From: Eukaryota sp. TZLM1-RC
Lineage: Eukaryota > Protista > Metamonada: BaSk clade
Direction of reading: 5' to 3'
Assembly: GCA_040285825.1 (NCBI GenBank)
Contig: JAUPSS010000010.1
Coordinates: forward strand, 1,052,881-1,116,880
Length of the DNA stretch: 64,000 nucleotides
Shown: piece after piece, positions 1 through 64,000 of the stretch
Layout of the letters: every line of letters begins with the position of its first letter
Numbering within the stretch: position 1 is the stretch's first letter
Notes under the pieces: generated by a model
The model's input: only the letters and a program-made list of their open reading frames with translations
Told to the model about the DNA's origin: nothing
Databases searched by the model: none
Made by a program: the position numbers and the translations under genes

Positions 1-536
1 AGGGAGATGAAGGCCCATTTGTGGTTGTATGTTAGAGTTATTAAGAATAGAATGAATGATATATCTAAAATTGTGAAAATTATCGTAGATGTGAGAGCGT
101 ATTTAAGCTGAGATCGATGATGTACATCTTCTTCCTGAGTATCACTAGACAAAGAGTTTCCCAACTTCTCAAGCCGATCGGTGACAACCCAATGTGCGAT
201 TTTAAGGAAGAGTAGAGCAAAATTTACTGGAATACAGTACTCAAAATCTCCTGCTCCACTGAGAGCAACAATGTAGATAAAGTTGGGGATGATAAGACGT
301 AACCGAAATTTGACTAACTCAGATTCGCTGGAATCGAGCTGGCCAAGAAGAGCACTTTTGAATAGATATATGATAGAGATTGACAATGCAAGTGCCATGT
401 TAATAAGGATGACTTGATTAAATCGGTTATGTACGAGGAGATAAAGAGTGTTGTAGAGATCATGTTCTTTGTAGGCTGAGATCGAAGTGCTCAGAATTGT
501 CGAAACAATGGATCCATAGACATAGAGTTTCAACAT
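1..536 (-). CDS. HRD1: HRD1/synoviolin-like ERAD membrane E3 ligase, N-terminal part (runs off the window)
   Basis: Manual translation from ATG 536, absent from the ORF track: MLKLYVYGSIVSTILSTSISAYKEHDLYNTLYLLVHNRFNQVILIN...LLGQLDSSESELV...FALLFLKIAHWVVTDRLE. Matches the Hrd1 TM-region pattern GxLxxxExE / LLFLKxxHWxxxDR. Confidence 0.7.
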   Translation of the reverse strand, partial: MLKLYVYGSIVSTILSTSISAYKEHDLYNTLYLLVHNRFNQVILINMALALSISIIYLFKSALLGQLDSSESELVKFRLRLIIPNFIYIVALSGAGDFEYCIPVNFALLFLKIAHWVVTDRLEKLGNSLSSDTQEEDVHHRSQLKYALTSTIIFTILDISFILFLITLTYNHKWAFIS

Positions 537-1240
537 TGCGGTTGTAAATCACAATTTGGAAAGGAATTTGGATAAACACTCAAAACAGCTTGACAGAATT
601 TGCCCAATTGAAACACCCCAACATTTAACTCGGTCAGTACAAACCCACAGCACTAACCAATAAGTAATTGATAATATTCATCAGGCTTGATCAAGGAATA
701 AAGTCCCAAAAGTAATACTATGTTTTAACATTTTTCTGATTAAAGTAAAATGCTTGTTTCTATATGCACCAAATTTGAACCAATGACAAAATGACTAATG
801 TCAAAAATTCAAACACGTTGAGAACAATTTCAGAATACAATCTATCGGACACTGTCAATATCCATTTCAGTATCCACTCCCAGTCTATTTGGTTCACTTC
901 ACCCGTGACGTGATCTACCTCTTCATTGAAGCTGAAGATCATGAAAGTCAAAATCATACGTGATGATAGTAAACGTATGTTTTGAGGAGAGAAAATGTGA
1001 AAAACCAATAGAGTTGGAGTCCCATTTTATTCTCTTCAAAAATACTTTATTGTTAACAACTAGTCAACTCAGCTATGCATTGGCATTGAGTTATTCACCA
1101 AAATAGGCGAAATAGTAAAGATTAGAGATGGGCCTTCTCTTCCTTATTTGACCAAGATCCATCAAAAATGACACGTAAGCATGACGAAAAACCCATTAAA
1201 TATTTTGTTTCATCATTCATTATATCATCTTCATCTTGCA

Positions 1241-3283
1241 ATGTCTCACCTAGAATGCGGAATATGCCTTCAGATCATGGAGCAACCGACTACGCTCCCT
1301 TGTGGTCATAGCTTCTGTCGTGATCGATGTCTGTTGCCCTCAAAGAAGCATAACTCCACCTGTCCTCAATGCCGCGAGGAGATTCCATCAATGTCTCACC
1401 GTATCAATATTACTCTGCGAGATATCATTGAATCCTCCTCTCAACACTCTCCCGAACCTCAACTCTGTAAAGGATGCGAAGATGCTCCTGCCACCCTCTT
1501 CTGCTCTGATTGCGATTCTTCTCTTTGCAAGAACTGTTCTGACCATGCACATATTCTCAAGATGTTCCAATCCCATAACATCGTACCCCTCTCCGAACGT
1601 TCCAATGTCTCCTTGCCAAAATGCCCTCACCATAAGGCTAAACAAATCGAGCATTATTGCACCAAGTGCAAGGTTGCTCTATGCGATTCATGTGGCTTGC
1701 TCCAAGGCCACTCACTCCACCATGAAGCTCTTGTTTCTTTTTCACAAGCCAAGGAAGCCTTCACAAAGCAAATTGAAGAGTTTCAGGCCAGAGCTTCTAC
1801 TATTACCCCCTTAGTAGTTCAATCCGGGGATAAAGTAGAATCTGTCGTAAGGGAAACCCTCAATCAATCCCAATCAATTCTTCATGATTTGATTGGTGAT
1901 TTGATTAGACAGTCAGGCACCAAACTTCAGCAGTTGGAATCATCAAATACTGTTGAAGAATCACTTGCTTTTGATGGTGCTGCCAAGGAAAGAGCTCAAG
2001 AAGAGATTCAAAAGATTTATAATGTAGTTGATCAATTTAAAACTACTTTATTTTCTTGTTTTGATAATTTAGAATCTGAAACTATTGGTTTTAAGCTATC
2101 TTTATTAGGTAAATTACTTGGCAAGGAGTTGATTGATGTTGACAAGCTGAATATTTCAAAGACAGCTCAAGAACTTGTCTTTGCTGCCCAAATTGGTCAA
2201 GATTGTGTCCCTTCAAGAGATGAAATTGATGAATTTATTCCTCTTGAAATTGATTTGGAATTAAAACAAATATTAATTATCAATTTTATTAATAATTCAA
2301 AATCAATTAATGTTTCAGATTTTATTTGGCTCTTTAACCTTGAATCTAATTTAGTTTCCCATATTGATTCTCATTTAGTTATTTCTAAATTGGAATTTGG
2401 TAGGTTTTCCAATCAAGAATTTATCAATATTGTTAATTTTGCAATTCAACAATCTAATTCTTTGTTATTAAGCAAGGTTATTGATAATTATTCATTTCAA
2501 TTAGTTCCAGAATTACCAACTATTCCAATTAATTTATTATCAAACATCACTTTAACAAATTCTTTAAATAAAAGAAAAGAAGAATGGTTGGAGAAGGTAA
2601 TTAAAAAGAATTGTTCAAGAGACAATATTGGTGAAATTTCCAGAAATTTATTAGGGAGGGAATTGATGACCAAAATTAGTGTTGGGGTTTGGGCTTACTC
2701 AAATCACATAAACGACCTAACCACCAAGCTTAATAAAGGTTTAACTGAAAATTGGGGGGATTTAGAAGTTGTTATTAATTCATGTGGTAACGACATCAAC
2801 AATTACAAACAACTTGAACCTTTTGATGTGGTGGTGTTGTCTCCTGCCGATGTCCCTTGTCCCGGCCAATACCTAAACCAGCTGTTAGAAGCCGGTAAGG
2901 GTTTGGTATTGTTCAACTGGGGTCCATCATCAAGCCCCCAAGGGTTCAATTACTCTTGCTTTAGTGGGGGTGGTATTTATAACCTTGGATCACAACAAAA
3001 CATTGTTAAAACAAAGTCAAATGACCCAATATTCACAAATGTCAACTCTTTTGCTGTTCCTTATGCTCGTAAAGATGCCCAACTTGTCAATGGAACCTTG
3101 TTGGCAAGTGTGTCTAATGGAAGTCCTTTAATTGCAAAGAATGAAATAGGACAAGGTAGAATTGTGGAGTTTGGTTGTGGTAATTGGAGTAGTGATATTA
3201 ATAGTGGTGATGGCTGGCAAAGCTCAACTGATGGTCACAGGTTGTTTGCCAATTCTATTGCATGGGCTAGTAAAGGGATTTAG
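1241..3283 (+). CDS. TRIM-like protein copy 1: RING + two B-boxes + coiled coil + C-terminal class I glutamine amidotransferase-like (ThuA/DUF4350-type) domain
   Basis: RING CGIC..LPCGHSFC..C..CPQC; B-box1 CKGC..CSDC..LC..C..H..H; B-box2 CPHH..YCTKC..LC..C..H..H. C-terminal FDVVVL / LLEAGKGLVL / PLIAKNEIGQGRIVEFG / LFANSIxW. Start placed at MSHLEC, the first Met common to all four copies. Confidence 0.85.
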   Translation: MSHLECGICLQIMEQPTTLPCGHSFCRDRCLLPSKKHNSTCPQCREEIPSMSHRINITLRDIIESSSQHSPEPQLCKGCEDAPATLFCSDCDSSLCKNCSDHAHILKMFQSHNIVPLSERSNVSLPKCPHHKAKQIEHYCTKCKVALCDSCGLLQGHSLHHEALVSFSQAKEAFTKQIEEFQARASTITPLVVQSGDKVESVVRETLNQSQSILHDLIGDLIRQSGTKLQQLESSNTVEESLAFDGAAKERAQEEIQKIYNVVDQFKTTLFSCFDNLESETIGFKLSLLGKLLGKELIDVDKLNISKTAQELVFAAQIGQDCVPSRDEIDEFIPLEIDLELKQILIINFINNSKSINVSDFIWLFNLESNLVSHIDSHLVISKLEFGRFSNQEFINIVNFAIQQSNSLLLSKVIDNYSFQLVPELPTIPINLLSNITLTNSLNKRKEEWLEKVIKKNCSRDNIGEISRNLLGRELMTKISVGVWAYSNHINDLTTKLNKGLTENWGDLEVVINSCGNDINNYKQLEPFDVVVLSPADVPCPGQYLNQLLEAGKGLVLFNWGPSSSPQGFNYSCFSGGGIYNLGSQQNIVKTKSNDPIFTNVNSFAVPYARKDAQLVNGTLLASVSNGSPLIAKNEIGQGRIVEFGCGNWSSDINSGDGWQSSTDGHRLFANSIAWASKGI

Positions 3284-3291
3284 TTTGTAAA

Positions 3292-6200
3292 TAAATTGGT
3301 TTTTGTGGAGTATTTCAAACATTTTCAATTTCTTTCTTTCCGCTAGCAGGTGATCAGATCTTTGAGTCGATCAGCAAGTCCTCTTTGATTGGGGATGTCA
3401 ATGTATTCAGTGGTCGGCACGATGAGTATTATTTGACTAGGTATCAATAGATGAAAGTGAATGTGGAAACTTTTAACAACTATAAATGTTGCTTAATGAC
3501 GCGTGGTGTTTTTCTTGTAGATACCTTGTGTTAGCACAGAATTTTTGAGTGGTACTGCCCTGCATTGTGTATTTTTAAAATACAAAATTTATTAATTTTA
3601 AAAGCGAAGCAATAAAGACACTCAGAAAGTTGTGGTTAATGTGAAAATGAATTTATTGTCTACTTTAACTCAAGAAGTCAAAGATCCCAATAATCAAGGA
3701 ACCGCAGATAAACTCAAAAACCTACATCCATTTTAAGATCCACTACCAGATCGAAATTAATATGGAAATTATTGGGAATGCCATTCATTGATTACATCAG
3801 AAGGTTTTTTGGCAATCAAAAATTCCACGAGGAAGGTCTGTAAGTCTTTCTGGTTTTTCTTTAGATCATATCAAAGCTGCGGTAATTTCGTTTGAAGATT
3901 GTTTAATATTACAAGCAATTTCTCAATAATTTTATCTGGCCAGCTCAAATACCCTGAAGAATTATGATGTTCGCATTTCACTGCTCTTGTCAAAAATTCA
4001 AAAAAGAATGTTCGTCTAATTGCAGTTTCTGAAGGTTTGAGCAAAATGTTCAGCTTACTCTTTGAATAGATTCAAAGAAAAAGAAAACAAATTTTGTTGC
4101 CGTTCCAACACGGAATCAATACCACTGATGAAATTGCTTCAGCAGTGTTTGCTACAGATGTGTTATTTCATCAAAGTGAATCCAATGTTTGTATGTTGTT
4201 GGATTTTTGTAATGTCTTTAATTCAATTCATCGTTGCAGTATTCATGGTGCTTTGCTCAATTACTTGCCGGAATTGTTGCCATATTTTCGTACATCTTTC
4301 AGCATAAATTCGAATTTGCATTTTGCTGATTCTATTTTGAAATCATCATGGGGTGTTAAGCAAGGAGCCCTGTTGTTTTGTCTGGCCATTCATCCAAGTT
4401 GATCACATATTCAAGCAATGCTTTTTTCCTTAAAAATGATTATTATACGGATGATGTTCTTTTTAAATTGGTTTTTGTGGTGTATTTCAAACATTGTCAA
4501 TATCTTTCTTTCCGCTAGCAGTTGATCAGCAAGTCCTCTTTGATTGGAGATGTCAAGGCATTCAGTGGTCGGCACGATGAGTATTATTTGACTAGGTATC
4601 AATAGATGAAAATGAATGTGGAAACTTTCAACAACTATAATTGTTGCTTAATGACGCGTGGTGTTCTTCTTGTAGTTACCTTGTGTTAACACAGCATTTT
4701 TGTGTGGTGCTGCCCTGCATTTTTTAACTTTTAAAAAAATTATTAATTTCAAAAACGAAGCAATAAAGACACTTAGAAAGTTGTGGTAAATGTGAAAATG
4801 AATATATTGTCTATTTTAAATCCAGGAGTCAAAGATCCCAATAATCAAGACACCGCAGATAAACTCAAAAACCTACATCCATTTGAAGACCCACTGCCAG
4901 ATCGAAATTATTATGGAAATTATTGGGAATGCCATTCATTGATTACATCAGAAGGTTTTTTGGCAATCAAAAATTCCACGAGGAAGGTCTGTAAGTCTTT
5001 CTGGTTTTTCTTTAGATCATATCAAAGCTGCGGTAATTTCGTTTGAAGATTGTTTAATATTACAAGCAATTTCTCAATAATTTTATCTGGCCAGCTCAAA
5101 TACCCTGAAGAATTATGATGTTCGCATTTCACTGCTCTTGTCAAAAATTCAAAAAAGAATGTTCGTCTAATTGCAGTTTCTGAAGGTTTGAGCAAAATGT
5201 TCAGCTTACTCTTTGAATAGATTCAAAGAAAAGGAAATCAAATTTTGTTGCCGTTCCAACACGGAATCAATACCACTGATGAAATTGCTTCAGCAGTGTT
5301 TGCTACAGATGTGTTATTTCATCAAAGTGAATCCAATGTTTGCATGTTGTTGGATTTTTGTAATGTCTTTAATTCAATTCATCGTTGCAGTATTCATGGT
5401 GCTTTACTCAATTACTTGCCGGAATTGTTGCCATATTTTCGTACATCTTTCAGCATAAATTCGAATTTGCATTTTGCTGATTCTATTTTGAAATCATCAT
5501 GGGGTGTTAAGCAAGGAGCTCTGTTGTTTTGTCTGGCCATTCATCCAAGTTGATCACATATTCAAGCAATGCTTTTTTCCTTAAAAATGATTATTATACG
5601 GATGATGTTCTTTTTAAATTGGTTTTTGTGGTGTATTTCAAACATTGTCAATATCTTTCTTTCCGCTAGCAGTTGATCAGCAAGTCCTCTTTGATTGGAG
5701 ATGTCAAGGCATTCAGTGGTCGGCACGATGAGTATTATTTGACTAGGTATCAATAGATGAAAATGAATGTGGAAACTTTCAACAACTATAATTGTTGCTT
5801 AATGACGCGTGGTGTTCTTCTTGTAGTTACCTTGTGTTAACACAGCATTTTTGTGTGGTGCTGCCCTGCATTTTTTAACTTTTAAAAAAATTATTAATTT
5901 CAAAAACGAAGCAATAAAGACACTTAGAAAGTTGTGGTAAATGTGAAAATGAATATATTGTCTATTTTAAATCCAGGAGTCAAAGATCCCAATAATCAAG
6001 ACACCGCAGATAAACTCAAAAACCTACACCCATTTGAAGACCCACTGCCAGATCGAAATTATTATGGAAATTATTGGAAAAGCCATCCATTGGTTGCATC
6101 AGAAGTTGTTTTGGTAATCAAAGATTCCACGTGGAAGGTCTGCAAGTCTTTCTGGTCTTTCTTTAGATCAAATCAAAGCTGCAGTAATTTCGTTAGAAGA

Positions 6201-6632
6201 TAATTTGTTTAATTTTATAAGCAATTTTTTAATAGTTTTATCTGGCCAGCTCAAATACCCTGAAGAAGTAAGATTTCCGCATTTGACTGCACTTGTCTTA
6301 TATTCAAAAAAGAATGTTCGTCTAATTGCAGTTTCTGAAGGTTTGTACAAAATTGTCAGTTTGCTGTTTAAATAGATTCAAAGAAAAAGAAAAAAAGAAT
6401 TTGTTGCCGTTCCAAAACGGAATTTATACCACTGATGGAGTTGCTTCAGCAGTCTCTGCTACAGATATCGTATTTTATCAAATTAATCCAATGTTTGTAT
6501 GTTATTTGATTTTAGTGATGCCTTTGATTCAATTAATCGTTGCAGTATTCATGGTGCTTTGTTCAATTACTTGCCAGAATTGTTTCCATATACTCATACA
6601 TCTTTTAGCACAATTTCAGATTTGAATTTTGT
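3292..6632 (+). repeat. Tandem array (~1.15 kb period; units start at 3292, 4464, 5615) of a degraded CRE-like non-LTR RT fragment
   Basis: ORF pairs are offset by exactly 1151 bp. Broken frames read KLKNLHP, GRSVSLSGFSLDHIKAA, VRLIAVSE, LLPFQHG, LDFCNVFNSI, GVKQG-(deleted)-ALLFCLA and YTDD. Each unit begins TAAATTGGTTTTTGTGG, the same junction that follows the TRIM stop codon. Confidence 0.85.
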
Positions 6633-7690
6633 GTTGTCATTAATAAATCTTCCCAATCTGCAAATCTATCAGAAAACTCAAATATTGCATTTCTGCATCC
6701 ACCAATAAAAGCACAAGAAGTAAGAATAGAAGCCTTTGGCCAACCCAAACCGCCATAATGTGGAGTAAGGTAAGCATGATCTGGAATTTGAAACCTTTTA
6801 CATACATTTAAAATTGGAAAATCTTGAATCCAAGCCAAACCGCCATAATGTGAACTAAGATAACCATGGTCTGGAGTTGGGAACATTTAACATCCCCATA
6901 ATTGTGAAAAAACTTTTGCACGTAGCTCATTAAATTTTTGAGCCAAAGGTCTAGTGACGAGAGGATTTGTAGATCGAAATATATGATTAAAATTGGAACT
7001 AAAACACAGTCTTATAATGGTAAATTTGATATGTTTCTGTATATCTAAAGTCATCATTCGGTCAATTTTATCGGAAATTGGGTTCAATTTTTTAAACAAT
7101 TTTTTGGTAATTTCATCATTATTTCCTAAAAACGAACCCAATTGACGATTAGCATCAATTGAATATAATTTGGCTTGAATTTTAATACCATCAACTATTG
7201 TAGAAACTGGACAACTTGAAAGCAAAACACATTTAAGTAAATTAAGTTGAATGCCAATATTGGTAAATAATTCTTTAGAACATACAGTTGCTTCCCTAAA
7301 AATCGTTAAGGAACAACATCATCCGTATAAGAAATCATTTTTAAGGAAGGAAACATTGCTTGAATTTGTAATCAGATTGGATGAATGGCCAGACAAAGCA
7401 TCATGAATACTGCAACGATGAATTGAATACAAGGCGTTACTAAAATCCAACAACATTCAAACATTGGATTCATTTTGATGAAATAATACATCTGTAGCAA
7501 ATATAGTTGAAGAAACTCCATCAGTGATATTAATTCCGTGCTGGAACGGCAACAAAATCGTTTTTGTTTTTCCATTGAACCTGTTTAAGCAACAAGCAGA
7601 AAAAAATATTATGTATGCTTTCAGAGACCGCAATAAGACGAAGATCCAATTTTTGAATTCTTGACAAGTGCAGTCAAACGAGAACTTTAT
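6633..7690 (-). mobile_element. Degraded CRE-like non-LTR remnant, inverted relative to the preceding array (RT core through post-RT region)
   Basis: Reverse complement of the same RT fragment, plus downstream LGSFLG, NHIFRS and HYGGLG motifs; homologous to 50430-50780 and 54748-55095. Confidence 0.75.
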
Positions 7691-7699
7691 AATTTGCGA

Positions 7700-7850
7700 C
7701 TATCAGTAGAAGCAGAAAGTTTTTTTAATGACTTCCAAAAAATGGTTCAACAAAAAACAATGAAAAAATTTGATATTTTTTATGGCGTTCTCGAATTCAA
7801 TTTGCCATTATTAATATATTATCTCGGTTTTTCAATCGAATAAGAAAGCT
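7700..7850 (+). mobile_element. 3' fragment of an RLE non-LTR element (also at ~62900-63040)
   Basis: AESFFNDFQKMVQQKTMKKFDI..WRSRIQFAI parallels AMAFLEDFVVVVKERTGRIFNRVYWQNRIVFSI of the 24-26 kb element; DNA match to 62903-63037. Confidence 0.55.
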
Positions 7851-8314
7851 GTAGCTAAAAAGCAAGCAGATCAAGATGTTGTAGAGGAAACATTGGTTCA
7901 ATGAATTTCGTCCCATTAGTTATGAGTTTATTTTGTTAAGTTTGGAAGTTCAATAAATGTTTAATTATTGATACCCAGAATTTTGTACTTTCAGAATGGA
8001 AAATTCAAATATTTATCAATTTCAAAAAGGTAGCAATCAGAATACTGAGAAAGTTTTGTGAAAGCAGATAGCGTGTGATAATATTCGGATTTTCAACTTC
8101 AAATTGTCAAGAAAAAAGGTTAGTTTTTTTTTATTTTATTATTTTTTATTTATAACGTATAGACAAAGAAAACAATGAAAATAATAAAATATATTAAACA
8201 ACTCTTGACAATGTTGAAAAAACAATTTGATTAAAATCCAATGCGCAAAGTAACACAAAAGTAAAGTTGAATAATATAAAATAAAATCTCCCATCCACTC
8301 AATCAAAATCTCAA

Positions 8315-10987
8315 TCAAATGTTCCTTATAATTTCAATCCATTTGTACACTTGCTGTTCATTTTTTCGGGTAATAACTTCCTTAATTTCAGTCAATAATT
8401 CAAAACTTTTCTTCTTTTTTGAAACTGAACTTACCAAACCAGATTTAAAAGCAGCTTGGGCGGCTTCCACAGATAGCTCACTTGCTTTGATAAACGACAA
8501 AAAGTCTTGGAAATCAGCCATCCACAGAACTTTGGAAAATGATTCAAGTTCGGAAAGTGATCGACAATTTGATTGAGGTAACCCAGTTAATAACTCCTTC
8601 CTGAGTAACTGAATATCTAAAGAAAGCCTCGCCAGTCCAGAATTTCCAAATTTTTTCACTTTTCCAAGGCCTAATAGAATAAAACTAAATAAATTATTTA
8701 ACCAACTTAATTTTAATTCATCTAATAATTCTTTTGGGAAAATAGTTAAATTGCCCAAGAAACGTTGATTAAATTCTCCCCAATATGTGAAAGCAACATC
8801 AACAAAATCAGAACTGACTTCCATAGACAACTGATCATCCCATTTAACTTTGCTGACTGTCATTGATATATTTGATTGTTGATCAGGGTCAAAGGTTGCC
8901 TTTTGGAAGAGATAAGTGGTGAGTTCATAAATTGGTTCATATAGACGGAAAAAAGAAGAAAAATTAAATAGATTAAGTTTCTGAAACATTATAAAGACTC
9001 CAAATAAAGAATTAATAGAAGTAATTGCGCTGATTCTACTTTTCAATGGAATTCTGTTGACTTCTAGGCAAACCAATTGGCTTTTAAACTCAGTAATTAC
9101 GGAAAATAATTCTTGAATACTGAAATTATTTGATTGTTGACTGTCCGTTGACCTCCGACTGTTACTAATAATAGAAGGGTCAAAAAGATGACGTAAATGT
9201 GACGTGATAGCCAATACCAGAGGAGACACCGACCCTGACATTTCTGAATTTGGATGAAACAAAGAATATACCGAATAAACGTAAAATAAATAAATTAATT
9301 CAGAAATAATTTGAAAGTAAACTGAATGTTTAGTAAAAATTCTTGATAAAATGAAGCATTCGCAAAGTAAATCACCAATAATTACAGAAGTAACTGGGGA
9401 ATACTTTGCATCAATGAAATCTGTTTTGAGATCAAATTCCTGATTAAAACTAATATTAGGAGCATCAGTGCCGGAATAACCAACAAGAGAGAATATTGAG
9501 CTCCAATCAGAATTTGATAGGCAGTCTTCAATCATTTTGACCTTTGGTGACGTGAGAGGGGTGTGATTGACTGGTTCAATCAAAAATTGATCGATTGTAA
9601 TCAGTTCCTGACACCTTTCAAAAGAATTCCTAGCAAAATTAAATATTCCAGAAAGAATGATAGTATCTAACGATTTAATTAACAAAGATTTAATTTCTGA
9701 AATAGAATTAAATAAGCTTATATCAAGATTAATAACTAAATCAATGTCAGCAATTAAGGCAATTGACTTTGAAAGAATTTTAAATATATCTGACCATGAA
9801 TTTTGATCTAGTGGTATACAATCAAATAAAGATTGAAGAATGTTGGTGATTTGACCAACCAGAATAGGAAAGTTTGAGCTGGCATTGACTTCAAAAGACT
9901 TCAAGAAACCAGAAAATGATTCAAAATCACCAATTTCAATCACATCACCATACCAATTCTGATTACAATCATACCCTATTTTTGACCCAATCACGTTATG
10001 TAAACGTGACCAATCATCTTTCTGCCCTAAACTAAACGAATAACAATACAAAACCATCCAAATTATAAAAGACAATTCATCCAAAACCGACACTATTAAA
10101 GGTAAATAGCTTCTTTTACTTGCATTAGTCAGCATGGTTCTTAAATCTCCCTTAGAACCAACGGCACCTTTATTGACCTTTCTGATACACTTTCTGATTG
10201 CTCCAAGACACACGTGATCGATTAATGATTGGTGGAAGTCAGTCAGATTGATTGGGGGGTTAGAAAAAAGGAAAGAAAAGGAAACAATTGAGATTAAATT
10301 GGTGGTAATGGTAGAGATATTTGGAATAAATTCAGATCTTTTGGCAATCAAATCGATTAAAGAGTCAAGGAAAGTCATCAGACTTTGATTGAAAGATGAA
10401 GAAAAAGAGATGTATTCGGTAATAATCGCGTCATAAGCTTTAATATTAGTTTCTGACTGCTTCATGTAATCAAAATCGATCAAAAAAGATTGATGCTTCT
10501 GTTGTCGGTCGACCCAGTCAATTTCCTTTTGAATATCACGACATTCTTGGTCATGATCACTGAATTTTAGTTTAAATACATTAAAATTATTATAAATATC
10601 CTCAAGTTTTTTCAAAAACACAAGATTTTCTCTCTCCTTCACCAACTCCTTATGCATGGAGCACACACCAAGCCCAGGATCTACCAGGGTTGTCTTGACG
10701 TTGGAAAGGTGAGACTTGGAACTAGAAAGGAACTGACGGCAAGCGCGGAGATCCTCGCCCAGACTAGACATGTGAGCTAATCCTTGGATAAAGGTAGGGG
10801 AAGATGAAGAGATTTTGCTGAAGAGTTGTTTGCGAATGTTTTGTTCTTCATCGGCAAGAAGCACACAGTGGTTATGGATTGCATCAGGGGATAGTGTTGG
10901 AGCACATTGTTTAAGACAGAGTGAAACTTCTTGGCCGAGGTCAAAGTCAGGCTTGCTATAATTTTCAAGAGAGATTTTTGGATCCAT
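8315..10987 (-). CDS. VPS50: VPS50/syndetin-like subunit of the EARP tethering complex
   Basis: 890 aa. N-terminal YxxxDFD plus coiled coil; C-terminal KVKWD...SSDFVD and GLGKVKKFGNSGLARLSLDIQ, matching the syndetin VKKCSxxGRALMxLD motif. Confidence 0.7.
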   Translation of the reverse strand: MDPKISLENYSKPDFDLGQEVSLCLKQCAPTLSPDAIHNHCVLLADEEQNIRKQLFSKISSSSPTFIQGLAHMSSLGEDLRACRQFLSSSKSHLSNVKTTLVDPGLGVCSMHKELVKERENLVFLKKLEDIYNNFNVFKLKFSDHDQECRDIQKEIDWVDRQQKHQSFLIDFDYMKQSETNIKAYDAIITEYISFSSSFNQSLMTFLDSLIDLIAKRSEFIPNISTITTNLISIVSFSFLFSNPPINLTDFHQSLIDHVCLGAIRKCIRKVNKGAVGSKGDLRTMLTNASKRSYLPLIVSVLDELSFIIWMVLYCYSFSLGQKDDWSRLHNVIGSKIGYDCNQNWYGDVIEIGDFESFSGFLKSFEVNASSNFPILVGQITNILQSLFDCIPLDQNSWSDIFKILSKSIALIADIDLVINLDISLFNSISEIKSLLIKSLDTIILSGIFNFARNSFERCQELITIDQFLIEPVNHTPLTSPKVKMIEDCLSNSDWSSIFSLVGYSGTDAPNISFNQEFDLKTDFIDAKYSPVTSVIIGDLLCECFILSRIFTKHSVYFQIISELIYLFYVYSVYSLFHPNSEMSGSVSPLVLAITSHLRHLFDPSIISNSRRSTDSQQSNNFSIQELFSVITEFKSQLVCLEVNRIPLKSRISAITSINSLFGVFIMFQKLNLFNFSSFFRLYEPIYELTTYLFQKATFDPDQQSNISMTVSKVKWDDQLSMEVSSDFVDVAFTYWGEFNQRFLGNLTIFPKELLDELKLSWLNNLFSFILLGLGKVKKFGNSGLARLSLDIQLLRKELLTGLPQSNCRSLSELESFSKVLWMADFQDFLSFIKASELSVEAAQAAFKSGLVSSVSKKKKSFELLTEIKEVITRKNEQQVYKWIEIIRNI

Positions 10988-12366
10988 TAGAACAGGTGAT
11001 GTGAATGCAAGAGAGGATTGGGTTTAGTTAAAGTTGGCAGAATTCACCTAAAATTGTTTTTCTGTAGAAATAACGAGAATTCAATGATTTGGGTTTGTGA
11101 ATTGCAAGATTGGTGAATCACCATTCCCATTCCTTTTCCATTCACCTCTGATTTTTCTCTGATCAAAATTAATTAATGCCTCTAAAAACTTATCACCTCT
11201 TTTCTGGGTTAGATATATCTTCCCTCATAGTGGCAGCAAGTGAAGACAGCAAGTACAGAGCTCTTGATGCTTTGTCTTCTTTTCACACAGGTCAGAAACA
11301 CTGAAGAGAACATACCTCTGTATGTATGGATCGCAAAAATCAATTGTGAAAAAGGTATACGAGAGACATAAACTGTTGTTTTTGTTTTATTGAACTTGTG
11401 AACTTAACAAAATAAAATCATAATTAATGGGACGAAATTCATTGAACCAAGACTTACTCTACAAAATCTTCATCCACATAAATCTTATACAATTAAAGAA
11501 TTATAAACATGTAAAAAACAAAATGTTGGTGAACATATTGCTGGATCACAATTTTTACATAAAGAATTGACTGAATGCAAAATCATTGAATCAGAAAATC
11601 AAAGTTGTGAGGCACTATGCGCAATAATGAACACAGAAAGAGTTTTCGATGGAATAATAGATGGTAGGCCTAGGTTGAGAAACTAGGTCTATAAAAAACT
11701 GGAAAACTAGGTTTCTAGTAAAAAGAATTTTTTTACTAATTTTGGTAGATCCACTTAGATACATCAAGTCGCGAGGCTTTATTCTGTAAAAGCAGTAGTT
11801 GTATTACGAGCACTACGAATGAATGTCTTCTGGAACTAAAAGAAAATTGTGACTATGCTTATTGTTGTTTAATGATTGAAACAAGAGCTGAACAAAGAGT
11901 TGATTTGCTCACTTATTGGTTAGATGGAATGGGCAGTAAAGCTGAAGAACAAATGGGTTTTCTGTGTTAAAAAGTGATGCTAGAACACCGTAATTCTACT
12001 CTTTTTCCACAATGCTCTTTGGTAGAATGTTGGGAAAAATCAAAGCTGGTAGTTCTTTTCATTGAAAGGGATGATGCAAAGTGTAATGATTTTGTGTTGA
12101 TCAATGATAAAACAAACAAATGGAAAAATCTTTAATGTTGGCTCAACATAGTGCTGACTGGCGCCACGTTTTCATATACCGTCAAACTCGGCTTAAGCAA
12201 AACAAACGAATTAATAGAAATAGACATACATAACAAATAATAAGTGCTTACCAACTTCTTGGCTTTAAATGGAAATGAACAAATTGCTCCAATGATGCTA
12301 AAAAATCAGTGAAAAATATAATACAAAGTATTAACGAAACAAATAAAATAATAAACACCCTCAATG

Positions 12367-14262
12367 TCACCTAAACCTGGATTCAGCATCGTAATTCTGA
12401 AGGGCATCAAACACAGAAGAAAGTGACTTTGACTCAGATTCAGACATTGAAGACAAGCTCTCTATCAACTCATCTCCAACCAATGAGTCACCAATGGCGA
12501 GGGACTCAGACATCGACTCATGAGAAGGTTCTTGTGTAGAAGAAGAGAGAGAAGCCACGTCAAAGCCCTCTTTGAAAGCCTCAACCTCACTTTTCCATTG
12601 GTTGGCAAGCTCCATTATCCTCTTATTCTCAGCATTGAGATGTGCAATCTGCTCCTTATGGTTCTCTTCAAGTCTCCTTATACGTTCCTCAAACTGCTGT
12701 ACTGTCGATTGATGTTGTGCAACGATTTCCGCCTTTTGTTTTTGAAATTCCACAGCTGTTTGTTCTAATTCTTTATTCAACTCCCCTAAAATTGTTTTAA
12801 GTTTTTCATTCTGGTTCTTAAGCTTTGAGTTTTCATTCGTAGCTCCCTCTATTTGTGACTTTGCAGAAGACACTTTATTACTAAGCGCAGATAGTCTTTT
12901 TGTTTCAGTTTTGAGTTCAGTCAGTTCTTTGGATTGAGAATCAATTAAGTCTAGTAGCTTGATCCTTTCTACTTCTGCTTTTCTGAATTTAGATTTAAAT
13001 AAAGAAATTAAATCATTTTGTGCTTTTTCTTGGTTGACATAAGATTTTAAAACATTTTTAATTTTGGTTTCACTCTCTTTAGACTCTGAAAGTTGTTGCT
13101 GAACCTCATTGAAAGAACTAGAAAGTTTTAAGTTTTCTTGTTGGGCAGTTTTTAACTGGGTTGTGATTTCGGCAACCTGTTGATTGAGGTCTTGATTAGT
13201 CTTTGATGTTTGATCATTTTGTGATTCTAACTGTTGATTAGCAGCTATCAACTCATCAATTCGAGTAGTTAACCCCTCAAGTTTCCCAGTCGTGATTGAT
13301 TGATTTTGATTAACATTCTCATATTTCAAACTTAATTCTTCAATTATTAATTCCTTTTGTTGTAATTCTTCTTTCAAATTACCATTATCTTCAACAAGAC
13401 TGTCAACCTCAGCTTGTAAAGAATTTGCCTTTTGTGTGATTTCGGAAACTTGCCGTTCTGAATCTGTCTGTAAACGTGATAATTGACCCTTTATTGCAGT
13501 CAGTTCCTCATCAAGCTTAGCGTTTTCCTTGATATATTCAGAATTCTCCTCTTGACATGAATTTAGTTCAGTTTTTAATTCAGTCATTAATTCTTCTTGT
13601 TTATCTTCATTTTGAGAAAGAAGTGTTTGGAATTCGTCTCTTTCCGAAGTTGTATTTGACAATTCTTGCTTTAATCTACTATTATCCAATTCTAGAGTTT
13701 GTTTTCCAGAATTAACTTGGCTTAATTCGTCTTTTAATTGTTGATTTTCATTTTTAATGGTGGTAAACTCCTCCAAATTCTGGCAAAGATCACGATTTTC
13801 ACGTTGTAATTTCTCCACTATTCCGAGTAATTCAGTATTTTTTGTCTGAATTGATGATAAATTGAAAGATAATTCAGAACATTTATCAACCGTTTTCTGT
13901 TCATCTTCACGGAGTTTCTTCTTCAACTTTTCATTCTCCCTCGTCAAGGAAGACATGGTCTTCTCAGCCTCCACAACATACCTTTGATGTTCCGAGATCA
14001 GATCAGACTTGGAGACTAGCAGGGAGTCCCTTGTGGAAGAAAGAGTCGAGAGTTGGGCTTTGAGATCACTGATGCTAGACTCTTTTAGTGATAGTTCGTC
14101 ACGTAGGGAATAGATGAGGTCTTCAAATTTAGAGATTTCAGCGTCTCGGGCTTTTATAACATTGATGTTGTGAAAGAAATCAGATTCAAGTTCTGATAGC
14201 TTATCATTGAGTTCAAGGACTTCATCGTTGAGACGTGCTGCCTCACGACAACCACAGCTCAT
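12367..14262 (-). CDS. Long coiled-coil protein, function unknown
   Basis: 631-aa ORF with E/K/Q/L-rich heptads and an acidic Ser-rich tail. Confidence 0.75.
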   Translation of the reverse strand: MSCGCREAARLNDEVLELNDKLSELESDFFHNINVIKARDAEISKFEDLIYSLRDELSLKESSISDLKAQLSTLSSTRDSLLVSKSDLISEHQRYVVEAEKTMSSLTRENEKLKKKLREDEQKTVDKCSELSFNLSSIQTKNTELLGIVEKLQRENRDLCQNLEEFTTIKNENQQLKDELSQVNSGKQTLELDNSRLKQELSNTTSERDEFQTLLSQNEDKQEELMTELKTELNSCQEENSEYIKENAKLDEELTAIKGQLSRLQTDSERQVSEITQKANSLQAEVDSLVEDNGNLKEELQQKELIIEELSLKYENVNQNQSITTGKLEGLTTRIDELIAANQQLESQNDQTSKTNQDLNQQVAEITTQLKTAQQENLKLSSSFNEVQQQLSESKESETKIKNVLKSYVNQEKAQNDLISLFKSKFRKAEVERIKLLDLIDSQSKELTELKTETKRLSALSNKVSSAKSQIEGATNENSKLKNQNEKLKTILGELNKELEQTAVEFQKQKAEIVAQHQSTVQQFEERIRRLEENHKEQIAHLNAENKRIMELANQWKSEVEAFKEGFDVASLSSSTQEPSHESMSESLAIGDSLVGDELIESLSSMSESESKSLSSVFDALQNYDAESRFR

Positions 14263-14794
14263 GAAAAATTTTAAAGAGGAGGAGATTAGGAGTCGGAAAT
14301 TCTATTTGGGGAATAGAATCATTCATCATCAACCAAAAGAACAACCATTCCTCAAGTTCATTTCCACTCTTTTAACTGGTTCTGCATGAAAATAAATATC
14401 AGACTTCGTTTCTTAATCTGGCCTGATGATATACTTCTTTTTTCAATTCGTATTTGATCACCACTAATTTCTTCAATAGCAAACATTTTAATTGCCCTTT
14501 AAATCCAAATTTATGATGATATAAGGGAGCAATTAGTATATACGTGGTAGACTCACATAATGTTATCTTTTATTGAACCTCATCTGTCAGATCCATTTGA
14601 CGCTACAAATGATTTCTATGAATATCAGAGGTGATGATATTTTACCTGGATCAAAGAAAAACCTGAATCAAAATAAATGTAAGTTCTCGAATGAAAAGCT
14701 TGCTACTTCTGAAGTTCATAATCCTCGTTTAAATGTTGAAAAAAACCAAGAGCAAACAGAACAGTGACTCTATTTCCAAATTGTCCACCCGACA

Positions 14795-15070
14795 GCATGC
14801 AAAATACAATTTGTATTCTCTAACATTTGCGAAATTTGGTTCACCGGCTCAGACGGCTTTAACTTTTTTGGTAGAGTTTTGAATGAGCGTAGGAAAAACA
14901 TTAATAGAAACTTTAACAGAATGTTTTGGCAAAATGAATTTGTATTTTATATTTTTAAGGGTATGTTGAAGATGCTTTCTGGAGCTCATCAATTCTTTTG
15001 AATATCACTGAGTGAAAGTTTCACCTTGTTGTTTTGTTTTGGGAGAGATGGATTATTTTGATGTTGAATC
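14795..15070 (+). mobile_element. 3' remnant of a CRE-like RLE non-LTR element
   Basis: HAKYNL..NRNFNRMFWQN..IFKGMLKM; homologous to the reverse complement of 49342-49620. Confidence 0.6.
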
Positions 15071-16043
15071 ATATTTTGTTCACTAAAGGCTCTATTCAAA
15101 CCACTTATTTATACCACTAGAATCATTGTCAATTCAGGAGTTCATCCACAGAAACGTCCACATTGGTGAGATAACTGACAACAATATGTGGTGAAATTAA
15201 AATTAAATTTTGCTGATTTTTATTCCTTATTCGATCAAAAATGTGAGTATATGATACATTCTTGGTTATAGTAGTAGAAAACCCTTTGCGTTTGCTTTCA
15301 TAAATGTCCAGTTCTAAACTTGGGACATTGATACATTGTATCTATTGGTCAGCAGAACCAGGCATCTAAACTGCCAGCATTTTTGGTTTTGAAACTTGTC
15401 CCCATTTGTTGCGAAATAATAACTCCATAACTGAAGCTTATTCTTTGAAAAATGGATTTTTGGTGAAATTTTCTTTTCCGTACTACATTCAGTTCCCAAT
15501 TAATAACAAGTTACGGAAAATCTTGAATTGGGTTTAAATTGTAGTAAATAAGCAATACCTTCTGCTAATTCAAAGTAAAATGAGACCAACTTGTGCATTT
15601 ACAAGTGTTATTTCTGACATTGCTGAACTTTTTTTATTGTTATCAAAAATTGGCATAACCTCCTCTTCATTTATTTATTTAATTTGACTCTGAATATTCG
15701 AATTTCCATCGATACAATTTAAAGTTAATAAATAAATAAAAGAATTGTTCTTTCGTCTTTTGACAAGCAGAATAAACAGCTTGTTTGCAAGCTTATCGAA
15801 ATGAACAATGGGTTGGTTGATTAATGTTACAATGATATATTTCAATGACCTATATTGGCTACTGAAAGTGTAAGGTTCAGTTGTTGTTTACAAATCTGTA
15901 AAGGTGGAGTAGGATTTCATCAATGAAGATCATGTCATACTTAAGTGCCATTCATAACATCCGGCTTTCGCTCAAATGCTCATTGATGGTGTAATGCTAA
16001 TATGCCACGTAAGCATGACGAAAAATCTCATCTTCATCTCCCA

Positions 16044-18083
16044 ATGTCTCACTTAGAATGTGGAATATGCCTTCAGATCATGGAGCAACCGACTACGCTA
16101 CCTTGTGGCCATAGCTTCTGTCGTGATCGCTGCCTGTTACCCTCAATGAAGCGTAACTCCACCTGTCCTCAATGCCATGAGGTGATTCCATCGATGTGTC
16201 ATCGTATTAACATCACTCTGCGTGATATTATTGAATCCTTCTCTCAACATTCTCCCGAACCTCAACTCTGCAAAGGATGTGAAGATGCTCCTGCCACCCT
16301 CTTCTGCTCTGATTGCGATTATTCTCTTTGTAACCAATGCTCTGATAAAGCCCACAGTCTCAAGATGTTCCAATCCCACAACATCGTACCCCTCTCCGAA
16401 CGCTCAAATGTCTCCCTACCAAAATGCCCTCACCATAAGGGCAAGCAAATCGAGCATTATTGCACCAAGTGCAAGGTTGCTCTATGCGATTCATGTGGCT
16501 TGCTCCAAGGCCACTCACTCCACCATGAAGCTCTTGTTTCTTTTTCACAAGCCAAGGAAGCCTTCACAAAGCAAATTGAAGAGTTTCAAGCCAAGGCTTC
16601 CACTATTACCCCCTTAGTAGTTCAATCCGCGGATAAAGTAGAATCTGTCGTAAGGGAAACCCTCAATCAATCCCAATCACTTCTTCATGATTTGATTGGT
16701 GATTTGATTAGACAGTCAGGCACCAAACTTCAGCAGTTGGAATCATCAAATACTGTTGAAGAATCACTTGCTTTTGATGGTGCTGCCAAGGAAAGAGCTC
16801 AAGAAGAGATTCAAAAGATTTATAATGTAGTTGATGAATTTAAAACTACTTTATTTTGTTGTTTTGATAATTTGGAATCTGAAACTATTGGTTTTAAGCT
16901 ATCTTTATTAGGTAAATTACTTGGCAAGGAGTTGATTGATGTTGACAAGTTGAATATTTCAAAAAGAGCTCAAGAACTTGTTTTTGCTGCCCAAATTAGT
17001 CAAGACTGTGTCCCTTCAAGAGATGAAATTGATGAATTAATTCCTCTTGAAATTGACTTGGAATTAAAACAAAAATTAATTATCAATTTTATTAATAATT
17101 CAAAATCAATTAATTTTTCAGATTTCATTTGGCTCTTTAACCTTGAATCAAATTTAGTTTCTAATATTGATTTTGATTTAGTTATTTCTAAATTGGAATT
17201 TGGTAGGTTATCCAATCAAGAATTTATCAATATTGTTAATTTTGCAATTCAACAATCTAATTTGTTATTAAGCAAGGTTATTGATAATTATTCATTTGAA
17301 TTGGTTCCAGAATTACCAGCTATTCCAATTAATTTATTATTAAATATTACTTTAACAAATTCTTTAAATAAAAGAAAAGAAGAATGGTTGGAGAAGGTAA
17401 TTAAAAAGAATTGTTCAAGGGACAATATTGGTGAAATTTCCAGAAGTTTATTAGGAAGGGAATTGATGTCCACAAAAATTAGTGTTGGGGTTTGGGTTCA
17501 TTCAGATCACATGAACGACATAACCACCAAGCTTAATAAAGGTTTAACTGAAAATTGGGGGGATTTAGAAGTTGTTATTAATTCAAGTGGTAACGCCATC
17601 AACAATTACAACGAACTTGAACCCTTTGATGTGGTGGTGTTGGATCCTCACCATGTCTCTTGTCCCGGCCAATACCTAAACCAGCTGTTAGAAGCTGGTA
17701 AGGGTTTGGTATTGTTCAACTTTAATCCACAAAAAAGCCCCCAAGGGTTTAATTACTCTTGCTTTAGTGGGGGTAATTATACTAACCTTTATTCACAACA
17801 AAACATTGTTAAAACAAACTCAAATGACCCAGTATTCACAAAAGTCAACTCTTTTGTTGTTCCTCATGCTCGTAAAGATGCCCAACTTGTCAATGGAACC
17901 TTGTTGGCAAGTGTGTCTAATGGAAGTCCTTTGATTGCAAAGAATGAAATAGGACAAGGTAGAATTGTGGAGTTTGGATGTGTTTATTGGAGTAGTGATA
18001 TTGGTGGTCATGGCTGGCAAAGCTCAACTGATGGTCACAGGTTGTTTGCCAATTCTATTGTATGGGCTTGTAAAGGGATTTAG
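16044..18083 (+). CDS. TRIM-like protein copy 2 (no linked RT remnant)
   Basis: Same architecture as copy 1. Similarity ends at TAAATTGGTTTTTGTGG (~18108). Confidence 0.85.
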   Translation: MSHLECGICLQIMEQPTTLPCGHSFCRDRCLLPSMKRNSTCPQCHEVIPSMCHRINITLRDIIESFSQHSPEPQLCKGCEDAPATLFCSDCDYSLCNQCSDKAHSLKMFQSHNIVPLSERSNVSLPKCPHHKGKQIEHYCTKCKVALCDSCGLLQGHSLHHEALVSFSQAKEAFTKQIEEFQAKASTITPLVVQSADKVESVVRETLNQSQSLLHDLIGDLIRQSGTKLQQLESSNTVEESLAFDGAAKERAQEEIQKIYNVVDEFKTTLFCCFDNLESETIGFKLSLLGKLLGKELIDVDKLNISKRAQELVFAAQISQDCVPSRDEIDELIPLEIDLELKQKLIINFINNSKSINFSDFIWLFNLESNLVSNIDFDLVISKLEFGRLSNQEFINIVNFAIQQSNLLLSKVIDNYSFELVPELPAIPINLLLNITLTNSLNKRKEEWLEKVIKKNCSRDNIGEISRSLLGRELMSTKISVGVWVHSDHMNDITTKLNKGLTENWGDLEVVINSSGNAINNYNELEPFDVVVLDPHHVSCPGQYLNQLLEAGKGLVLFNFNPQKSPQGFNYSCFSGGNYTNLYSQQNIVKTNSNDPVFTKVNSFVVPHARKDAQLVNGTLLASVSNGSPLIAKNEIGQGRIVEFGCVYWSSDIGGHGWQSSTDGHRLFANSIVWACKGI

Positions 18084-19165
18084 TTTGTAAATAAATTGGT
18101 TTTTGTGGTTAATAATTAGTTTTATCTTTTGTACAGATTTCTGTTTTCTCACAACAATTTTTCGTCTTCCTATTGAAGTTGGTAAAAAAGACTGAAAGAG
18201 GCTAGGATTGTACAGAGGAAATCTTTGTTTGTTCAATTTCAACCCATTAGATCCGATTCCTTTTTTATTAAGTGCTCATCTTCATTAAAGTTTATATGAA
18301 AAAATAGAATTTCCAAAAGACCAACTTCGATTAAATAATCTTAAACTTTTCTCTATCAGATAGCATTTGTTAGCACAATTTTTGCAAAAAACATTGGTAC
18401 TTTTGGTATAAATAATAGACCTAGATCAACGTGAATAAGGTTTTTTGCAACACTATTCAATCTTCAATACTTAATTTCAATCATTTTTAATAATGACTAA
18501 AACGGAATTTATGAAATAACAATAGGATTTGTTCAAACTCTTTAGACATCAAATTAATTCCTTTGCGAAAATTCTAGAATGATTGAATGGAGAAAGAAGT
18601 TTTCTACTTCTAATTTTATTTAATCAGCTAATGACTGTTATGAGAATTGGAAAACGAAAGGATTAATGTTTGATTTGGATGTTGATTAGGGGATGCCAGT
18701 AGGTATGCCCAAGATTTAAGATTAAAAATCAATTACATCATCTCATCTTGGTGCAGCAAATCGACTGATGTATCTGCACCTTTTTAAACAATATTTACAT
18801 ATATGATTTATAATATGTTATTGTGGTCAAATGAAAAATGTATCGCAGGAATTTTGTCAAAGACAAATACAGCACTTCATAAATATTTGTTAAGAAATCT
18901 TAGTCATTTTTACAATTGAGCTAAAGTTTTATTTGAAATTTGTTATGTATTTATTGCAGTAAATGAATTGTGTATTAGACAAATATCAAATGTAATGTCT
19001 GCTTCAAGGACATTTTTATATGACAACATTTTGCATTATGAACAACTTTAATTGGGAAAATACCAATTCAATCTTTTTGGTATTTTTTTATTTTTATTTT
19101 TATTTTTCAGGGTTGTGAAGGTGAATTTTATGGTATGAAAGAATCTATAATAACTTTCTATTTCC

Positions 19166-22081
19166 ATGCCTTTTACACATATTGGAACCTTTACCCACAA
19201 GTTTGAGGTTTCTAAATATGTTCATAACGCCACTAGATGCTCAGTAGTTAATGTCAATCTACCAAACAGTCCTCTCTCACACATGTCTGTAACGTTTCCT
19301 ACTGTGCCCAACTCAGACAGTGGTATTCCTCATTGTCTTGAACATCTTGTTTTTCTTGGATCGGAGCATTTCAAGCATAAAGGAACATTAGATAAAATTG
19401 CCACTCTTTCACTCTCCGATGGCACTAATGCTCATACCTTCATCGATCAGACAGTCTATTCTTGTGTATGTGCTGGTAATGAGGGGATTCTGCAACTCCT
19501 CCCTGTTTACATCGATCACCTATTCCGCCCAACCATAACCCATGAGAAAATGCTTACTGAGATCCATCACATTGACGGTGCAGGGAAAGACGGAGGTGTG
19601 GTTTACTGTGAAGTTAGCTCAGATCATTATTCATCTGAAAATCTTACATTTATGACATTATTAAAAGAATTGTATAAAGATAATAATTTCAAATACAATT
19701 ACGGTGGTGATCCTCACGAATTGGAGACTTTGACTTTGGAAGACGTCCTGAGATTTCACAAGAACTTTTACAGACCTCAGAAGTGTATGATTTTAACTAT
19801 TGGTAATATTGATTCAGAAAGTCTTTTGAATTCAATTGACGAATATTTCACAGGAATTGAGTCAATTGCAGATTCATCGTTGACTGCTGATGTCGAGTTG
19901 CCAACCCCCACAGTCAGTCAAACCGTAATCAAAAACGTTTACTTTCCTTCTGATGATGAGGACATTGGAACGGTTTTGTTGGGTTTTCTGTACACAAATG
20001 TCAATAATCATCTCGATTTGATTGCAATCAATGTGTTGATTGATTATCTCTCAGAGGGGTCAAGCTCTCCTTTTGTCAAATATTTGGTTGAATCTGAAGA
20101 TTCTTATTGTTCATCAGTTTTGATTGAGTCAATTGAAGTCAAGGATGTATCGCTCATAATTTCATGTGACGACGTTGACTACGAGAAAATTGAGGAAATA
20201 GGGGAGGTGATTGATGGTTTGATTGATGATTTGATTGGCAGTGGGTTAGATTGGGAACGTTTACACAGTCTGATTGAACGTAATCATCGACAATCACTTT
20301 TTGATCTTGATTGTAACCCTCTGTCGACTATTTCTGAGCTTGTGGTCAGGGACTTTCTCAATTCTGACACGTTCCCAGTCAACAACGACTCTTTACGTAA
20401 CGTTATCAGTCAGAAATATCTGGAATTATTTAAGTTAAACAAAGATTATTGGATAGATTTATTGAGGGTTTTCAAGAGACCTCGGGTTGAAGTTAGAGGT
20501 TACCCGTCTATCCAGAAAGGGAAAGAGGTAGAGAATCAATCAAAAATGATTGTGCAGAAACGTGTGCATCAACTAGGAGAGCAAGGGCTCAAAGTGTGTG
20601 AAGAAAAGCTCATAAAGGCCCAGAAAAGTCAAGCAAAGTCTCCTGATCCTAAAATATTTGAGAACTTCTCTGTTCCTCACCCTTCATCAATTGAATTCAT
20701 TAATGTTTCAATGCAAAATCTGGCTAATTTTTACATTTCCACTATTAATTCAAGTAATTTCAATACTATTCGGTTATTATTCGATTTGAGCACCTTTTCA
20801 AGCCTCGAACTATCATTATTTCCACTGCTAACCAATTGTTTTTTCCGTCAGAATGTTGTTGACTCGGCCGGAAATATTTTGAATTCAGAAGACTTGAACG
20901 ATTTGTTTGAAAAACTTTCTGTGGCATTTTGGGCTGGTCTCGGTGTTTCTTGTGGTCACACGTCATCAGTCTCTGGAAATCCATTGACCAATCTATTTGA
21001 GCTAGGATTTGTGGCCGATGTTCAAAATGTACCTAAGGTTTTGAGTTTATTCAAAAGTCTCCTCCAAAACGGAACTCTTACATCATTGATTGTCGATAAC
21101 GTAAAGAAGGTCATAAAGAGTCAAATCAATAGCTCAAAAAGAGATGGTGGATCGTTGTTACCAAAAATTGTGGATTATTACATTTTTAATAATTCTATTT
21201 TGAATGATACATCAATTTTTAAAACTTTCAAAATTTTATCAATGTTCGACAAGGAAGAGCTCACTGACAAGCTCAATCAGCTAATAAAGAAGCTGTTTTT
21301 TGAACGATCAAAAATTTTAAGAATCGGTGTTTCTGGTCTTGGTACTTCGACAGAGTCAATTACTGATCTCTTTTCTATTAGTAAAGAACCGCTACCAGAA
21401 CTACCGAAAATTTCCAATTGTCTGGTTAATTTCACCCAATTACCAACTTATAATATTATTAAATCACCCGTTATTAATTCTAATTTTGTGTCAATGGTTA
21501 TTAAAGGTCCTACTTCATTTAATTTTCCAAATAAAGCCGCTCTTATTGTCGCTTTAGAATACCTTAACCAACTAGAGGGACCCCTTTACACTCAAATCAG
21601 GGGACTTGGGATTAGCTATCATTTTGATTTGAGTCTGGATTCGGAGCTTGGTGTAATAAAATTCGAACTTTATGACTGTGGTGATGCTTTAAAGGGAATT
21701 TCCAAGTTTAAAGAAGTCTTGAGGAATTTTGTGGAAGGTCAAAATGGTGACGTTTTTGATCCTATTCAGTTCAAAGCAGCAATAGCTTCGTCTATTTATA
21801 GCATAACTTCTTCAGAATCGTCTGTGAGTTTGGCAGGTTTTAAATCGACTGTTATGCAATTAAAGGGTTATAGTCTTGATTGGTCAAGGAGTTTGATCGA
21901 TGAGATTAGGGATATGAGTAAGGATTTGGTATTGTATGCCTTCAAACAATTTCTTGGACCTTTTCTTGAAGATTCTTGCAGAATTTTCATTGTCACTTCA
22001 ACCACAGATGCAGAAAAAATTACTGCAGGTCTTCAGGATCAGAGTCTTGATGAGCAATATGTTTCTGATCTATTTAAGTAG
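19166..22081 (+). CDS. M16C (PreP/insulinase-like) zinc metallopeptidase
   Basis: Inverted zinc motif GIPHCLEHLVFLGS (HxxEH); TNAHT..DQTVY; GVVYCE; FHKNFYRP; EGPLYTQIRGLG. 971 aa. Confidence 0.85.
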   Translation: MPFTHIGTFTHKFEVSKYVHNATRCSVVNVNLPNSPLSHMSVTFPTVPNSDSGIPHCLEHLVFLGSEHFKHKGTLDKIATLSLSDGTNAHTFIDQTVYSCVCAGNEGILQLLPVYIDHLFRPTITHEKMLTEIHHIDGAGKDGGVVYCEVSSDHYSSENLTFMTLLKELYKDNNFKYNYGGDPHELETLTLEDVLRFHKNFYRPQKCMILTIGNIDSESLLNSIDEYFTGIESIADSSLTADVELPTPTVSQTVIKNVYFPSDDEDIGTVLLGFLYTNVNNHLDLIAINVLIDYLSEGSSSPFVKYLVESEDSYCSSVLIESIEVKDVSLIISCDDVDYEKIEEIGEVIDGLIDDLIGSGLDWERLHSLIERNHRQSLFDLDCNPLSTISELVVRDFLNSDTFPVNNDSLRNVISQKYLELFKLNKDYWIDLLRVFKRPRVEVRGYPSIQKGKEVENQSKMIVQKRVHQLGEQGLKVCEEKLIKAQKSQAKSPDPKIFENFSVPHPSSIEFINVSMQNLANFYISTINSSNFNTIRLLFDLSTFSSLELSLFPLLTNCFFRQNVVDSAGNILNSEDLNDLFEKLSVAFWAGLGVSCGHTSSVSGNPLTNLFELGFVADVQNVPKVLSLFKSLLQNGTLTSLIVDNVKKVIKSQINSSKRDGGSLLPKIVDYYIFNNSILNDTSIFKTFKILSMFDKEELTDKLNQLIKKLFFERSKILRIGVSGLGTSTESITDLFSISKEPLPELPKISNCLVNFTQLPTYNIIKSPVINSNFVSMVIKGPTSFNFPNKAALIVALEYLNQLEGPLYTQIRGLGISYHFDLSLDSELGVIKFELYDCGDALKGISKFKEVLRNFVEGQNGDVFDPIQFKAAIASSIYSITSSESSVSLAGFKSTVMQLKGYSLDWSRSLIDEIRDMSKDLVLYAFKQFLGPFLEDSCRIFIVTSTTDAEKITAGLQDQSLDEQYVSDLFK

Positions 22082-23429
22082 TTTTGATTAGGTTTTTAGG
22101 TTTTTGTTTATAGGATTTGTTTTCCCCAATCCATCTGGCTTTGGAATCTCAGTGTTGGACAGAATAGGTTGAATGTTTAGTACAAGGCATGATCAGTGGA
22201 GAATGTGTTAATAAGTTCTTTTATTGTTAGCGATATATGGCTTTTATTTTTCAAATAAATTCAACAATCAGACATGTAAAGCATGCATTGACATCAATGA
22301 AGCACGACAAAATACATCTAAAATCCAAATATAATGAGGTTAATGATCAACAAACATCAAGTATTTTGTTAGAGCCATTCAAGGTTAAAGAGAAGAGGAA
22401 GACAGCATACAGATACTAAGCTCACATTCAACAACGGTGGCTTTCTGTCGAGTGCTGTTGTCTTGTTTGGTGGTGTGTAGGAAACCAATTTGAATAAATG
22501 AAAAATATATTCTTTACAATCCCAACTGTACCTATCCTCTGATGTCCTCTACTGTGCATTTGTTTGACATTCTGTCCGTTCTAGAATAAATAACTGCTAC
22601 CATGAATTATTTCCACATTTCTATGATCGGTAGTATACCGGAACAGCCTTCCACGGCAGTTTTTTCCAAAAATAATGTGAGGGAATACCTCAAAAGTTAT
22701 TATTCCTAAAATATGCCTGAAAGAAATCCGAGTTTGTGTCTCATGTTCATGAATAGAATCACCAGATACAGTATGCAGGAATATCTGAATTCGCTCGCTT
22801 TAACTGTAAAGCAAAACTTTTGAATGTTATTGATTGAATTTCAGAATTTCTTTATTTCTATCATACATGACTGATTGAACTATGATTCATGTTATTGATA
22901 GATTCCTTCTACTTCTCCATAATGCTGTGTATTCTTCTATTCATCCTGGCTTTTGCTTATTCAATATCTAACATAGATGACAACTATCTTAGCTCATGCT
23001 TACAGCATAATCATGAGCGCGTACAAATTGTATCTTTTTACCACAACATAGATGGATCTCTTGAGAATAAAAGAGCAGCAATTGAATATATTACCATGAC
23101 AACAGTTCCACGAACAGTAAAGCGTGAACTCAGAAAACTCACCCTGACATTTCTATTTCCAAAAGAAACATATCTAATTTAAAACAATGTAAACAGCAAG
23201 AAATGATCAATGAAAGTTCGCCTCTTGAATATCTGATCAATAATTTGAGTAATGATATAAGCTTAAGTTAGCACTACCTAATCAGGTGTTGATTTTTGAC
23301 AGTCTTAAAGAACTGTTGTCCCCGAGAATACTATTTTTACATCAAAAATTAAACTTATTTTTACCTAATTTAGATAAAATTCAAAGAGTGAAATACTTTT
23401 TCAGTGTCGACTCACTACAATGTCTGAAC

Positions 23430-23770
23430 TGTAAACAAGTGGGAAGAAGATTTAAAACAATTTTCAAAAAATACTTTAACATGAAAAATTCCTAAACTAC
23501 TACAAGGCAAACAAACAACTTTTCTCTCCATGTTGGAGCTGTTTACTTTAACAAAGCATTGAGAGTCATGAAACTGCGAAAATTCATGGCCACTGAGAGG
23601 TTTGAAGCAAAATGGATGAATGAATTTGAAAATAAGTTTGGAGGTCCAGAAGACAACATTGTAGTGATGGATGATTGGAAGCAAACCAATTTTAAACATC
23701 AAGCACCTACAAAGAATGCTGGTTATTGAAAGATGTTAAAAAAACGAAACTTCCGTCTATGCTTCTTGCT
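23430..23770 (+). pseudogene. Fanzor (TnpB-derived) remnant
   Basis: Frame reads VYFNKALRVMKLRKFMATERFEAKWMNEFENKFGGPEDNIVVMDDWKQTNFKHQAPTKNAGY*KMLKK, collinear with FRKLRWWTEINRTRFEAKM...GDWEQRKHMKFKEPTKG of the 42-45 kb element. Confidence 0.65.
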
Positions 23771-24050
23771 GTAGATCAGCATCTAAAAAAATGAAAGACC
23801 TCAAGTGTCTAGGATTTCGATTTGAGTTGAGTCAAGTTAACTCGAGTCAAACTTATCTGACTCAACTCGACTCGACTCATTCTTTCATCCATTGACTCGA
23901 CTCGACTCATGAGTCAATTAAGTTGACTCGACTCGACTCGACTCATTCTTACATCCATTGAGACAAGTCCACCTTAACATTATCATGAACCATTATTCTA
24001 TTTACATTTTTGATTATTTTTCTGTTCAAATATCATGTCATATCAAATAA

Positions 24051-26230
24051 GACCAATTGCTATTGGAGAGTCATTAACCAGATTGCTTTCTTCACTTATT
24101 TTCAACAGAATTTCTACTAAAGCAAGGGACTATTTGAAGCCTTTCCAATTTGGTATAAAAACTGTTGAAGGTGCTTCTGTTGCTTCAATGACTTCAGATG
24201 TTTTTTTCAATAGTCAACAACATCAATATATTTTCAATTTGGATTTCAAAAATGCTTTCAATTCTGTGAAACGTGATTGTATTTTTGATGTGCTTCTTCA
24301 TGATTTTCCTGAACTTTCTGCATATTTTTATTTATTTTATGGAAAAAAATCAGACTTAATTTTTGACTCCTTTACCCTTGAATCTTCTTCTGGTGTGAAA
24401 CAAGGTGATCCTCTTGGCCCTTTGCTGTTTTGTTTGGCTATTCATAATATTATTAAAATGACACAACAAGATTTCCCTGATTTGCGTATTGTTGCCTATA
24501 TGGATGACATTTCTATTATTGGTTCTTTTGAAAGCATTTCTAGGGTTTCTGAAGACATTGCGGCGAAATACAAAGAAATTGGTTTAGCTTTGAACCCATC
24601 TAAATGTCTCTTGATTGGTAGAGAAAAACAATCTTTGATGATTGGTGGAGCTCAGATTCCTTTTATCAATTATGACCAACAAGCTTTTTAAGTTTCTTGG
24701 ATGTTGGCTTGGCAATTTGGATGAAATTTATTCCCAGTTAAACAATTTATTGGAGAAGTTTGACAAGGATCTTAGTTATATCGCTGAATGTGACATTGAG
24801 AAACACATCAAATTTTTTATTTTAAAAATTTGTTATTCTGGAAAATTCACTCATATTTTAAGGTCAACTCCCCTTCGGTATCTCTCAATTTTTGCAGATC
24901 TTTTAACAAACTTCGAGTCAAATTTTTTTCTTCTTTATTAGAAGTAAATGAATCTTTAATTCGAAGTCATGTATTTTGTTCAGCAGATTTGGGTGGAATT
25001 GGATTCACCAAATCTTCGATTCTGTGTAAATCAGCATTTTTGGGAGGTGGTAAAAATTTTGTTTTTGAATTTTTCCAAAGGTTCCCTTTTGATGTTCATC
25101 TGATCAATGGTGAATCAAATTTTTACTTGAATCAACTGCAATTTGAATTAGAAAATTTGCCTAGTGATATCTGGATTCAGTGTTTTCCTCAAAACGTTCA
25201 AGAAATTCCCACTCGATCACTTCCAAATTTACGTTTTTGCTTGAAAAAGCTTCAGCACCATCTGGTTAAATTATATGAAGGCTTGGATTATGAAGTAAGA
25301 CTTGGCTTGGCCAAAACTAAAAATCCCGCTTTCGGTAATTTTTTAAAGGATATTCGTGATAGTTCTGCTGCTGCTTTAGTAACTCAAGTTCCCTCTGTTT
25401 ATGGACTTTTGCTAAAAAGACAATGAATGGCTTTTAAACATGCGTTTTCGTTGTTTTCTGTGGCCAAACAATTTGCCCAATCATTTAACTTGTAAATGTG
25501 GTAAACCTCTTTTGTTTACTCATCTTTTGAACTGTAAACATTTCATTACGTATAGAAGCAAAGTGCATAATAACGTCAGGGACCAAATTTATGTAATGTG
25601 CAAATCATATCGTGTAGATTCCTTTTTAGAACCGCTGTTATCAAAATTAATTCTTGATGATCCCAATATTGATAGTACGCGTTACAACAGAGCTTCTATG
25701 GGTTTGACTAGAGGTGATCTAGTTGTTCCCGGTTTAAATGGTAGTTTTACTATTTTGGACGCCATGTCTATTGACCCTTGTAATTCCTCTAACGAACATT
25801 TCATTAACTCGGATGTAAATAATCCTCTTCTTGCAGGCGAAAAATATAAAATTGCTAAATATGCGAAACCCATTTCCTCGGTTAATGAAAATTCTCATGC
25901 CCAATATAATTTATGTCCATTTGTTTTTTCTTTGCTTGGATCTCTAGGTAAGGCTGCTATGGCTTTCCTTGAGGATTTTGTTGTAGTTGTAAAGGAAAGA
26001 ACTGGAAGAATTTTCAATCGTGTTTACTGGCAAAACAGGATTGTATTTTCTATTTTTAAGGGAATGGTAACACTAATTTCTGATTCACTATCTTCTTTTG
26101 GGAAATTTTCTGAATCTTTAGCGATTAATTGTTTTGATGTAGGGGAGGCAGGTTTTGAGGATGTGGAGTTTTAATTGTGTATTTCATATTTGTTGTTGAA
26201 TAAAAATTTGAATAGTATAAAACAAAAAAA
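24051..26230 (+). mobile_element. 5'-truncated CRE-like non-LTR retrotransposon (RT + CCHC + restriction-like endonuclease), three frameshifts
   Basis: IRPIAIGE, PFQFG, LDFKNAFNSV, GVKQGDPLGPLLF, YMDD, GGIG, CKCG..H..C, VHNNVRD, EP, RGDLVV, D, EKYKIAKY. A-rich tail; ATATCAAATAA at 24040-24050 and 26231-26241 is the likely TSD. Confidence 0.9.
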
Positions 26231-26640
26231 ATATCAAATAAAAATCATACTTTATAGCAAAATGTTGAAACGTAAAAACTAAAATCTACTCACCTCACTA
26301 TAACTAACTATCAACCATTATGTGTTGTTTTTTATACCATGACCTTAAACATAACAAACATCTTGCAGTAGCTTCGTTCAAACGAGGATCTTGAATCGTC
26401 GAGGTTCTTGAATTTGTTCTACGTCAACAACAGGAATATTGGACATTGCTAACAGAATAGATAAGATTTACAAAAGAAAAAACGGTGTCATTATTACAGG
26501 TCTAGAATGTACAATCTTTTGATGATCTTTTGATTGATGTTTGATACAAGTTGTTGGTTTATTAAGAATCAACAACGCAGTTTTGACATGTTTTTGAAAA
26601 ATAGGAGAGGAAGAGGTTTTATGCCGCAAGTTGACGAATG

Positions 26641-26730
26641 TGAGTCGACTTGACTCATTTGAATAATAAGTGAATCGACTTGACTCATTTGAATAATAAG
26701 TGACTCGACTTGACTCATTTGAATAATAAG
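26641..26730 (+). repeat. 3 x 30-bp tandem repeat in the hAT subterminal region
   Basis: TGAnTCGACTTGACTCATTTGAATAATAAG three times, with no spacers. Confidence 0.9.
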
Positions 26731-26894
26731 TGACTCAACTCGACTCATGAGTCAAACGAGTCGAGTCGAGTCAACTCGAAACTCAATGAGTTGACTCAAC
26801 TCAAATCGAAATCCTACAAGTGTCGAATTGATCACCTTGATTCATTTCATCTTCATATTCCATAATCTATTTGACGTTTTTGTTCTATTAGCTG

Positions 26895-27836
26895 ATGTCC
26901 TTCACTGTGCCCAAAGCTAGCCCTACTTTTGCCCAATCGTCTGACGAAGAAGTTGATGTCCAAATTATTGAAGTGGATGAAGATACCTCCAACACATCAT
27001 CTCTTTCTCTTACAGACCAAATCGAAAATTATCTCAAACAATCCAACACCACCAAGGAATCTCTTCTGCTCAAAAAAGCCCTAAACCAACTACATACCTT
27101 TAAAAAACATTCAAACCTTCTCCAAGAAGAGAACGAGTCCCTCAAGCAACAACTCATTGATTCCCAGACCAAGTCTATGGAGATGGAGGAGTATGTACTA
27201 GAAACACAAGCTGAGTCAGAGAAGCAACTTGAACATCTGGATTTCGTCACTAGTGAATCGCTCACTCAGAAAACAGAGATTGCTTCACTTAAAAACCTTT
27301 ATCAGCAACTCAACAACGATATTGATCAAATGAGAGCAGAAGTTAGTGCTTTAATCAATGACAAACTCCAATCCTTACCAGATTGCAAGAAACTCTTTTC
27401 CCATTTTGGTGAGGTCAGGAGGCTCGTGCTCAGCAAAGTAACCAATTTGCAGGCAAAAGTCGAACAACTGGTACCTCTAAATCAACCCAAAATTCCTAAT
27501 GATTCAATTAACCAGGAAGTGGTGGAAGTTTTGTCAAGAATTAATGAACTGGATGGGGAAGATGGGAGAAATTCGGAACACAATCTAGTTACCCAGAATG
27601 ATGCAAAAGATCATCATGTTTTTGGTTTATTTATGTCTTGTTTTAATTCTATTGATTGGATATCAAGGCCTCCTTTTGAGTTTGTAGGAGATTCTGGAGT
27701 TCGGTTTGGCAATAATGAGGTGTCTTTTTCTGTGGATTTAGTTTTAGTTAATGGTGCTTTGGTGGTTGAAGATCGTTCATTGGTGGAGTGGTTGACAAAA
27801 ACTTTTGGGTTCTTAGTTAATGATGGAATGAGTTGA
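26895..27836 (+). CDS. Coiled-coil protein; C-terminus weakly GAS2/GAR-like
   Basis: 313-aa ORF with central heptads. The C-terminal VRFG..VLVNGALVV..LVEWL resemblance is weak. Confidence 0.65.
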   Translation: MSFTVPKASPTFAQSSDEEVDVQIIEVDEDTSNTSSLSLTDQIENYLKQSNTTKESLLLKKALNQLHTFKKHSNLLQEENESLKQQLIDSQTKSMEMEEYVLETQAESEKQLEHLDFVTSESLTQKTEIASLKNLYQQLNNDIDQMRAEVSALINDKLQSLPDCKKLFSHFGEVRRLVLSKVTNLQAKVEQLVPLNQPKIPNDSINQEVVEVLSRINELDGEDGRNSEHNLVTQNDAKDHHVFGLFMSCFNSIDWISRPPFEFVGDSGVRFGNNEVSFSVDLVLVNGALVVEDRSLVEWLTKTFGFLVNDGMS

Positions 27837-28883
27837 GTTGGTTATCAGAAGTTATTAATGGAATTGTGTATTTTAATTTATTTGTATTTTTATTCTCTGT
27901 TTGTTTATTGGAATAAAAAATTTGTTTTTTTGTTGTCTAAATTTTATGCTTTAATTTTTGTACCAAAAATAAAACAAATGTTTTGTAAAAAGATAACGGC
28001 TTTCAATTTTCTCGAAAAAAATTAAATAAAAATTAATAATAACAAATACTGAACTTGCCACACTTTTAATCCACCGCCCTTGGTGTGTATCTATCAATCT
28101 ACTCCATCAGGTTAACGTTATACAAGATTTTATAGATTTTATAGCAGAAAGGATGCAGTATGCGCATTTGAGTACTTGAAATGATATTTTCTTGCAGGAA
28201 ATTTGCATTTAATATTCAATTGGTTCAATGATAGTCGTCCCATTAGTTATGAGTTAATTTAATTAAGTGTGCAAATTCAATAGATATAAAAGTTTGTTGT
28301 AATTTTTAAAAATAAAATAATCGTATTTCAACTTGATCTTTAATACTAGTGTCTTCAGTTTCTTGAATTAAGACCAATTCAAAACCGGTTGAATTCAATT
28401 CAATTGGCGGTTCCAACACATTTGTCATTGAAAAGATCAATTTCGTGTTACCCAAAAAGGGAGGAAAGATGAAGATCAGATTTAGGTTGTAAGTTTTGTC
28501 TACATTATGGAAAAAGCTAACAAAGAATTTTTCCGCCCTGCAAAATCAACACAAATTAACTATAGTTTATGGAAATATAAAATATATAAATATAGAACTG
28601 ATAGGTTAAAGTCAACCAGAAAACTCTTCATAAATTTGAGTCAGTAAAGTGATGACCAACGGACTGTCTATTCTACCATAAAACTCCAGAAAGGTCTTTT
28701 AAGAAGTTGTTTGAAAGTTTGGCATTTCTTTCAAATAGGTGACAATTAATTCCACATGCATTGAACCAGCCATGGTTGGCATCATTAATAATGAAGCAAC
28801 ATTGATTCAGTATAGTTGAATCAATCAAATCAAATTACAAGGTTCAGTTCGAAGTCACCCCCTCCTTGCTTTGACGATAGCTG

Positions 28884-29750
28884 ATGTCTGCTCCGAATCT
28901 TGATCTTTCAGACCTGATCATCAGTAATCTTTCATCAAAACCAACCGTTAAACCTAAGCCATGCCCTCCAAACCTTCCAACGAAATATGTTCCTCCTGAA
29001 GTCACTGATCCTTCTGAAACACCCTCTAAAGATGAACATTTATCAGACTTTATTCCTGAACCAGAACAACCACCACTTCCACAACCGAAACCACACCGCC
29101 AAGATCCTATCCCAGAACCTCACAGTCCACAGCCCGTTGAACCCACTATAACCACTGAACAATCCATTTCTCCACTCCCAGAAGAAGAAGAAGTTCCACC
29201 CCCTAAGAAGGAGCACAAATCACTTAGACACATTTTTGACGTGTCCCGTGACGTGGAATCTGCAGTTCCCTACCATTTGGATGGAGATCCTTCCATGGAG
29301 AAGCCTGTGAATAGAAGGAAAAGATTAGCGCTCAGAACTAACAGTGAGGTGTTGTCTGCCATTCATTCTTTCAAAAAGGTTTTTAAGTTTAATGATGACA
29401 ACTCTATAGATAGGAATGAATACTCGAGAATCCATGCAAGAATTTGTCAATCTCTATACCCAAGTGTAACAAACGCCATGATTAGAAAATTATGCGAAGA
29501 TGATTGGAAACGTGATTCTAAGGGTCGTGATTGCTTGACCAGTGAAGACCTGGACGATGTTTTGTTTCAATTGGTAGATCACTGGACAATGACAGTCGAT
29601 AGTTCGGAATATATCGAATTTTTAAAAATTTTGACGGAGCGCGTGCGATTTGAGGGCAGTAATAACATCAATGCTTATAGTGAGGTACTACCTGAATACA
29701 AACCAAAAAGTGTCAAGAAAGAAAAAAGTAAGAAAAAGAGGAAAAAGTAG
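28884..29750 (+). CDS. Pro-rich protein with EF-hand-like region and basic C-terminal tail
   Basis: 288 aa; EF-like loops NDDNSIDRNEY and DSKGRDCLTSEDL; KKEKSKKKRKK tail. Confidence 0.7.
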   Translation: MSAPNLDLSDLIISNLSSKPTVKPKPCPPNLPTKYVPPEVTDPSETPSKDEHLSDFIPEPEQPPLPQPKPHRQDPIPEPHSPQPVEPTITTEQSISPLPEEEEVPPPKKEHKSLRHIFDVSRDVESAVPYHLDGDPSMEKPVNRRKRLALRTNSEVLSAIHSFKKVFKFNDDNSIDRNEYSRIHARICQSLYPSVTNAMIRKLCEDDWKRDSKGRDCLTSEDLDDVLFQLVDHWTMTVDSSEYIEFLKILTERVRFEGSNNINAYSEVLPEYKPKSVKKEKSKKKRKK

Positions 29751-29984
29751 TGAACAGTAGTGCAATTGTATTATATTTTTTTGATTCAATAAATGCCTTT
29801 ATTTATTGGTTATTATTGAGCTTTTTATTACTTAAATATTATATCAATGGAAAGTGATCATTGAATTAAGGATAAGTATTTTGAAATTATTTGAAGCAAG
29901 ATCTATTTTTTTCTCCAACGGGTCACATGTTGAAATAATAAATACGTTATCATTTAGGCCTGAAAATCTTGATTAAAACTAAGT
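29643..29984 (+). repeat. Left copy of ~345-bp direct repeat flanking the LanM cassette (3' end plus 3' flank of the EF-hand gene)
   Basis: Aligns with 34084-34429; 11 differences in the first 108 nt by manual count. Confidence 0.85.
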
Positions 29985-30319
29985 TCATCTTGTTTATCAT
30001 CAACTGCTGTAGATAATTTGAATCATTGTCAGGTCTTGGAATAGATTACCAAAACAATTGTTGTTTCAATCAATTCATGTTATTAATTGAGACATGAAAC
30101 AATATGCAAAATTTAGCCATCATAAAGCATTTATTTTTTGAAAGAAATGTCATGATCCAAAAATTTGTTTTCAAGAACAAAATTCCAAAACAAAGATGAA
30201 ACAAATTTTCAAATTTACTGAATCTGATAATCATTTGACATCACTGAACTTGTTAAAAAAAAGGGAAACATCAACAACGAAAAAAATAAATCTAAATAAA
30301 TGCATGTTGATCACGGATT

Positions 30320-33097
30320 CTAGTTAAACAATAAGACACACGGTATATCATCTGAAAACATATATCTAAACAATAAGTAAGAAATTCCAGCACATCCACG
30401 AAACAACGAATGTCTTGGTCGAAGGGCCAATGATGACGCGTTTTGTTTTGATAGACGATGTCGCACGAGTTGTTCGACTACTTTGGGAGGTGTCGTTTTC
30501 AATTCAATACAAACGTCCAAGCATCCAGTAGATCCACAACACAGAGTAAGGTCTGACTTGATATCAGAAATCTGTTTAGCAGCAGTGATTACAGATTGTA
30601 GTGCACCATGAGGCATATCGATGTCAAAACAAGATCGCCACAATGTTATTCCTGCAGCACCGTGGCACCATGCACATAGATTGGAGGTAGCAATTTTGCG
30701 AAGGTCCTTCCAATTACTCTCTTCTGCTACATACAAACTGTCCTCATATTTGACAGCAAGATTAAGGTGGTCAGTAAATTCATCACTTTCAAGTATCTTC
30801 ATACATTTGCAAAGTGCATAGCAACATCCAGAAACACCATGAGAAAAGCCTCCTAGGGGAGCGACGCTTTCATCTGGCATTGTGTCCCAAGCTGCTCCAC
30901 GATCCTGTGGAATCAAACCGGAAGCCAGTCTACGAGCTCCAACAAGGATTCGAAGACGAAGTTCTTCACGTTTCTGTAAGGATATATTGGGAAAATACTT
31001 GAGAACTGCAGCAACACAGCATAAATAACCCGCAAGTCCTCCAATTATATCAAAGGTAGTATCGTTGGACAAAACATCCAATGGAACAGCAAATAAAATA
31101 TTGACCGCATTTACTAGAAAGTCTTCCTGTTGAAGAGCATAGCCAGCCACTGTTAATGCATAGGCAACACCAGAAATTCCATTAGCCACAGAGATACCGA
31201 GATTAGTGGAAGGTTGACTGATAAGTTGTGAAGCAAGTGAATGGGTAATTTCCTTGCAGTATTGATCTTTAGTGGCGATATAGGCACAAGAAAACAGAAA
31301 AACAACACCAGCAAGGCCATTATATAGACCAATATCAAAATTACTTTCAGTTTGTGCATTAGTGAGAAGACTTGAAAGTGCTGTATGAGCCAATTCCAGC
31401 GCACACTCCAAGATGGCATGTGGACCTACAGTATTCAACTCGACACTAGGATCAACAGTGATCATCTGGTAAAGTTGATCTGTAGCAGGTTTAGATGACA
31501 AGACTATCGCCAAATGACGGTACTTCTGGCACAATAATTCACTACAACAGCCTGGTAATGTATCAGTTGGAAAGGAAGAGCCACTACCATCCAGAAAACA
31601 ATTGTTTGTTCGGTCGTGGAAAAACAAGGGGACATTTCCAGACAACAACGCAGAGAGTTCGCACTCAAGGACCTCATTTGGTGTTTGAAACCCATGCATA
31701 TCGCTAAGTCGCCTAGTGATGAACAAAGCAGTGGATTGGCTTGTTGAAATTGTAATGTCTCCAGCAAGAATGCGCTTCAAAATTAAGGTATAGACACTTG
31801 TGTCCCTAAGTATAACTCGGGTAACTGAGGGAAACGGAATCTCCCCAAAGGAGTGACCTAGTGATTGTAAATGTTTCCAGCACTCAACATATCCCTGCTT
31901 CACTATATGAGCATGGTCATGTAGAAGTAAAGGAGCTCCGTGTACTGAGAAAGGCAAAGAAGACTGATACTCATCCGTTTCAGCATGAAAGAATTGAATA
32001 TTGGTCGTTCTATCATTAACTACAGTATAATGTGGGGTAAAAACACGAGAAGCAGAGAACTGTTGAAATGCAGCTATCCAAGAATAGCTTTCAGTTTCAT
32101 ACAAATCAGGTATATTTTGTATCAAATAAGTAGAAGCAAGACTGGCTTGCTGAAATTTTGCTACATTCAAAGTCATTTGAGGAAAAAAGGGATCTAATAC
32201 AGTCTCAAGGTCCACAACGACAGGAGAAGTACTAGTTGCAATCAAATTTTCAGAATGAAGATCGGTTATTTGAAGAAGCTGGGCAATGGCCATTATGCTT
32301 CCACAGCGCAGGAAATACAATTTCTCATCACCATCATTATTACAACACGATTTGTGTATAAATTCATTCCATGAATAGTCGTTCTTATCTGATTTGGGGC
32401 TGGTGCTATATTCAGGAGAGGGTGTCAGGGACTTCATGACACGAAACTGCAAATGATTGGGCAAACAAAGGGCTTGGGTAAAGTTCTCAAAAAACTTGGT
32501 ACATTGACCACCAAAAGGCTTGTAAACAATGTGTTTGATGACACCAGAATGATTCGAAATTTTCAAAAGCACTGATTGTTGGCCTCCTACATGACGGTCC
32601 GACTGCAGAACTTGTAGATCGTGTAGTTTCGTACAACTATCCACACCACACCAACGGCATATTTCTGAATGATCTTTGGAAAATCGAGTTAGACACTGAC
32701 AAATATTGCACGCATACTGGTCCGCAGTTAGCTCTAACAAGGAAACAATAAAGGAATGGTGGCGAGGAAAGTCACGCACCATGTTGTAATATCCACCAGA
32801 AGGTGATAAGAAGTACTTTTGATAAGAATTGATGGTCTCTTCGTTGTTGACGTCTTCTTGAGTTGAAGAGAAATATTGACTAATGACAGGAACAACAATA
32901 TCATCCAACGACAACGATAGATCATTAACAACACCTGCCAGAAGTTGGCAAATCGGGACTTTCACTTTTTGACTTATAGAAACAGCTGTTTTACACATCT
33001 TTTGACACGAAGCTTCTAAGAACTTTCTGAACAACAAAGCACGAAGGTTGTCCCTAAAGTGGATGGATGACATAATTATTTGAGTGATGGATTCCAT
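30320..33097 (-). CDS. lanM: Class II lanthipeptide synthetase LanM (dehydratase + LanC-type cyclase, CCG type)
   Basis: Dehydratase motifs SDRHVGG, IVYKP, WNEFI, TDLHSENLIA, VVDLET, RVILRDTSVY, NVPLF. Cyclase motifs GLYNGLAG, DIIGGLAG, GFSHGVSG, NWKDLR, AWCHGAAG, LCCGSTG, LFRGCAG. Uninterrupted 925 aa. Confidence 0.92.
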   Translation of the reverse strand: MESITQIIMSSIHFRDNLRALLFRKFLEASCQKMCKTAVSISQKVKVPICQLLAGVVNDLSLSLDDIVVPVISQYFSSTQEDVNNEETINSYQKYFLSPSGGYYNMVRDFPRHHSFIVSLLELTADQYACNICQCLTRFSKDHSEICRWCGVDSCTKLHDLQVLQSDRHVGGQQSVLLKISNHSGVIKHIVYKPFGGQCTKFFENFTQALCLPNHLQFRVMKSLTPSPEYSTSPKSDKNDYSWNEFIHKSCCNNDGDEKLYFLRCGSIMAIAQLLQITDLHSENLIATSTSPVVVDLETVLDPFFPQMTLNVAKFQQASLASTYLIQNIPDLYETESYSWIAAFQQFSASRVFTPHYTVVNDRTTNIQFFHAETDEYQSSLPFSVHGAPLLLHDHAHIVKQGYVECWKHLQSLGHSFGEIPFPSVTRVILRDTSVYTLILKRILAGDITISTSQSTALFITRRLSDMHGFQTPNEVLECELSALLSGNVPLFFHDRTNNCFLDGSGSSFPTDTLPGCCSELLCQKYRHLAIVLSSKPATDQLYQMITVDPSVELNTVGPHAILECALELAHTALSSLLTNAQTESNFDIGLYNGLAGVVFLFSCAYIATKDQYCKEITHSLASQLISQPSTNLGISVANGISGVAYALTVAGYALQQEDFLVNAVNILFAVPLDVLSNDTTFDIIGGLAGYLCCVAAVLKYFPNISLQKREELRLRILVGARRLASGLIPQDRGAAWDTMPDESVAPLGGFSHGVSGCCYALCKCMKILESDEFTDHLNLAVKYEDSLYVAEESNWKDLRKIATSNLCAWCHGAAGITLWRSCFDIDMPHGALQSVITAAKQISDIKSDLTLCCGSTGCLDVCIELKTTPPKVVEQLVRHRLSKQNASSLALRPRHSLFRGCAGISYLLFRYMFSDDIPCVLLFN

Positions 33098-33151
33098 GGA
33101 GGGTGATGAACTTAAACTTTAAATATTTTGATCTCTGATTTAGCCACTTTC
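33098..33151. promoter_or_regulatory. Putative bidirectional promoter between lanM and the small ORF
   Basis: 54-bp head-to-head spacer with an AT-rich core (CTTAAACTTTAAATATTTT). Both ATGs are preceded by the pyrimidine-rich context seen before host ATGs in this window. Confidence 0.45.
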
Positions 33152-33391
33152 ATGATTTCAGTGCCCTTCTCTGACCTCGAACTTGAGTTGTCCCGCATTC
33201 TGTTGCGCCGTCGTTCGTTGTTGCGTCCTTGTACTCAAACAGGTGGTGTATGTGCCTCAGGTCATGTCTCATGCGGTCATTGCCCAAGCTCGAAAAAAGG
33301 TTGTAAAAGAATTCCCTCCGAGGATGGTTTCTCTATCACTGATGACCATTCTGTAAATCAACTTGTCCAAGCTCTAGGGCACCCCTTCTAG
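33152..33391 (+). CDS. Candidate lanthipeptide precursor (LanA-like), 79 aa
   Basis: MISVPFSDLELELSRILL-RRR-SLLRPCTQTGGVCASGHVSCGHCPSSKKGC-KR-IPSEDGFSITDDHSVNQLVQALGHPF. All 5 Cys and 7 Ser/Thr lie in residues 22-51; divergent from lanM. Confidence 0.6.
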   Translation: MISVPFSDLELELSRILLRRRSLLRPCTQTGGVCASGHVSCGHCPSSKKGCKRIPSEDGFSITDDHSVNQLVQALGHPF

Positions 33392-34083
33392 GTTGTGTTG
33401 TTGCTCATGTATAAAGTCATTTCTTCAAAGTCTGTTTTATTGTCTTTCAACAACACGTTGAACGACATACATTCACTTTTATATTCAGTTGTCTTGGACG
33501 ATTCTTCAACATACCGTTGATGTACTGTCTCCGTTTACAGTAATTTTGCAAAATTGAAACAGCTTTTCTGAAAGAACAAGCATGATTTCAGATTTGCAAC
33601 TCATACGAATGGATTAAGCATACTCAGTGTACTTCCCTTCCCTTGTGTTGTTTCTACTGCAATCATCAGACAGACTTAACGACTTTATAGAAACGCTGGA
33701 TGTGTCAACTATGGGTCTACTGTATAATATTAGGACACACGTCTCTTGTAAGTCCGACATGTGTCTCAAGCTTCTCTTTATAATCTATTGATTGAAGATA
33801 AGCTATAGCTGTTGTTTGTAAATCAGATTCTTTGGAGGTTCTATTGTTGCTTATTAATTTCTAGTCCTCATCAGCTGACTGACAGTCATGTCCTCAGTTA
33901 GTCACAGGTAACTACAAAAGCAAACGCCAGAATCTTCAAAAAGCTTTTAGAAGAATCAAATATGACCTAGACCTTACCATTCGACAGTTCTGTCATCACA
34001 TGTTTTCTGCACTTTGTATCAAACGTATGCATGAAAATAACAATCCATTTACAAAGAAGAATAAGATAATTTATAATAAGCAT

Positions 34084-34429
34084 GTGCGATTTCACGGCAG
34101 TAATAACATCAATGCTTACAGTAAGGTACTTCCTGAATACAAACCAAAAAGTGCCAAGAAAGAAAAAAGCAGGAAACAGAGGAAAAAGTGAAAAATCAGT
34201 GCAATTGTATTATATTTTTTTGATTCAATAAATTTCTTTATTTATTGGTTATTAATGAGCTTTTTTTTACCAAATATTGTATCAATGGAAAGTGATCATT
34301 GAATTCGGGGTAACTATTTTGAAATTATTTGAAGCAAGATCTGTTTTCAAATTTTATCTCCAATGGGTCACATATTGGAATAATAAATACGTTATTATTT
34401 AGACCTGAAAATCATGATTAAAAATAAGT
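34084..34429 (+). repeat. Right copy of the direct repeat (non-functional duplicate of the EF-hand gene 3' end)
   Basis: Encodes VRFHGSNNINAYSKVLPEYKPKSAKKEK versus VRFEGSNNINAYSEVLPEYKPKSVKKEK in the intact gene. Confidence 0.85.
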
Positions 34430-34439
34430 ATTTTACTAA

Positions 34440-35620
34440 TAAATATTATAAACCATACAGTTGCTTACCTGAAAATCGTCAAGTCACCTATAAGAACAAC
34501 ATCATCCGTATAATAATCATTTTTAAGGACGGAAACATTGCTTGAATATGTAATCAAATTGGATGAATGGCCAGACAAAACAAAAGAGCTCCTTGCTTAA
34601 CACTCCTTGATGATTTCAAAATAAAATCAGCAAAAAACAAATCCGAATTTGTGCTGAAAGATGTACGAAAATATGGCAACAATTCCGGCAAGTACTTGAA
34701 CAAAGTACCATGAATACTGCAACGGTGAATTGAATAAAAGGCATTACTAACATGTATTGGATTCAGTTTAATTAAATAAAACATTTGTAGCAAACCCTGC
34801 TGAAGCAATTTCATCAGTGGTATTGATTCCGTGTTGGAACGGAAACAAATTCTTTTAGCTTTTTCTTTGAATCTATTCAAAGAGTAAGCTGAACATTTTG
34901 TGCAAACCTCCAGAAATTGCAATTAGACGAACATTTTTTTGAATTATTGACAAGTGCAGTCAAACGTAAACATCTTAATTCTTCAGGATATTTAAGCTGG
35001 CCAGCTAAAACTGTATTAAAAAACTTGCTTATAAAATTAAACCATCTTCTGAAGAAATTACCGCAGCTTTGATATGATCTGAAGAAAAATCAGAGAGACT
35101 TGTAGACCTTTCACGTGGTGTTTTAGAATTAACCGAACAACTTCTGATGCAATCAATGAATGGCTTTCCCAATAATTTCCATAATAATTTTGATCTGGCT
35201 GTGGGTCTTCAAATGGATGTAGGTTTTGACTTTATCTGCGGTTCCTTAATTATTGAGATCTTTGACTCCTGGATTTGAAATAGACAATATATTCATTTTC
35301 ACATTTACCACAACTTTCTCAGTGTCTTTATTGCTTCGTTTTTAAAATTAAATTTATTATTTTAAAAGTAAAAAATACAGGGCAGTACCACACAAAAATT
35401 CTGTGCTCACACAAGGTAACTAAAAGAAGAACACCACGCGGCATTAAGCAACAATTATAGTTGTTGAAAGTTTCCACAATCATTTTCATCTATTGATACC
35501 TAGTCAAATAATACTTATCGTGCCGACTACTGAATACATTGACATCTCCAATCAAAGAGGACTTGCTAGTGGAGAGAAAGAAATTGAAAATGTTTGAAAT
35601 ACACCACAAAAACCAATTTA
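34440..35620 (-). mobile_element. Degraded CRE-like RT fragment directly downstream of TRIM copy 3
   Basis: Same junction and same KQG-ALLFCLA deletion as 3292-4463. Confidence 0.85.
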
Positions 35621-35628
35621 TTTACAAA

Positions 35629-37668
35629 CTAAATCCCTTTACTAGCCCATACAATAGAATTGGCAAACAACCTATGACCATCAGTTGAGCTTTGCCAACC
35701 AGAACTTCCAATATCACTACTCCAATAAACACATCCAAACTCCACAATTCTACCTTGTCCTATTTCATTCTTTGCAATTAAAGAACTTCCATTAGACACA
35801 CTTGCCAACAAGGTTCCATTGACAAGTTGGGCATCTTTACGAGCCTCACGAACAACAAAAGAGTTGACATTTGTGAATATTGGGTCATTTGACTTTGTTT
35901 TAACCATGTTTTGTTGTGATCCAAATTCAGTCCAAGTACCCCCACTAAAGCAAGAGTAATTAAACCCTTGGGGGCTTCTTTGTGGATACCAGTTGAACAA
36001 TACCAAACCTTTACCAGCTTCTATCAGCTGGTTTAGGTATTGGCCTGGACAAGAGACATGGTAAGGAGACACCACCACCACATCAAAGGGTTCAAGTTCG
36101 TTGTAATTGTTGAAGGCGTTACTACTTGAATTAATAACAACTTCTAAATCTCCCCAATTTTCAGTTAAACCTTTATTAAGAAAGGTGGTTAGATAGTTAA
36201 TGTGACCTGAAAAAACCCAAACCCCAACACTAATTTTGGTCATCAATTCCCTTCCTAATAAATTTCTGGAAATTTCACCAACATTGTCCCTTGAACAATT
36301 CTTTTTAATAACCTTCTCCAACCATTCTTCTTTTCTTTTATTTAAAGAATTTGTTAAAGTAATGTTTGATAATAAATTACTTGGAATAGTTGGTAATTCT
36401 GGAACTAATTCAAATGAATAATTATCAATAACCTTGCTTAATAACAAAGAATTAGAATGTTGAAGTGCAAAATTAACAACATTAATAAATTCTTGATTGG
36501 AAAACCTACCAAATTCCAATTTAGGAATTACTAAATCAGAATCAATATTAGAAACTAAATGAGATTCAAGGTTAAAGAGCCAAATAAAATCTGAAACATT
36601 AATTGATTTTGAATTATTGATAAAATTAATAATTAATTTTTGTTTTAATTCCAAGTCAATTTCAAGAGGAATTAATTCATCAATTTCATCTCTTGAAGGG
36701 ACACAATCTTGACCAATTTGGGCAGCAAAGACAAGTTCTTGAGCTCTTTTTGAAATATTCAGCTTGTCAACATCAATCAACTCCTTGCCAAGTAATTTAC
36801 CTAATAAAGATAGCTTAAAACCAATAGTTTCAGATTCTAAATTATCAAAACAAATAAAAAAAGTAGTTTTAAATTCATTAACTACATTATAAATCTTTTG
36901 AATCTCTTCTTGAGCTCTTTCCTTGGCAGCACCATCAACAGCAAGGGATTCTTCGACAGTATTTGAGGACTCTAACTGGTGAAGTTTGGTGCCTGACTGT
37001 CTAATCAAATCACCAATCAAATCATGAAGAATTGATTGGGATTGATTGAGGGTTTCCCTTACGACAGATTCGACTTTATCCCCTGATTGAGCTACCAAGG
37101 GAATAATAGTGGAAGTATTGGCTTGAAACTCTTCAATTTGCTTTGTGAAGGCTTCCTTGGCTTGAGAAAAGGAAACGAGAGCTTCGTGGTGAAGTGAGTG
37201 GCCTTGGAGCAAGCCACATGAATCGCATAGAGCAACCTTGCACTTGGTGCAATAATGCTCGATTTGCTTACCCTTATGGTGAAGGCATTTTGGTAGGGAG
37301 ACATTTGAGCGTTCGGAGAGGGGTACGATGTTGTGGGATTGGAACATCTTAACAGAATGGACATGGTCAGAACAGTTCTTGCAAAGAGAAGCATCACAGT
37401 CAGAGCAGAAGAGGGTGGCAGGAGCATCTTCGCATCCTTTGCAGAGTTGAGGTTCGGGAGAGTGTTGAGAGGAGGAATCGATGATGTCGCGTAGAGTGAT
37501 GTTAATACGGTGACACATCGATGGAATCTCCTCGCGGCATTGAGGACAGGTGGAGTTATGCTTCTTTGAGGGCAACAGACATCGATCACGACAGAAGCTA
37601 TGACCACAAGGGAGCGTAGTTGGTTGTTCCATGATCTGAAGGCATATTCCGCATTCTAGGTGAGACAT
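35629..37668 (-). CDS. TRIM-like protein copy 3
   Basis: Same architecture; intact ORF from MSHLEC. Confidence 0.85.
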   Translation of the reverse strand: MSHLECGICLQIMEQPTTLPCGHSFCRDRCLLPSKKHNSTCPQCREEIPSMCHRINITLRDIIDSSSQHSPEPQLCKGCEDAPATLFCSDCDASLCKNCSDHVHSVKMFQSHNIVPLSERSNVSLPKCLHHKGKQIEHYCTKCKVALCDSCGLLQGHSLHHEALVSFSQAKEAFTKQIEEFQANTSTIIPLVAQSGDKVESVVRETLNQSQSILHDLIGDLIRQSGTKLHQLESSNTVEESLAVDGAAKERAQEEIQKIYNVVNEFKTTFFICFDNLESETIGFKLSLLGKLLGKELIDVDKLNISKRAQELVFAAQIGQDCVPSRDEIDELIPLEIDLELKQKLIINFINNSKSINVSDFIWLFNLESHLVSNIDSDLVIPKLEFGRFSNQEFINVVNFALQHSNSLLLSKVIDNYSFELVPELPTIPSNLLSNITLTNSLNKRKEEWLEKVIKKNCSRDNVGEISRNLLGRELMTKISVGVWVFSGHINYLTTFLNKGLTENWGDLEVVINSSSNAFNNYNELEPFDVVVVSPYHVSCPGQYLNQLIEAGKGLVLFNWYPQRSPQGFNYSCFSGGTWTEFGSQQNMVKTKSNDPIFTNVNSFVVREARKDAQLVNGTLLASVSNGSSLIAKNEIGQGRIVEFGCVYWSSDIGSSGWQSSTDGHRLFANSIVWASKGI

Positions 37669-37774
37669 TGGGAGATGAAGATGAGATAATGAATGATGAA
37701 ACAAAATATTTCAAGGTTTTGTTGTTATGCTTACGTGTCCAAAGAAATTCCATTTTCTGCAATTCTTAATATTT

Positions 37775-38580
37775 ATTCCTGGAACAAGTAGATCTTAAAA
37801 CTCAAAAAAAACCTTAACTAATGCTATCACCTGCTCAAACCCCATCAATTGAATGACAGGAGGATTTCGCTATTCACTTTCATAACAACTCGCTTGTTAT
37901 AAAACATTTTAAAAATTCAAAAAGGAGTTAATAACGAGAAAAAACTTTCAATAACAAAAATACTATAGTGTTCTTTCAAATCAAAAAATCAAGTGTCTTT
38001 CTTTGAGAAAATCATTTAGTAAGTGTAAACCTTTATTTCCAATACTACCAGCAAATTGAAATAGCAATTGGGAAAAATTTGTTGTTTCTTCCTCTTGCTG
38101 TACTGAGAAGTTGAAGAAAAACTTTGTATTCTGATTTTGAAAAATCTGCAACTTTCAGCAAATGTCGAATGTCAGAATTGGAACTTTTTTCCACAGAGAT
38201 ACGGTGGTACAATCACTTATAATCAGTTCCATCATAACATACACTCTGATCATCACCTCCTCTCTGGCTCAAACTGAATTTCAAGTCGTTATACTGTGGT
38301 TCTCAACAAACTGGATGATGAGCACATTTTAACAGATCATGAATACAATCACGAACATCATTGTGGCAAATTTACCTTTTTTGATTGATTTCACGGCAAT
38401 AAAAAAGGTGATTAAAAGAACCATAAGCACCACATTTACATTTCATATCTGATAAACATTGAGGAGGAAGGAGAATAAGTCTGATTCGCATGAGGATCAA
38501 AAATGGAATATCGGAGAGCAATAGTCCAAAACGGCAAGGAACATGTGTTGACAAACAAGATGAACTATTTTGAAAAGGAT
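37775..38580 (-). mobile_element. 3' remnant of another RLE non-LTR family (CCHC + RLE + 3' UTR); 3' part repeated at ~48360-48660
   Basis: CKCGAYGSFNHLFYC..CHNDVRD..EP..RGGD; DNA similarity of 37777-38075 to 48363-48662. Confidence 0.65.
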
Positions 38581-39154
38581 TGAAATATTTATGTTTTCGT
38601 TTTGAAAACTACAGATATCCAGAAATGTTTGAAACAATCATCCGAGACAGGACGCAAAACTTTCATTGCAACTGAAGAAGAGTTGTACCCTAATTAAATC
38701 CATTGATGATCATACAGGAAGTTCTTGATTCCGCCCGAAAACGCAGCATTTGATCAAATAGATAAACGTGTTAGGCAAATACCACCATGCTTATGCGTTC
38801 TTATGGCATGAAGGGGTCTATCAAAAATTGAGTTTTCTTAATGAAATTGTTGTTTTACATAGTGAGTGCTGAAATTTGGAGGATTAACTGCTATTTTTAG
38901 TTTTAACAATATAACAAACCATATATCTACAAATAAACTAATTAAATTCCAACTAAAGCAATTAAATTCTAATAGTAATAATTAAATTAAATGTTTTATG
39001 TACACAAAACAATACAAAAAACATAATTAAAATTTAAATGAAACAATAGGGAAATTGGACATGTAGGGCAATAAAACCTGATAATAAATTAAAAAATAGT
39101 AAAAATAAAATCAAAAATAATGAACACAAAATTAAATAAAATTCAACAAAATAA

Positions 39155-40084
39155 TTACGCAATGTTCTTGATATCGAGTAAAGTTCTTAATGAAAACTTG
39201 ATAAACTCCAACTGCTTGAGAATTCTTTCTTCTTTGTTATGACCTTGATCAATATCCACCACCCCTCCAAAAGGCACCATGAACTGATAAAGTCTGGCAT
39301 AGATGTCATTGACAGCGAGTGCAATTGTACTTATTTCAGAAAGTTGTTTTTGGACTGATCTTTTCCTATCCAAGTGTTGAGTTTCTAGTCTTTCATTTTC
39401 CAATTTCCAAGAATCTAAAGTAGACATTAATTGGGAAACTTTGTTTGAATTGATAAGACTAAGATCAGAAGTTAGTTCATTACAATGATTGTTTTCTTTA
39501 AAAGTATTAAGTTCATTGATTATATTGGTTTTTTGAATTTCCAACTGTTCGCCAGTCTTTTTGAGCGCCTCATGACGTGATATGACGTCACCAGGGGCTG
39601 AGAACTCTGATGAACACTCAACGACAGATTCCAAAAAAAGCTTGTATTTTTCATAACTTCCAAACAATTCGTTTATCCTACGTAGATCTTGTTCAAGTTC
39701 TTCCATGGTTCTCCCAGCAGTGGCAATCTCCTCATCCAAATGCTTACATGCTTGAACTTCTTCCTCAGCTCTCTTAGCAGCACGAATGATCTTACGGGAG
39801 GCTTCTTGTTGCTTACCAAGGGCACTCTTTTGGGAACGTTCAAATATGGCAATTTTTTTGTTAATTTCTGCTTCAAAAAGGTCCAATTCTTTGGTTTTTT
39901 CGATATATTCTACACGTACACGATCAAGTTGCTGTTGAGTTTCTCTTTCTTTCTGTCTTGCTTCGAGAAGGCGAGTTATAGATGATTCAATGTTGACAGG
40001 TTGTAATGGAGGTTCATCAAGGATTTCTTCATGTCCAGTTGTAGTAATGAAGGAATTTGGTGGTGGTTTGGATGGATTACCCAT
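39155..40084 (-). CDS. CFAP73/CCDC42-like (DUF4200) ciliary coiled-coil protein
   Basis: TRLLEARQKE..QQQL and YEKYKLFLESVVE..SEF...DVISRHEAL are characteristic of the family. Confidence 0.65.
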   Translation of the reverse strand: MGNPSKPPPNSFITTTGHEEILDEPPLQPVNIESSITRLLEARQKERETQQQLDRVRVEYIEKTKELDLFEAEINKKIAIFERSQKSALGKQQEASRKIIRAAKRAEEEVQACKHLDEEIATAGRTMEELEQDLRRINELFGSYEKYKLFLESVVECSSEFSAPGDVISRHEALKKTGEQLEIQKTNIINELNTFKENNHCNELTSDLSLINSNKVSQLMSTLDSWKLENERLETQHLDRKRSVQKQLSEISTIALAVNDIYARLYQFMVPFGGVVDIDQGHNKEERILKQLEFIKFSLRTLLDIKNIA

Positions 40085-40940
40085 AGATGGTATGTGGGAA
40101 GGGAATTGAAGAGTTTGAGGAGGTGAAAATTGCCAAAAGAGAAATCAACTGTTAATGATTCTTCGGTTGAATACTATTCCCTTTTCTTTTGCCTTCCCTG
40201 CATAATCCCTGCCTAATCCCTTTTTTGTGTTTCTCACTCAATCAGATGCCTCAACCAGTTGCTGCTCCCATTCCTTTAACTATTGATATTATCTACTTTT
40301 GCTGACATTTTTTAATTTGTACCACTTTGTGTCACACTTAACTATGTCTCGCTAGCTTAAACACTTCTTCTACGAAGATTAGTCACTGATTCGGCCTACC
40401 TTGATCAAATGGTCTCATCGGACTTGTCAAAAGACTTGTTTTAAGAATTTTGCAAAATGTGGTATTTCTCAATTTGATGTTCTTTAAGGGAATTTCAATT
40501 GGGTAAGAATAGAAAAACCAAGACCACCCTTACATTTAGGTCAATACAAATGATCCATATTGGCAAATGGAAATGCTAAGGGCATTTCAAGCATCTGCTG
40601 GGTATTGTTCGGATATTGGGTATCACTACAGTAACAGAATAACAACAAAGACTGCTGATGCGACTCCATCACTAGTGTTGATTCCTTATCGGGAAGCTAA
40701 CAAAGTTGTCTTTCGTCATTCTTTGAATCCATTTCAACAATAGGAAATAAACCATTAATTTATTTAATATACAGTTAATTCTTCTAAAATAAAAATACAA
40801 AAAACTAACTCAATAACAACGCCGTTCCTGCCAGCCTCCCCTTAAAAACTGGACCTCTGGTACGGAGGTAAAACGTCCAAACAAAAGTAGGAACCCTCAT
40901 GTAGGAAAAACTGACATATTTTTTTGAGTTTTTTATGACT

Positions 40941-41814
40941 CAGACTAAACGTACCATCGAATGGACCATAAATTACATTTTTTTGAGTTAATGCACCATA
41001 AATTCACTTATGCACCATAAATGGGATTTTTATGGAAAAGATGTAATCAAAATATCTTTATTAAATCTTCAATTTTGTGTCAGTCAGCTTTCTTGGATGG
41101 TGGCAAAAATTTTATTTATGAATTTTCTCGTAGATTTCCTGATGATTCTCATCTGTTAGTTCCCAGTTGCAGTTCTTTTTGGCATGAGTTATCTTGTGAA
41201 CTCGATAGATTGCCGCCACAACTTTGGACCAATTGTTTTCCCCAATCAATTCAAGAAATTCCGAACCGATCTCTTTCTAATTTGCAGTTTTGCTGTAAAA
41301 AGCTTCAACAAAAACTGTCAAAGATTTTTGAAAGCTTGGATTTTGATGTCAGACTTGGCCAGGCCAAGAAAAAGAATCCCGCTTTTGCATATCTTTTACA
41401 AGATATGTGTGATAGTACTTCTTCTGCCTTAGTAACAACAATTCCTCAAGCTTATGGTACCCTCTTATCTGATTCTGCTTGGACTGTAAATATGAGTTTT
41501 CGTTCCTTTATCTGGCCTGATAATTTACCTAATTTAATTTGTAAATGTTCTCGAAATATTACAATCACTCATTTGTTAAATTGTAAACATTTTATTACTT
41601 TTAGAAGCAAGGTTCACGATGCTGTAAGAGACCAATTATATTGTATGTGTAAGTCTCATAGCGAAACTGTCTGCCTGAAGATCAGAGAAGTCCATATACA
41701 AAGCTCAAAGCAAACAGAATGTGGTACGTTTGTAAATTTGTGGTGCGTTTTCATTGTGGTGCATTCACTCAAAAAAATGTAATTTATGGTACATTCTATG
41801 GTACATTTAGTCAG
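40941..41814. mobile_element. MITE-like element with ~80-bp imperfect TIRs enclosing a CRE-like fragment
   Basis: GACTAAACGTACCATCGAATGGACCATAAATTACATTTTTTGAG (left) is inverted at ~41735-41814; repeated GCACCA motifs; no TSD found. Confidence 0.6.
41057..41660 (+). mobile_element. Internal fragment of a CRE-like element (post-RT to CCHC)
   Basis: KSSILCQSAFLDGGKNF...CKCSRNITITHLLNCKHFITFRSKVHDAVRDQ; paralogous to 25010-25610. Confidence 0.8.
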
Positions 41815-42519
41815 GATCTTTTTTATTTTATTTTTATTTTTTTAACAAAACTTTTGAGACCGATGTACAAATGCCTTAGTAGCATTTGGTAGATCCACTC
41901 AGCTACATCAAGTCGCGAGGCTTTGTTTTGTGAAAACAGTAGGTGTATTTAAGTGAGGTAGCCCATTGATGAAGATCATGATTGTCTTTGTCAAATGATG
42001 CTACAGGTCGCTTACAGCCTGTGAGTAAACATTGAGAAAGTTGAAAACAGGAGTGAAATTCACAGTACTTCAATACATTAGTTGGTTAACATCTTAGTTG
42101 ATAAAATATTTGAAGAAAGTGTGCATTTTAAATGGAAACCACAGAAGATCATCCACAATTCAATCACACACATTCGTTTGACTTTTCCTGCACTTGTTCT
42201 TTATTTAATAGAATAAATACTGATTTTTTTATTGACATAACATCTTGTTATTTGTTTAAAAAGTCCATTTAAGAAAATTTGATTTTTTTATAAGAAGACA
42301 AAAAAGAATAATGGGATTTATTGAAAAAATCAAACTAATGGCTAATGGAAGAGAAACCATAATTTTGTTTGGCAGTGGAGGTGATGGGCCATCAAAGATA
42401 AGTGTTTTCCCATGTAATGCGTAGCTGTACGCGTATTGTGATGTTGCTGCTTTAACTATCATTTGATCGTGATATCATATAGTGATAGAACTAAAGTATG
42501 CTTAACTTCTATCAAGATT

Positions 42520-45413
42520 GCATGAATTGGTCAAAAGCTAGAAGTGCGTTTTGTCAGAAATTCACAATAGATCATTCACGACTACTCTAATGGGACTCAA
42601 GTCAAATATTGAATCAAATATTGAGTTTCATTACTTGGATCGGTGTGTTGATGTTTACTACGATGTGAAGAGAAACATTAATGTTTCTGAAAAGCAAGAT
42701 AAGAAAAACTTCTCATCACTCATCAACAAAGTTAGTCTCTCCTTCTAGAAGGATGTAAAGATATTGATGGCGAAACCTCTGCAATGAGAAACAAAGTCTC
42801 ATCAATTACTTCGCTTTTCATTAATGAGGTGGATCCCTCTTGTGCTTTGCAGTAATTCTAAAAGGGAAAAATATTCAAAGTTTGATTTGTAGTTACAATC
42901 AAATTACTATTTGAGGGCAATGTTTTATATTAATAATTATTCACAAGATGAGGAGAGCAAACTGTTTCATGCTCTGCCTTTGAAGAATTCTGGTATTCCC
43001 TCATAATTGACAAGACAAGTTTATTGGACTTGTTCTTTGTCGAATTCGAGGACGTTCTTGGTCAAAAGTCCTCCTACCAATGCAATAATCAAGTTGCTGA
43101 TTTGGTTCTATGGAATACCTTCTTGAAAATGAATGAGATTAAAAACACTGAACTTTATTCAGAAAGTTCCAAGTACATCATGTCTAGCATCGGGACTAAT
43201 GGAATAGTAGTATCATTCATTCAATCTAGAATTGACTTGACCGAAAATCCTTGACGTGATCGATGAGGCAGTAATTAGGTGTCAGCAAATTTCTATTGTT
43301 GGTTTAGAATTCATTTGTAGTTATTATTTGGATCTTTTTGACTTAAACTCTAATGATATTTTACCAAAAATTGAAACGCAATTTTTTCGTGCCGCTTTTC
43401 TTGTGGTCACGTCTCAAAGTGAGGAAGAAAGCTCCCTAAACCCAAAGACAAAAAAAGTTTTGCAAAATTCTTGTTCTGGGCCATTGTTGGAATTTTTCAT
43501 CAACACTTTAAAGAAAAACTTGTTCCAAAAGTTTAATCAAAAAAGGAATAAGTATTATTTTGTATAACAAAATTGACAAACTGATTGTGAATGTCCAAAA
43601 TAACATCCAGAAACATCATTTTGATTATTTGGATCGGTTTGTTGATGTTTTCTATGATGTTAAGAGAAACAACAATGTCCTGAGAAAGCAAGATAAGAAA
43701 AACTTCTCATCATTCATCAGCAAAGTTAAATCTCTCCTTCTGGAAGGATGTACTGATATTGATGGTGAAACTTTTGCAATGAGAAACAAATTCTCATCAA
43801 TTACTTCGCTTTTCATTAATGACCGGATTCCTCTTTTACTTCCCAGTAATTCTTCAATGGAAAAATATTCAAAATTTGATTATTCGTTAAGATCAAATTA
43901 CTATTTGAAGGCAATGTTTTACATTATTAATTATTTAGAAGATGAGGACAGCAAACTCTTTCATGCTTTGCCTTTGAAGAATTCTTGTATTCCCTCCCGC
44001 ATCAAAATTGACAAGACAAGTTTATTGGACTTGTTCTTTGTCCATATCAAGGACATCCTTGGTCAAAGGGCGTCCTACCAATGCAATAATCAAGCTGCTG
44101 ATTTGATTTTTGGAATACCTTTTTGAAAATGGATGAAATTAAAAACACGGAACTTTATTCAGAAAGTTCCAAGTACATCATGTCTAGTATCGAGATTGAT
44201 GGAATAGCAGTAAGTTTCATTCAATCTAGAATTGACTTGAAAAAATACAAAGTAACAGCAAAAGAATTGAAAGATAAAGAAAAATATATTGATGACCACA
44301 CCATTAATCCTTCTGAATTCCAAGATATGACCCTTGCTGCTGCTGATCCAGGGAAATCTAATCTACTCTATTTTTCTGCCAATTTAGCTTCTGGAATGAC
44401 TCATTCAAAAAAACTTGAGAGAGGTAAATATGTTCATTTCAGGTACACTCAAAATCAACACAGATTTGAGTCGAAAAGTTTCAAATTCAAAAGAATAAGA
44501 GACAGCATACGGAATGACACTGTTATCACAATAAGTAAGTCTACTGGTAGAGTAATTGATCTATCCAATCAAGAACCATCTGAAGAGCAACAACAAAGGA
44601 TGGATTTAAGCAGCAGTATAATTAATCAAATGACTGAAAGAACAATTAGTATATTAAGAGGAAAAGTACCTCAAGAAATCAGTATTCCCCACGAAATTGA
44701 TTACTCATTAAATTTGAGAAATAATGATCACACGACTAAATCTGCAGCAGAATGGGAAGCAACTTTATCCCAATTCAATTCCAAAAGCTGCAGGTTTGAT
44801 AGATTTATGGCATATATTCAACAAAAAATTCATGTGAATAGTATTGTTGGTCAAGTCTATCATCAAAAAATATTTAGGAAACTAAGATGGTGGACTGAGA
44901 TTAATCGCACAAGATTTGAGGCGAAAATGATTCTGAGATTCAAATCAGTAATTGGTGATTCCAGTCAAGTAGTTATCGGATTGGAGACTGGGAACAACGA
45001 AAACACATGAAATTCAAAGAACCTACCAAAGGAAAAGGGTAAAGAATTCTGATTAAAAAGGCTGGTTATAAGGTCTTTTTGATTGATGTTTTTCGAATCA
45101 GTTGCTTTGTTTCAACTGTAAGAAAGCGGAGAAAACAGTTAAAACATTCCGATGGTGCAGAAATCCTAGACCATTGAAGAGGCATTAGATGTATATTCGT
45201 CACGGACTTACCATGTGTAAATTGTGCGAAAGTTTGTGGTATAGAGATAAAAATGCTTCGCTGAATATGTTGGAAGTGATGGAAGCACATGTAGAAGGTG
45301 GAGATAGACCGGAATACCTACAGAGAGCCAAGGTTGATGAAAGTTCAAAGAAAAAGCTATCAAGGAGAAAATCTTCCACTTCTGAAAAACTCAGTCCCTC
45401 TACATCGGTGTAA
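42520..45413 (+). pseudogene. Fanzor1-type RNA-guided nuclease gene, frameshifted, with an internal duplication (~42615-43240)
   Basis: N-terminal IDEAVIRCQQISIVGLEFI..LPKI; IDGIAVS; RuvC-I AADPGKSNL; FRKLRW; GDW..FKEPTKG; rearranged RuvC-II IDVFRIS (Glu lost; the 48-kb copy has NDEFRT); CKLC; RuvC-III WYRDKNASLNM; RPEYLQR. Confidence 0.85.
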
Positions 45414-45455
45414 AAAGGACACTTATTTCATTGTTATAGACATCATCTGTAACTA

Positions 45456-46220
45456 ATGGGACGTCGTAAGCTGGTGACAAACTCAAAACTACCTCTTTCT
45501 TCTTCGTCTCAGCGTGCTCGAAATGCAGATAATGCTGATGAATCTCTAACCTTCAACACTATCATAGAAAACTACAAAGACTGGCGACCTTCTTATGTTT
45601 GTCTTTCTCCTTTAGACAGTGCTTTAGACCTTCCTTTCTCCAGTGACCTTCTCTCTGTCTCTGGTTATCATGGCCATAGAATGACTCTTGCGACACATCC
45701 TGCATCTACTGGATTCTGGTACTATGAATCTGTCCGTGGAAAAGGCGATGGTGCAATAAGAATTGGTTGGGCCACTAGAAATGCCGAAATTCACGCTTCT
45801 TGTGGTTTTGATTGTTTTTCCTTTTCTCTCCGTGACTCCGACTGCTCACTGTTTCACCAAGCCAAACGTTACCCTTCTCCACTTCCCAGAACTCTCTCAA
45901 AGGGGGACGTGATTGGTTGTTTGATTTATCAAGGTGTTGAGGTGGAAGGTCTGAAATGTGAATGTGTAAATGATTTTAATATAGATAGAATTGGAAAAGA
46001 TTCCAGTCAAATAATGTATTTTATTAATGGAGAATTATTAAATCTGGCGTTTGTTAATTTTAAAATAACAGAGTATTTTCCGGCCGCTTCTTTATTTAAA
46101 AATGTTGATCTTGACTTTAAATTTGATTATCCTTTTAGATTTAAGCCTGATATACCTGATTTGAATCCAATATCGTCAGCATTTAAGCCGTCGGACCAGC
46201 CTTTTTATAGTATTTCATAG
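45456..46220 (+). CDS. ASH2L/Bre2-like SPRY protein (COMPASS subunit)
   Basis: GHRMTLATH..GFWYYE..IRIGWA..CGFDCFSFSLRD..FHQAK..GDVIGC..YFPAASLF. Confidence 0.75.
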   Translation: MGRRKLVTNSKLPLSSSSQRARNADNADESLTFNTIIENYKDWRPSYVCLSPLDSALDLPFSSDLLSVSGYHGHRMTLATHPASTGFWYYESVRGKGDGAIRIGWATRNAEIHASCGFDCFSFSLRDSDCSLFHQAKRYPSPLPRTLSKGDVIGCLIYQGVEVEGLKCECVNDFNIDRIGKDSSQIMYFINGELLNLAFVNFKITEYFPAASLFKNVDLDFKFDYPFRFKPDIPDLNPISSAFKPSDQPFYSIS

Positions 46221-46246
46221 AAATTATTTATTTATTTTCTATTTTT

Positions 46247-47842
46247 TTAGTCTTTTTGTGTAAGATCTGGTAATAAACCAAGAAATAATTCATTATTACC
46301 TCCATCAAAATCAAATCCTTCTAAAACATAACTACATCCATCTAAATCAATCAAGAAAAGTTTCGACCCATCAAAAGACCAATCTAGACTTGATAGGGGT
46401 TTATTAACTGCTTCTTTATATAAGGGAGTTTCAATAGAATGAGTTAATGACCAAATTTCAATTACTCCATTTCCTAAACAAATAGCAAACACTAGTGGAA
46501 AAAAAGAATTCCATTTGCAAGAAAATAATGGAAATGAATAGCTATTGGAAAGTAATTGAACTGTTTGAGTTGAGGTTACTAAAAGCAAATGCCAAGTCCA
46601 ATTTGAATAAGTAATCAGTAATAAATCCCCAGAAACTAATTCCTCCAGATGAAGACAGTCTAAATCTTCAACATTACCAATTCCTTCGGTAATAACTCTT
46701 GATTCCTCTAATGATTGATTGACCAAGACCACGCTATTTCTGTTTCCAATAAATACATTAAAACTAACATCAGATATAGCCATCTTTAATAATTGATCGC
46801 TTTCAACCTCAAACTGCCAAATCTTTTTCAGTGTCTCAACACTTCTTATAATTAATTTACCATCTGCAGAAATCGAGCAAATGTTACCATTAGAAAGTGA
46901 AGTAACTGAGGTTATTGACAAGAAAGCTTCATCTTCCTCATAATTAGTCCATATTACCGGATTTAAACTATTATTTTGAGTGGAATTCCTCAAATCCCAA
47001 ACAAAAAGCTGGCCGTTACTGCAACCACCTACAACTAAATGAGGAAGTTCTTTATCAAAGCATGCAACAGTGACAGGGAAAGGGCAGGAAAGAGTGCAAA
47101 GAGGTGAATATAGCTGATCAAGAGTGTAAAGAAGAATTTGACCATTAGGCAAATGAGAGGGGGTAGTGGAGGTAGAGCAGAGAGAAACAAGAAAAGAAGT
47201 GGAGGAAAAGGATGTAGAGATTGACGTAGGGATGAATGAAGAGAGTGATTCGGGTAGAGAAAAAGTAGCAAGGTAGGAGAGAAAGGTTGGGGATAAAGGG
47301 TTTGATCTAGAAGCGTTCTCCTTGAGTGATTGGGTTGATGTAAGCACCTTTTCTACAGTGGAACAAGCAGAGGAAAGGAAGGAACGGTAGGCGTGAGAGC
47401 TTGTGATGGACTGCTTCTTGGTAGCAGTTAGCTGTTGGGGAACATGTTGAGTATCGGTTTGGGGTGTTGTCTGAACGTCAATGGAGTTTAACTTTGGTTT
47501 CTTGGGTACTGTGGATGTTGTGGTCTGGCAAGTGGTGGACAGTGATTGGGGAGGAGAGGGTGGGATGGTTAAAGACGAAAGATTGGAAGAGGTGAGGTCG
47601 TGAGATCGTGATTGCGAAGAAGAAAAGGATGTTAGGCATTGTTTCAAGAGGTTGTGTTTGTTTGAAACATGTGGTGGGAGGTCTAGGCCATTTGAGTCTA
47701 GGCCTAGCTGTTCTAGGATAGTGTTTAACGAACACAAATCCTGTGGGGGTTGTGGAATGGAGTCCAGTTCCGACTGTAGTGATTTTAAACGTGCCTGTTC
47801 TTGTAATATGCGTGATTCTATGTCAGAGGATACATAGTCCAT
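46247..47842 (-). CDS. WD40 protein, dynein intermediate chain-like
   Basis: N-terminal coil and Ser/Thr-rich linker; PHLVVGGCSNGQLFVWDLR; SISADG; KWNSFFPLVFA..GVIEIWSL; LDWSFDG. Confidence 0.7.
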   Translation of the reverse strand: MDYVSSDIESRILQEQARLKSLQSELDSIPQPPQDLCSLNTILEQLGLDSNGLDLPPHVSNKHNLLKQCLTSFSSSQSRSHDLTSSNLSSLTIPPSPPQSLSTTCQTTTSTVPKKPKLNSIDVQTTPQTDTQHVPQQLTATKKQSITSSHAYRSFLSSACSTVEKVLTSTQSLKENASRSNPLSPTFLSYLATFSLPESLSSFIPTSISTSFSSTSFLVSLCSTSTTPSHLPNGQILLYTLDQLYSPLCTLSCPFPVTVACFDKELPHLVVGGCSNGQLFVWDLRNSTQNNSLNPVIWTNYEEDEAFLSITSVTSLSNGNICSISADGKLIIRSVETLKKIWQFEVESDQLLKMAISDVSFNVFIGNRNSVVLVNQSLEESRVITEGIGNVEDLDCLHLEELVSGDLLLITYSNWTWHLLLVTSTQTVQLLSNSYSFPLFSCKWNSFFPLVFAICLGNGVIEIWSLTHSIETPLYKEAVNKPLSSLDWSFDGSKLFLIDLDGCSYVLEGFDFDGGNNELFLGLLPDLTQKD

Positions 47843-47844
47843 TC

Positions 47845-48245
47845 TTATAGATATTGTCTATATCAAAGGAATGAGTGTCCTTTTTGCACTGATGTAGAGG
47901 GACTGAGTTTTGTCCTTCACTCACCTTTTTTGAAATTTCAACCTTGGTTCTCAGCAAATATGACGGTCTTTCTACTACCATTTACATGTGCTTCCATCAC
48001 TGCTTATGTCTAGCGAAGGCTTTCTATCTCTATTCTATGAACTTTCGTATGATTTTCCCATGGTACGCCCGGGATGAATAGACATCTCATGGCTCTTCCT
48101 TGGATTTGGATTTCTGTACCATTGCAACGTTTTGTTTTTTCTGCTTTCGTAAATCTGAAATAACAACATCTTGTTCGAAACTCATCATTTAAAGAGAACT
48201 TATAACCAGCCTTTTTAAATCAAATTCTCAAACTTTTTCCATTTT
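47845..48245 (-). pseudogene. Fanzor 3' remnant including the element right end
   Basis: Reverse complement aligns with 45030-45452 (KKAGYK..NDEFRT..NRD..RPSYL; AAACTCAGTCCCTCTACATCRGTGYAAAAAGGACACT). Confidence 0.8.
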
Positions 48246-49329
48246 AAGTGTTTGTTGAGTAGTGTTAGTCTCACATAGTCATATTGATATTGTCATATCA
48301 AGTCAGTTACGTATTCTGAGATTTAACATTTACAATTTTACCAGATAAGATCATAAGATCTATTCCTGGAACATTCACATTTTAAACAGCAAACCTTAAC
48401 TAAAGCTTTTACCTACTCAAACCCCATCAATTGAATGATGGGAAGTTTTCGCTATTCACTTGAATAGCAACTGTCTCTTTTTAAAGCTCCGTCATGTTAT
48501 TCAAAGTGGAGTCAGTAACGAGGAAGGGCTTGTCAATAACACAATACAATTCTGTTCTTCCAAATCAAAAAATCAAATGTGCGACCACTCTCTTTGAGAA
48601 GCTTTCCTAAATCATCTAAAAAATTTACACCTTCACTTCCTAAAATTGAAATAGCAATTGAAAAAAATACAACAGAATTCTCAAATTTACTATCATGACA
48701 CTGTTTTAAAATCGATCAAATACCAAATTTGGAATATTCTGAACTGTTTCTCAAAGTTGTTTCACAATTCAAAATGATTTCTATAAGAGTAATAACTCAC
48801 TTTATTTCCTTAACTCTTTTTTGGCTCTTTTTTAAGCTCTTTTTTTGAGCTCTGGTCAACACTTCTAAACTCAAACAATTATTTTAGAAATAAACGAATA
48901 ATTCATGAAATTTTGAAAGTTTCAAGATCAAATTTGTTTCCAGTATCGACGTTATGTCACCACCTGTGTTTGTTCACACTACCTTTTGTGAAATCAAAAA
49001 CATTAAAAGGGACAGTCACTTGTGAAACTAATATTTACTATTGTCTTGAATTGTAGTTGACTTTACCTCGATGTCATCTAACTGAATCGTTGAGTTTTGT
49101 CTTGTTATTTACATTGGAATAATTACCAATTATGATGCATGAATAACAGAACACGATCTACTGATACACTTTATAATCAAGATAAAGAGATAATTCAACA
49201 AACAAAACCAAAACAGAAATCACTACATGGTAAGAAACGTCCAAAATTAGTGTAAATTGCTTTACACAATTTTAAAATTAGTCTTGAAAAGTATTAATAA
49301 CTTTTTTAAGCGTAGTTTACAGAAATCAA

Positions 49330-50780
49330 CATCTCAATAATTCATCTTTCCCAAAACAAAACAACGAGTGAAACTCTCTCATGGTGAGATCCGCGAGAAA
49401 AGCAGAGCATAAGAACCATCTTCAACATCCCCTTAGAAATAGAAAACACAATTCTATTTTGCCAAAACAATCTGTTGAAATTTCTGTTAGTTCTACACTT
49501 TACAATCATTTTAAAATCTGCCAAAATATTGTAAAACAATGGAAGCAAGTACACCAATGAGAGAAATAGAGAAACAACAAATGGATACAAATTGTATTTT
49601 GCATGTTGTAGACTGGCCAATTGTGATAAAGGTTCATTGTATTTTTTGATTTTGAAATTTTCAAATACGGAATAATAATTATGAATTTGTTTCATAAACT
49701 TAACTTCAGAACTCAACCAAGTCAATCAAATGTACTGTTAGAAACAAACACATTATTATGGTAATAAGGATTGTTATTCCTTAAACTATTATAGGAAGTA
49801 AAAACCAAAAATTAATTTTTTACCACAAAACCGATTTAGATAAAACTCTGATAGATTATAATTAATTCGACTATTACTATATGGTAATAGAGTTATCAAT
49901 CCTATAACAGTATACATCACCTCCATCATCAGAACCAAAATTATTCAATGACAGTGTTTCCTTCAACAGAGGTTCTTTGATACACAAATTCTTGCAGTTT
50001 GTGCCATATTGAAAACAGTGTCTCTAACAGCATCATGTAATAAAGAACGATAAGTTATCAATTTCGAACAATCCAGAGCATGTCGCAAAGTGAGTTCAGG
50101 TGAATTCGAACAAATGCATGTTTCTTTTGTTAATAATTGATTAATGGGGATATTCAAATATAATCTCATTTTTGTTACAAATGCATTATTAGTGGCACAC
50201 AATCCAAATCTTCGTGGTACAATGGTTACAAAAAGTGAAAAATCTGATGACTGGTTTTCACAAACACCCTTTTCCAATAACAATGAATGAAGATCTTGAT
50301 TTAAAACAGCCGAGCTGCATATACTTTTGTGAAGATCATTTTCATACATCCCGGTCAATTGTTTCTGTAATGTTCGATGAGTGTACTTCAAATTTAAAAC
50401 ATTCTTTTCTGGAATATTGCAATTGAATGATTGGGAAAAGCATCGACCCCATTTTTCTACTTCATTTTTTAAAATTTTTTCATTTAATGAAAACAGTGGA
50501 ACTTTGCGTTGTCATTAATAAATCTTCTCAATCTGCAAATCTTTCGGAAAACTCAAAGATTGCATTTCTGCATCCACCAATAAAAACACACGAATTAAGA
50601 ATAGAAGCCTCTGTCCAACCTCAACCGCCATAATGTGGATTAAAAACAGCATGATCTAAGATTTGAAACCTTTTACATTCATTTTAATTTGGAAAATACT
50701 GAATGATTCAATATTTTCTTTTGCCAATTTTGTTGAAAAATTCTTTAAAACAAACAGTTGCATCCCTGACAATCGTTGAA
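49330..50780 (-). mobile_element. Degraded CRE-like non-LTR element, 3' half (continuation of 53693-54104 across the Gypsy insertion)
   Basis: HYGG.GW..ASIL, CICSN..HALDC, LHDAVRD, EP, HAKYNLYPFVVS, FWQNRIVFSI. Joining 50780 to 53693 approximately restores the sequence seen uninterrupted at 34457-34510. Confidence 0.75.
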
Positions 50781-53692
50781 GCTGACGATAGTATTGGGCA
50801 CTCCACATTCAAACATTATTTAGATGAGTTGGGCTGTAGAATATGCCTGGATGACATTAGGGACGAGGAACGCCTAGTCTTGCTACTAGAAGAATAAAGA
50901 GATGTGTTCAGTGGGCTACCTCACCCGGATGGAATAGATTGTCAGCCGATGACCATTCCATTTTACGACGAAAGTAAGATCGTCAAAAGGAAACCTCGAA
51001 GATTAAACCCAGAAAAACAACGGGTAGCCGAGGAAATTTTTAACGAATTGATCCGTAATGGATTTGCTGTGCCCGCAAAGTGTCAATTCAGTAGTCCCAT
51101 CTGTCTTGTGATTTACCCTGATCACAGGAAACCACGATTAACTGGCGATTTTAGTGGTATTGGTGGAGTAAATGATTTAACTATACCTGTAGAGGCAAAT
51201 TTGCCCAGGATTAGCGATATCTTAGAGTTTCTAAGTAAAGCTAATTATATAGCAACTTTAGATTTACCTAAGGCATTTTGGCAGCTCAAAATTGCAGAAG
51301 AGGACATTGATAAAACCACCGTATCAATTCCCGGGATGTCGATCAGTTTTAAAAGGGCTTGTTTTGGTTTGAAGAACGTTCCTGCAGTCTTCCAAAACAT
51401 GATGATGGAAATTTTTGATTCCGGTGGTGTATTTATGTATATCGATGATATAATAATAGTAGCTTCGACCCTGGATGAATTTGTATCTAGAGTAGGTACG
51501 GTCCTAGAACGCGCCAAACGTTTTAGAGTTAACCTGGGCCTAGCCAAGTGCAGCTTTACCACTTGCAAACATGAAATAAAAATTCTAGGTAGTATTTTTG
51601 TAAACAAAACCCGTTGTATAATTTTACTAATTCTCACTGACAGTAGTTTAGAAAATTATTTAATTTCGAGGAAATTAACTATATTCACTGATCATAGAAA
51701 CTTTGAATACCTTATATCAGCTCCTGAAAAGAACAGAATTGTGAAAAGGTAGACTACCAATAATGTCAGAATTCAATTTTGATGTAGTTCACACTGCAGG
51801 CGAGGAGAATTATTGGGCAGACATGTTGTCTAGATTGGTGGATACCAAACCTAAAACTCCTCGAGTCCAACAAGTGAGAAACTTGGCACCTCACAGAGTT
51901 GAAGAACAATTACCCTATTTAAATTTATTAACTAGAGTTAATTTGTTAAGGAATGATATTACTTAACCGTCCACAATTGAGCTACCCACGATCAATAGCT
52001 TATCTGCATTAAAAGAAGCAGTTGAGGATACTAAATTTGATTTATTCGACACTTGGATCTCAAAGATTAGGCAAGAACAACTTATAGATGTTGATTCAAA
52101 ACCTGATTATTATAAAGATTACAAATATAATTCTGATATTCAATTGTATACCAACAATCGTGGGAAGATTGTTATCCCAGATAGTTTAAAGAAGCAGACT
52201 TTAACTATCATTCATGGACATGCAAATGTTGGTCATTCTAGTGTGACGGCTAGCGTAAAGAAATTACTCAATAGTGATTACTTTTGGCCCGACATGCGCA
52301 AAGACATGATTAACCATATTAAGAGATGCCCAGCATGTCAAAAGACGGCCCATGTGCCTAAAAATGTCATTGAATCATCTGGCTCTCTTTGGGCTGATCG
52401 ACCTTTTGCACGATTAAACGCAGACACTATTGGACCATTACAACAAGATGACAATGGATTCAAATATTTAATAGTTTTTGTAGATTCGTTCACTAGGTAT
52501 ACGATCATTTGCCCTTTAAAGGAATTGAATGCAGTGGAGGCAACCAATCACCTCCTATGGAGTGTAGTATTAATTTTTGGTATCCCACTGTTGATTCACA
52601 GTGACAATGGTATTGAATTTGCAAATGTCATATTCAAAGGGTTATGCGATATATTAAACATTGAAGTAAGTCGTTCACTAACTAGCTTTTCACAAAGCAA
52701 TGGTTTAGTAGAAAGACGACACAGAGACATCTTACAAAGTCTAAGAAAGATTTTGGTGGACTCTGGCAATTATAGCAATTGGAGTGAATATATCCCAATT
52801 GTACAACTTCAAATCAATTCAACTATTAGTAGAGTTACTGGTCATTCGCCCTACAATTTAATGTTTGGTAGCAACCACAGCCCTAGAGCTGATCCTAGTA
52901 ATATGTTTGAACTTATAAAATCAGCTAATGTTAATATTCCCTTTGCTAAAGATCTTGAAGCAAAACTTGAAAGAATTTCAAAGAAGAGAGAAGAGGCAGA
53001 GCTAAGGCAAGCTCAACAACTGCCTGAAGTTAACAAACATAGGAACCCTTTTAATAAAGGTGACTTAGTTTTGCGATTAAAGACTAATGGTAAACTCCAT
53101 GGTTGCTTCGCTGGCCCTTTTCTCGTTGAAGAAGTTAAATCCAATAAAAGTTTATTACTCAAGAATCTTGTCACTGGTTCGATGTCTACGGCCAGTATAA
53201 ATCATTGTGAACTATACCTTTCAGACTTCCCTAAAGAAGATCTTGATTGGCATAAGAATATTGCTGCTGGCGATATAGAAGTATCTGTTATCGTTAAAAT
53301 TATAGATCACTTTGATTACGTAGATTCGAACAATAATGAAGTTCCTTAATGTACCGCAGCTTGGTATGGCGGCGAGACTTCGTCTGTCCCAGTTGCTGAC
53401 GTCAAAAGCACTGAGGCATATCAAACATATTTGCGCTCTATTAGTCCTCGCACTACCAGGAAACGGAAGGCATCTTCTAATTCCAAATCTAAGACTAATT
53501 CCCCGCAGTCAGTACTCGTAGCTCTCGTTCGAGATCTAAGAGAGGGAAAAGGTAGTGTTGTACTGTGAACAATTAGTCTAGTATATTTGTATTTATATAG
53601 TATAGTTCACTAGTGATGGCCTTTATAAGGGCCGGTGAAATTCAAATAAACTTATCCTTACTCTTTGTTATCATATGACATAGACGGCATCA
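50781..53692 (+). mobile_element. Ty3/Gypsy LTR retrotransposon, 5'-truncated (RT, partly deleted RNase H, integrase, chromodomain-like tail, 3' LTR)
   Basis: RT FSSPI, LDLPKAFWQ, FGLKNVP, YIDD; RNase H TDH..ENYWADMLSR; integrase H..H..C..C, D(TIGP), SDNG, ERRH, GPF; in-frame stops. Confidence 0.9.
53556..53692 (+). repeat. 3' LTR (~137 bp) preceded by a polypurine tract
   Basis: PPT AAGAGAGGGAAAAGGTAG at 53538-53555; TGTTG...CATCA ends; internal TTTATAA and AATAAA; CRE sequence resumes right after. Confidence 0.7.
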
Positions 53693-55453
53693 AACACCTA
53701 TAAAAAGAACATCATCCGTATAATAATCATTTTTAAGGAAGGAAACATTGCTTGAATATGTTATCAAATTGGATGAATGGCCAGACAAAACAACAGAGCT
53801 CCTTGTTTAACACCCCATGATGATTTCAAAATAGAATCAGCAAAATGCAAATCCGAATTCGTACTGAAAGATGTATGAATATATAGAAACAATTCCGGCA
53901 AGTAATTCAACAAGGCACCATGAATACTGCAACGATGAATTGAGAAAAAGGCATTACAAAATCCAACAACAAACAAACATTGAATTCACTTTGATTAAAT
54001 AAAACATCTGTAGCAACGACTGCCGAAGCAACTCCATCAGTGGTATTGATTCCGTGTTGGAACGGCAACAAATTCTTTTAGCTTTTTCTTTGAATCTATT
54101 CAAAGACCAAATTTATGTAATGTGCAAATCATATCGTGTAGATTCCTTTTTAGAACCGCTGTTATCAAAATTAATTCTTGATGATCCCAATATTGATAGT
54201 ACGCGTTACAACAGAGCTTCTATGGGTCTGACTAGAGGTGATCTAGTTGTTCCTGGTTTAAATGGTAGTTTTACTATTTTGGACGCCATGTCTATTGACC
54301 CTTGTAATTCCTCTAACGAACATTTCATTAACTCGGATGTAAATAATCCTCTTCTTGCAGGCGAAAAATATAAAATTGCTAAATATGCGAAACCCATTTC
54401 CTCGGTTAATGAAAATTCTCATGCCCAATATAATTTATGTCCATTTGTTTTTTCTTTGCTTGGATCTCTAGGTAAGGCTGCTATGGCTTTCCTTGAGGAT
54501 TTTGTTGTAGTTGTAAAGGAAAGAACTGGAAGAATTTTCAATCGTGTTTACTGGCAAAACAGGATTGTATTTTCTATTTTTAAGGGAATGGTAACACTAA
54601 TTTCTGATTCACTATCTTCTTTTGGGAAATTTTCTGAATCTTTAGCGATTAATTGTTTTGATGTAGGGGAGGCAGGTTTTGAGGATGTGGAGTTTTAATT
54701 GTGTATTTCATATTTGTTGTTGAATAAAAATATTTACAGAAAAAAAAATATTGGCATTCAACTTAATTTACTTAAATGTGTTTTACTTTCAAGTTCTCCA
54801 GTTTCTACAATAGTTGATGGTATTAAAATTCAAGCCAAATTATATTCAATTGATGCTAATCGTCAATTGGGTTCGTTTTTAGGAAATAATGATGAAATTA
54901 CCAAAAAACTGTTTAAAAAATTGAACTCAATTTCCGATAAAATTGACCGAATGATGACTTTAGATATACAGAAACATATCAAATTTACCATTATAAGACT
55001 GTGTTTCAGTTCCAATATCAATCATATATTTCGATCTACAAATCCTCTTATCACTAGACTTTTGGCTCAGAAGTTGAATGAATTACATGCAAAAGTTGAA
55101 GTAGACAATATATTCATTTTCACATTTACCAAAACTTTCTGAGTGTATTGCTTCATTTTTAAAATTAATAAATTTTTTATTTTAAAAGTTAAAAAAATGC
55201 AGGACAGTACCACACAAAAATTCTGTGCTAACACAAGGTAACTACAACAAGAGCACCACGCGTCATTAAGCAACAATTATAGTTGTTGAATGTTTCCACA
55301 TTCATTTTCATCTATTGATACCTAGTCAAATGGTACTTATCGTGCCGACCGCTGAATACATTGACATCCGCAATCAAAGAGGACTTGCCGATCACATGCT
55401 GGCGGAAAGAAAGAAATTGAACATGTTTGCAATACACCTCAAAAACCAATTTA
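53693..55453 (-). mobile_element. TRIM4-linked degraded CRE-like fragment (55453-55096 and 54104-53693) interrupted by two plus-strand CRE pieces
   Basis: Same junction after the TRIM stop; same GVKQG-ALLFCLA deletion; YTDD at ~53712-53723. Confidence 0.75.
54105..54731 (+). mobile_element. Young 5'-truncated copy of the 24-26 kb CRE-like element (RLE plus 3' end)
   Basis: Matches 25581-26207 at a constant 28524-bp offset; only two synonymous differences noticed. Confidence 0.9.
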
Positions 55454-55461
55454 TTTACAAA

Positions 55462-57501
55462 CTAAGTCCCTTTACTAGCCCATACAATAGAATTGGCAAA
55501 CAACCTGTGACCATCAGTTGAGCTTTGCCAGCCAGCACTATTAATATCACTACTCCATTCATTACATCCAAACTCCACAATTCTACCTTGTCCTATTTCA
55601 TTCTTTGCAATTAAAGGACTTCCATTAGACACACTTGCCAACAAGGTTCCATTGACAAGTTGGGCATCTTTACGAGCATAAGGAACAGCAAATGAGTTGA
55701 CATTTGTGAATATTGGGTCATTTGACTTTGTTTTAACAATGTTTTGTTGTGATCCAAGGTCAGCCCATTTACCCCCACTAAAGCAAGAGTAATTAAACCC
55801 TTGGGGGCTTTTTGGTGGATAATTGTTGAACAATACCAAACCTTTACCAGCTTCTAACAGCTTGTTTAGGTATTGGCCGGGACAAGATAATAATCGAGGA
55901 CACAAAACCACCACATCAAAGGGTTCAAGTTCGTTGTAATTGTTGATGTCGTTACCACTTGAATTAATAACAACTTCTAAATCCCCCCAATTTTCAGTTA
56001 AACCTTGATTAAGCTTGGTGGGTAGTTCGATAATGAAGCCTGAATCACCCCAAACCCCAACACTAATTTTGGACATCAATTCCCTTCCTAATAAATTTCT
56101 GGAAATTTCACCAATATTGTCCCTTGAACAATTCTTTTTGATAACCTTCTCCAACCATTCTTCTTTTCTTTTATTTAAAGAATTTGTTAAAGTGATATTT
56201 GATAATAAATTACTTGGAATAGTTGGTAATTCTGGAACTAATTCAAATGAATAATTATCAATAACCTTGCCTAATAACAAAGAATTAGAATGTTGAATTG
56301 CAAAATTAAAAACATTGAAAAATTCATGATTGGAAAACCCACCAAATTCCAATTTAGCAATAACTAAATCAAAATCAATATTGGAAACTAAATTAGATTC
56401 AAGGTTAAAGAGCCAAATAAAATCTGAAACATTAATTGATTTTGAATTTTTGACAAAATTGATAATTAATTTTTGTTTTAATTCCGAGTCAATTTCAAGA
56501 GGAATTAATTCATCAATTTCATCTCTTGAAGGGACACAATCTTGACCAATTTGGGCAGCAAAGACAAGTTCTTGAGCTCTTTTTGAAATATTCAGCTTGT
56601 CAACATCAATCAACTGCTTGCCAAGTAATTTAGCTAATAAAGATAGTTTAAAACCAATAGTTTCAGATTCTAAATTATCAAAACAAGTAAATAAACTAGT
56701 TTTAAATTCATCAACTACATTAAAAATCTTTTGAATCTCTTCTTCAGCTCTTTCCTTGGCAGCACCATCAAAAGCAAGTGATTCTTCGACAGTATTTGAG
56801 GATTCCAACTGTTGAAGTTTGGTGCCTGACTGTCTAATCAAATCACCAATCAAATCATGAAGAATTGATTGGGATTGATTGAGGGTTTCCCTTACGACAG
56901 ATTCTACTTTATCCGCGGATTGAACTACCAAGGGGGTAATAGTGGAAGTATTGGCTTGAAACTCTTCAATTTGCTTTGTGAAGGCTTCCTTGGCTTGCGA
57001 AAAAGAAACGAGAGCTTCGTGGTGAAGTGAGTGGCCTTGTAGCAAACCACATGAATCACAGAGAGCAACCTTGCACTTGGTGCAATAATGCTCGATTTGC
57101 TTACCCTTATGGTGAGGGCATTTTGGTAGGGAGACCTTTGAGCGTTCGGAGAGGGGTACGACGTTGTGGGATTGGAATGCTTTCATTGCGTGAACACCAG
57201 CAGAGCATTTCTCACAGAAAGAGAGATCACAGTTAGAGCAGAAGAGGGTGGCAGGAGCTTCTTCGCATCCTTTACAGTGTTGAGGTTCGGGAGAGTGTTG
57301 AGTGGAGGATTCAATGATGTCGCGCAGAGTGATGTTAATACGGTGGCACATGGAAGGAATCTCCTCGCGACACTGAGGACAGGTTGAGTTGTGCTTCTTC
57401 GAGGGCAACAGACATCGATCACGACAGAAGCTATGACCACAAGGGAGCGTGGTTGGTTGCTCCATGATCTGAAGGCATATTCCGCATTCTAGGTGAGACA
57501 T
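55462..57501 (-). CDS. TRIM-like protein copy 4
   Basis: Same architecture; intact ORF from MSHLEC. Confidence 0.85.
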   Translation of the reverse strand: MSHLECGICLQIMEQPTTLPCGHSFCRDRCLLPSKKHNSTCPQCREEIPSMCHRINITLRDIIESSTQHSPEPQHCKGCEEAPATLFCSNCDLSFCEKCSAGVHAMKAFQSHNVVPLSERSKVSLPKCPHHKGKQIEHYCTKCKVALCDSCGLLQGHSLHHEALVSFSQAKEAFTKQIEEFQANTSTITPLVVQSADKVESVVRETLNQSQSILHDLIGDLIRQSGTKLQQLESSNTVEESLAFDGAAKERAEEEIQKIFNVVDEFKTSLFTCFDNLESETIGFKLSLLAKLLGKQLIDVDKLNISKRAQELVFAAQIGQDCVPSRDEIDELIPLEIDSELKQKLIINFVKNSKSINVSDFIWLFNLESNLVSNIDFDLVIAKLEFGGFSNHEFFNVFNFAIQHSNSLLLGKVIDNYSFELVPELPTIPSNLLSNITLTNSLNKRKEEWLEKVIKKNCSRDNIGEISRNLLGRELMSKISVGVWGDSGFIIELPTKLNQGLTENWGDLEVVINSSGNDINNYNELEPFDVVVLCPRLLSCPGQYLNKLLEAGKGLVLFNNYPPKSPQGFNYSCFSGGKWADLGSQQNIVKTKSNDPIFTNVNSFAVPYARKDAQLVNGTLLASVSNGSPLIAKNEIGQGRIVEFGCNEWSSDINSAGWQSSTDGHRLFANSIVWASKGT

Positions 57502-57899
57502 TGGGAAATGAAGATGAGATAATGAATGGTGAAACAAAATATTTGAAGGGTTTTTCGTCATGCTTACGTGTCATTGATGATGGTTCTCTGGTTTTTGCAA
57601 TGCATTCAACAGGTGAAATGAGAACACAAGATGAAAGAATCTTCTTTTATTCAAACCACAGATTATTGTGTACAGATACTGAACAACCTTAGCTTTCCAA
57701 AATCTACATTGTTTTTATATATTTTTATTTATTCCAACAAAAACAAACTATACGACAAGGTTAAAATTCTATGTCTTCATAACCCAAATCAGCCAAGAAC
57801 AATTGACTGGAAGTTTTTCCTGGACTGGAAATCTTTATTCCCTTGTAATAAATTGCATTTAAGGTATACTCAATGTCTAACCCCCACAGATCTTCAAAA

Positions 57900-58290
57900 A
57901 TCGACCAAAAGTTATCAGCGAATGCGAAATTAGTTTTACCCTTCACAAAAATCGAAATAACAATTCTCTTTTCGAAGAACGATTGAACGTTCTTCCAACT
58001 TTTGGTTCAACAATAACCCTGAAATTCTCAGAAATTTCCAAAGCAAGATAGAGGGACACAAATTGTCTTAAGACTAGGAATTTTCATTCCTAGAAGAAAT
58101 GAGTATTTAGGGGTATATTTGGGAACTTTGTATTTTTCCCCAGCATGAAGAAAATAATTGGTATCAAAACTCATAAAGTAGTGATTACTAGAATAATAAG
58201 GGTCGATAGACATAGCATCTCAAATAGTGAAGCTTTCATATGAACCAGGAACAACCACATCGCCCCTTTCTGCACTTACATAAGCATTTT
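57900..58290 (-). mobile_element. Degraded RLE 3' fragment of a CRE-like element
   Basis: RGDVVVPG..DAMSIDP..AGEKYKVPKY; paralogous to 25710-26070. Confidence 0.7.
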
Positions 58291-59459
58291 GTAGTGATTC
58301 CTATCAACATTGAATCCTTTGAGCATTAAATTACACAACTATATTACTATGGTTTTGAAAGGAAATCATCTCGATAAAATGGACAAATTTGCTCTTTGAC
58401 AATATGATGCAATTAACTTATGATTGTATTGAAACGAATAACTTTTACAATAACCTTTTTACAGTTTACGCCTTTTAAACAATTGAGAACTTTTACGCTG
58501 ATGGGATCCACTCAACTTTCTGGGGAGTATTATGTTTATATTATTTCCAAAGATTTCCAAATTGAAAGGATTTTATTGATCATTCTCTATAATATCAAAA
58601 ATTCCCATTTTGATAAAAAAAGCGATCACAAGCTGTCGTCTCAATAACAGTCGCATTGTGATGTAGCAGCTTCGTCTATCAGTTGACCATGGCATCAAAT
58701 TGAGATAAGGGAAAATGTGCTCTTGTGCTGTTTAATCATTCAAATATAAATATATATAATTACTGGTTCCAAACGATTAGAAATTGATGTGGATATTACT
58801 TTTTCAGAACAAAATTTGAGAGGATTAGATCAAGCCAAAGTGATTGAAAAGCAAAAATCCAAAATATTCTCCAAGCCTCCAGAAGTTTCTGTCAAAAGAA
58901 TTCCAATTACCCTTTTATTTGTTGTGATTTGTGAGAACGACGTAAATGAAAAATACTTAAATGATCATATAGAAAAACATATTTTGGTGACTTCAACTGA
59001 CTTTTTGAACTCTTATAATAGTACTGATGATTGCCAAAAAAGACACGATTTAGCGGTTTTCTTTTATGCATAATTTTCCAAATGAAATTTCGATGTTAAC
59101 TGATTTTGAAAATTGTGTGACAAAATTCAAACCAGATTTTTTGGCAGGCCACAACATCAAAAACTTTGACTTGCCCTCTTTGACAAGTCGTTCTGACGTT
59201 CATGGAAAGGATATTTAGAAAAAAGATTACGATTCCCAACCTTTGAATGACGCATTGAAGTCTTTTGTGGAAAACCCAAACGATTTTCAAGTAATTGATA
59301 CTCCTCATTTACGTAACACTTGTTATTTATGTGGAGCTGGAAATAGCTTGTTGATTTCATGTTGGCAAGATACAAATAAATGAAATCATTGTTCATCTAT
59401 AATCAAAAGCTTGATCAAAACATTTTCTCTTCAACAGAATGTAAAACTGTAAATGATAT

Positions 59460-60860
59460 GCTTCAGTAAATGGATTTCAATTTGGCCACCCCAAACTCCA
59501 AGTCAAAGACAAGAAAGCCTAATTTACCTAATATATTTTATACTATAGATGTAAATTGGGAAAAATATCTTGAAAGATCTTTCATACTAATGGCGAACGT
59601 CAGTCGTATTTCTGAAAAATTGATTAAAAGCGCTGAAGGGGTAAACCTAGGCCTTTATTCAATTACAACGTTTTTCCTATCATAACATCATTTTTTGCCA
59701 GTGTATATACAGGTTGAAACCAGAAGTGTGCAAATCATTATTAAACAATCAAGAAAACTGTCTAGTGAATCCACATTACTCCCCATCGCAGAGTTTGATG
59801 AAACTGAAGAAAGTGATGATCAAACGATTGATGTTCATGCTAAAAATCTCAAAACTTGGAAGAGGGTACTCAACATGCAGTATAATGCCATGACCAAAAA
59901 TACTAATGGTTATTTTTTGACAGCAGTATTTTGACAGAGGGCTTTAGAGTTTCGGTTCAACACAAGAGGAATGATTTTGAAAAATGAAAAGACAAACAAT
60001 AAGAAAGGGATGAATTATATATTCATGACATTTCTGAAGACAAACTGAATTCATTAAAAGGTAAAGTCATTGCTGGAATAGACCCTAACGAATATGGTAC
60101 CAAACTGGTATCAGAGATAAAAACTCCTAATCCACAGAAAATTATTTACCAAATCAGTCAATCATATGCTGCTGAGATGAGTAAAATGGAATCCAAAAGA
60201 ATCAATATGACTGAAGCAGAAAGGAAAAAATTAGAAAAGTTCAAAAACAACAAGATGCGTGAGGCAAAAGACAAGAGAGATAGGAAACAAGATGAAGAAA
60301 ATAGGGAAAATCAGAAAAGACAAAACCCAAAAAATTCCTTTAATGAAAAGAGACAAAAATTTAAAGAAAAAAAAAGACAGACTGATTATTGATTCTTACA
60401 CTGCTGGTAGACGAAACTTTGAACTTCAAACAAAGAAATTCAGAGAAACGGAAACAAACTACTTGAACTCAATCATTTTCAGGATTGAGAGCAGTGAAAA
60501 CTCTTCCAGAACTGCAGTTATAAAAAGAATCAACCGTGAACTGTGGGGAGCAATCTGGAAAAATATTCTGGAAAATAATTTGCCCCAAAATCATCTGACA
60601 CATTTCGCAAAGATTTCCCGACTCTGTTCTTTTGTTCATACATGGGCTTTGAGTATTATCAGCTACTCAATGAATATGATATAACCTCTTCCAAGATTCA
60701 TGCCAGCGTTGATACACAAACAAGAGCAATGAGAATCAAAAAATGGGAATTTATTGGGAATTTCTATTTTGAGTGTGAAACACAGAAGCGGAAATCATTA
60801 AATCTCTTCACAATTTTACATTCAGAGATTTCAATTTACACAATCGGAGAGGTGTCAGTT
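59460..60860 (+). pseudogene. Highly divergent Fanzor/TnpB-like remnant
   Basis: Broken frames give LTEGFRVSV (TDG-like), GKVIAGIDP (RuvC-I-like) and LLNEYDITSSKI (RuvC-II xxEYxTSK-like) in the expected order; no Zn finger or RuvC-III seen. Confidence 0.4.
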
Positions 60861-60914
60861 TGAAAAATATCTGAGAAATTGCACCAACACCAACTTATTT
60901 CATCAAGCTTCTAA

Positions 60915-62078
60915 ATGGCTGACGCTCAAATAGAGTCACAATTATCCCAAGCCCTTGACCGTGTCCGTGATCTTGAAAACTCCATTGAAGCTTTACCTGT
61001 TGCATCCAGTACTGAATCTGACAATTCCGGGGCTGAATCTGATCTAATCCACCCTCCTCCACTTACTCCTTCCCTTTTAACCATCCGCAATGAACATTCT
61101 CCTGATCCACCTTCCCCCAAAGAACCCTCAACAGCAATCGATCAAGACTTTCACTCATTTATTCGTGCGCACCAGCTCTCAGACGATGATTCAGAAGAAG
61201 ATGAGATGTTTAATGAAGTCCGGCTTCGCCTTAGTAAACTAACCACCACTAAAACTTCTTTTTCTCCTAAACAACGATTCAAGATAGCTGCTCTTTCAGT
61301 CTACTTCTCCACCCTCCTCCAGTCCCTTTCTTCGTCGTCCAGGTCATTACTCCTATCAGAAATCTCATCTCTTTGGCTATCCTTTAGTGATCGCTCTGTG
61401 TTGTTTTATAAGCGGGTGTTGCTCTATCCGCTACAAGCAATTCTTGAATATCCAAAGAAATTGCTGCCAGAAGTGTCTAAAGCTTTGTTTTTTGTGAAAA
61501 ATAAGAAGTTTAATAATTGTGTCTGTAAAATCCAAACTAGAATGACTGCCCTAATTTCATCACTTTACGATTCAAAATCTTCTTTTGTGGAGCAAGAAAA
61601 AGGGCTGGTGAAATTTCTGGCCAGGCTAACCTACCGTCGAAGACATTTACCCCCTTCTTTGTTCACCTCCCCCTATCTTGAATATCTGGGCCTGGTGGAA
61701 GGTACGGATAAAGGAGAGGAGCTGAGTGAAGTAGAAGTTATACTGGTGGTAATGCTATTTGTTAATCAATCTTTGGTTAATTTACTATTAAATCCCATAA
61801 CTTCGGGAGTTTCGCTTAAAAATTCAGTAGAAAGTCCTTATGCTGAGGTCAATTCTGTGGTCATTGCATCTTTTGTTGATTACTTATTTAGAGTATGTGG
61901 TGCTGAATTGCTCCAACAAACATCAGTCCCACCTTCTATAATAGGAGATAAAGTTCTTGGTGATGGCACTCTAAGCTCGCTTATTAGGTACATGAAGCCG
62001 ATGAGTTTTACCAAGTGTTGTGATCAGTTAAAATACTTTATTTTGACATTAGCATTCAAGGTAAATTCTTTTAGGTGA
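60915..62078 (+). CDS. Hypothetical protein
   Basis: 387-aa ORF with host-like composition; no motif recognised. Confidence 0.7.
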   Translation: MADAQIESQLSQALDRVRDLENSIEALPVASSTESDNSGAESDLIHPPPLTPSLLTIRNEHSPDPPSPKEPSTAIDQDFHSFIRAHQLSDDDSEEDEMFNEVRLRLSKLTTTKTSFSPKQRFKIAALSVYFSTLLQSLSSSSRSLLLSEISSLWLSFSDRSVLFYKRVLLYPLQAILEYPKKLLPEVSKALFFVKNKKFNNCVCKIQTRMTALISSLYDSKSSFVEQEKGLVKFLARLTYRRRHLPPSLFTSPYLEYLGLVEGTDKGEELSEVEVILVVMLFVNQSLVNLLLNPITSGVSLKNSVESPYAEVNSVVIASFVDYLFRVCGAELLQQTSVPPSIIGDKVLGDGTLSSLIRYMKPMSFTKCCDQLKYFILTLAFKVNSFR

Positions 62079-63553
62079 AGTGTTGGGTTGTTTATTTCGT
62101 GTACAAATTTTCAAATTAAATTTCTTTTATCAGTAAATATTTTCTTTGCAATTCATCCTTTTTGTCTTTTTTGTGGAGTTGTTCAATTCAGCTGGGAGGA
62201 AATATAATGTTTCATTTGATTAATTTTATATTTTTTTTATTTTATTTTTTTATCAAGATGGTGTTATTCAAGCATATGAACCTCAACTAATGAGCAATCA
62301 AGCTAAGAAGATAATGTCCAATTTTCAGAATCTTTTTGTCAGTATTGTGTATTAATTTCATAATAAAATGTTGTTTCAGCAGTTGTGTAGTTTATGAGTT
62401 GATTCGATTTTAGTTTCAAAGATTAAGTCCTAGTTCTAAAATTATATCAATTTAATAGTTAGTTCTAATGGCCACTTGAACAAGGCTGAGGTTCGGTAAC
62501 GAAACAAATATGATGAGTTATTAAATGATTAAATAAGAACCTTTAGTCGAAGTTTTCTTTTGTTCCTTTTGCCTTCTCGTTTTTTGGTAACATTGGTCAT
62601 TCTGGTTTGTATTTTCTCAATGATTTTGATAATCTTTGGCGTTTAAGTGGTACGAATTTTGCTGGGTAATTAATATTAATTTTGCTTTAAATAGAAGGGT
62701 TCCCAAGTGTTTACATTTAATGATGTCTAAGCTTTACAAGTATTCTTCAAGAGTTGGTGTGGAGAATTTTGTTTCTTATGTGTTTTTATTTGTATTGTTT
62801 TAATTTGTTTTGTTTTGTATTTACGTAGAAATAGATCTGATAGAATTAAACCACTTGTTTTTACTGCTTCCCCATTTTCTATAAACCGAATACTTTCATT
62901 AGAAGCAGGAACTTTTTTGAATAATGTCCAAGTAATGGTTCAAGAAAAAACAATGAAAAGACTTGGTATCTTCTTATGATGTTCTCTAATTCAATTTGCC
63001 ATTATTAATAAATAAGCTCAATATTTCAATCGAATTAGACAAAAAATTAATTAATAAATTAATTAGAAATTAAACAAAAATTTACGTGGAAATATAAATT
63101 TCTTTGAAATATCAGTTTGTTTTTATTTACTGTTATACCCTGTGTTTGATGAAGATTTTTTAGTACAATTTAAGCTTTTATTAATAGTTGAATGAAATGC
63201 AATCCATCTAAATCATTTTTCTTTCGAAACTCAAAATGGATTCCAAACAATAATATATTGATTTTGCATAGAAATTTCTATCCCATGGGAAATTCCTATA
63301 CCAGGTAAAACCAGGATGTGTTTAGAGTGATTACTTTATCAGCATTAAGCAATAAGAAAGAACAAGTTTCCCAACTGAAACTCCAGTTGTGAAATGGTCC
63401 GATTTGAAAGACCTTTCCAAACAGTGCACAGGATTCAAAGTCTTGCTGAGCTTTTGCTCGACTGTCAATCCTGGAATCTTTGAGGATGATTTGTCAAGGG
63501 AGCAGAAAATGTCATAGGGGTAAAAACCTTTGTTTTATTCCTCCCTCCTTACA

Positions 63554-64000
63554 ATGATGCAACAGCCTCAAATGATGTACGCTCAGCCTCAAATGATGAT
63601 GGTTCCAGGTCAACCAATGATGATGGCTCCCCAACCTTATCCCCAAAACCCAGGCTTCATCCAAAACGTTAAGTCAATGCCAAAGAAGAAGAAGGGATGC
63701 TGTGCTTGTTTGTTTTAGTCTTTTTTAATAACATCAGGCTTCTGCTGCTTACTTTTATTGATCTTAATCACCGCCATCGTTGCGTTGATTCTTAAACTAG
63801 GTCAGTGCTCAACATTGGACCATGACCGCGAGTGGACTATCGAAGATGTTTCATCAGGTTTTGAAATTCGCTCAATGAAAGGAACCTTCCAGACAGTACA
63901 GTGTGAAACCTGTATCACTCCTGAACTTCACATCATTCAACGCAATTCCCGCGACGTGTTCCCCGAGCCAAACACCAACACTACTGATGATGATGGAATC
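63554..64000 (+). CDS. Single-pass membrane protein with Q/M/P-rich N-terminus and Cys-rich TM; one 30-nt intron (63708-63737); partial
   Basis: Removing GTTTGT...TAACATCAG removes an in-frame TAG and gives KKKKGCCACFCCLLLLILITAIVALILKLGQC..., open to the window end. Confidence 0.7.

What the first reader, a model, noticed from the sequence alone, without database searches (positions are those of the whole stretch)
2680..3215. TRIM-like family with discrete hypervariable loops in a GATase-like C-terminal domain
Seen: four intact paralogues are near-identical in the framework but differ in patches following predicted beta-strands. W-AYSNHIND / VHSDHMND / VFSGHINY / GDSGFIIE; SPADVP / DPHHVS / SPYHVS / CPRLLS; WGPSS / FNPQK / WYPQR / NYPPK; GIYNLG / NYTNLY / TWTEFG / KWADLG; GN..INSGD / VY..IGGH / VY..IGSS / NE..INSA. 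Changes fall mostly at codon positions 1-2, often several per codon. Established: this parallels the variable loops of the TRIM5 PRYSPRY domain under diversifying selection. Inference: a protist intracellular recognition system (E3 ligase plus variable sensor) using a fold not typical of TRIMs, perhaps against viruses, retroelements or bacteria.
Basis: partly seen in the sequence, partly recalled or inferred. Interest (0 to 1): 0.85.

Follow-up and report, generated by a model that had tools for sequence, protein, structure and literature searches.

The report
Protist TRIM-like ligases with hypervariable loops
A free-living soda-lake flagellate (Skoliomonas litria) carries a young, clustered family of RING/B-box ubiquitin-ligase genes whose C-terminal domain, a non-catalytic glutamine-amidotransferase-like fold, is being reshaped by strong diversifying selection in a few loops, the same evolutionary pattern as antiviral TRIM5/finTRIM genes of vertebrates but on a different scaffold and in a protist.

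Summary
The window (Skoliomonas litria TZLM1-RC, contig JAUPSS010000010.1) holds four intact ~700-aa paralogues. Each reads RING, B-box1, B-box2, long helices, a helical domain, then a ~200-aa C-terminal domain. That domain models with pLDDT 93.8 as a GATase1-like fold and lacks a conserved Cys-His-Glu triad. Its nearest solved structures are STM3548 and 3rht (Z 19), then ThuA-like proteins.

With seven further copies from the same genome, my own codon site models give:
- N-terminal part: omega 0.18.
- C-terminal domain: omega 0.98 overall, with about 15% of sites at omega about 7.
- LRT 164 (M2a vs M1a) and 178 (M8 vs M7).
- LRT 111-152 whatever tree is used.
- LRT 0-8.5 in seven usable null simulations (an eighth failed numerically), five of them with heavy recombination.

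Selected sites sit just after strands beta1-beta4 and the last strand, which is the ancestral active-site edge. They are enriched in His, Tyr and Trp. The same sites differ between paralogues in a sister species.

The defence reading (an E3 ligase with a variable sensor in a genetic conflict) is plausible but untested. No RNA runs were listed, the target is unknown, and 3D clustering could not be computed. The scan noted a similar TRIM-like pair elsewhere in this genome (s1-644199). I found no paper describing this architecture.

The parts
1181..3283 (+). Copy A, intact 700-aa TRIM-like gene. The public model starts at M33 and cuts off two RING ligands.
1253..1375 (+). RING finger, aa 25-65. 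Its Cys/His ligands are invariant in all 14 family members aligned.
1454..1591 (+). B-box 1, aa 92-137. It holds three candidate positively selected sites (aa 113, 122, 128).
1616..1741 (+). B-box 2, aa ~146-187
   Evidence: second zf-B_box stretch; TRIM3 match to aa 147-241
1739..2119 (+). Long helices, aa ~187-313: putative coiled coil. Modelled with low confidence as a monomer.
2138..2665 (+). Confidently modelled all-helical domain, aa ~320-495. It matches no known family.
2675..3280 (+). GATase1-like (ThuA/DUF7408-like) C-terminal domain, aa 499-700, without a conserved catalytic triad
2696..2707 (+). Variable patch 1 (aa 506-509), directly after strand beta1
2792..2794 (+). Variable site (aa 538), after strand beta2
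2837..2857 (+). Variable patch 3 (aa 553-559), after strand beta3
2918..2932 (+). Variable patch 4 (aa 580-584), after strand beta4. By topology this is where GATases have the nucleophile elbow.
   Evidence: topology is inference
2972..2989 (+). Variable patch 5 (aa 598-603), at the start of a long strand
3062..3064 (+). Variable site aa 628
3179..3211 (+). Variable patch 7 (aa 667-677), in the loop after the last core strand. A weak profile alignment places the catalytic His-Pro-Glu of HisH here.
16002..18083 (+). Copy B, intact, 693 aa (C-terminal domain ~17475-18080)
35629..37704 (-). Copy C, intact, 691 aa (C-terminal domain ~35632-36237)
55462..57561 (-). Copy D, intact, 699 aa (C-terminal domain ~55465-56070)
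3292..6631 (+). Tandem dead reverse-transcriptase fragment downstream of copy A. One unit also follows copies C and D and the L004 copy, so gene plus fragment were duplicated together.

Best explanation
This is a lineage-specific, recently expanded family of TRIM-like proteins in Skoliomonas. Each protein reads RING, B-box1, B-box2, helical or coiled-coil region, helical domain, then a non-catalytic GATase1-like domain.

The conserved N-terminal part most likely works as a RING E3 ubiquitin ligase. The C-terminal domain most likely acts as the target-binding module. Its binding surface would be built from the loops at the C-terminal ends of the core strands, where amidotransferases have their active site. 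These loops are under strong diversifying selection, so each paralogue carries a different combination of loop sequences.

The most likely driver is antagonistic co-evolution with a changing ligand, such as proteins of viruses, retroelements or other selfish elements, or of bacteria met by this bacterivore. A bound target would then be ubiquitinated, as with TRIM5alpha and fish finTRIMs.

Shown here: architecture, fold, absence of a conserved catalytic triad, family expansion, purifying selection on the N-terminus, positive selection on the loops, and recombination among copies. Inferred: ligase activity, binding, the nature of the target, and a defence role.
For: Architecture:
- Pfam finds a RING (aa 25-65) and two B-box stretches.
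- phmmer against the PDB hits TRIM72, TRIM21 and TRIM3.
- Long helices follow B-box2.

Fold:
- The AF2 model has pLDDT 93.8.
- Best structural matches are 2gk3, 3rht and 3soz (Z 19, rmsd 2.3-2.5 over ~187 residues), then ThuA-like (Z 15-17), IFT52-N (Z 15) and true GATases (Z ~13).
- No Cys, His or Glu column is conserved across 46 homologues.

Selection:
- N-terminal part: M0 omega 0.18.
- C-terminal domain: M0 omega 0.98. M2a gives omega 7.2 for 15% of sites, with LRT 164. M8 vs M7 gives LRT 178.
- LRT stays at 111-152 with the domain's own tree, the N-terminal tree or random trees.
- M1a null simulations gave LRT 0 and 0 without recombination, and 0-8.5 in five usable replicates with 4-10 recombinant segments.
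- Tree-free minimum counts in the 29 patch codons: 106 nonsynonymous changes over 69 sites against 11 synonymous over 18 sites.

Other support:
- Patch residues are enriched in His (7.6x), Tyr (4.3x) and Trp (3x).
- The same sites differ in independent paralogue pairs: GEM-RC1 P0010/P0128 (odds ratio 15, p 1e-9) and S. litria P0011/P0012 (odds ratio 6.7, p 7e-6).
- The domain behaves as a modular C-terminal module. In Skoliomonas it is also fused to RING-only, B-box, BTB and kinase N-termini. An ESM Atlas cluster of 75 members, all with a BTB domain and 44% also with BACK, has the same fold (TM 0.83).
- Nine copies are intact, and RING/B-box pN is very low against pS of 0.27-0.5, so these are working genes.
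Against: - There is no expression evidence; no RNA run was listed.
- No ligand or target is known.
- Ligase activity is untested. The spacing between the fifth and sixth RING ligands is three residues rather than the usual two (read from the sequence).
- Spatial clustering of the selected sites could not be computed, because no coordinates are available. It rests on beta-alpha-beta topology and on a non-significant HisH alignment.
- The site models are my own implementation with naive empirical Bayes posteriors, run on 11 recombining paralogues. One of these is frameshifted upstream and one is a chimera.
- Diversifying selection does not by itself show defence.
Confidence: 0.6

Rival explanations
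1. The paralogues partition endogenous substrates. They are housekeeping E3 ligases, and the loops diversified so that each targets a different cellular protein or glycan. No genetic conflict with a parasite is involved.
For: The domain is attached to several regulatory scaffolds (RING, BTB, kinase) in the same genome, which suits a general adaptor role. Neighbouring genes are ordinary housekeeping genes. No virus or target has been identified.
Against: Omega of about 7 at up to eight residues per site among copies with pS of only 0.04-0.15 indicates continuing rapid turnover rather than a few fixed specificities. The same sites vary again in independent pairs and in a sister species.
Confidence: 0.2
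2. The signal is a mutational artefact. Patch-wise micro gene conversion, or mosaic exchange from divergent family members, introduces multi-nucleotide changes that inflate dN/dS without selection for novelty.
For: Recombination among copies is real. Identical runs are longer than in permutations (A-H p<0.0005; A-B p=0.017). pS drops about four-fold after codon 260. A chimera joins a foreign RBCC to this domain. Of differing patch codon pairs, 59% differ at two or more bases.
Against: Neutral import from divergent donors should carry at least as many synonymous as nonsynonymous changes per site, yet the observed nonsynonymous-to-synonymous ratio is at least 2.4. Variable residues are interleaved at single-residue scale with invariant ones, which does not fit conversion tracts. 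Null simulations with heavy recombination gave LRT of 8.5 or less in five usable replicates, against 111-178 observed. No extra template copy of the region lies near the genes.
Confidence: 0.1
3. The loops are simply unconstrained surface loops drifting neutrally (omega about 1).
For: Loops are usually the least constrained parts of a fold. Whole-domain omega is about 1.
Against: M2a fits far better than the nearly-neutral M1a (LRT 164), and M8 fits far better than M7 (LRT 178). Patch nonsynonymous change per site exceeds every synonymous rate measured anywhere in the gene.
Confidence: 0.04
4. The domain is an active glutamine amidotransferase or hydrolase, and the changes tune its catalytic specificity.
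For: The fold belongs to the class I GATase superfamily. The variable loops surround the position of the ancestral active site (inference from topology; one search is weak).
Against: No conserved Cys/His/Glu triad exists in the family or in its 46 aligned homologues. The elbow position itself is hypervariable. The nearest structures are the ThuA-like/GIFT-like branch rather than true GATases.
Confidence: 0.03

Closest known systems
TRIM5alpha / TRIM22 (primates) and finTRIM / bloodthirsty-like TRIMs (teleosts; PMC2657112)
   Same: Both have a RING-B-box-helical N-terminus under purifying selection. Both have a C-terminal sensor domain in which a few surface loops are under strong positive selection. 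Both are multi-copy, clustered, recently duplicated genes.
   Different: The sensor here is a GATase1-like alpha/beta domain, not PRY-SPRY (B30.2). An extra ~175-residue helical domain lies between the helices and the sensor. The host is a free-living metamonad protist. No antiviral activity or target is known.
TRIM37-like 'Subfamily A' TRIMs, the only TRIMs reported outside animals (Marin 2012, PMC3503706)
   Same: The RING-B-box arrangement occurs in non-animal eukaryotes, excavates included.
   Different: Subfamily A carries a MATH domain and is single-copy and conserved. This family has two B-boxes, a GATase1-like domain, and is expanded and fast-evolving. I did not test phylogenetic relatedness of the RBCC parts.
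ThuA-like / DUF7408 / STM3548-type GATase1-like domains of bacteria and archaea (PDB 2gk3, 3rht, 3soz, 1t0b), and the IFT52 N-terminal (GIFT) domain
   Same: Same fold (Z 15-19). Weak Pfam DUF7408 similarity. Shared C-terminal sequence motif.
   Different: The prokaryotic relatives sit in secreted or membrane proteins (Por_Secre_tail, BatA/VWA, PEP-CTERM) or stand alone. None is known as the variable module of an E3 ligase.
Diversity-generating retroelements (DGR)
   Same: Localised hypervariability in a C-terminal ligand-binding domain. A reverse-transcriptase remnant lies next to several copies.
   Different: There is no template repeat near the genes. Variable positions show no adenine bias (T38/A31/G32/C32). 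The RT is a decayed retrotransposon fragment and is absent from some copies.

Membership tests
TRIM / RBCC family | N-terminal RING finger | tested here: met
   Pfam zf-RING_2 1.5e-7 and zf-C3HC4_2 2.4e-7, both above the curated cut-off, at aa 25-65. The ligands are invariant in 14 members.
TRIM / RBCC family | One or two B-boxes directly after the RING | tested here: met
   zf-B_box 1.6e-13 with two stretches (best at aa 92-137). The second lies at about aa 146-187 and matches TRIM3.
TRIM / RBCC family | Coiled coil after the B-boxes that forms an antiparallel dimer | tested here: inconclusive
   AF2 gives three long helices at aa ~187-313, but with low confidence as a monomer. Dimerisation was not established.
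TRIM / RBCC family | C-terminal domain of a described TRIM class (PRY-SPRY, NHL, FN3, MATH, PHD-bromo and others) | tested here: not met
   No such Pfam domain is present. The domain is a GATase1-like fold.
TRIM / RBCC family | E3 ubiquitin ligase activity | not testable with these tools
   Needs an in vitro ubiquitination assay.
Class I glutamine amidotransferases (catalytic) | GATase1 alpha/beta fold | tested here: met
   TrpG, HisH, PabA and GuaA domains match at Z ~13, rmsd ~3 over 165-177 residues.
Class I glutamine amidotransferases (catalytic) | Conserved Cys-His-Glu triad | tested here: not met
   None of the invariant or nearly invariant columns of the 46-sequence alignment is Cys, His or Glu. 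The positions after beta4 and after the last strand are hypervariable.
ThuA-like / DUF7408 GATase1-like domains | Pfam DUF7408 or ThuA match above the gathering score | tested here: not met
   Copy A scores 23.9 bits against a cut-off of 27. Precomputed weak or faint DUF7408 hits exist on some paralogues. A remote homologue, P0027, scores above the cut-off for both DUF7408 and ThuA.
ThuA-like / DUF7408 GATase1-like domains | Structural similarity over the whole domain | tested here: met
   2gk3, 3rht and 3soz at Z 19; 1t0b at Z 16.8. Atlas clusters carrying ThuA, or BatA with DUF7408, match at TM 0.75-0.80.
Positively selected immune-type sensor families (TRIM5 / finTRIM type) | Site class with omega above 1 concentrated in loops of the sensor domain, with the rest under purifying selection | tested here: met
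Positively selected immune-type sensor families (TRIM5 / finTRIM type) | Binding and restriction of a pathogen or mobile element | not testable with these tools
   No target is known and no RNA runs were listed.
Diversity-generating retroelement targets | Nearby template repeat plus adenine-specific substitutions | tested here: not met

The most novel reading that the evidence does not exclude
Skoliomonas runs a TRIM5-like intracellular restriction system that arose independently of animal immune TRIMs. In this reading, a bacterial-type GATase1-like domain, possibly acquired by gene transfer, lost catalysis, and its former active-site crest became a hypervariable, antibody-like binding surface. 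The domain was then coupled to RING, BTB and kinase effectors. The TRIM-like branch is diversified by duplication, exchange between paralogues and positive selection against viruses or against the abundant retroelements and Fanzor elements of this genome.
Probability: 0.35. Interest if true: 0.88.

Novelty: new variant of a known kind. Interest (0 to 1): 0.72.

Why it matters
Immune-type gene families that evolve by duplication plus positive selection on a sensor surface are well described in animals and plants. They are hardly described in free-living protists. According to the one survey I could read (PMC3503706), TRIM-type ligases outside animals are limited to TRIM37-like genes.

This family would show three things:
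- The design of an E3 ligase joined to a hypervariable sensor has arisen on a different scaffold in a deep-branching eukaryote.
- A non-catalytic amidotransferase-like fold can serve as a variable recognition domain.
- Concrete candidate receptors exist with which to look for the still unknown viruses or selfish elements of metamonads.

The GATase1-like domain with seven short variable loops on a rigid, confidently modelled frame is also a possible new binder scaffold.

Tried and rejected
- RNA evidence: the look-up of sequencing runs listed no run, so read laying was not used and expression stays untested.
- Homodimer prediction for aa 145-340 (B-box2 plus helices): no verdict. It is not evidence either way.
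- Profile alignment of the domain family to E. coli HisH: not significant (probability 0.12). The N-terminal half looks out of register, and only the placement of the His-Pro-Glu loop is suggestive.
- Middle helical domain: no Pfam match and no ESM Atlas feature hit. A Foldseek search with the full-length model returned only GATase-like hits.
- DGR-type mutagenesis: rejected. There is no template repeat and no adenine bias.
- Literature: no paper mentions DUF7408. No paper links a ThuA or GATase-like domain to E3 substrate recognition. None describes TRIM-like genes in metamonads. The Skoliomonas genome paper does not mention B-box, RING or ubiquitin.
- Null simulations: the first run exceeded the time limit. 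One replicate of the second failed numerically.
- 3D clustering of selected sites could not be computed, because the tools do not return model coordinates.
Full report
**What is in the window.** ORF listing shows four long ORFs of 691-700 aa: A 1181-3283(+), B 16002-18083(+), C 35629-37704(-) and D 55462-57561(-). They are 88-90% identical in protein. tblastn with copy A finds only these four, with no fragments.

**Organism and family size.** The proteins are annotated hypothetical proteins of 'Eukaryota sp. TZLM1-RC', which is Skoliomonas litria, assembly GCA_040285825.1. This is a bacterivorous anaerobic metamonad from soda lakes (PMC11603281, PMC11316075). The window lies at about 1.053-1.117 Mb of contig JAUPSS010000010.1.
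- Three more copies lie on the same contig at about 0.92-0.97 Mb.
- Single copies lie on contigs 1 and 12.
- Contig 6 carries a frameshifted copy. It also carries a chimera (P0009), in which a quite different RING/B-box N-terminus (37% identity) is joined to this family's C-terminal domain (83% identity).
- More distant members (42-51% identity) exist in S. litria (P0011, P0012) and in Skoliomonas sp. GEM-RC1 (P0010, P0014, P0128).
- Several public gene models start at an internal Met and cut off the first two RING ligands. The ORFs themselves are complete.

**Architecture.** Pfam finds a RING (aa 25-65), two B-box stretches, and a sub-threshold DUF7408 match at aa 601-668. Sequence search of the PDB with aa 1-490 hits TRIM72, TRIM21 and TRIM3, other RING ligases, and Toxoplasma B-box proteins. 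A full-length AF2 model is poor for the zinc fingers because the alignment is shallow. It does give three long helices at aa ~187-313, a confident all-helical domain at aa ~320-495 (pLDDT 85-92), and then the C-terminal domain. The order RING, B-box1, B-box2, helices is that of TRIM/RBCC proteins. Coiled-coil dimerisation was not established.

**The C-terminal domain.** I modelled it with a 46-sequence alignment. It folds with pLDDT 93.8 and pTM 0.91.
- Foldseek and VIA-align place it in the class I glutamine-amidotransferase-like fold.
- Closest are the uncharacterised GATase1-like proteins 2gk3, 3rht and 3soz (Z 19, rmsd 2.3-2.5 over about 187 residues).
- Next come ThuA-like proteins (Z 15-17), the IFT52 N-terminal domain (Z about 15) and true amidotransferases (Z about 13).
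- None of the conserved columns of the 46-sequence alignment is Cys, His or Glu. The positions where the triad would sit are hypervariable. The domain therefore does not meet the catalytic definition of a GATase.

**Relatives of the domain.** An exhaustive profile-free search found 116 representative clusters. Of the ten I looked up among the best-scoring hits, all come from the two Skoliomonas genomes. Six of those ten carry another recognisable N-terminal module, and four have no Pfam match:
- RING only (P0020, P0023)
- B-box (P0015)
- BTB (P0021)
- protein kinase (P0025)

Weaker hits are prokaryotic or metagenomic proteins, for example ThuA/DUF7408 proteins or proteins with a Por secretion tail. 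A shape search of the ESM Atlas also finds a 75-member cluster, all with a BTB domain and 44% also with BACK, that has this fold (TM 0.83). The remaining matches are bacterial BatA/VWA, PEP-CTERM and ThuA families. So the domain is used as a C-terminal module on several ubiquitin-ligase or signalling scaffolds.

**Selection analysis.** Pairwise Nei-Gojobori dN/dS among the four window copies is 0.16-0.27 for residues 21-495. It is 1.07-1.60 for the whole C-terminal domain, with no sites picked out.

I then wrote a Goldman-Yang F3x4 site-model likelihood program and applied it to 11 C-terminal domains, with these results:
- M0 omega 0.98.
- M1a lnL -2612.3 and M2a lnL -2530.1, giving LRT 164 (p 2e-36). 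The positive class has omega 7.2 and holds 15% of sites.
- M8 against M7 gives LRT 178, with omega 7.3 for 14% of sites.
- Using only the nine intact full-length genes, LRT is 111 with the domain's own tree, 145 with the N-terminal tree, and 152 and 135 with two random trees.
- The N-terminal 472 codons give M0 omega 0.18. The positive-selection signal there is modest (LRT 12.9, p 0.0016; three sites in B-box1: aa 113, 122, 128).

**Checks that do not depend on a tree.**
- Minimum numbers of changes were counted as distinct states minus one. In the 29 patch codons they are 106 nonsynonymous over 69 sites and 11 synonymous over 18 sites. In the N-terminal part the ratio is 0.26.
- Up to eight different residues occur at one position among 11 copies.
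- Differences in patches fall 41%/38%/21% on codon positions 1/2/3. In the N-terminus 61% fall on position 3.
- I simulated data under the fitted nearly-neutral model. Without recombination LRT was 0 and 0. With 4 or 10 segments given permuted trees, LRT was 0, 4.3, 3.3, 2.95 and 8.5, and one replicate failed numerically. Recombination alone therefore does not produce a signal of the observed size.

**Recombination.** Exchange among copies is nevertheless real. Two pairs share runs of identical polymorphic sites longer than in permutations (A-H p<0.0005; A-B p=0.017). Synonymous divergence drops from 0.22-0.50 in codons 21-260 to 0.04-0.15 in codons 261-700. The 3' two thirds of the genes is thus younger or is being homogenised, yet the patches within it are the most diverged amino-acid positions of the protein. 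The P0009 chimera shows that the domain can move between genes.

**Where the selected sites are.** In model numbering (protein residue minus 488), sites with posterior above 0.95 are 18, 20, 21, 50, 66, 68, 71, 92, 93, 95, 96, 110-113, 115, 140, 179, 185, 187 and 189. The model's strands are 11-16, 42-47, 62-65, 86-90 and so on to 171-176, with helices between the first four.
- Patches 1-4 lie immediately after beta1, beta2, beta3 and beta4. These strands must be parallel because they are joined by beta-alpha-beta crossovers, so these patches lie on the same edge of the sheet.
- Patch 7 follows the last core strand.
- In amidotransferases this edge carries the nucleophile elbow (after beta4) and the His/Glu loop (after the last strand). 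This rests on established knowledge of the fold. A weak HisH alignment places His-Pro-Glu on patch 7.
- This is inference from topology. I could not compute distances because coordinates are not returned.

Patch residues are enriched in His (7.6x), Tyr (4.3x) and Trp (3x) relative to the framework, a composition typical of binding surfaces.

**Independent replication.** Two other paralogue pairs differ preferentially at the homologous sites:
- GEM-RC1 P0010 vs P0128: 19 of 29 selected sites differ against 19 of 172 others (odds ratio 15, p 1e-9).
- S. litria P0011 vs P0012: odds ratio 6.7, p 7e-6.

**Interpretation.** The evolutionary claim is well supported: this is a clustered TRIM-like family with a conserved ligase part and a sensor domain under strong diversifying selection in discrete loops. 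The functional claim follows by analogy with TRIM5alpha and finTRIMs (PMC2657112, PMC3845644) and from the modular use of the domain on other ligase scaffolds. That claim is an E3 ligase whose variable domain recognises a changing, probably foreign, target. It remains untested, for these reasons:
- No RNA run was listed.
- No target is known.
- Endogenous substrate partitioning remains a live alternative.
- A DGR-like mechanism is rejected.
- Neutral drift is rejected.

**Novelty.** Marin 2012 (PMC3503706) reports only TRIM37-like MATH-domain TRIMs outside animals. My searches found no paper on DUF7408, on GATase-like domains as E3 recognition modules, or on TRIM-like families in metamonads. 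The Skoliomonas genome paper does not mention them. I rate this a new variant of a known kind. The principle is the TRIM5/finTRIM one, while the sensor fold, the extra helical domain and the host lineage are new. The scan's first-stage notes include a similar TRIM-like pair on another piece of this genome (s1-644199). They also suggest that the genes spread together with a dead retrotransposon fragment (s1-643951, s1-644617). I confirmed that copies A, C, D and the L004 copy share about 1.2 kb of that fragment downstream, while B, L001, L002 and L005 do not.

Noticed in passing
window 1241-3280 and the eight other full-length copies (L001-L005): Synonymous divergence among copies steps down about four-fold at about codon 260: pS 0.22-0.50 before it and 0.04-0.15 after it. 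The 3' two thirds is therefore younger or homogenised by gene conversion, while the RING/B-box part is older.
   Followed up: partly
L006:3001-4509 and L006:3-1294: P0009 is a natural chimera. A different RING/B-box N-terminus (37% identity) is fused directly to this family's C-terminal domain (83% identity), without the middle helical domain. Just upstream lies another copy that is frameshifted near aa 308-315 and is annotated as two genes.
   Followed up: partly
window 3292-6631; also 34491-35620, 55094-55461 and L004:5038-6174: A dead reverse-transcriptase fragment of about 1.15 kb follows the stop codon of copies A (tandem, about three units), C, D and the L004 copy in the same orientation. 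This suggests gene and fragment were copied as one unit. Copies B, L001, L002 and L005 lack it.
   Followed up: partly
window 25581-26207, 54105-54731; L005:1893-2520: A 627-bp sequence is repeated at 99.2-99.7% identity in two places of the window and on another contig. In L005 it overlaps a 192-aa gene call. It looks like a very young dispersed element.
   Followed up: no
window 2138-2665 (aa ~320-495 of copy A): A confidently modelled all-helical domain (pLDDT 85-92) lies between the long helices and the GATase1-like domain. It has no Pfam or Atlas match, is conserved among copies, and is absent from the P0009 chimera.
   Followed up: partly
window 1454-1591 (B-box 1): A second, weaker hotspot of amino-acid change lies between the zinc ligands of B-box 1. 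Sites aa 113, 122 and 128 have posterior 0.93-0.99, and the LRT is 12.9.
   Followed up: partly
window 30320-33097 (-) and 52144-53349 (+): A 925-aa ORF was already noted by the scan as LanM-like. A retroviral-type integrase ORF (Integrase_H2C2 plus rve) lies between the TRIM-like copies. The other large ORFs are housekeeping-type (Vps54/syndetin-like, M16 peptidase, GAS, DUF4200).
   Followed up: no
ESM Atlas (row 2): A 75-member cluster of ~500-aa proteins, all with a BTB domain and 44% also with BACK, has a C-terminal domain of the same fold (TM 0.83), with taxa not recorded. The GATase1-like domain may be a wider eukaryotic substrate-adaptor module.
   Followed up: no

Follow-up and report, generated by a model that had tools for sequence, protein, structure and literature searches.

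According to surveys, lanthipeptide gene clusters occur only in bacteria and in a few archaea (PMC7268733); eukaryotic LanC proteins have been described as having no association with either lanthipeptides or dehydratases (PMC11251773). The closest described enzymes are the class II synthetases CylM, LicM2, LctM and ProcM (LanM), which carry the DUF4135 and LANC_like domains on a single chain, as does the enzyme reported here; LanM enzymes also occur outside Bacteria, in haloarchaeal class II clusters. The eukaryotic proteins LanCL1/2/3 and plant GCR2 likewise contain a LanC-like barrel but, unlike the present system, have neither a dehydratase nor a precursor, and LanCLs catalyse the addition of glutathione to dehydro residues (PMC11251773, PMC9934072). 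A leader-core-follower organization is known in eukaryotes from the fungal and plant MSDIN/POPB and orbitide/PCY1 systems (PMC6514808) and resembles that of the peptide described below; however, in these systems the macrocyclisation is carried out by serine proteases, a lanthionine synthetase is never involved, and no sequence relation is implied. Protists are absent from the review of eukaryotic RiPPs (PMC6514808). As already suspected in a first-pass annotation of the locus, which knew of no characterised protist example, no paper on a eukaryotic LanM was found in the literature searched.

We analyzed a stretch of 64,000 nucleotides of protist DNA (the window), in which a lanM gene lies head-to-head with a gene for a small precursor-like peptide. 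The explanation that best fits this locus is probably a nuclear, protist-encoded class II lanthipeptide pathway, whose activity, expression and product are inferred.

The lanM gene and its catalytic residues

The lanM gene (30320..33097, minus strand) is an intron-less reading frame of 925 aa without internal stops, full length for its own clade, and it begins with the same F-R-D-x-x-R-x-L motif that opens the proteins of its relatives. Domain matches were obtained for a DUF4135 dehydratase at residues 118-493 (31619..32746, minus strand; E 4e-48) and for a LanC-like cyclase at residues 588-923 (LANC_like; 30329..31336, minus strand; E 4e-41), and the protein scored 319.8 bits against the TIGR03897 (LanM) cut-off of 304. 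With its cyclase fused to a DUF4135 dehydratase, it is not a stand-alone LanC of the eukaryotic LanCL type, and the cyclase itself scores far better against LanM than against LanCL. The AlphaFold model (pLDDT 86) gave LicM2 (E 1e-26) and CylM (E 7e-22) as the top Foldseek matches, far above LanCL1/2.

All nine CylM dehydratase residues, whose roles were taken from PMC4550811, are kept. The phosphorylation residues K193, D279, H281, N284 and D296 align with CylM K274, D347, H349, N352 and D364, and the elimination residues D167, H169, R427 and T433 align with D252, H254, R506 and T512. The zinc cyclase and the overall fold are also shared with CylM: the acid H753 can be observed in GFSHG, and the zinc ligands C811 (in WCHG) and C853-C854 (in CCG) form a Cys-Cys-Cys site. 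The CCG type, common to ProcM-type enzymes and the commoner one among 136 relatives, has been linked to wide substrate tolerance (PMC11251773). By profile, residues and fold the 925-aa protein is a genuine LanM, and the first-pass claim of an uninterrupted LanM with dehydratase and cyclase residues held in the HMM search, the residue alignment and the fold comparison; its ATP-dependent dehydration and cyclisation activity is inferred.

The enzyme differs from described class II LanMs in being encoded by what is probably a eukaryotic nuclear gene, in forming part of its own clade and in carrying private residues. It also lacks the three-stranded beta-sheet located before the cyclase barrel of CylM (residues 666-690), which is the proposed leader-binding element. 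The corresponding site (31316..31402, minus strand) is shortened by about 16 aa, to 29 aa versus 39-50 aa in 41 prokaryote-type LanMs, with no conserved Trp and no strand in the model. The sheet is a typical LanM feature, and dehydration does not require it.

Surrounding DNA and the LanM clade

The lanM gene sits on a 1.38-Mb contig of the protist. This contig is eukaryotic, and the window contains genes for Vps50/syndetin, GAS8-like, DUF4200 and RING-B-box proteins as well as retroelements. The GC3 of lanM (0.335) and its codon scores are within the host range, and both genes of the cassette have host-like start and 3' contexts. The cassette lies in a repeat-rich region and is flanked on both sides by host-derived direct repeats. 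The left copy of this 342-bp repeat (29643..29984, plus strand) consists of the 3' end of a 288-aa host gene (28884-29750) and DNA downstream of it, and the right copy (34084..34429, plus strand) is 88% identical to the left one, with four indels. Because the copies differ by 12% and carry indels, a duplication introduced by the assembly is unlikely. Neither a Shine-Dalgarno sequence nor an operon was found at the cassette, and promoter-like sites were present only at the level of shuffled sequence. In contrast to class II clusters, LanT, LanP, immunity and regulator genes are missing; none of the first three was detected among the 24 longer ORFs scanned in the window, as the first-pass annotation had stated, nor in related loci. 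An M16 peptidase gene located 8 kb from the cassette is unlinked in other loci and was not counted as part of it.

It could be argued that bacterial DNA from the culture was joined into the protist contig. In favor of such a chimera or contaminant, direct repeats can mislead assemblers and no junction-spanning reads are available: a low-depth 2023 sample, which contained host retroelement copies at 90% identity, yielded five contigs of 151-184 nt identical to the cassette, all of them inside it and none across a host junction (P about 0.15 by chance). However, the flanking host repeats are only 88% identical, the codon usage is that of the host, bacterial signals and an operon are missing, and the nearest kin are found on eukaryotic contigs, with no close relative in the prokaryotic genomes scanned (see below). 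We therefore consider this possibility very improbable.

Alternatively, the cassette could be a silent or decaying passenger, an old insertion whose expression has ceased in this lineage and which yields no product. No RNA evidence for expression exists, protein searches turned up no orthologue in any other member of the host's group, and the location, rich in repeats and bounded by duplicated DNA, is also in line with this view. Against it, the ORF is intact with all catalytic residues present despite the 12% repeat divergence, over which a 2.8-kb ORF would be expected to stay intact under neutrality with a rough P of 3e-8 (presuming that the insertion is at least as old as the repeats), and the start and 3' contexts of both genes are host-like. 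The passenger explanation is thus highly improbable. The proposal of a eukaryote-resident two-gene unit without bacterial accessory genes was supported by codon usage, by the diverged host repeats and by the pairing in distant eukaryotic relatives described below.

Relatives of the enzyme were recovered by an exhaustive phmmer search, a word-indexed protein search having returned the query alone. The nearest ones share 22-25% identity with it and fall into a single LanM clade, and identity to any prokaryote-type LanM is at most 22-25%. The TIGR03897 cut-off was passed by the window LanM and by six of six relatives tested. Clade support (SH-aLRT only) was 100 under LG+G4, under LG+C20 PMSF and for the dehydratase alone; the cyclase-only tree left the clade unresolved without rejecting its monophyly (p-AU 0.86), and all members have long branches. 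The residues G196-x-x-C199, Q327 and D65 are private to the clade (0-1% of 136 other LanMs), and with leave-one-out profiles every member ranked first of 222. The domain search and phylogeny suggested as checks in the first-pass annotation found both DUF4135 and LANC_like and placed the enzyme in this clade. The Haloferax LanM is not its sister, and an archaeal donor is unsupported by the tree.

A GTDB 8-mer scan detected no close relative among 185,579 prokaryotic genomes, and none of the nine matches of a GTDB motif scan was a LanM; both scans are narrow, and absence from prokaryotes is not proven. A scan of metagenome contigs returned at least 80 ordinary prokaryote-type LanMs, with no clade member among those returned, and in viral scans three LanMs of the ordinary kind and five unrelated motif matches turned up. 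The clade is likely to be old and deeply diverged and to have reached several eukaryotes by now; a bacterial donor could not be identified. This amends the initial suggestion of horizontal acquisition, which does not appear as a one-off recent transfer.

The precursor-like peptide and related loci

The 79-aa ORF (33152..33391, plus strand), also gene-called in a public collection, is separated from lanM by 54 bp between the divergent ATGs (33098..33151; 67% A+T). This gap is a candidate bidirectional promoter, which remains an inference, and both ATGs are preceded by a pyrimidine-rich context, as in host genes. The putative leader (residues 1-26; 33152..33229, plus strand) has no Cys, no Gly-Gly and no signal peptide, and contains RRR at positions 19-21 and S22 just upstream of the putative core. 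The core (residues 27-51; 33230..33304, plus strand) contains all five Cys (C27, C34, C41, C44, C51) together with six Ser/Thr (T28, T30, S36, S40, S46, S47). It is followed by a putative acidic follower of 28 aa (residues 52-79; 33305..33388, plus strand), which begins with KR and lacks Cys. The spacing, orientation and Cys clustering described in the first-pass annotation were confirmed by re-measurement.

This ORF resembles class II LanA in being short, adjacent to lanM and composed of a leader and a Cys/Ser/Thr-rich, variable core. It differs in that the core is internal and followed by an acidic follower (19-31 aa in peptides of this type), in that no Gly-Gly site is present, and in being divergent from lanM and not in an operon. 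The usual LanA design, with a C-terminal core after a double-Gly leader, is ruled out by the follower and the missing site, and the first-pass view of the peptide was amended in this respect. No NCBIfam or Pfam LanA model matched the peptide and no GG/GA site was seen; a profile search with the peptides recovered nothing beyond its inputs, and Atlas and Pfam searches were empty. Processing by Kex2/furin at RRR and KR was rejected: such sites occur in the window peptide alone and not in the other four, and a signal peptide is missing.

An ORF of 74-88 aa with a leader, a Cys/Ser/Thr core and an acidic follower lies beside lanM in three of the five relatives with upstream DNA (L003, L004 and L091), with a chance of at most about 1e-3 for each 200-bp slot; the layout filter was fixed after the peptides had been seen. 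The L003 (74 aa) and L091 (78 aa) peptides are head-to-head with lanM, 33 and 132 bp apart, respectively, and L004 has two paralogues with a conserved leader and follower and a variable core. No precursor was found in the 315 bp available upstream in L002 or the 599 bp in L006, and L090 was left out of the count because it offered too little DNA. The L091 and L004 leaders are alike (p 0.0025), and their LanMs are sisters. The window peptide shows no significant similarity to the others (best uncorrected p 0.03), and is tied to them by position and layout only. The same pair was thus found elsewhere, although not in the host's own group.

Two relatives lie on clearly eukaryotic contigs, and none has been shown to be prokaryotic. 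The L091 contig encodes RasGEF, RCC1 and a metacaspase and has GT-AG introns; these spliceosomal introns exclude a giant-virus origin. A frameshift, either an error or real, is present near codon 50 of its lanM. The L004 contig carries a ZZ finger, a secreted Hint protein and microsatellites, and L006 probably has an in-frame intron (frame check only). L002, L003 and L090 are short contigs of unproven domain of life; one near-copy occurs in the NCBI assembly GCA_041445565.1, whose nature is unknown. Some lineages of the clade may add a beta-lactamase-fold hydrolase, a carbamoyltransferase, a glycosyltransferase and a JmjC/cupin enzyme.

Within the window, the 79-aa ORF is the only example of the leader-core-follower layout in 128 strand-kb, and its codon usage is host-like, with a full-codon score higher than those of 41 intergenic ORFs; because of this, and because the arrangement recurs in related loci, it is more than a chance ORF. 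It could still be the antisense shadow of a decayed lanM 5' end, given that the LanM N-terminus is about 100 aa shorter than in many LanMs and that the upstream frame contains stops. However, all close relatives begin at the same motif, codon bias favors the plus-strand ORF over its antisense, and similar ORFs occupy the same place in other loci; this explanation is largely refuted and hardly tenable.

A further alternative is that the eukaryotic LanM is active and the small protein is not its substrate but a partner with a metal-binding or regulatory role (zinc-finger or metallothionein-like), the enzyme dehydrating or cross-linking host proteins or unlinked peptides. CxxC pairs in the L003 core, a CCCSCSC run in the L091 core, the lack of homology between the window peptide and the others, the loss of the proposed leader-binding sheet and the broad substrate tolerance tied to the CCG site (PMC11251773) all favor it. 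Against it, no two peptides share their Cys spacing, which would be unexpected for a conserved metal fold, whereas the three-part layout persists; the L004 paralogues show the usual RiPP signature, and searches of Pfam and Atlas matched no metal-binding family. We regard this alternative as unlikely. Because an ORF of the same layout adjoins lanM in the relatives mentioned above, the 79-aa ORF is probably the LanM precursor, an inference made without modification data.

Proposed pathway and implications

In the proposed pathway, the 54-bp gap would drive divergent transcription of both genes. As both proteins lack a signal peptide, we place the reaction in the cytosol, where LanM would bind the peptide via its leader and/or follower. 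By analogy with CylM, LctM and ProcM, core Ser/Thr would be phosphorylated with ATP, phosphate elimination would yield Dha/Dhb, and the three-Cys zinc cyclase would join the core Cys thiols into up to five (methyl)lanthionine rings; the residues are shown, the activity is inferred. Leader and follower may be removed by general host proteases or, in two relatives (P0058 and L004), by a linked beta-lactamase-fold serine hydrolase of the SxxK type, leaving a polycyclic peptide of ~25 residues. That this product acts against bacteria or other microbes is the weakest step, as easily wrong as right, and the antibacterial role put forward initially remains inference only.

The enzyme probably derives from one old prokaryote-to-eukaryote transfer, after which microbial eukaryotes retained it, or passed it on among themselves, in a patchy fashion. 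In a bolder reading, which we consider more likely than not, the clade is an undescribed, eukaryote-restricted class II branch, spread across several unrelated microbial eukaryotes, whose LanMs act on head-to-head leader-core-follower precursors, and would represent the first eukaryotic lanthipeptide natural-product pathway. Four enzyme-peptide pairs are available for co-expression in E. coli, which is a standard assay. With its follower and without the beta-sheet, the system provides a natural variant for testing LanM substrate recognition, and an enzyme of the eukaryotic cytosol may suit peptide engineering in eukaryotic cells. If the pair works, lanthipeptides would extend to eukaryotes, and protists would gain a RiPP pathway.

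The LanM enzyme and its host genome

The lanM ORF (30320-33097, reverse strand) encodes 925 aa without interruption, and a domain search placed DUF4135 at residues 118-493 and LANC_like at residues 588-923. The protein scores 319.8 bits with the TIGR03897 LanM model, over the cut-off of 304. In an alignment with CylM, D252/H254 correspond to D167/H169 of the window LanM, K274 to K193, D347/H349/N352 to D279/H281/N284, D364 to D296 and R506/T512 to R427/T433; mutagenesis has shown that these nine CylM residues drive phosphorylation and elimination (PMC4550811). The cyclase part contains H753, C811, C853 and C854. The top structural matches to the AlphaFold model (pLDDT 86, pTM 0.83) are LicM2 (E 1e-26) and CylM (E 7e-22), and LanCL proteins match at 1e-10 only. 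The protein is a LanM by all the defining tests that could be run, its catalytic activity being inferred. The first-pass annotation, which had described an intact 925-aa LanM with dehydratase and cyclase residues, was upheld by ORF, HMM cut-off, CylM alignment and model.

The protein has a single record, on a 1,381,037-bp contig of NCBI assembly GCA_040285825.1, and the neighbours of lanM are eukaryotic: syndetin/Vps50, GAS8-like, DUF4200 and RING-B-box genes, an M16 peptidase and retroelements. The four RING-B-box (TRIM-like) paralogues (1181-3283, 16002-18083, 35629-37704 and 55462-57561) are about 92% identical, and several adjoin decayed retroelement DNA. A retroelement-like unit of ~1151 bp lies in three tandem copies at 3365-6630, and GACTC-rich short repeat clusters (23827-23972 and 26636-26805) flank a reverse-transcriptase fragment.

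Ten host genes have codon scores of 0.001-0.031 (synonymous) and 0.031-0.124 (full), and lanM, with 0.011 and 0.035, falls within both ranges. Compared with 41 intergenic ORFs, the neighbouring 79-aa ORF ranks second on the synonymous score (0.053) and first on the full score (0.093). The start and 3' contexts of both genes are host-like. Two copies of a 342-bp host repeat (29643-29984 and 34084-34429) flank the two genes as a 4.1-kb cassette; its 690 bp at 33392-34083 contain no ORF and match nothing else in the window. An assembly slip or chimera could in principle have placed lanM here. The flanking repeats, 88% identical with four indels, are too diverged for a slip, and host codon usage also speaks against a chimera. 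The probability that a neutral 2.8-kb ORF would still be intact over this divergence is near 3e-8, a rough estimate that assumes that the duplication dates the insertion and overstates indel rates. In a low-depth 2023 sample, five short contigs (151-184 nt) matched the cassette at full identity; the sample also contained other copies of a host retroelement, and no sequence in it spanned the cassette-host junctions. Residence in the host genome is therefore well supported by codon usage, start and 3' contexts and the diverged repeats; it is not proven by junction-spanning reads, and there are no RNA data.

A clade of related LanMs

Four full-length matches stood out above the bulk of LanMs in an exhaustive phmmer search, and a clade-profile search added the protein records P0058 and P0033. 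Because relatives with an intact 5' end start near the same F-R-D-x-x-R-x-L motif, the window LanM is not truncated. The window LanM and its six relatives formed one branch with SH-aLRT 100 under LG+G4 (with 66 other LanMs), under LG+C20 PMSF (with 37) and in a dehydratase-only tree including Haloferax, Bacillus, Streptococcus and Nostoc enzymes; in a cyclase-only tree the clade was unresolved, yet not rejected (p-AU 0.86). It is important to mention that the trees are unrooted and the members' branches long. Two results independent of branch attraction nevertheless support the clade: the private residues G196, C199 and Q327 occur in 7/7 members versus 0-1% of 136 other LanMs, and with leave-one-out profiles each member ranks first of 222. 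The HMM and phylogeny check proposed at first pass thus gave a passed cut-off and a single seven-member clade.

Pairwise identity inside the clade is only 20-30%, so the clade is old. The trees resolved no sister group or donor, narrow scans of GTDB and IMG/VR found no members, and a prokaryotic origin is inferred from the family's range. Among the contigs with relatives, L091 (1.24 Mb) carries RasGEF, RCC1, metacaspase and GT-AG introns, and L004/L093 encode a ZZ finger and a secreted Cys-rich Hint protein, with genes in alternating directions and long microsatellites. At the lanM 5' end in L006 (L006:303-613), a probable 108-nt GT-AG intron joins a Pro/His/Thr-rich first exon in frame to lanM. 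Contigs L002, L003 and L090 lack the length needed to assign them to a domain of life. In L091, a long-read contig, lanM has a frameshift near codon 50 (L091:7843-8004), also present in the matching Logan contig L092; it is either a sequencing error or a real break.

Small ORFs beside lanM

The 79-aa ORF (33152-33391, forward strand) begins 54 bp from the lanM start on the opposite strand, as first annotated. A search for the same pair in relatives, also suggested then, found small ORFs beside lanM in three loci: head-to-head in L003 (74 aa, 33 bp gap) and L091 (78 aa, 132 bp gap), and in L004 as a pair of paralogues upstream of lanM in the same orientation, with leader and follower conserved and core variable. 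One three-part layout recurs in all five peptides: the leader spans 26-35 aa, the core 15-25 aa (4-6 Cys, 4-6 Ser/Thr) and the acidic follower 19-31 aa. At a threshold of at least 5 Cys each is the sole such ORF in its own locus, the whole 64-kb window included, and any particular 200-bp slot would contain the start of one by chance with a probability of about 1e-3 or less; the layout criteria were fixed after the peptides had been seen. The L091 and L004 leaders are related (p 0.0025), in agreement with the sister position of their LanMs. In sequence, the window peptide does not significantly match any of the other four. Cys spacing differs across all peptides, as expected of hypervariable cores and not of a conserved zinc finger. 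L002 and L006, with only 315 and 599 bp of upstream DNA, showed no precursor. Two tandem 43-aa ORFs, possible precursors, lie directly downstream of lanM on the contig of the LanM-type record P0003 (JGI 3300059473, 3779-4113).

Proposed pathway and comparison with known systems

By analogy with CylM-type chemistry, LanM would dehydrate core Ser/Thr with ATP, and Cys would be added to the dehydrated residues in a zinc-dependent step, giving up to five rings. Plausible pairs are S22-C27, T28 or T30-C34, S36-C41, S40-C44, and S46 or S47-C51, the topology being a guess. Since both proteins lack a signal peptide, modification is inferred to be cytosolic. Intact catalytic residues, fold, gene linkage and recurrence are the shown results that favour this mechanism.

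A three-stranded sheet of CylM (residues 666-690) is a proposed leader binder, dispensable for dehydration. This region measures 26-30 aa in the subclade of the window LanM, against 39-50 aa in each of the 41 others, and no member of the whole clade keeps the Trp of the sheet; substrate recognition may have shifted to the dehydratase or the follower.

Relatives do not conserve the RRR and KR sites flanking the window core. Two relatives have a linked beta-lactamase-fold SxxK hydrolase, in P0058 as a fusion with LanM and in L004 as a neighbour of lanM (the two related, 28%, E 4e-10); it is absent from the window. At L090:59-4630 the fusion protein is 1523 aa long, a clade LanM with the hydrolase at its C-terminus. 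The products of three further L004 genes (carbamoyltransferase, GT2 and cupin/JmjC) resemble tailoring enzymes. L004:1-10766 and L093:3372-10252 hold these genes with the ZZ-finger protein, the hydrolase, the two precursor paralogues and lanM, possibly a tailored-RiPP gene cluster, apparently eukaryotic. The window encodes a 971-aa M16 metallopeptidase (19166-22081), without linkage to lanM in other loci; some class III lanthipeptides are processed by M16 proteases (PMC10885120). That the product acts on bacteria or other microbes is our best guess, which could as easily prove wrong, there being no activity data.

The 79-aa peptide would work like a class II LanA, yet it has a follower, lacks the double-Gly of class II precursors and falls outside known precursor types; RiPPs of fungi and plants often have followers (PMC6514808). 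A genome survey restricted to prokaryotes, with eukaryotes outside its scope, reported lanthipeptide clusters in bacteria and a further 33 in archaea (PMC7268733), and in a study of 2095 eukaryotic species eukaryotic LanCs were unassociated with lanthipeptides or dehydratases (PMC11251773). No eukaryotic LanM was found in the open-access literature searched, most subscription papers being outside the search. A protist-encoded class II lanthipeptide pathway is the best explanation and a likely one, with enzyme activity, expression and product inferred; what would be new is a LanM/precursor system in a further domain of life, the eukaryotes.

Follow-up and report, generated by a model that had tools for sequence, protein, structure and literature searches.

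A candidate class II lanthipeptide precursor gene with an internal core and an acidic C-terminal tail, head-to-head with a lanM gene in a protist genome

Class II lanthipeptides have been described as products of bacteria, with precursors of the leader-core type (PMC11264318, PMC7268733), and the LanC-like enzymes of eukaryotes have been described as LanCL proteins that add glutathione (PMC9934072). For class III and class IV lanthipeptides, it is established that the cleaving proteases can be encoded away from the cluster: unlinked M1, S9, and M16 proteases process the precursors, and AplP cuts after the motif E-(I/L)-(L/Q) (PMC10885120). In an engineered graspetide, a leader that had been moved behind the core still worked (PMC13003496). 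A literature search of incomplete coverage returned no report of a native eukaryotic LanM system or of a natural lanthipeptide follower.

The window analysed here was a stretch of 64,000 nt from contig JAUPSS010000010.1 (1.38 Mb; assembly GCA_040285825.1) of the protist Eukaryota sp. TZLM1-RC, the genome of which has a GC content of about 35%. Eukaryotic genes (TRIM-like RING/B-box, syndetin, and WD40) surrounded a cassette in which a lanM gene and an ORF of 79 aa lay head-to-head, with their starts 54 nt apart (Table 1). A sequence-only reading had taken this ORF for a lanthipeptide precursor with a leader, a core bounded by dibasic sites, and a follower. According to the present analysis, the ORF probably encodes the substrate of this LanM, and the two genes would form a class II lanthipeptide system that resides in the protist genome; this assignment rests on the intact LanM, the head-to-head linkage, and a three-part peptide anatomy that was repeated across the LanM clade.

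TABLE 1. Coordinates of the lanM cassette, of the candidate precursor and its parts in the window, and of the related small ORFs at other loci.
Feature	Position	Strand or orientation	Evidence or remark
Direct repeat copy 1, about 360 nt	29627..29984	+	3' end and downstream flank of host gene 28884-29750
LanM, class II lanthipeptide synthetase, full-length, 925 aa	30320..33097	-	Profile, fold, and residue evidence
Spacer, 54 nt, AT-rich, between both start codons	33098..33151	.	Probable bidirectional promoter
Candidate class II lanthipeptide precursor (LanA-like), 79 aa: N-flank, core, acidic tail	33152..33391	+	Translation, codon score, anatomy
N-flank (leader), residues 1-26, ending in Pro26	33152..33229	+	Predicted helix 7-22, low confidence
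LELE box, residues 6-15	33167..33196	+	Candidate LanM-binding element; matrix and box matches
RRR, residues 19-21	33206..33214	+	Found in no relative
Core, Cys27-Cys51: 5 Cys, 6 Ser/Thr, net +2	33230..33304	+	Begins CxxT; holds GG 31-32 and KK 48-49
KR, residues 52-53	33305..33310	+	R53 is last-Cys+2; candidate follower cleavage point
Cys-free acidic tail (follower), residues 54-79 and stop	33311..33391	+	Predicted helix 65-74, low confidence
Direct repeat copy 2	34068..34429	+	87-95% identity
L003 small ORF	548-772	Divergent from lanM	
L006 small ORF	7474-7710	Divergent from lanM	
L008 small ORF	1675-1953	Divergent from lanM	
L004, two paralogous small ORFs		Upstream of lanM, same strand	

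Profile analysis of the window LanM gave 319.8 bits with TIGR03897 (cut-off 304) and Pfam matches to DUF4135 and LANC_like, and scores with LanKC and LanL were far below their cut-offs. The best fold matches were LicM2 and CylM. In CylM, the catalytic residues (D252, H254, K274, D347, H349, N352, D364, R506, and T512), the zinc ligands, and the acid His have been described (PMC4550811), and they were mapped onto the window enzyme by motif and spacing. All ten catalytic residues of the dehydratase domain, the cyclase His, and the Cys/Cys-Cys zinc site were present; D167, H169, K193, D279, H281, N284, D296, E298, R427, T433, H753, C811, C853, and C854 were invariant in the clade. With full DUF4135 and LANC_like domains and all catalytic residues, the enzyme resembled those of bacterial class II systems of the CylM, LicM2, and ProcM type. 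It also shared with the eukaryotic LanCL proteins a LanC-like zinc cyclase fold in a eukaryote; however, LanCL proteins have no dehydratase domain and add glutathione intermolecularly (PMC9934072), whereas the window enzyme is a complete LanM and has a peptide gene linked to it.

A full HMMER scan returned four stand-out relatives of the window LanM. In two trees the enzyme fell within a clade of nine sequences (SH-aLRT 100, long stem), the sister group of which was unsure because the trees were made by a quick method and had long branches. The clade LanMs shared only 22-28% identity with the window enzyme and came from metagenomes, at least two of them on clearly eukaryotic DNA. One clade lanM was found on a contig of 1.24 Mb that also carried genes for RasGEF, RCC1, C2, and metacaspase proteins. 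The lanM of locus L008 contained a 91-nt GT-AG phase-0 intron (3459-3549), which indicates residence in a eukaryotic genome; the exons of this gene were handled separately and never joined for searches, and further 5' exons are likely. The L004 contig, with long homopolymer tracts and a Hint-like gene, was eukaryote-like. No clade member was found in two scans of GTDB, which were pattern-based and hence limited, and scans of metagenomes and viruses returned only LanMs outside the clade, besides L008 again.

Further features were seen at individual lanM loci. In both the L006 and the L007 assembly, the lanM N-terminus was divided between two frames (L006 7843-8004 and 8001-10607), by a small intron or a frameshift. 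In L093, the clade LanM (59-4630, P0060) ended in a fused serine hydrolase domain of the beta-lactamase family (PF00144), which may be an in-built peptidase for processing; this contig held just 58 nt upstream of lanM, and no precursor was visible there. The stretch 1-8766 of L004 was cluster-like, with a beta-lactamase-family gene, a membrane GT2 glycosyltransferase, a Cupin_8/JmjC oxygenase, two precursor paralogues, and lanM; this gene set suggests a tailored (glycosylated or hydroxylated) product. Just downstream of the clade lanM at the P0005 locus (JGI 3300059473), two tandem called genes of 43 aa (3779-3910 and 3982-4113) could be precursors of another layout. Outside the clade, P0074, a LanM of 1687 aa with an N-terminal S9 prolyl-oligopeptidase domain, represented another LanM-peptidase fusion.

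Translation of the 79-aa ORF agreed with the layout that the sequence-only reading had described: residues 1-26 held no Cys, and RRR (19-21), Cys at 27, 34, 41, 44, and 51, GG (31-32), KR (52-53), and a 26-aa Cys-free tail were all in place, with 28 aa after the last Cys. The tail had also been called acidic; its Cys-free length was confirmed, and the acidity was mild only (net -2 including KR). The reading had seen no evident signal peptide, and the N-terminus, as read from the sequence, was indeed acidic and amphipathic with no hydrophobic stretch. It had missed an extra dibasic pair, the KK inside the core. The placement of a Ser/Thr 4-5 residues before each Cys, which had been offered as lanthionine-ring geometry, held for all five Cys of this peptide (post hoc P=0.004 when residues 22-51 were shuffled; post hoc P=0.04 when any adjacent offset pair was permitted) and failed as a family rule, since the relatives described below showed it for between 1/5 and 3/4 of their Cys.

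The frame of the 79-aa ORF had the top host-like codon score among the six frames (0.098 per codon, against 0.05-0.16 for host genes), and the source collection likewise lists the ORF as a called gene. The peptide had no match in Pfam, NCBIfam, or Atlas, its best PDB match (E 0.5) was at chance level, and its AlphaFold model was uninformative (pLDDT 50, no confident fold). Two other assignments of the site were rejected. Neither an upstream lanM exon nor a precursor on the opposite strand fitted, since the other frames were stop-riddled and lower-scoring and the LanM N-terminus aligned with its relatives from about residue 10.

A direct repeat of the 3' end of a host gene flanked the 4.4-kb lanM cassette on both sides, and a multi-copy retroelement-like fragment began at about 34450, past the second repeat copy. 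The repeats and the fragment point to a local duplication or insertion event at the cassette. A sigma-70 promoter scan gave results at chance level. Public DNA runs matched short lanM stretches at 100%, and the ORF was outside the matched part. Four similar RING/B-box/DUF7408 (TRIM-like) genes were present in the 64 kb (1181-3283, 16002-18083, 35629-37704, and 55462-57561). A gene for a PreP/falcilysin-like M16 peptidase (19166-22081) was located 8 kb from lanM; this linkage may be due to chance, and the peptidase was not seen at other clade loci. Skoliomonad M16 enzymes have been reported as probably cytosolic.

Five small ORFs of the same build were found at four other clade loci (Table 1), so that the linked, precursor-like ORF proposed for the window recurred beside homologous lanM genes of this clade. 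All six peptides had an N-flank of 26-35 aa, a cluster of 15-25 aa with 4-6 Cys, 4-6 Ser/Thr, and a net charge of +1 to +2, and a Cys-free acidic tail of 19-37 aa with a net charge of -2 to -5. A rule based on this anatomy matched just these six ORFs, and the window ORF was its sole match in the 64-kb window; bacterial lanM loci, 0.8 Mb in all, gave 0 matches, and Markov nulls gave 0-2 per Mb. The rule was loose and was set after the peptides had been seen, and both it and the anchored tests given below were post hoc and covered five independent loci. L025 and L045, which carry a human-gut metagenome label and were bacterial lanM loci by match, were left out of the analyses. On the short contigs L002, L009, and L093, no ORF of the same build was found. 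At L002, a divergent open frame running off the contig end (1-165, minus strand) had two Cys, an Arg at last-Cys+2, and a VSFQE stretch like that of the L006 tail; it is a possible degenerate or partial precursor, and the profile searches gave it no support.

The peptides of L006 and L008 could be aligned with E=1e-9, and leave-one-out profiles ranked the candidate first at each of the four other loci. The window peptide was not recovered by the profile of the other five (rank 239/1006). By sequence it is an outlier of the family, and what links it to the others is where it lies, its anatomy, and a pair of anchored residues. Between the two L004 paralogues, nonsynonymous codons were counted at 1/14 in the N box, 3/16 in the tail, 7/14 in the junction, and 5/15 in the core. 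Flanks that are kept while junction and core vary are the usual signature of precursor families. From its recurrence beside four other clade LanMs and this pattern at L004, the leader-core-follower layout looks like a family trait.

The failure of the family profile, together with a homologue search of 5.8 billion proteins that returned only the peptide itself, would also suit a chance or decayed frame in a recently inserted, silent cassette, as would the duplicated host sequence that brackets the cassette and the retroelement debris adjoining it. We regard this explanation as very unlikely: the codon score was host-like, the anatomy had the low null rate given above, the head-to-head position was the same as in three other loci, and lanM was intact with a host-like GC3 of 0.34.

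Two residues were shared at fixed positions. Thr was found at first-Cys+3, giving a CxxT core start, at 4/5 independent loci (P=0.003), and Lys or Arg was found at last-Cys+2 at 4/5 independent loci (P=1.5e-4). Pro occurred 1-8 residues ahead of the first Cys in 6/6 peptides, as a descriptive count. The N-flank box, which is LELE in the window peptide, was weakly shared (P=0.026; window peptide versus the other four, P=0.053), and the tails shared no motif beyond composition (P about 0.7). A matrix of the bacterial class II leader helix matched the N-flank of the window peptide (P 0.0015-0.01) and not those of its relatives; among the tails, it matched only that of L008 (P 0.001-0.004). A relocated ELSxxEL leader helix in the tail is a tentative reading, with the matrix significant for L008 only and no motif common to the tails.

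The Cys-rich core could also be read in another way, with the small proteins as zinc- or disulfide-binding partners or regulators of LanM (similar to a metallothionein or a RING fragment) and not as its substrates. The window core contains a CxxGHxxCxxC stretch, which we take to be reminiscent of RING fingers, the L006 core is CxC-rich, and LanM itself needs zinc. However, Cys spacing and His content varied at every locus, so that there was no fixed Cys/His spacing of the kind expected of a zinc finger or metallothionein; no zinc-finger family of Pfam or NCBIfam was matched, and the model showed no confident fold. Every core had 4-6 Ser/Thr along with its 4-6 Cys, and no other substrate candidate was present nearby. 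A partner or regulator role was accordingly rated as quite unlikely, and the substrate reading was kept.

How the core might be released was considered from the boundaries of the six peptides. The sequence-only reading had set aside the internal GG as a cleavage site, and this was borne out: the GG lies inside the conserved core start, and a GG or GA directly before the first Cys was found in 0 relatives. QTGG/QTGA as a conserved double-glycine site was rejected, as other relatives have CxxT at that place. The proposed excision of residues 22-51 by a Kex2- or furin-like dibasic protease, as in fungal KEX2-processed peptides, did not hold up. RRR and KR flank the core of the window peptide (post hoc P=0.0015 in a naive shuffle), and a lineage-specific dibasic signal is conceivable; however, a dibasic pair was present in 0/5 relatives, there was no signal peptide, the core was single, the window core itself contains KK, and LanM, which needs ATP, would act in the cytosol. 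This mode of processing is therefore highly unlikely. Of the features that might have been conserved at clade loci, the ORF layout recurred, and the dibasic sites and the Ser/Thr spacing did not. The KR is best taken as an example of the family-wide single basic residue at last-Cys+2, and RRR is seemingly lineage-specific or incidental. With these two readings, the question of how the peptide would reach a Kex2-like protease disappears.

No C39/ABC (LanT) gene was found among the scanned or called genes at the loci examined. A dedicated protease was absent from the window locus, and none was linked at all clade loci. These results raise an alternative in which the LanM-modified peptide keeps its tail, and perhaps its leader, as a small thioether-stapled protein with a functional or targeting acidic helix. 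It would agree with the lack of a dedicated protease at the window locus, with the conservation of the tail between the L004 paralogues, and with the lack of an evident signal peptide or exporter. On the other hand, the basic residue fixed at last-Cys+2 looks like a boundary, and the fusion of a clade LanM to a beta-lactamase-family serine hydrolase, together with such a gene near the L004 lanM, hints at dedicated processing. Retention of the tail was considered unlikely, and a removable follower is preferred.

In the substrate reading, both genes would be transcribed from the shared 54-nt spacer. A cytosolic LanM would bind the peptide, most likely by way of the helix in the N-flank that carries the LELE-type box, phosphorylate and dehydrate Ser/Thr of the core with ATP, and close thioether rings with zinc; as a ring candidate across the family, C27-T30 is better than S22-C27. 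Since there is neither a LanT nor a GG site, general cytosolic host proteases would take off both flanks. The follower may be cut near the single basic residue two positions past the last Cys, and the leader may be cut within the junction that precedes the first Cys and contains Pro, or else at its own box and then trimmed. Until its release, the acidic follower would probably neutralise the mildly cationic core or aid binding. The likely use of the product, judged from the roles of bacterial lanthipeptides, would be chemical defence or prey handling.

Comparison with known systems showed that the candidate precursor shares with bacterial class II precursors a small linked gene for a Cys/Ser/Thr-rich peptide, and a variable core with conserved flanks; the N-flank box of the window peptide may be a further likeness, to the leader helix. 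Unlike the bacterial systems, it occurs in a eukaryotic host, the leader has no GG or GA end, no LanT/C39 transporter was found among the called genes, and the two genes are head-to-head and not in an operon. The protist core is internal and is followed by an acidic tail of 19-37 aa, whereas the bacterial LanA candidates of the fetched loci (n=29) had a median of 3 aa after the last Cys, with a long and acidic tail in 0/29. From these sequence features, the system is class II-like in its enzyme, and its precursor departs from that class in two customary features, the C-terminal core and the GG site with LanT, of which the latter is not found in every bacterial system.

Cyanobactins and amatoxins are RiPPs with follower peptides. 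As in follower RiPPs such as bottromycin (PMC10885120), the core of the protist peptides precedes a C-terminal segment that looks removable, but the chemistry and enzymes are different. The lack of a dedicated linked protease recalls class III/IV systems, in which AplP (M1), FlaP (S9), and PttP (M16) are unlinked; the N-flank box resembles the AplP cutting motif E-(I/L)-(L/Q) (PMC10885120), and Pro is placed near the leader end as in these classes. Unlike class III/IV, the enzyme is a LanM and not a LanKC or LanL, and a follower is present. With fungal KEX2-processed repeat proteins and dikaritins, the system has in common a eukaryotic host and, in the window peptide alone, basic pairs that flank the core. 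It differs from them in having no signal peptide and no repeated cores, in the absence of dibasic sites from all relatives, and in the presence of a LanM in place of a fungal oxidative cyclase.

A broader interpretation, for which the comparative data leave a little less than an even chance, is that several unrelated protists have domesticated one LanM clade and make lanthipeptides from an undescribed precursor type, with an internal core and an obligatory acidic C-terminal follower that may be part of enzyme recognition, and with host cytosolic peptidases, or fused ones of the serine-hydrolase type, doing the processing. The possible role of the follower in recognition is suggested by the match of the L008 tail to the bacterial leader helix. 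Precursors of this layout would escape mining rules built around a C-terminal core. As a small unit of two genes, the system lends itself directly to a co-expression test, and peptide display would profit from an enzyme whose natural substrates carry an internal core ahead of a C-terminal extension. If the interpretation is true, no earlier native lanthipeptide pathway of a eukaryote and no earlier natural lanthipeptide follower are on record, as far as the literature found shows. Such a protist system would reveal how lanthipeptides can be made when both a GG site and LanT are missing, and a LanM clade of protists that has a precursor type of its own would bring eukaryotes into lanthipeptide biosynthesis.
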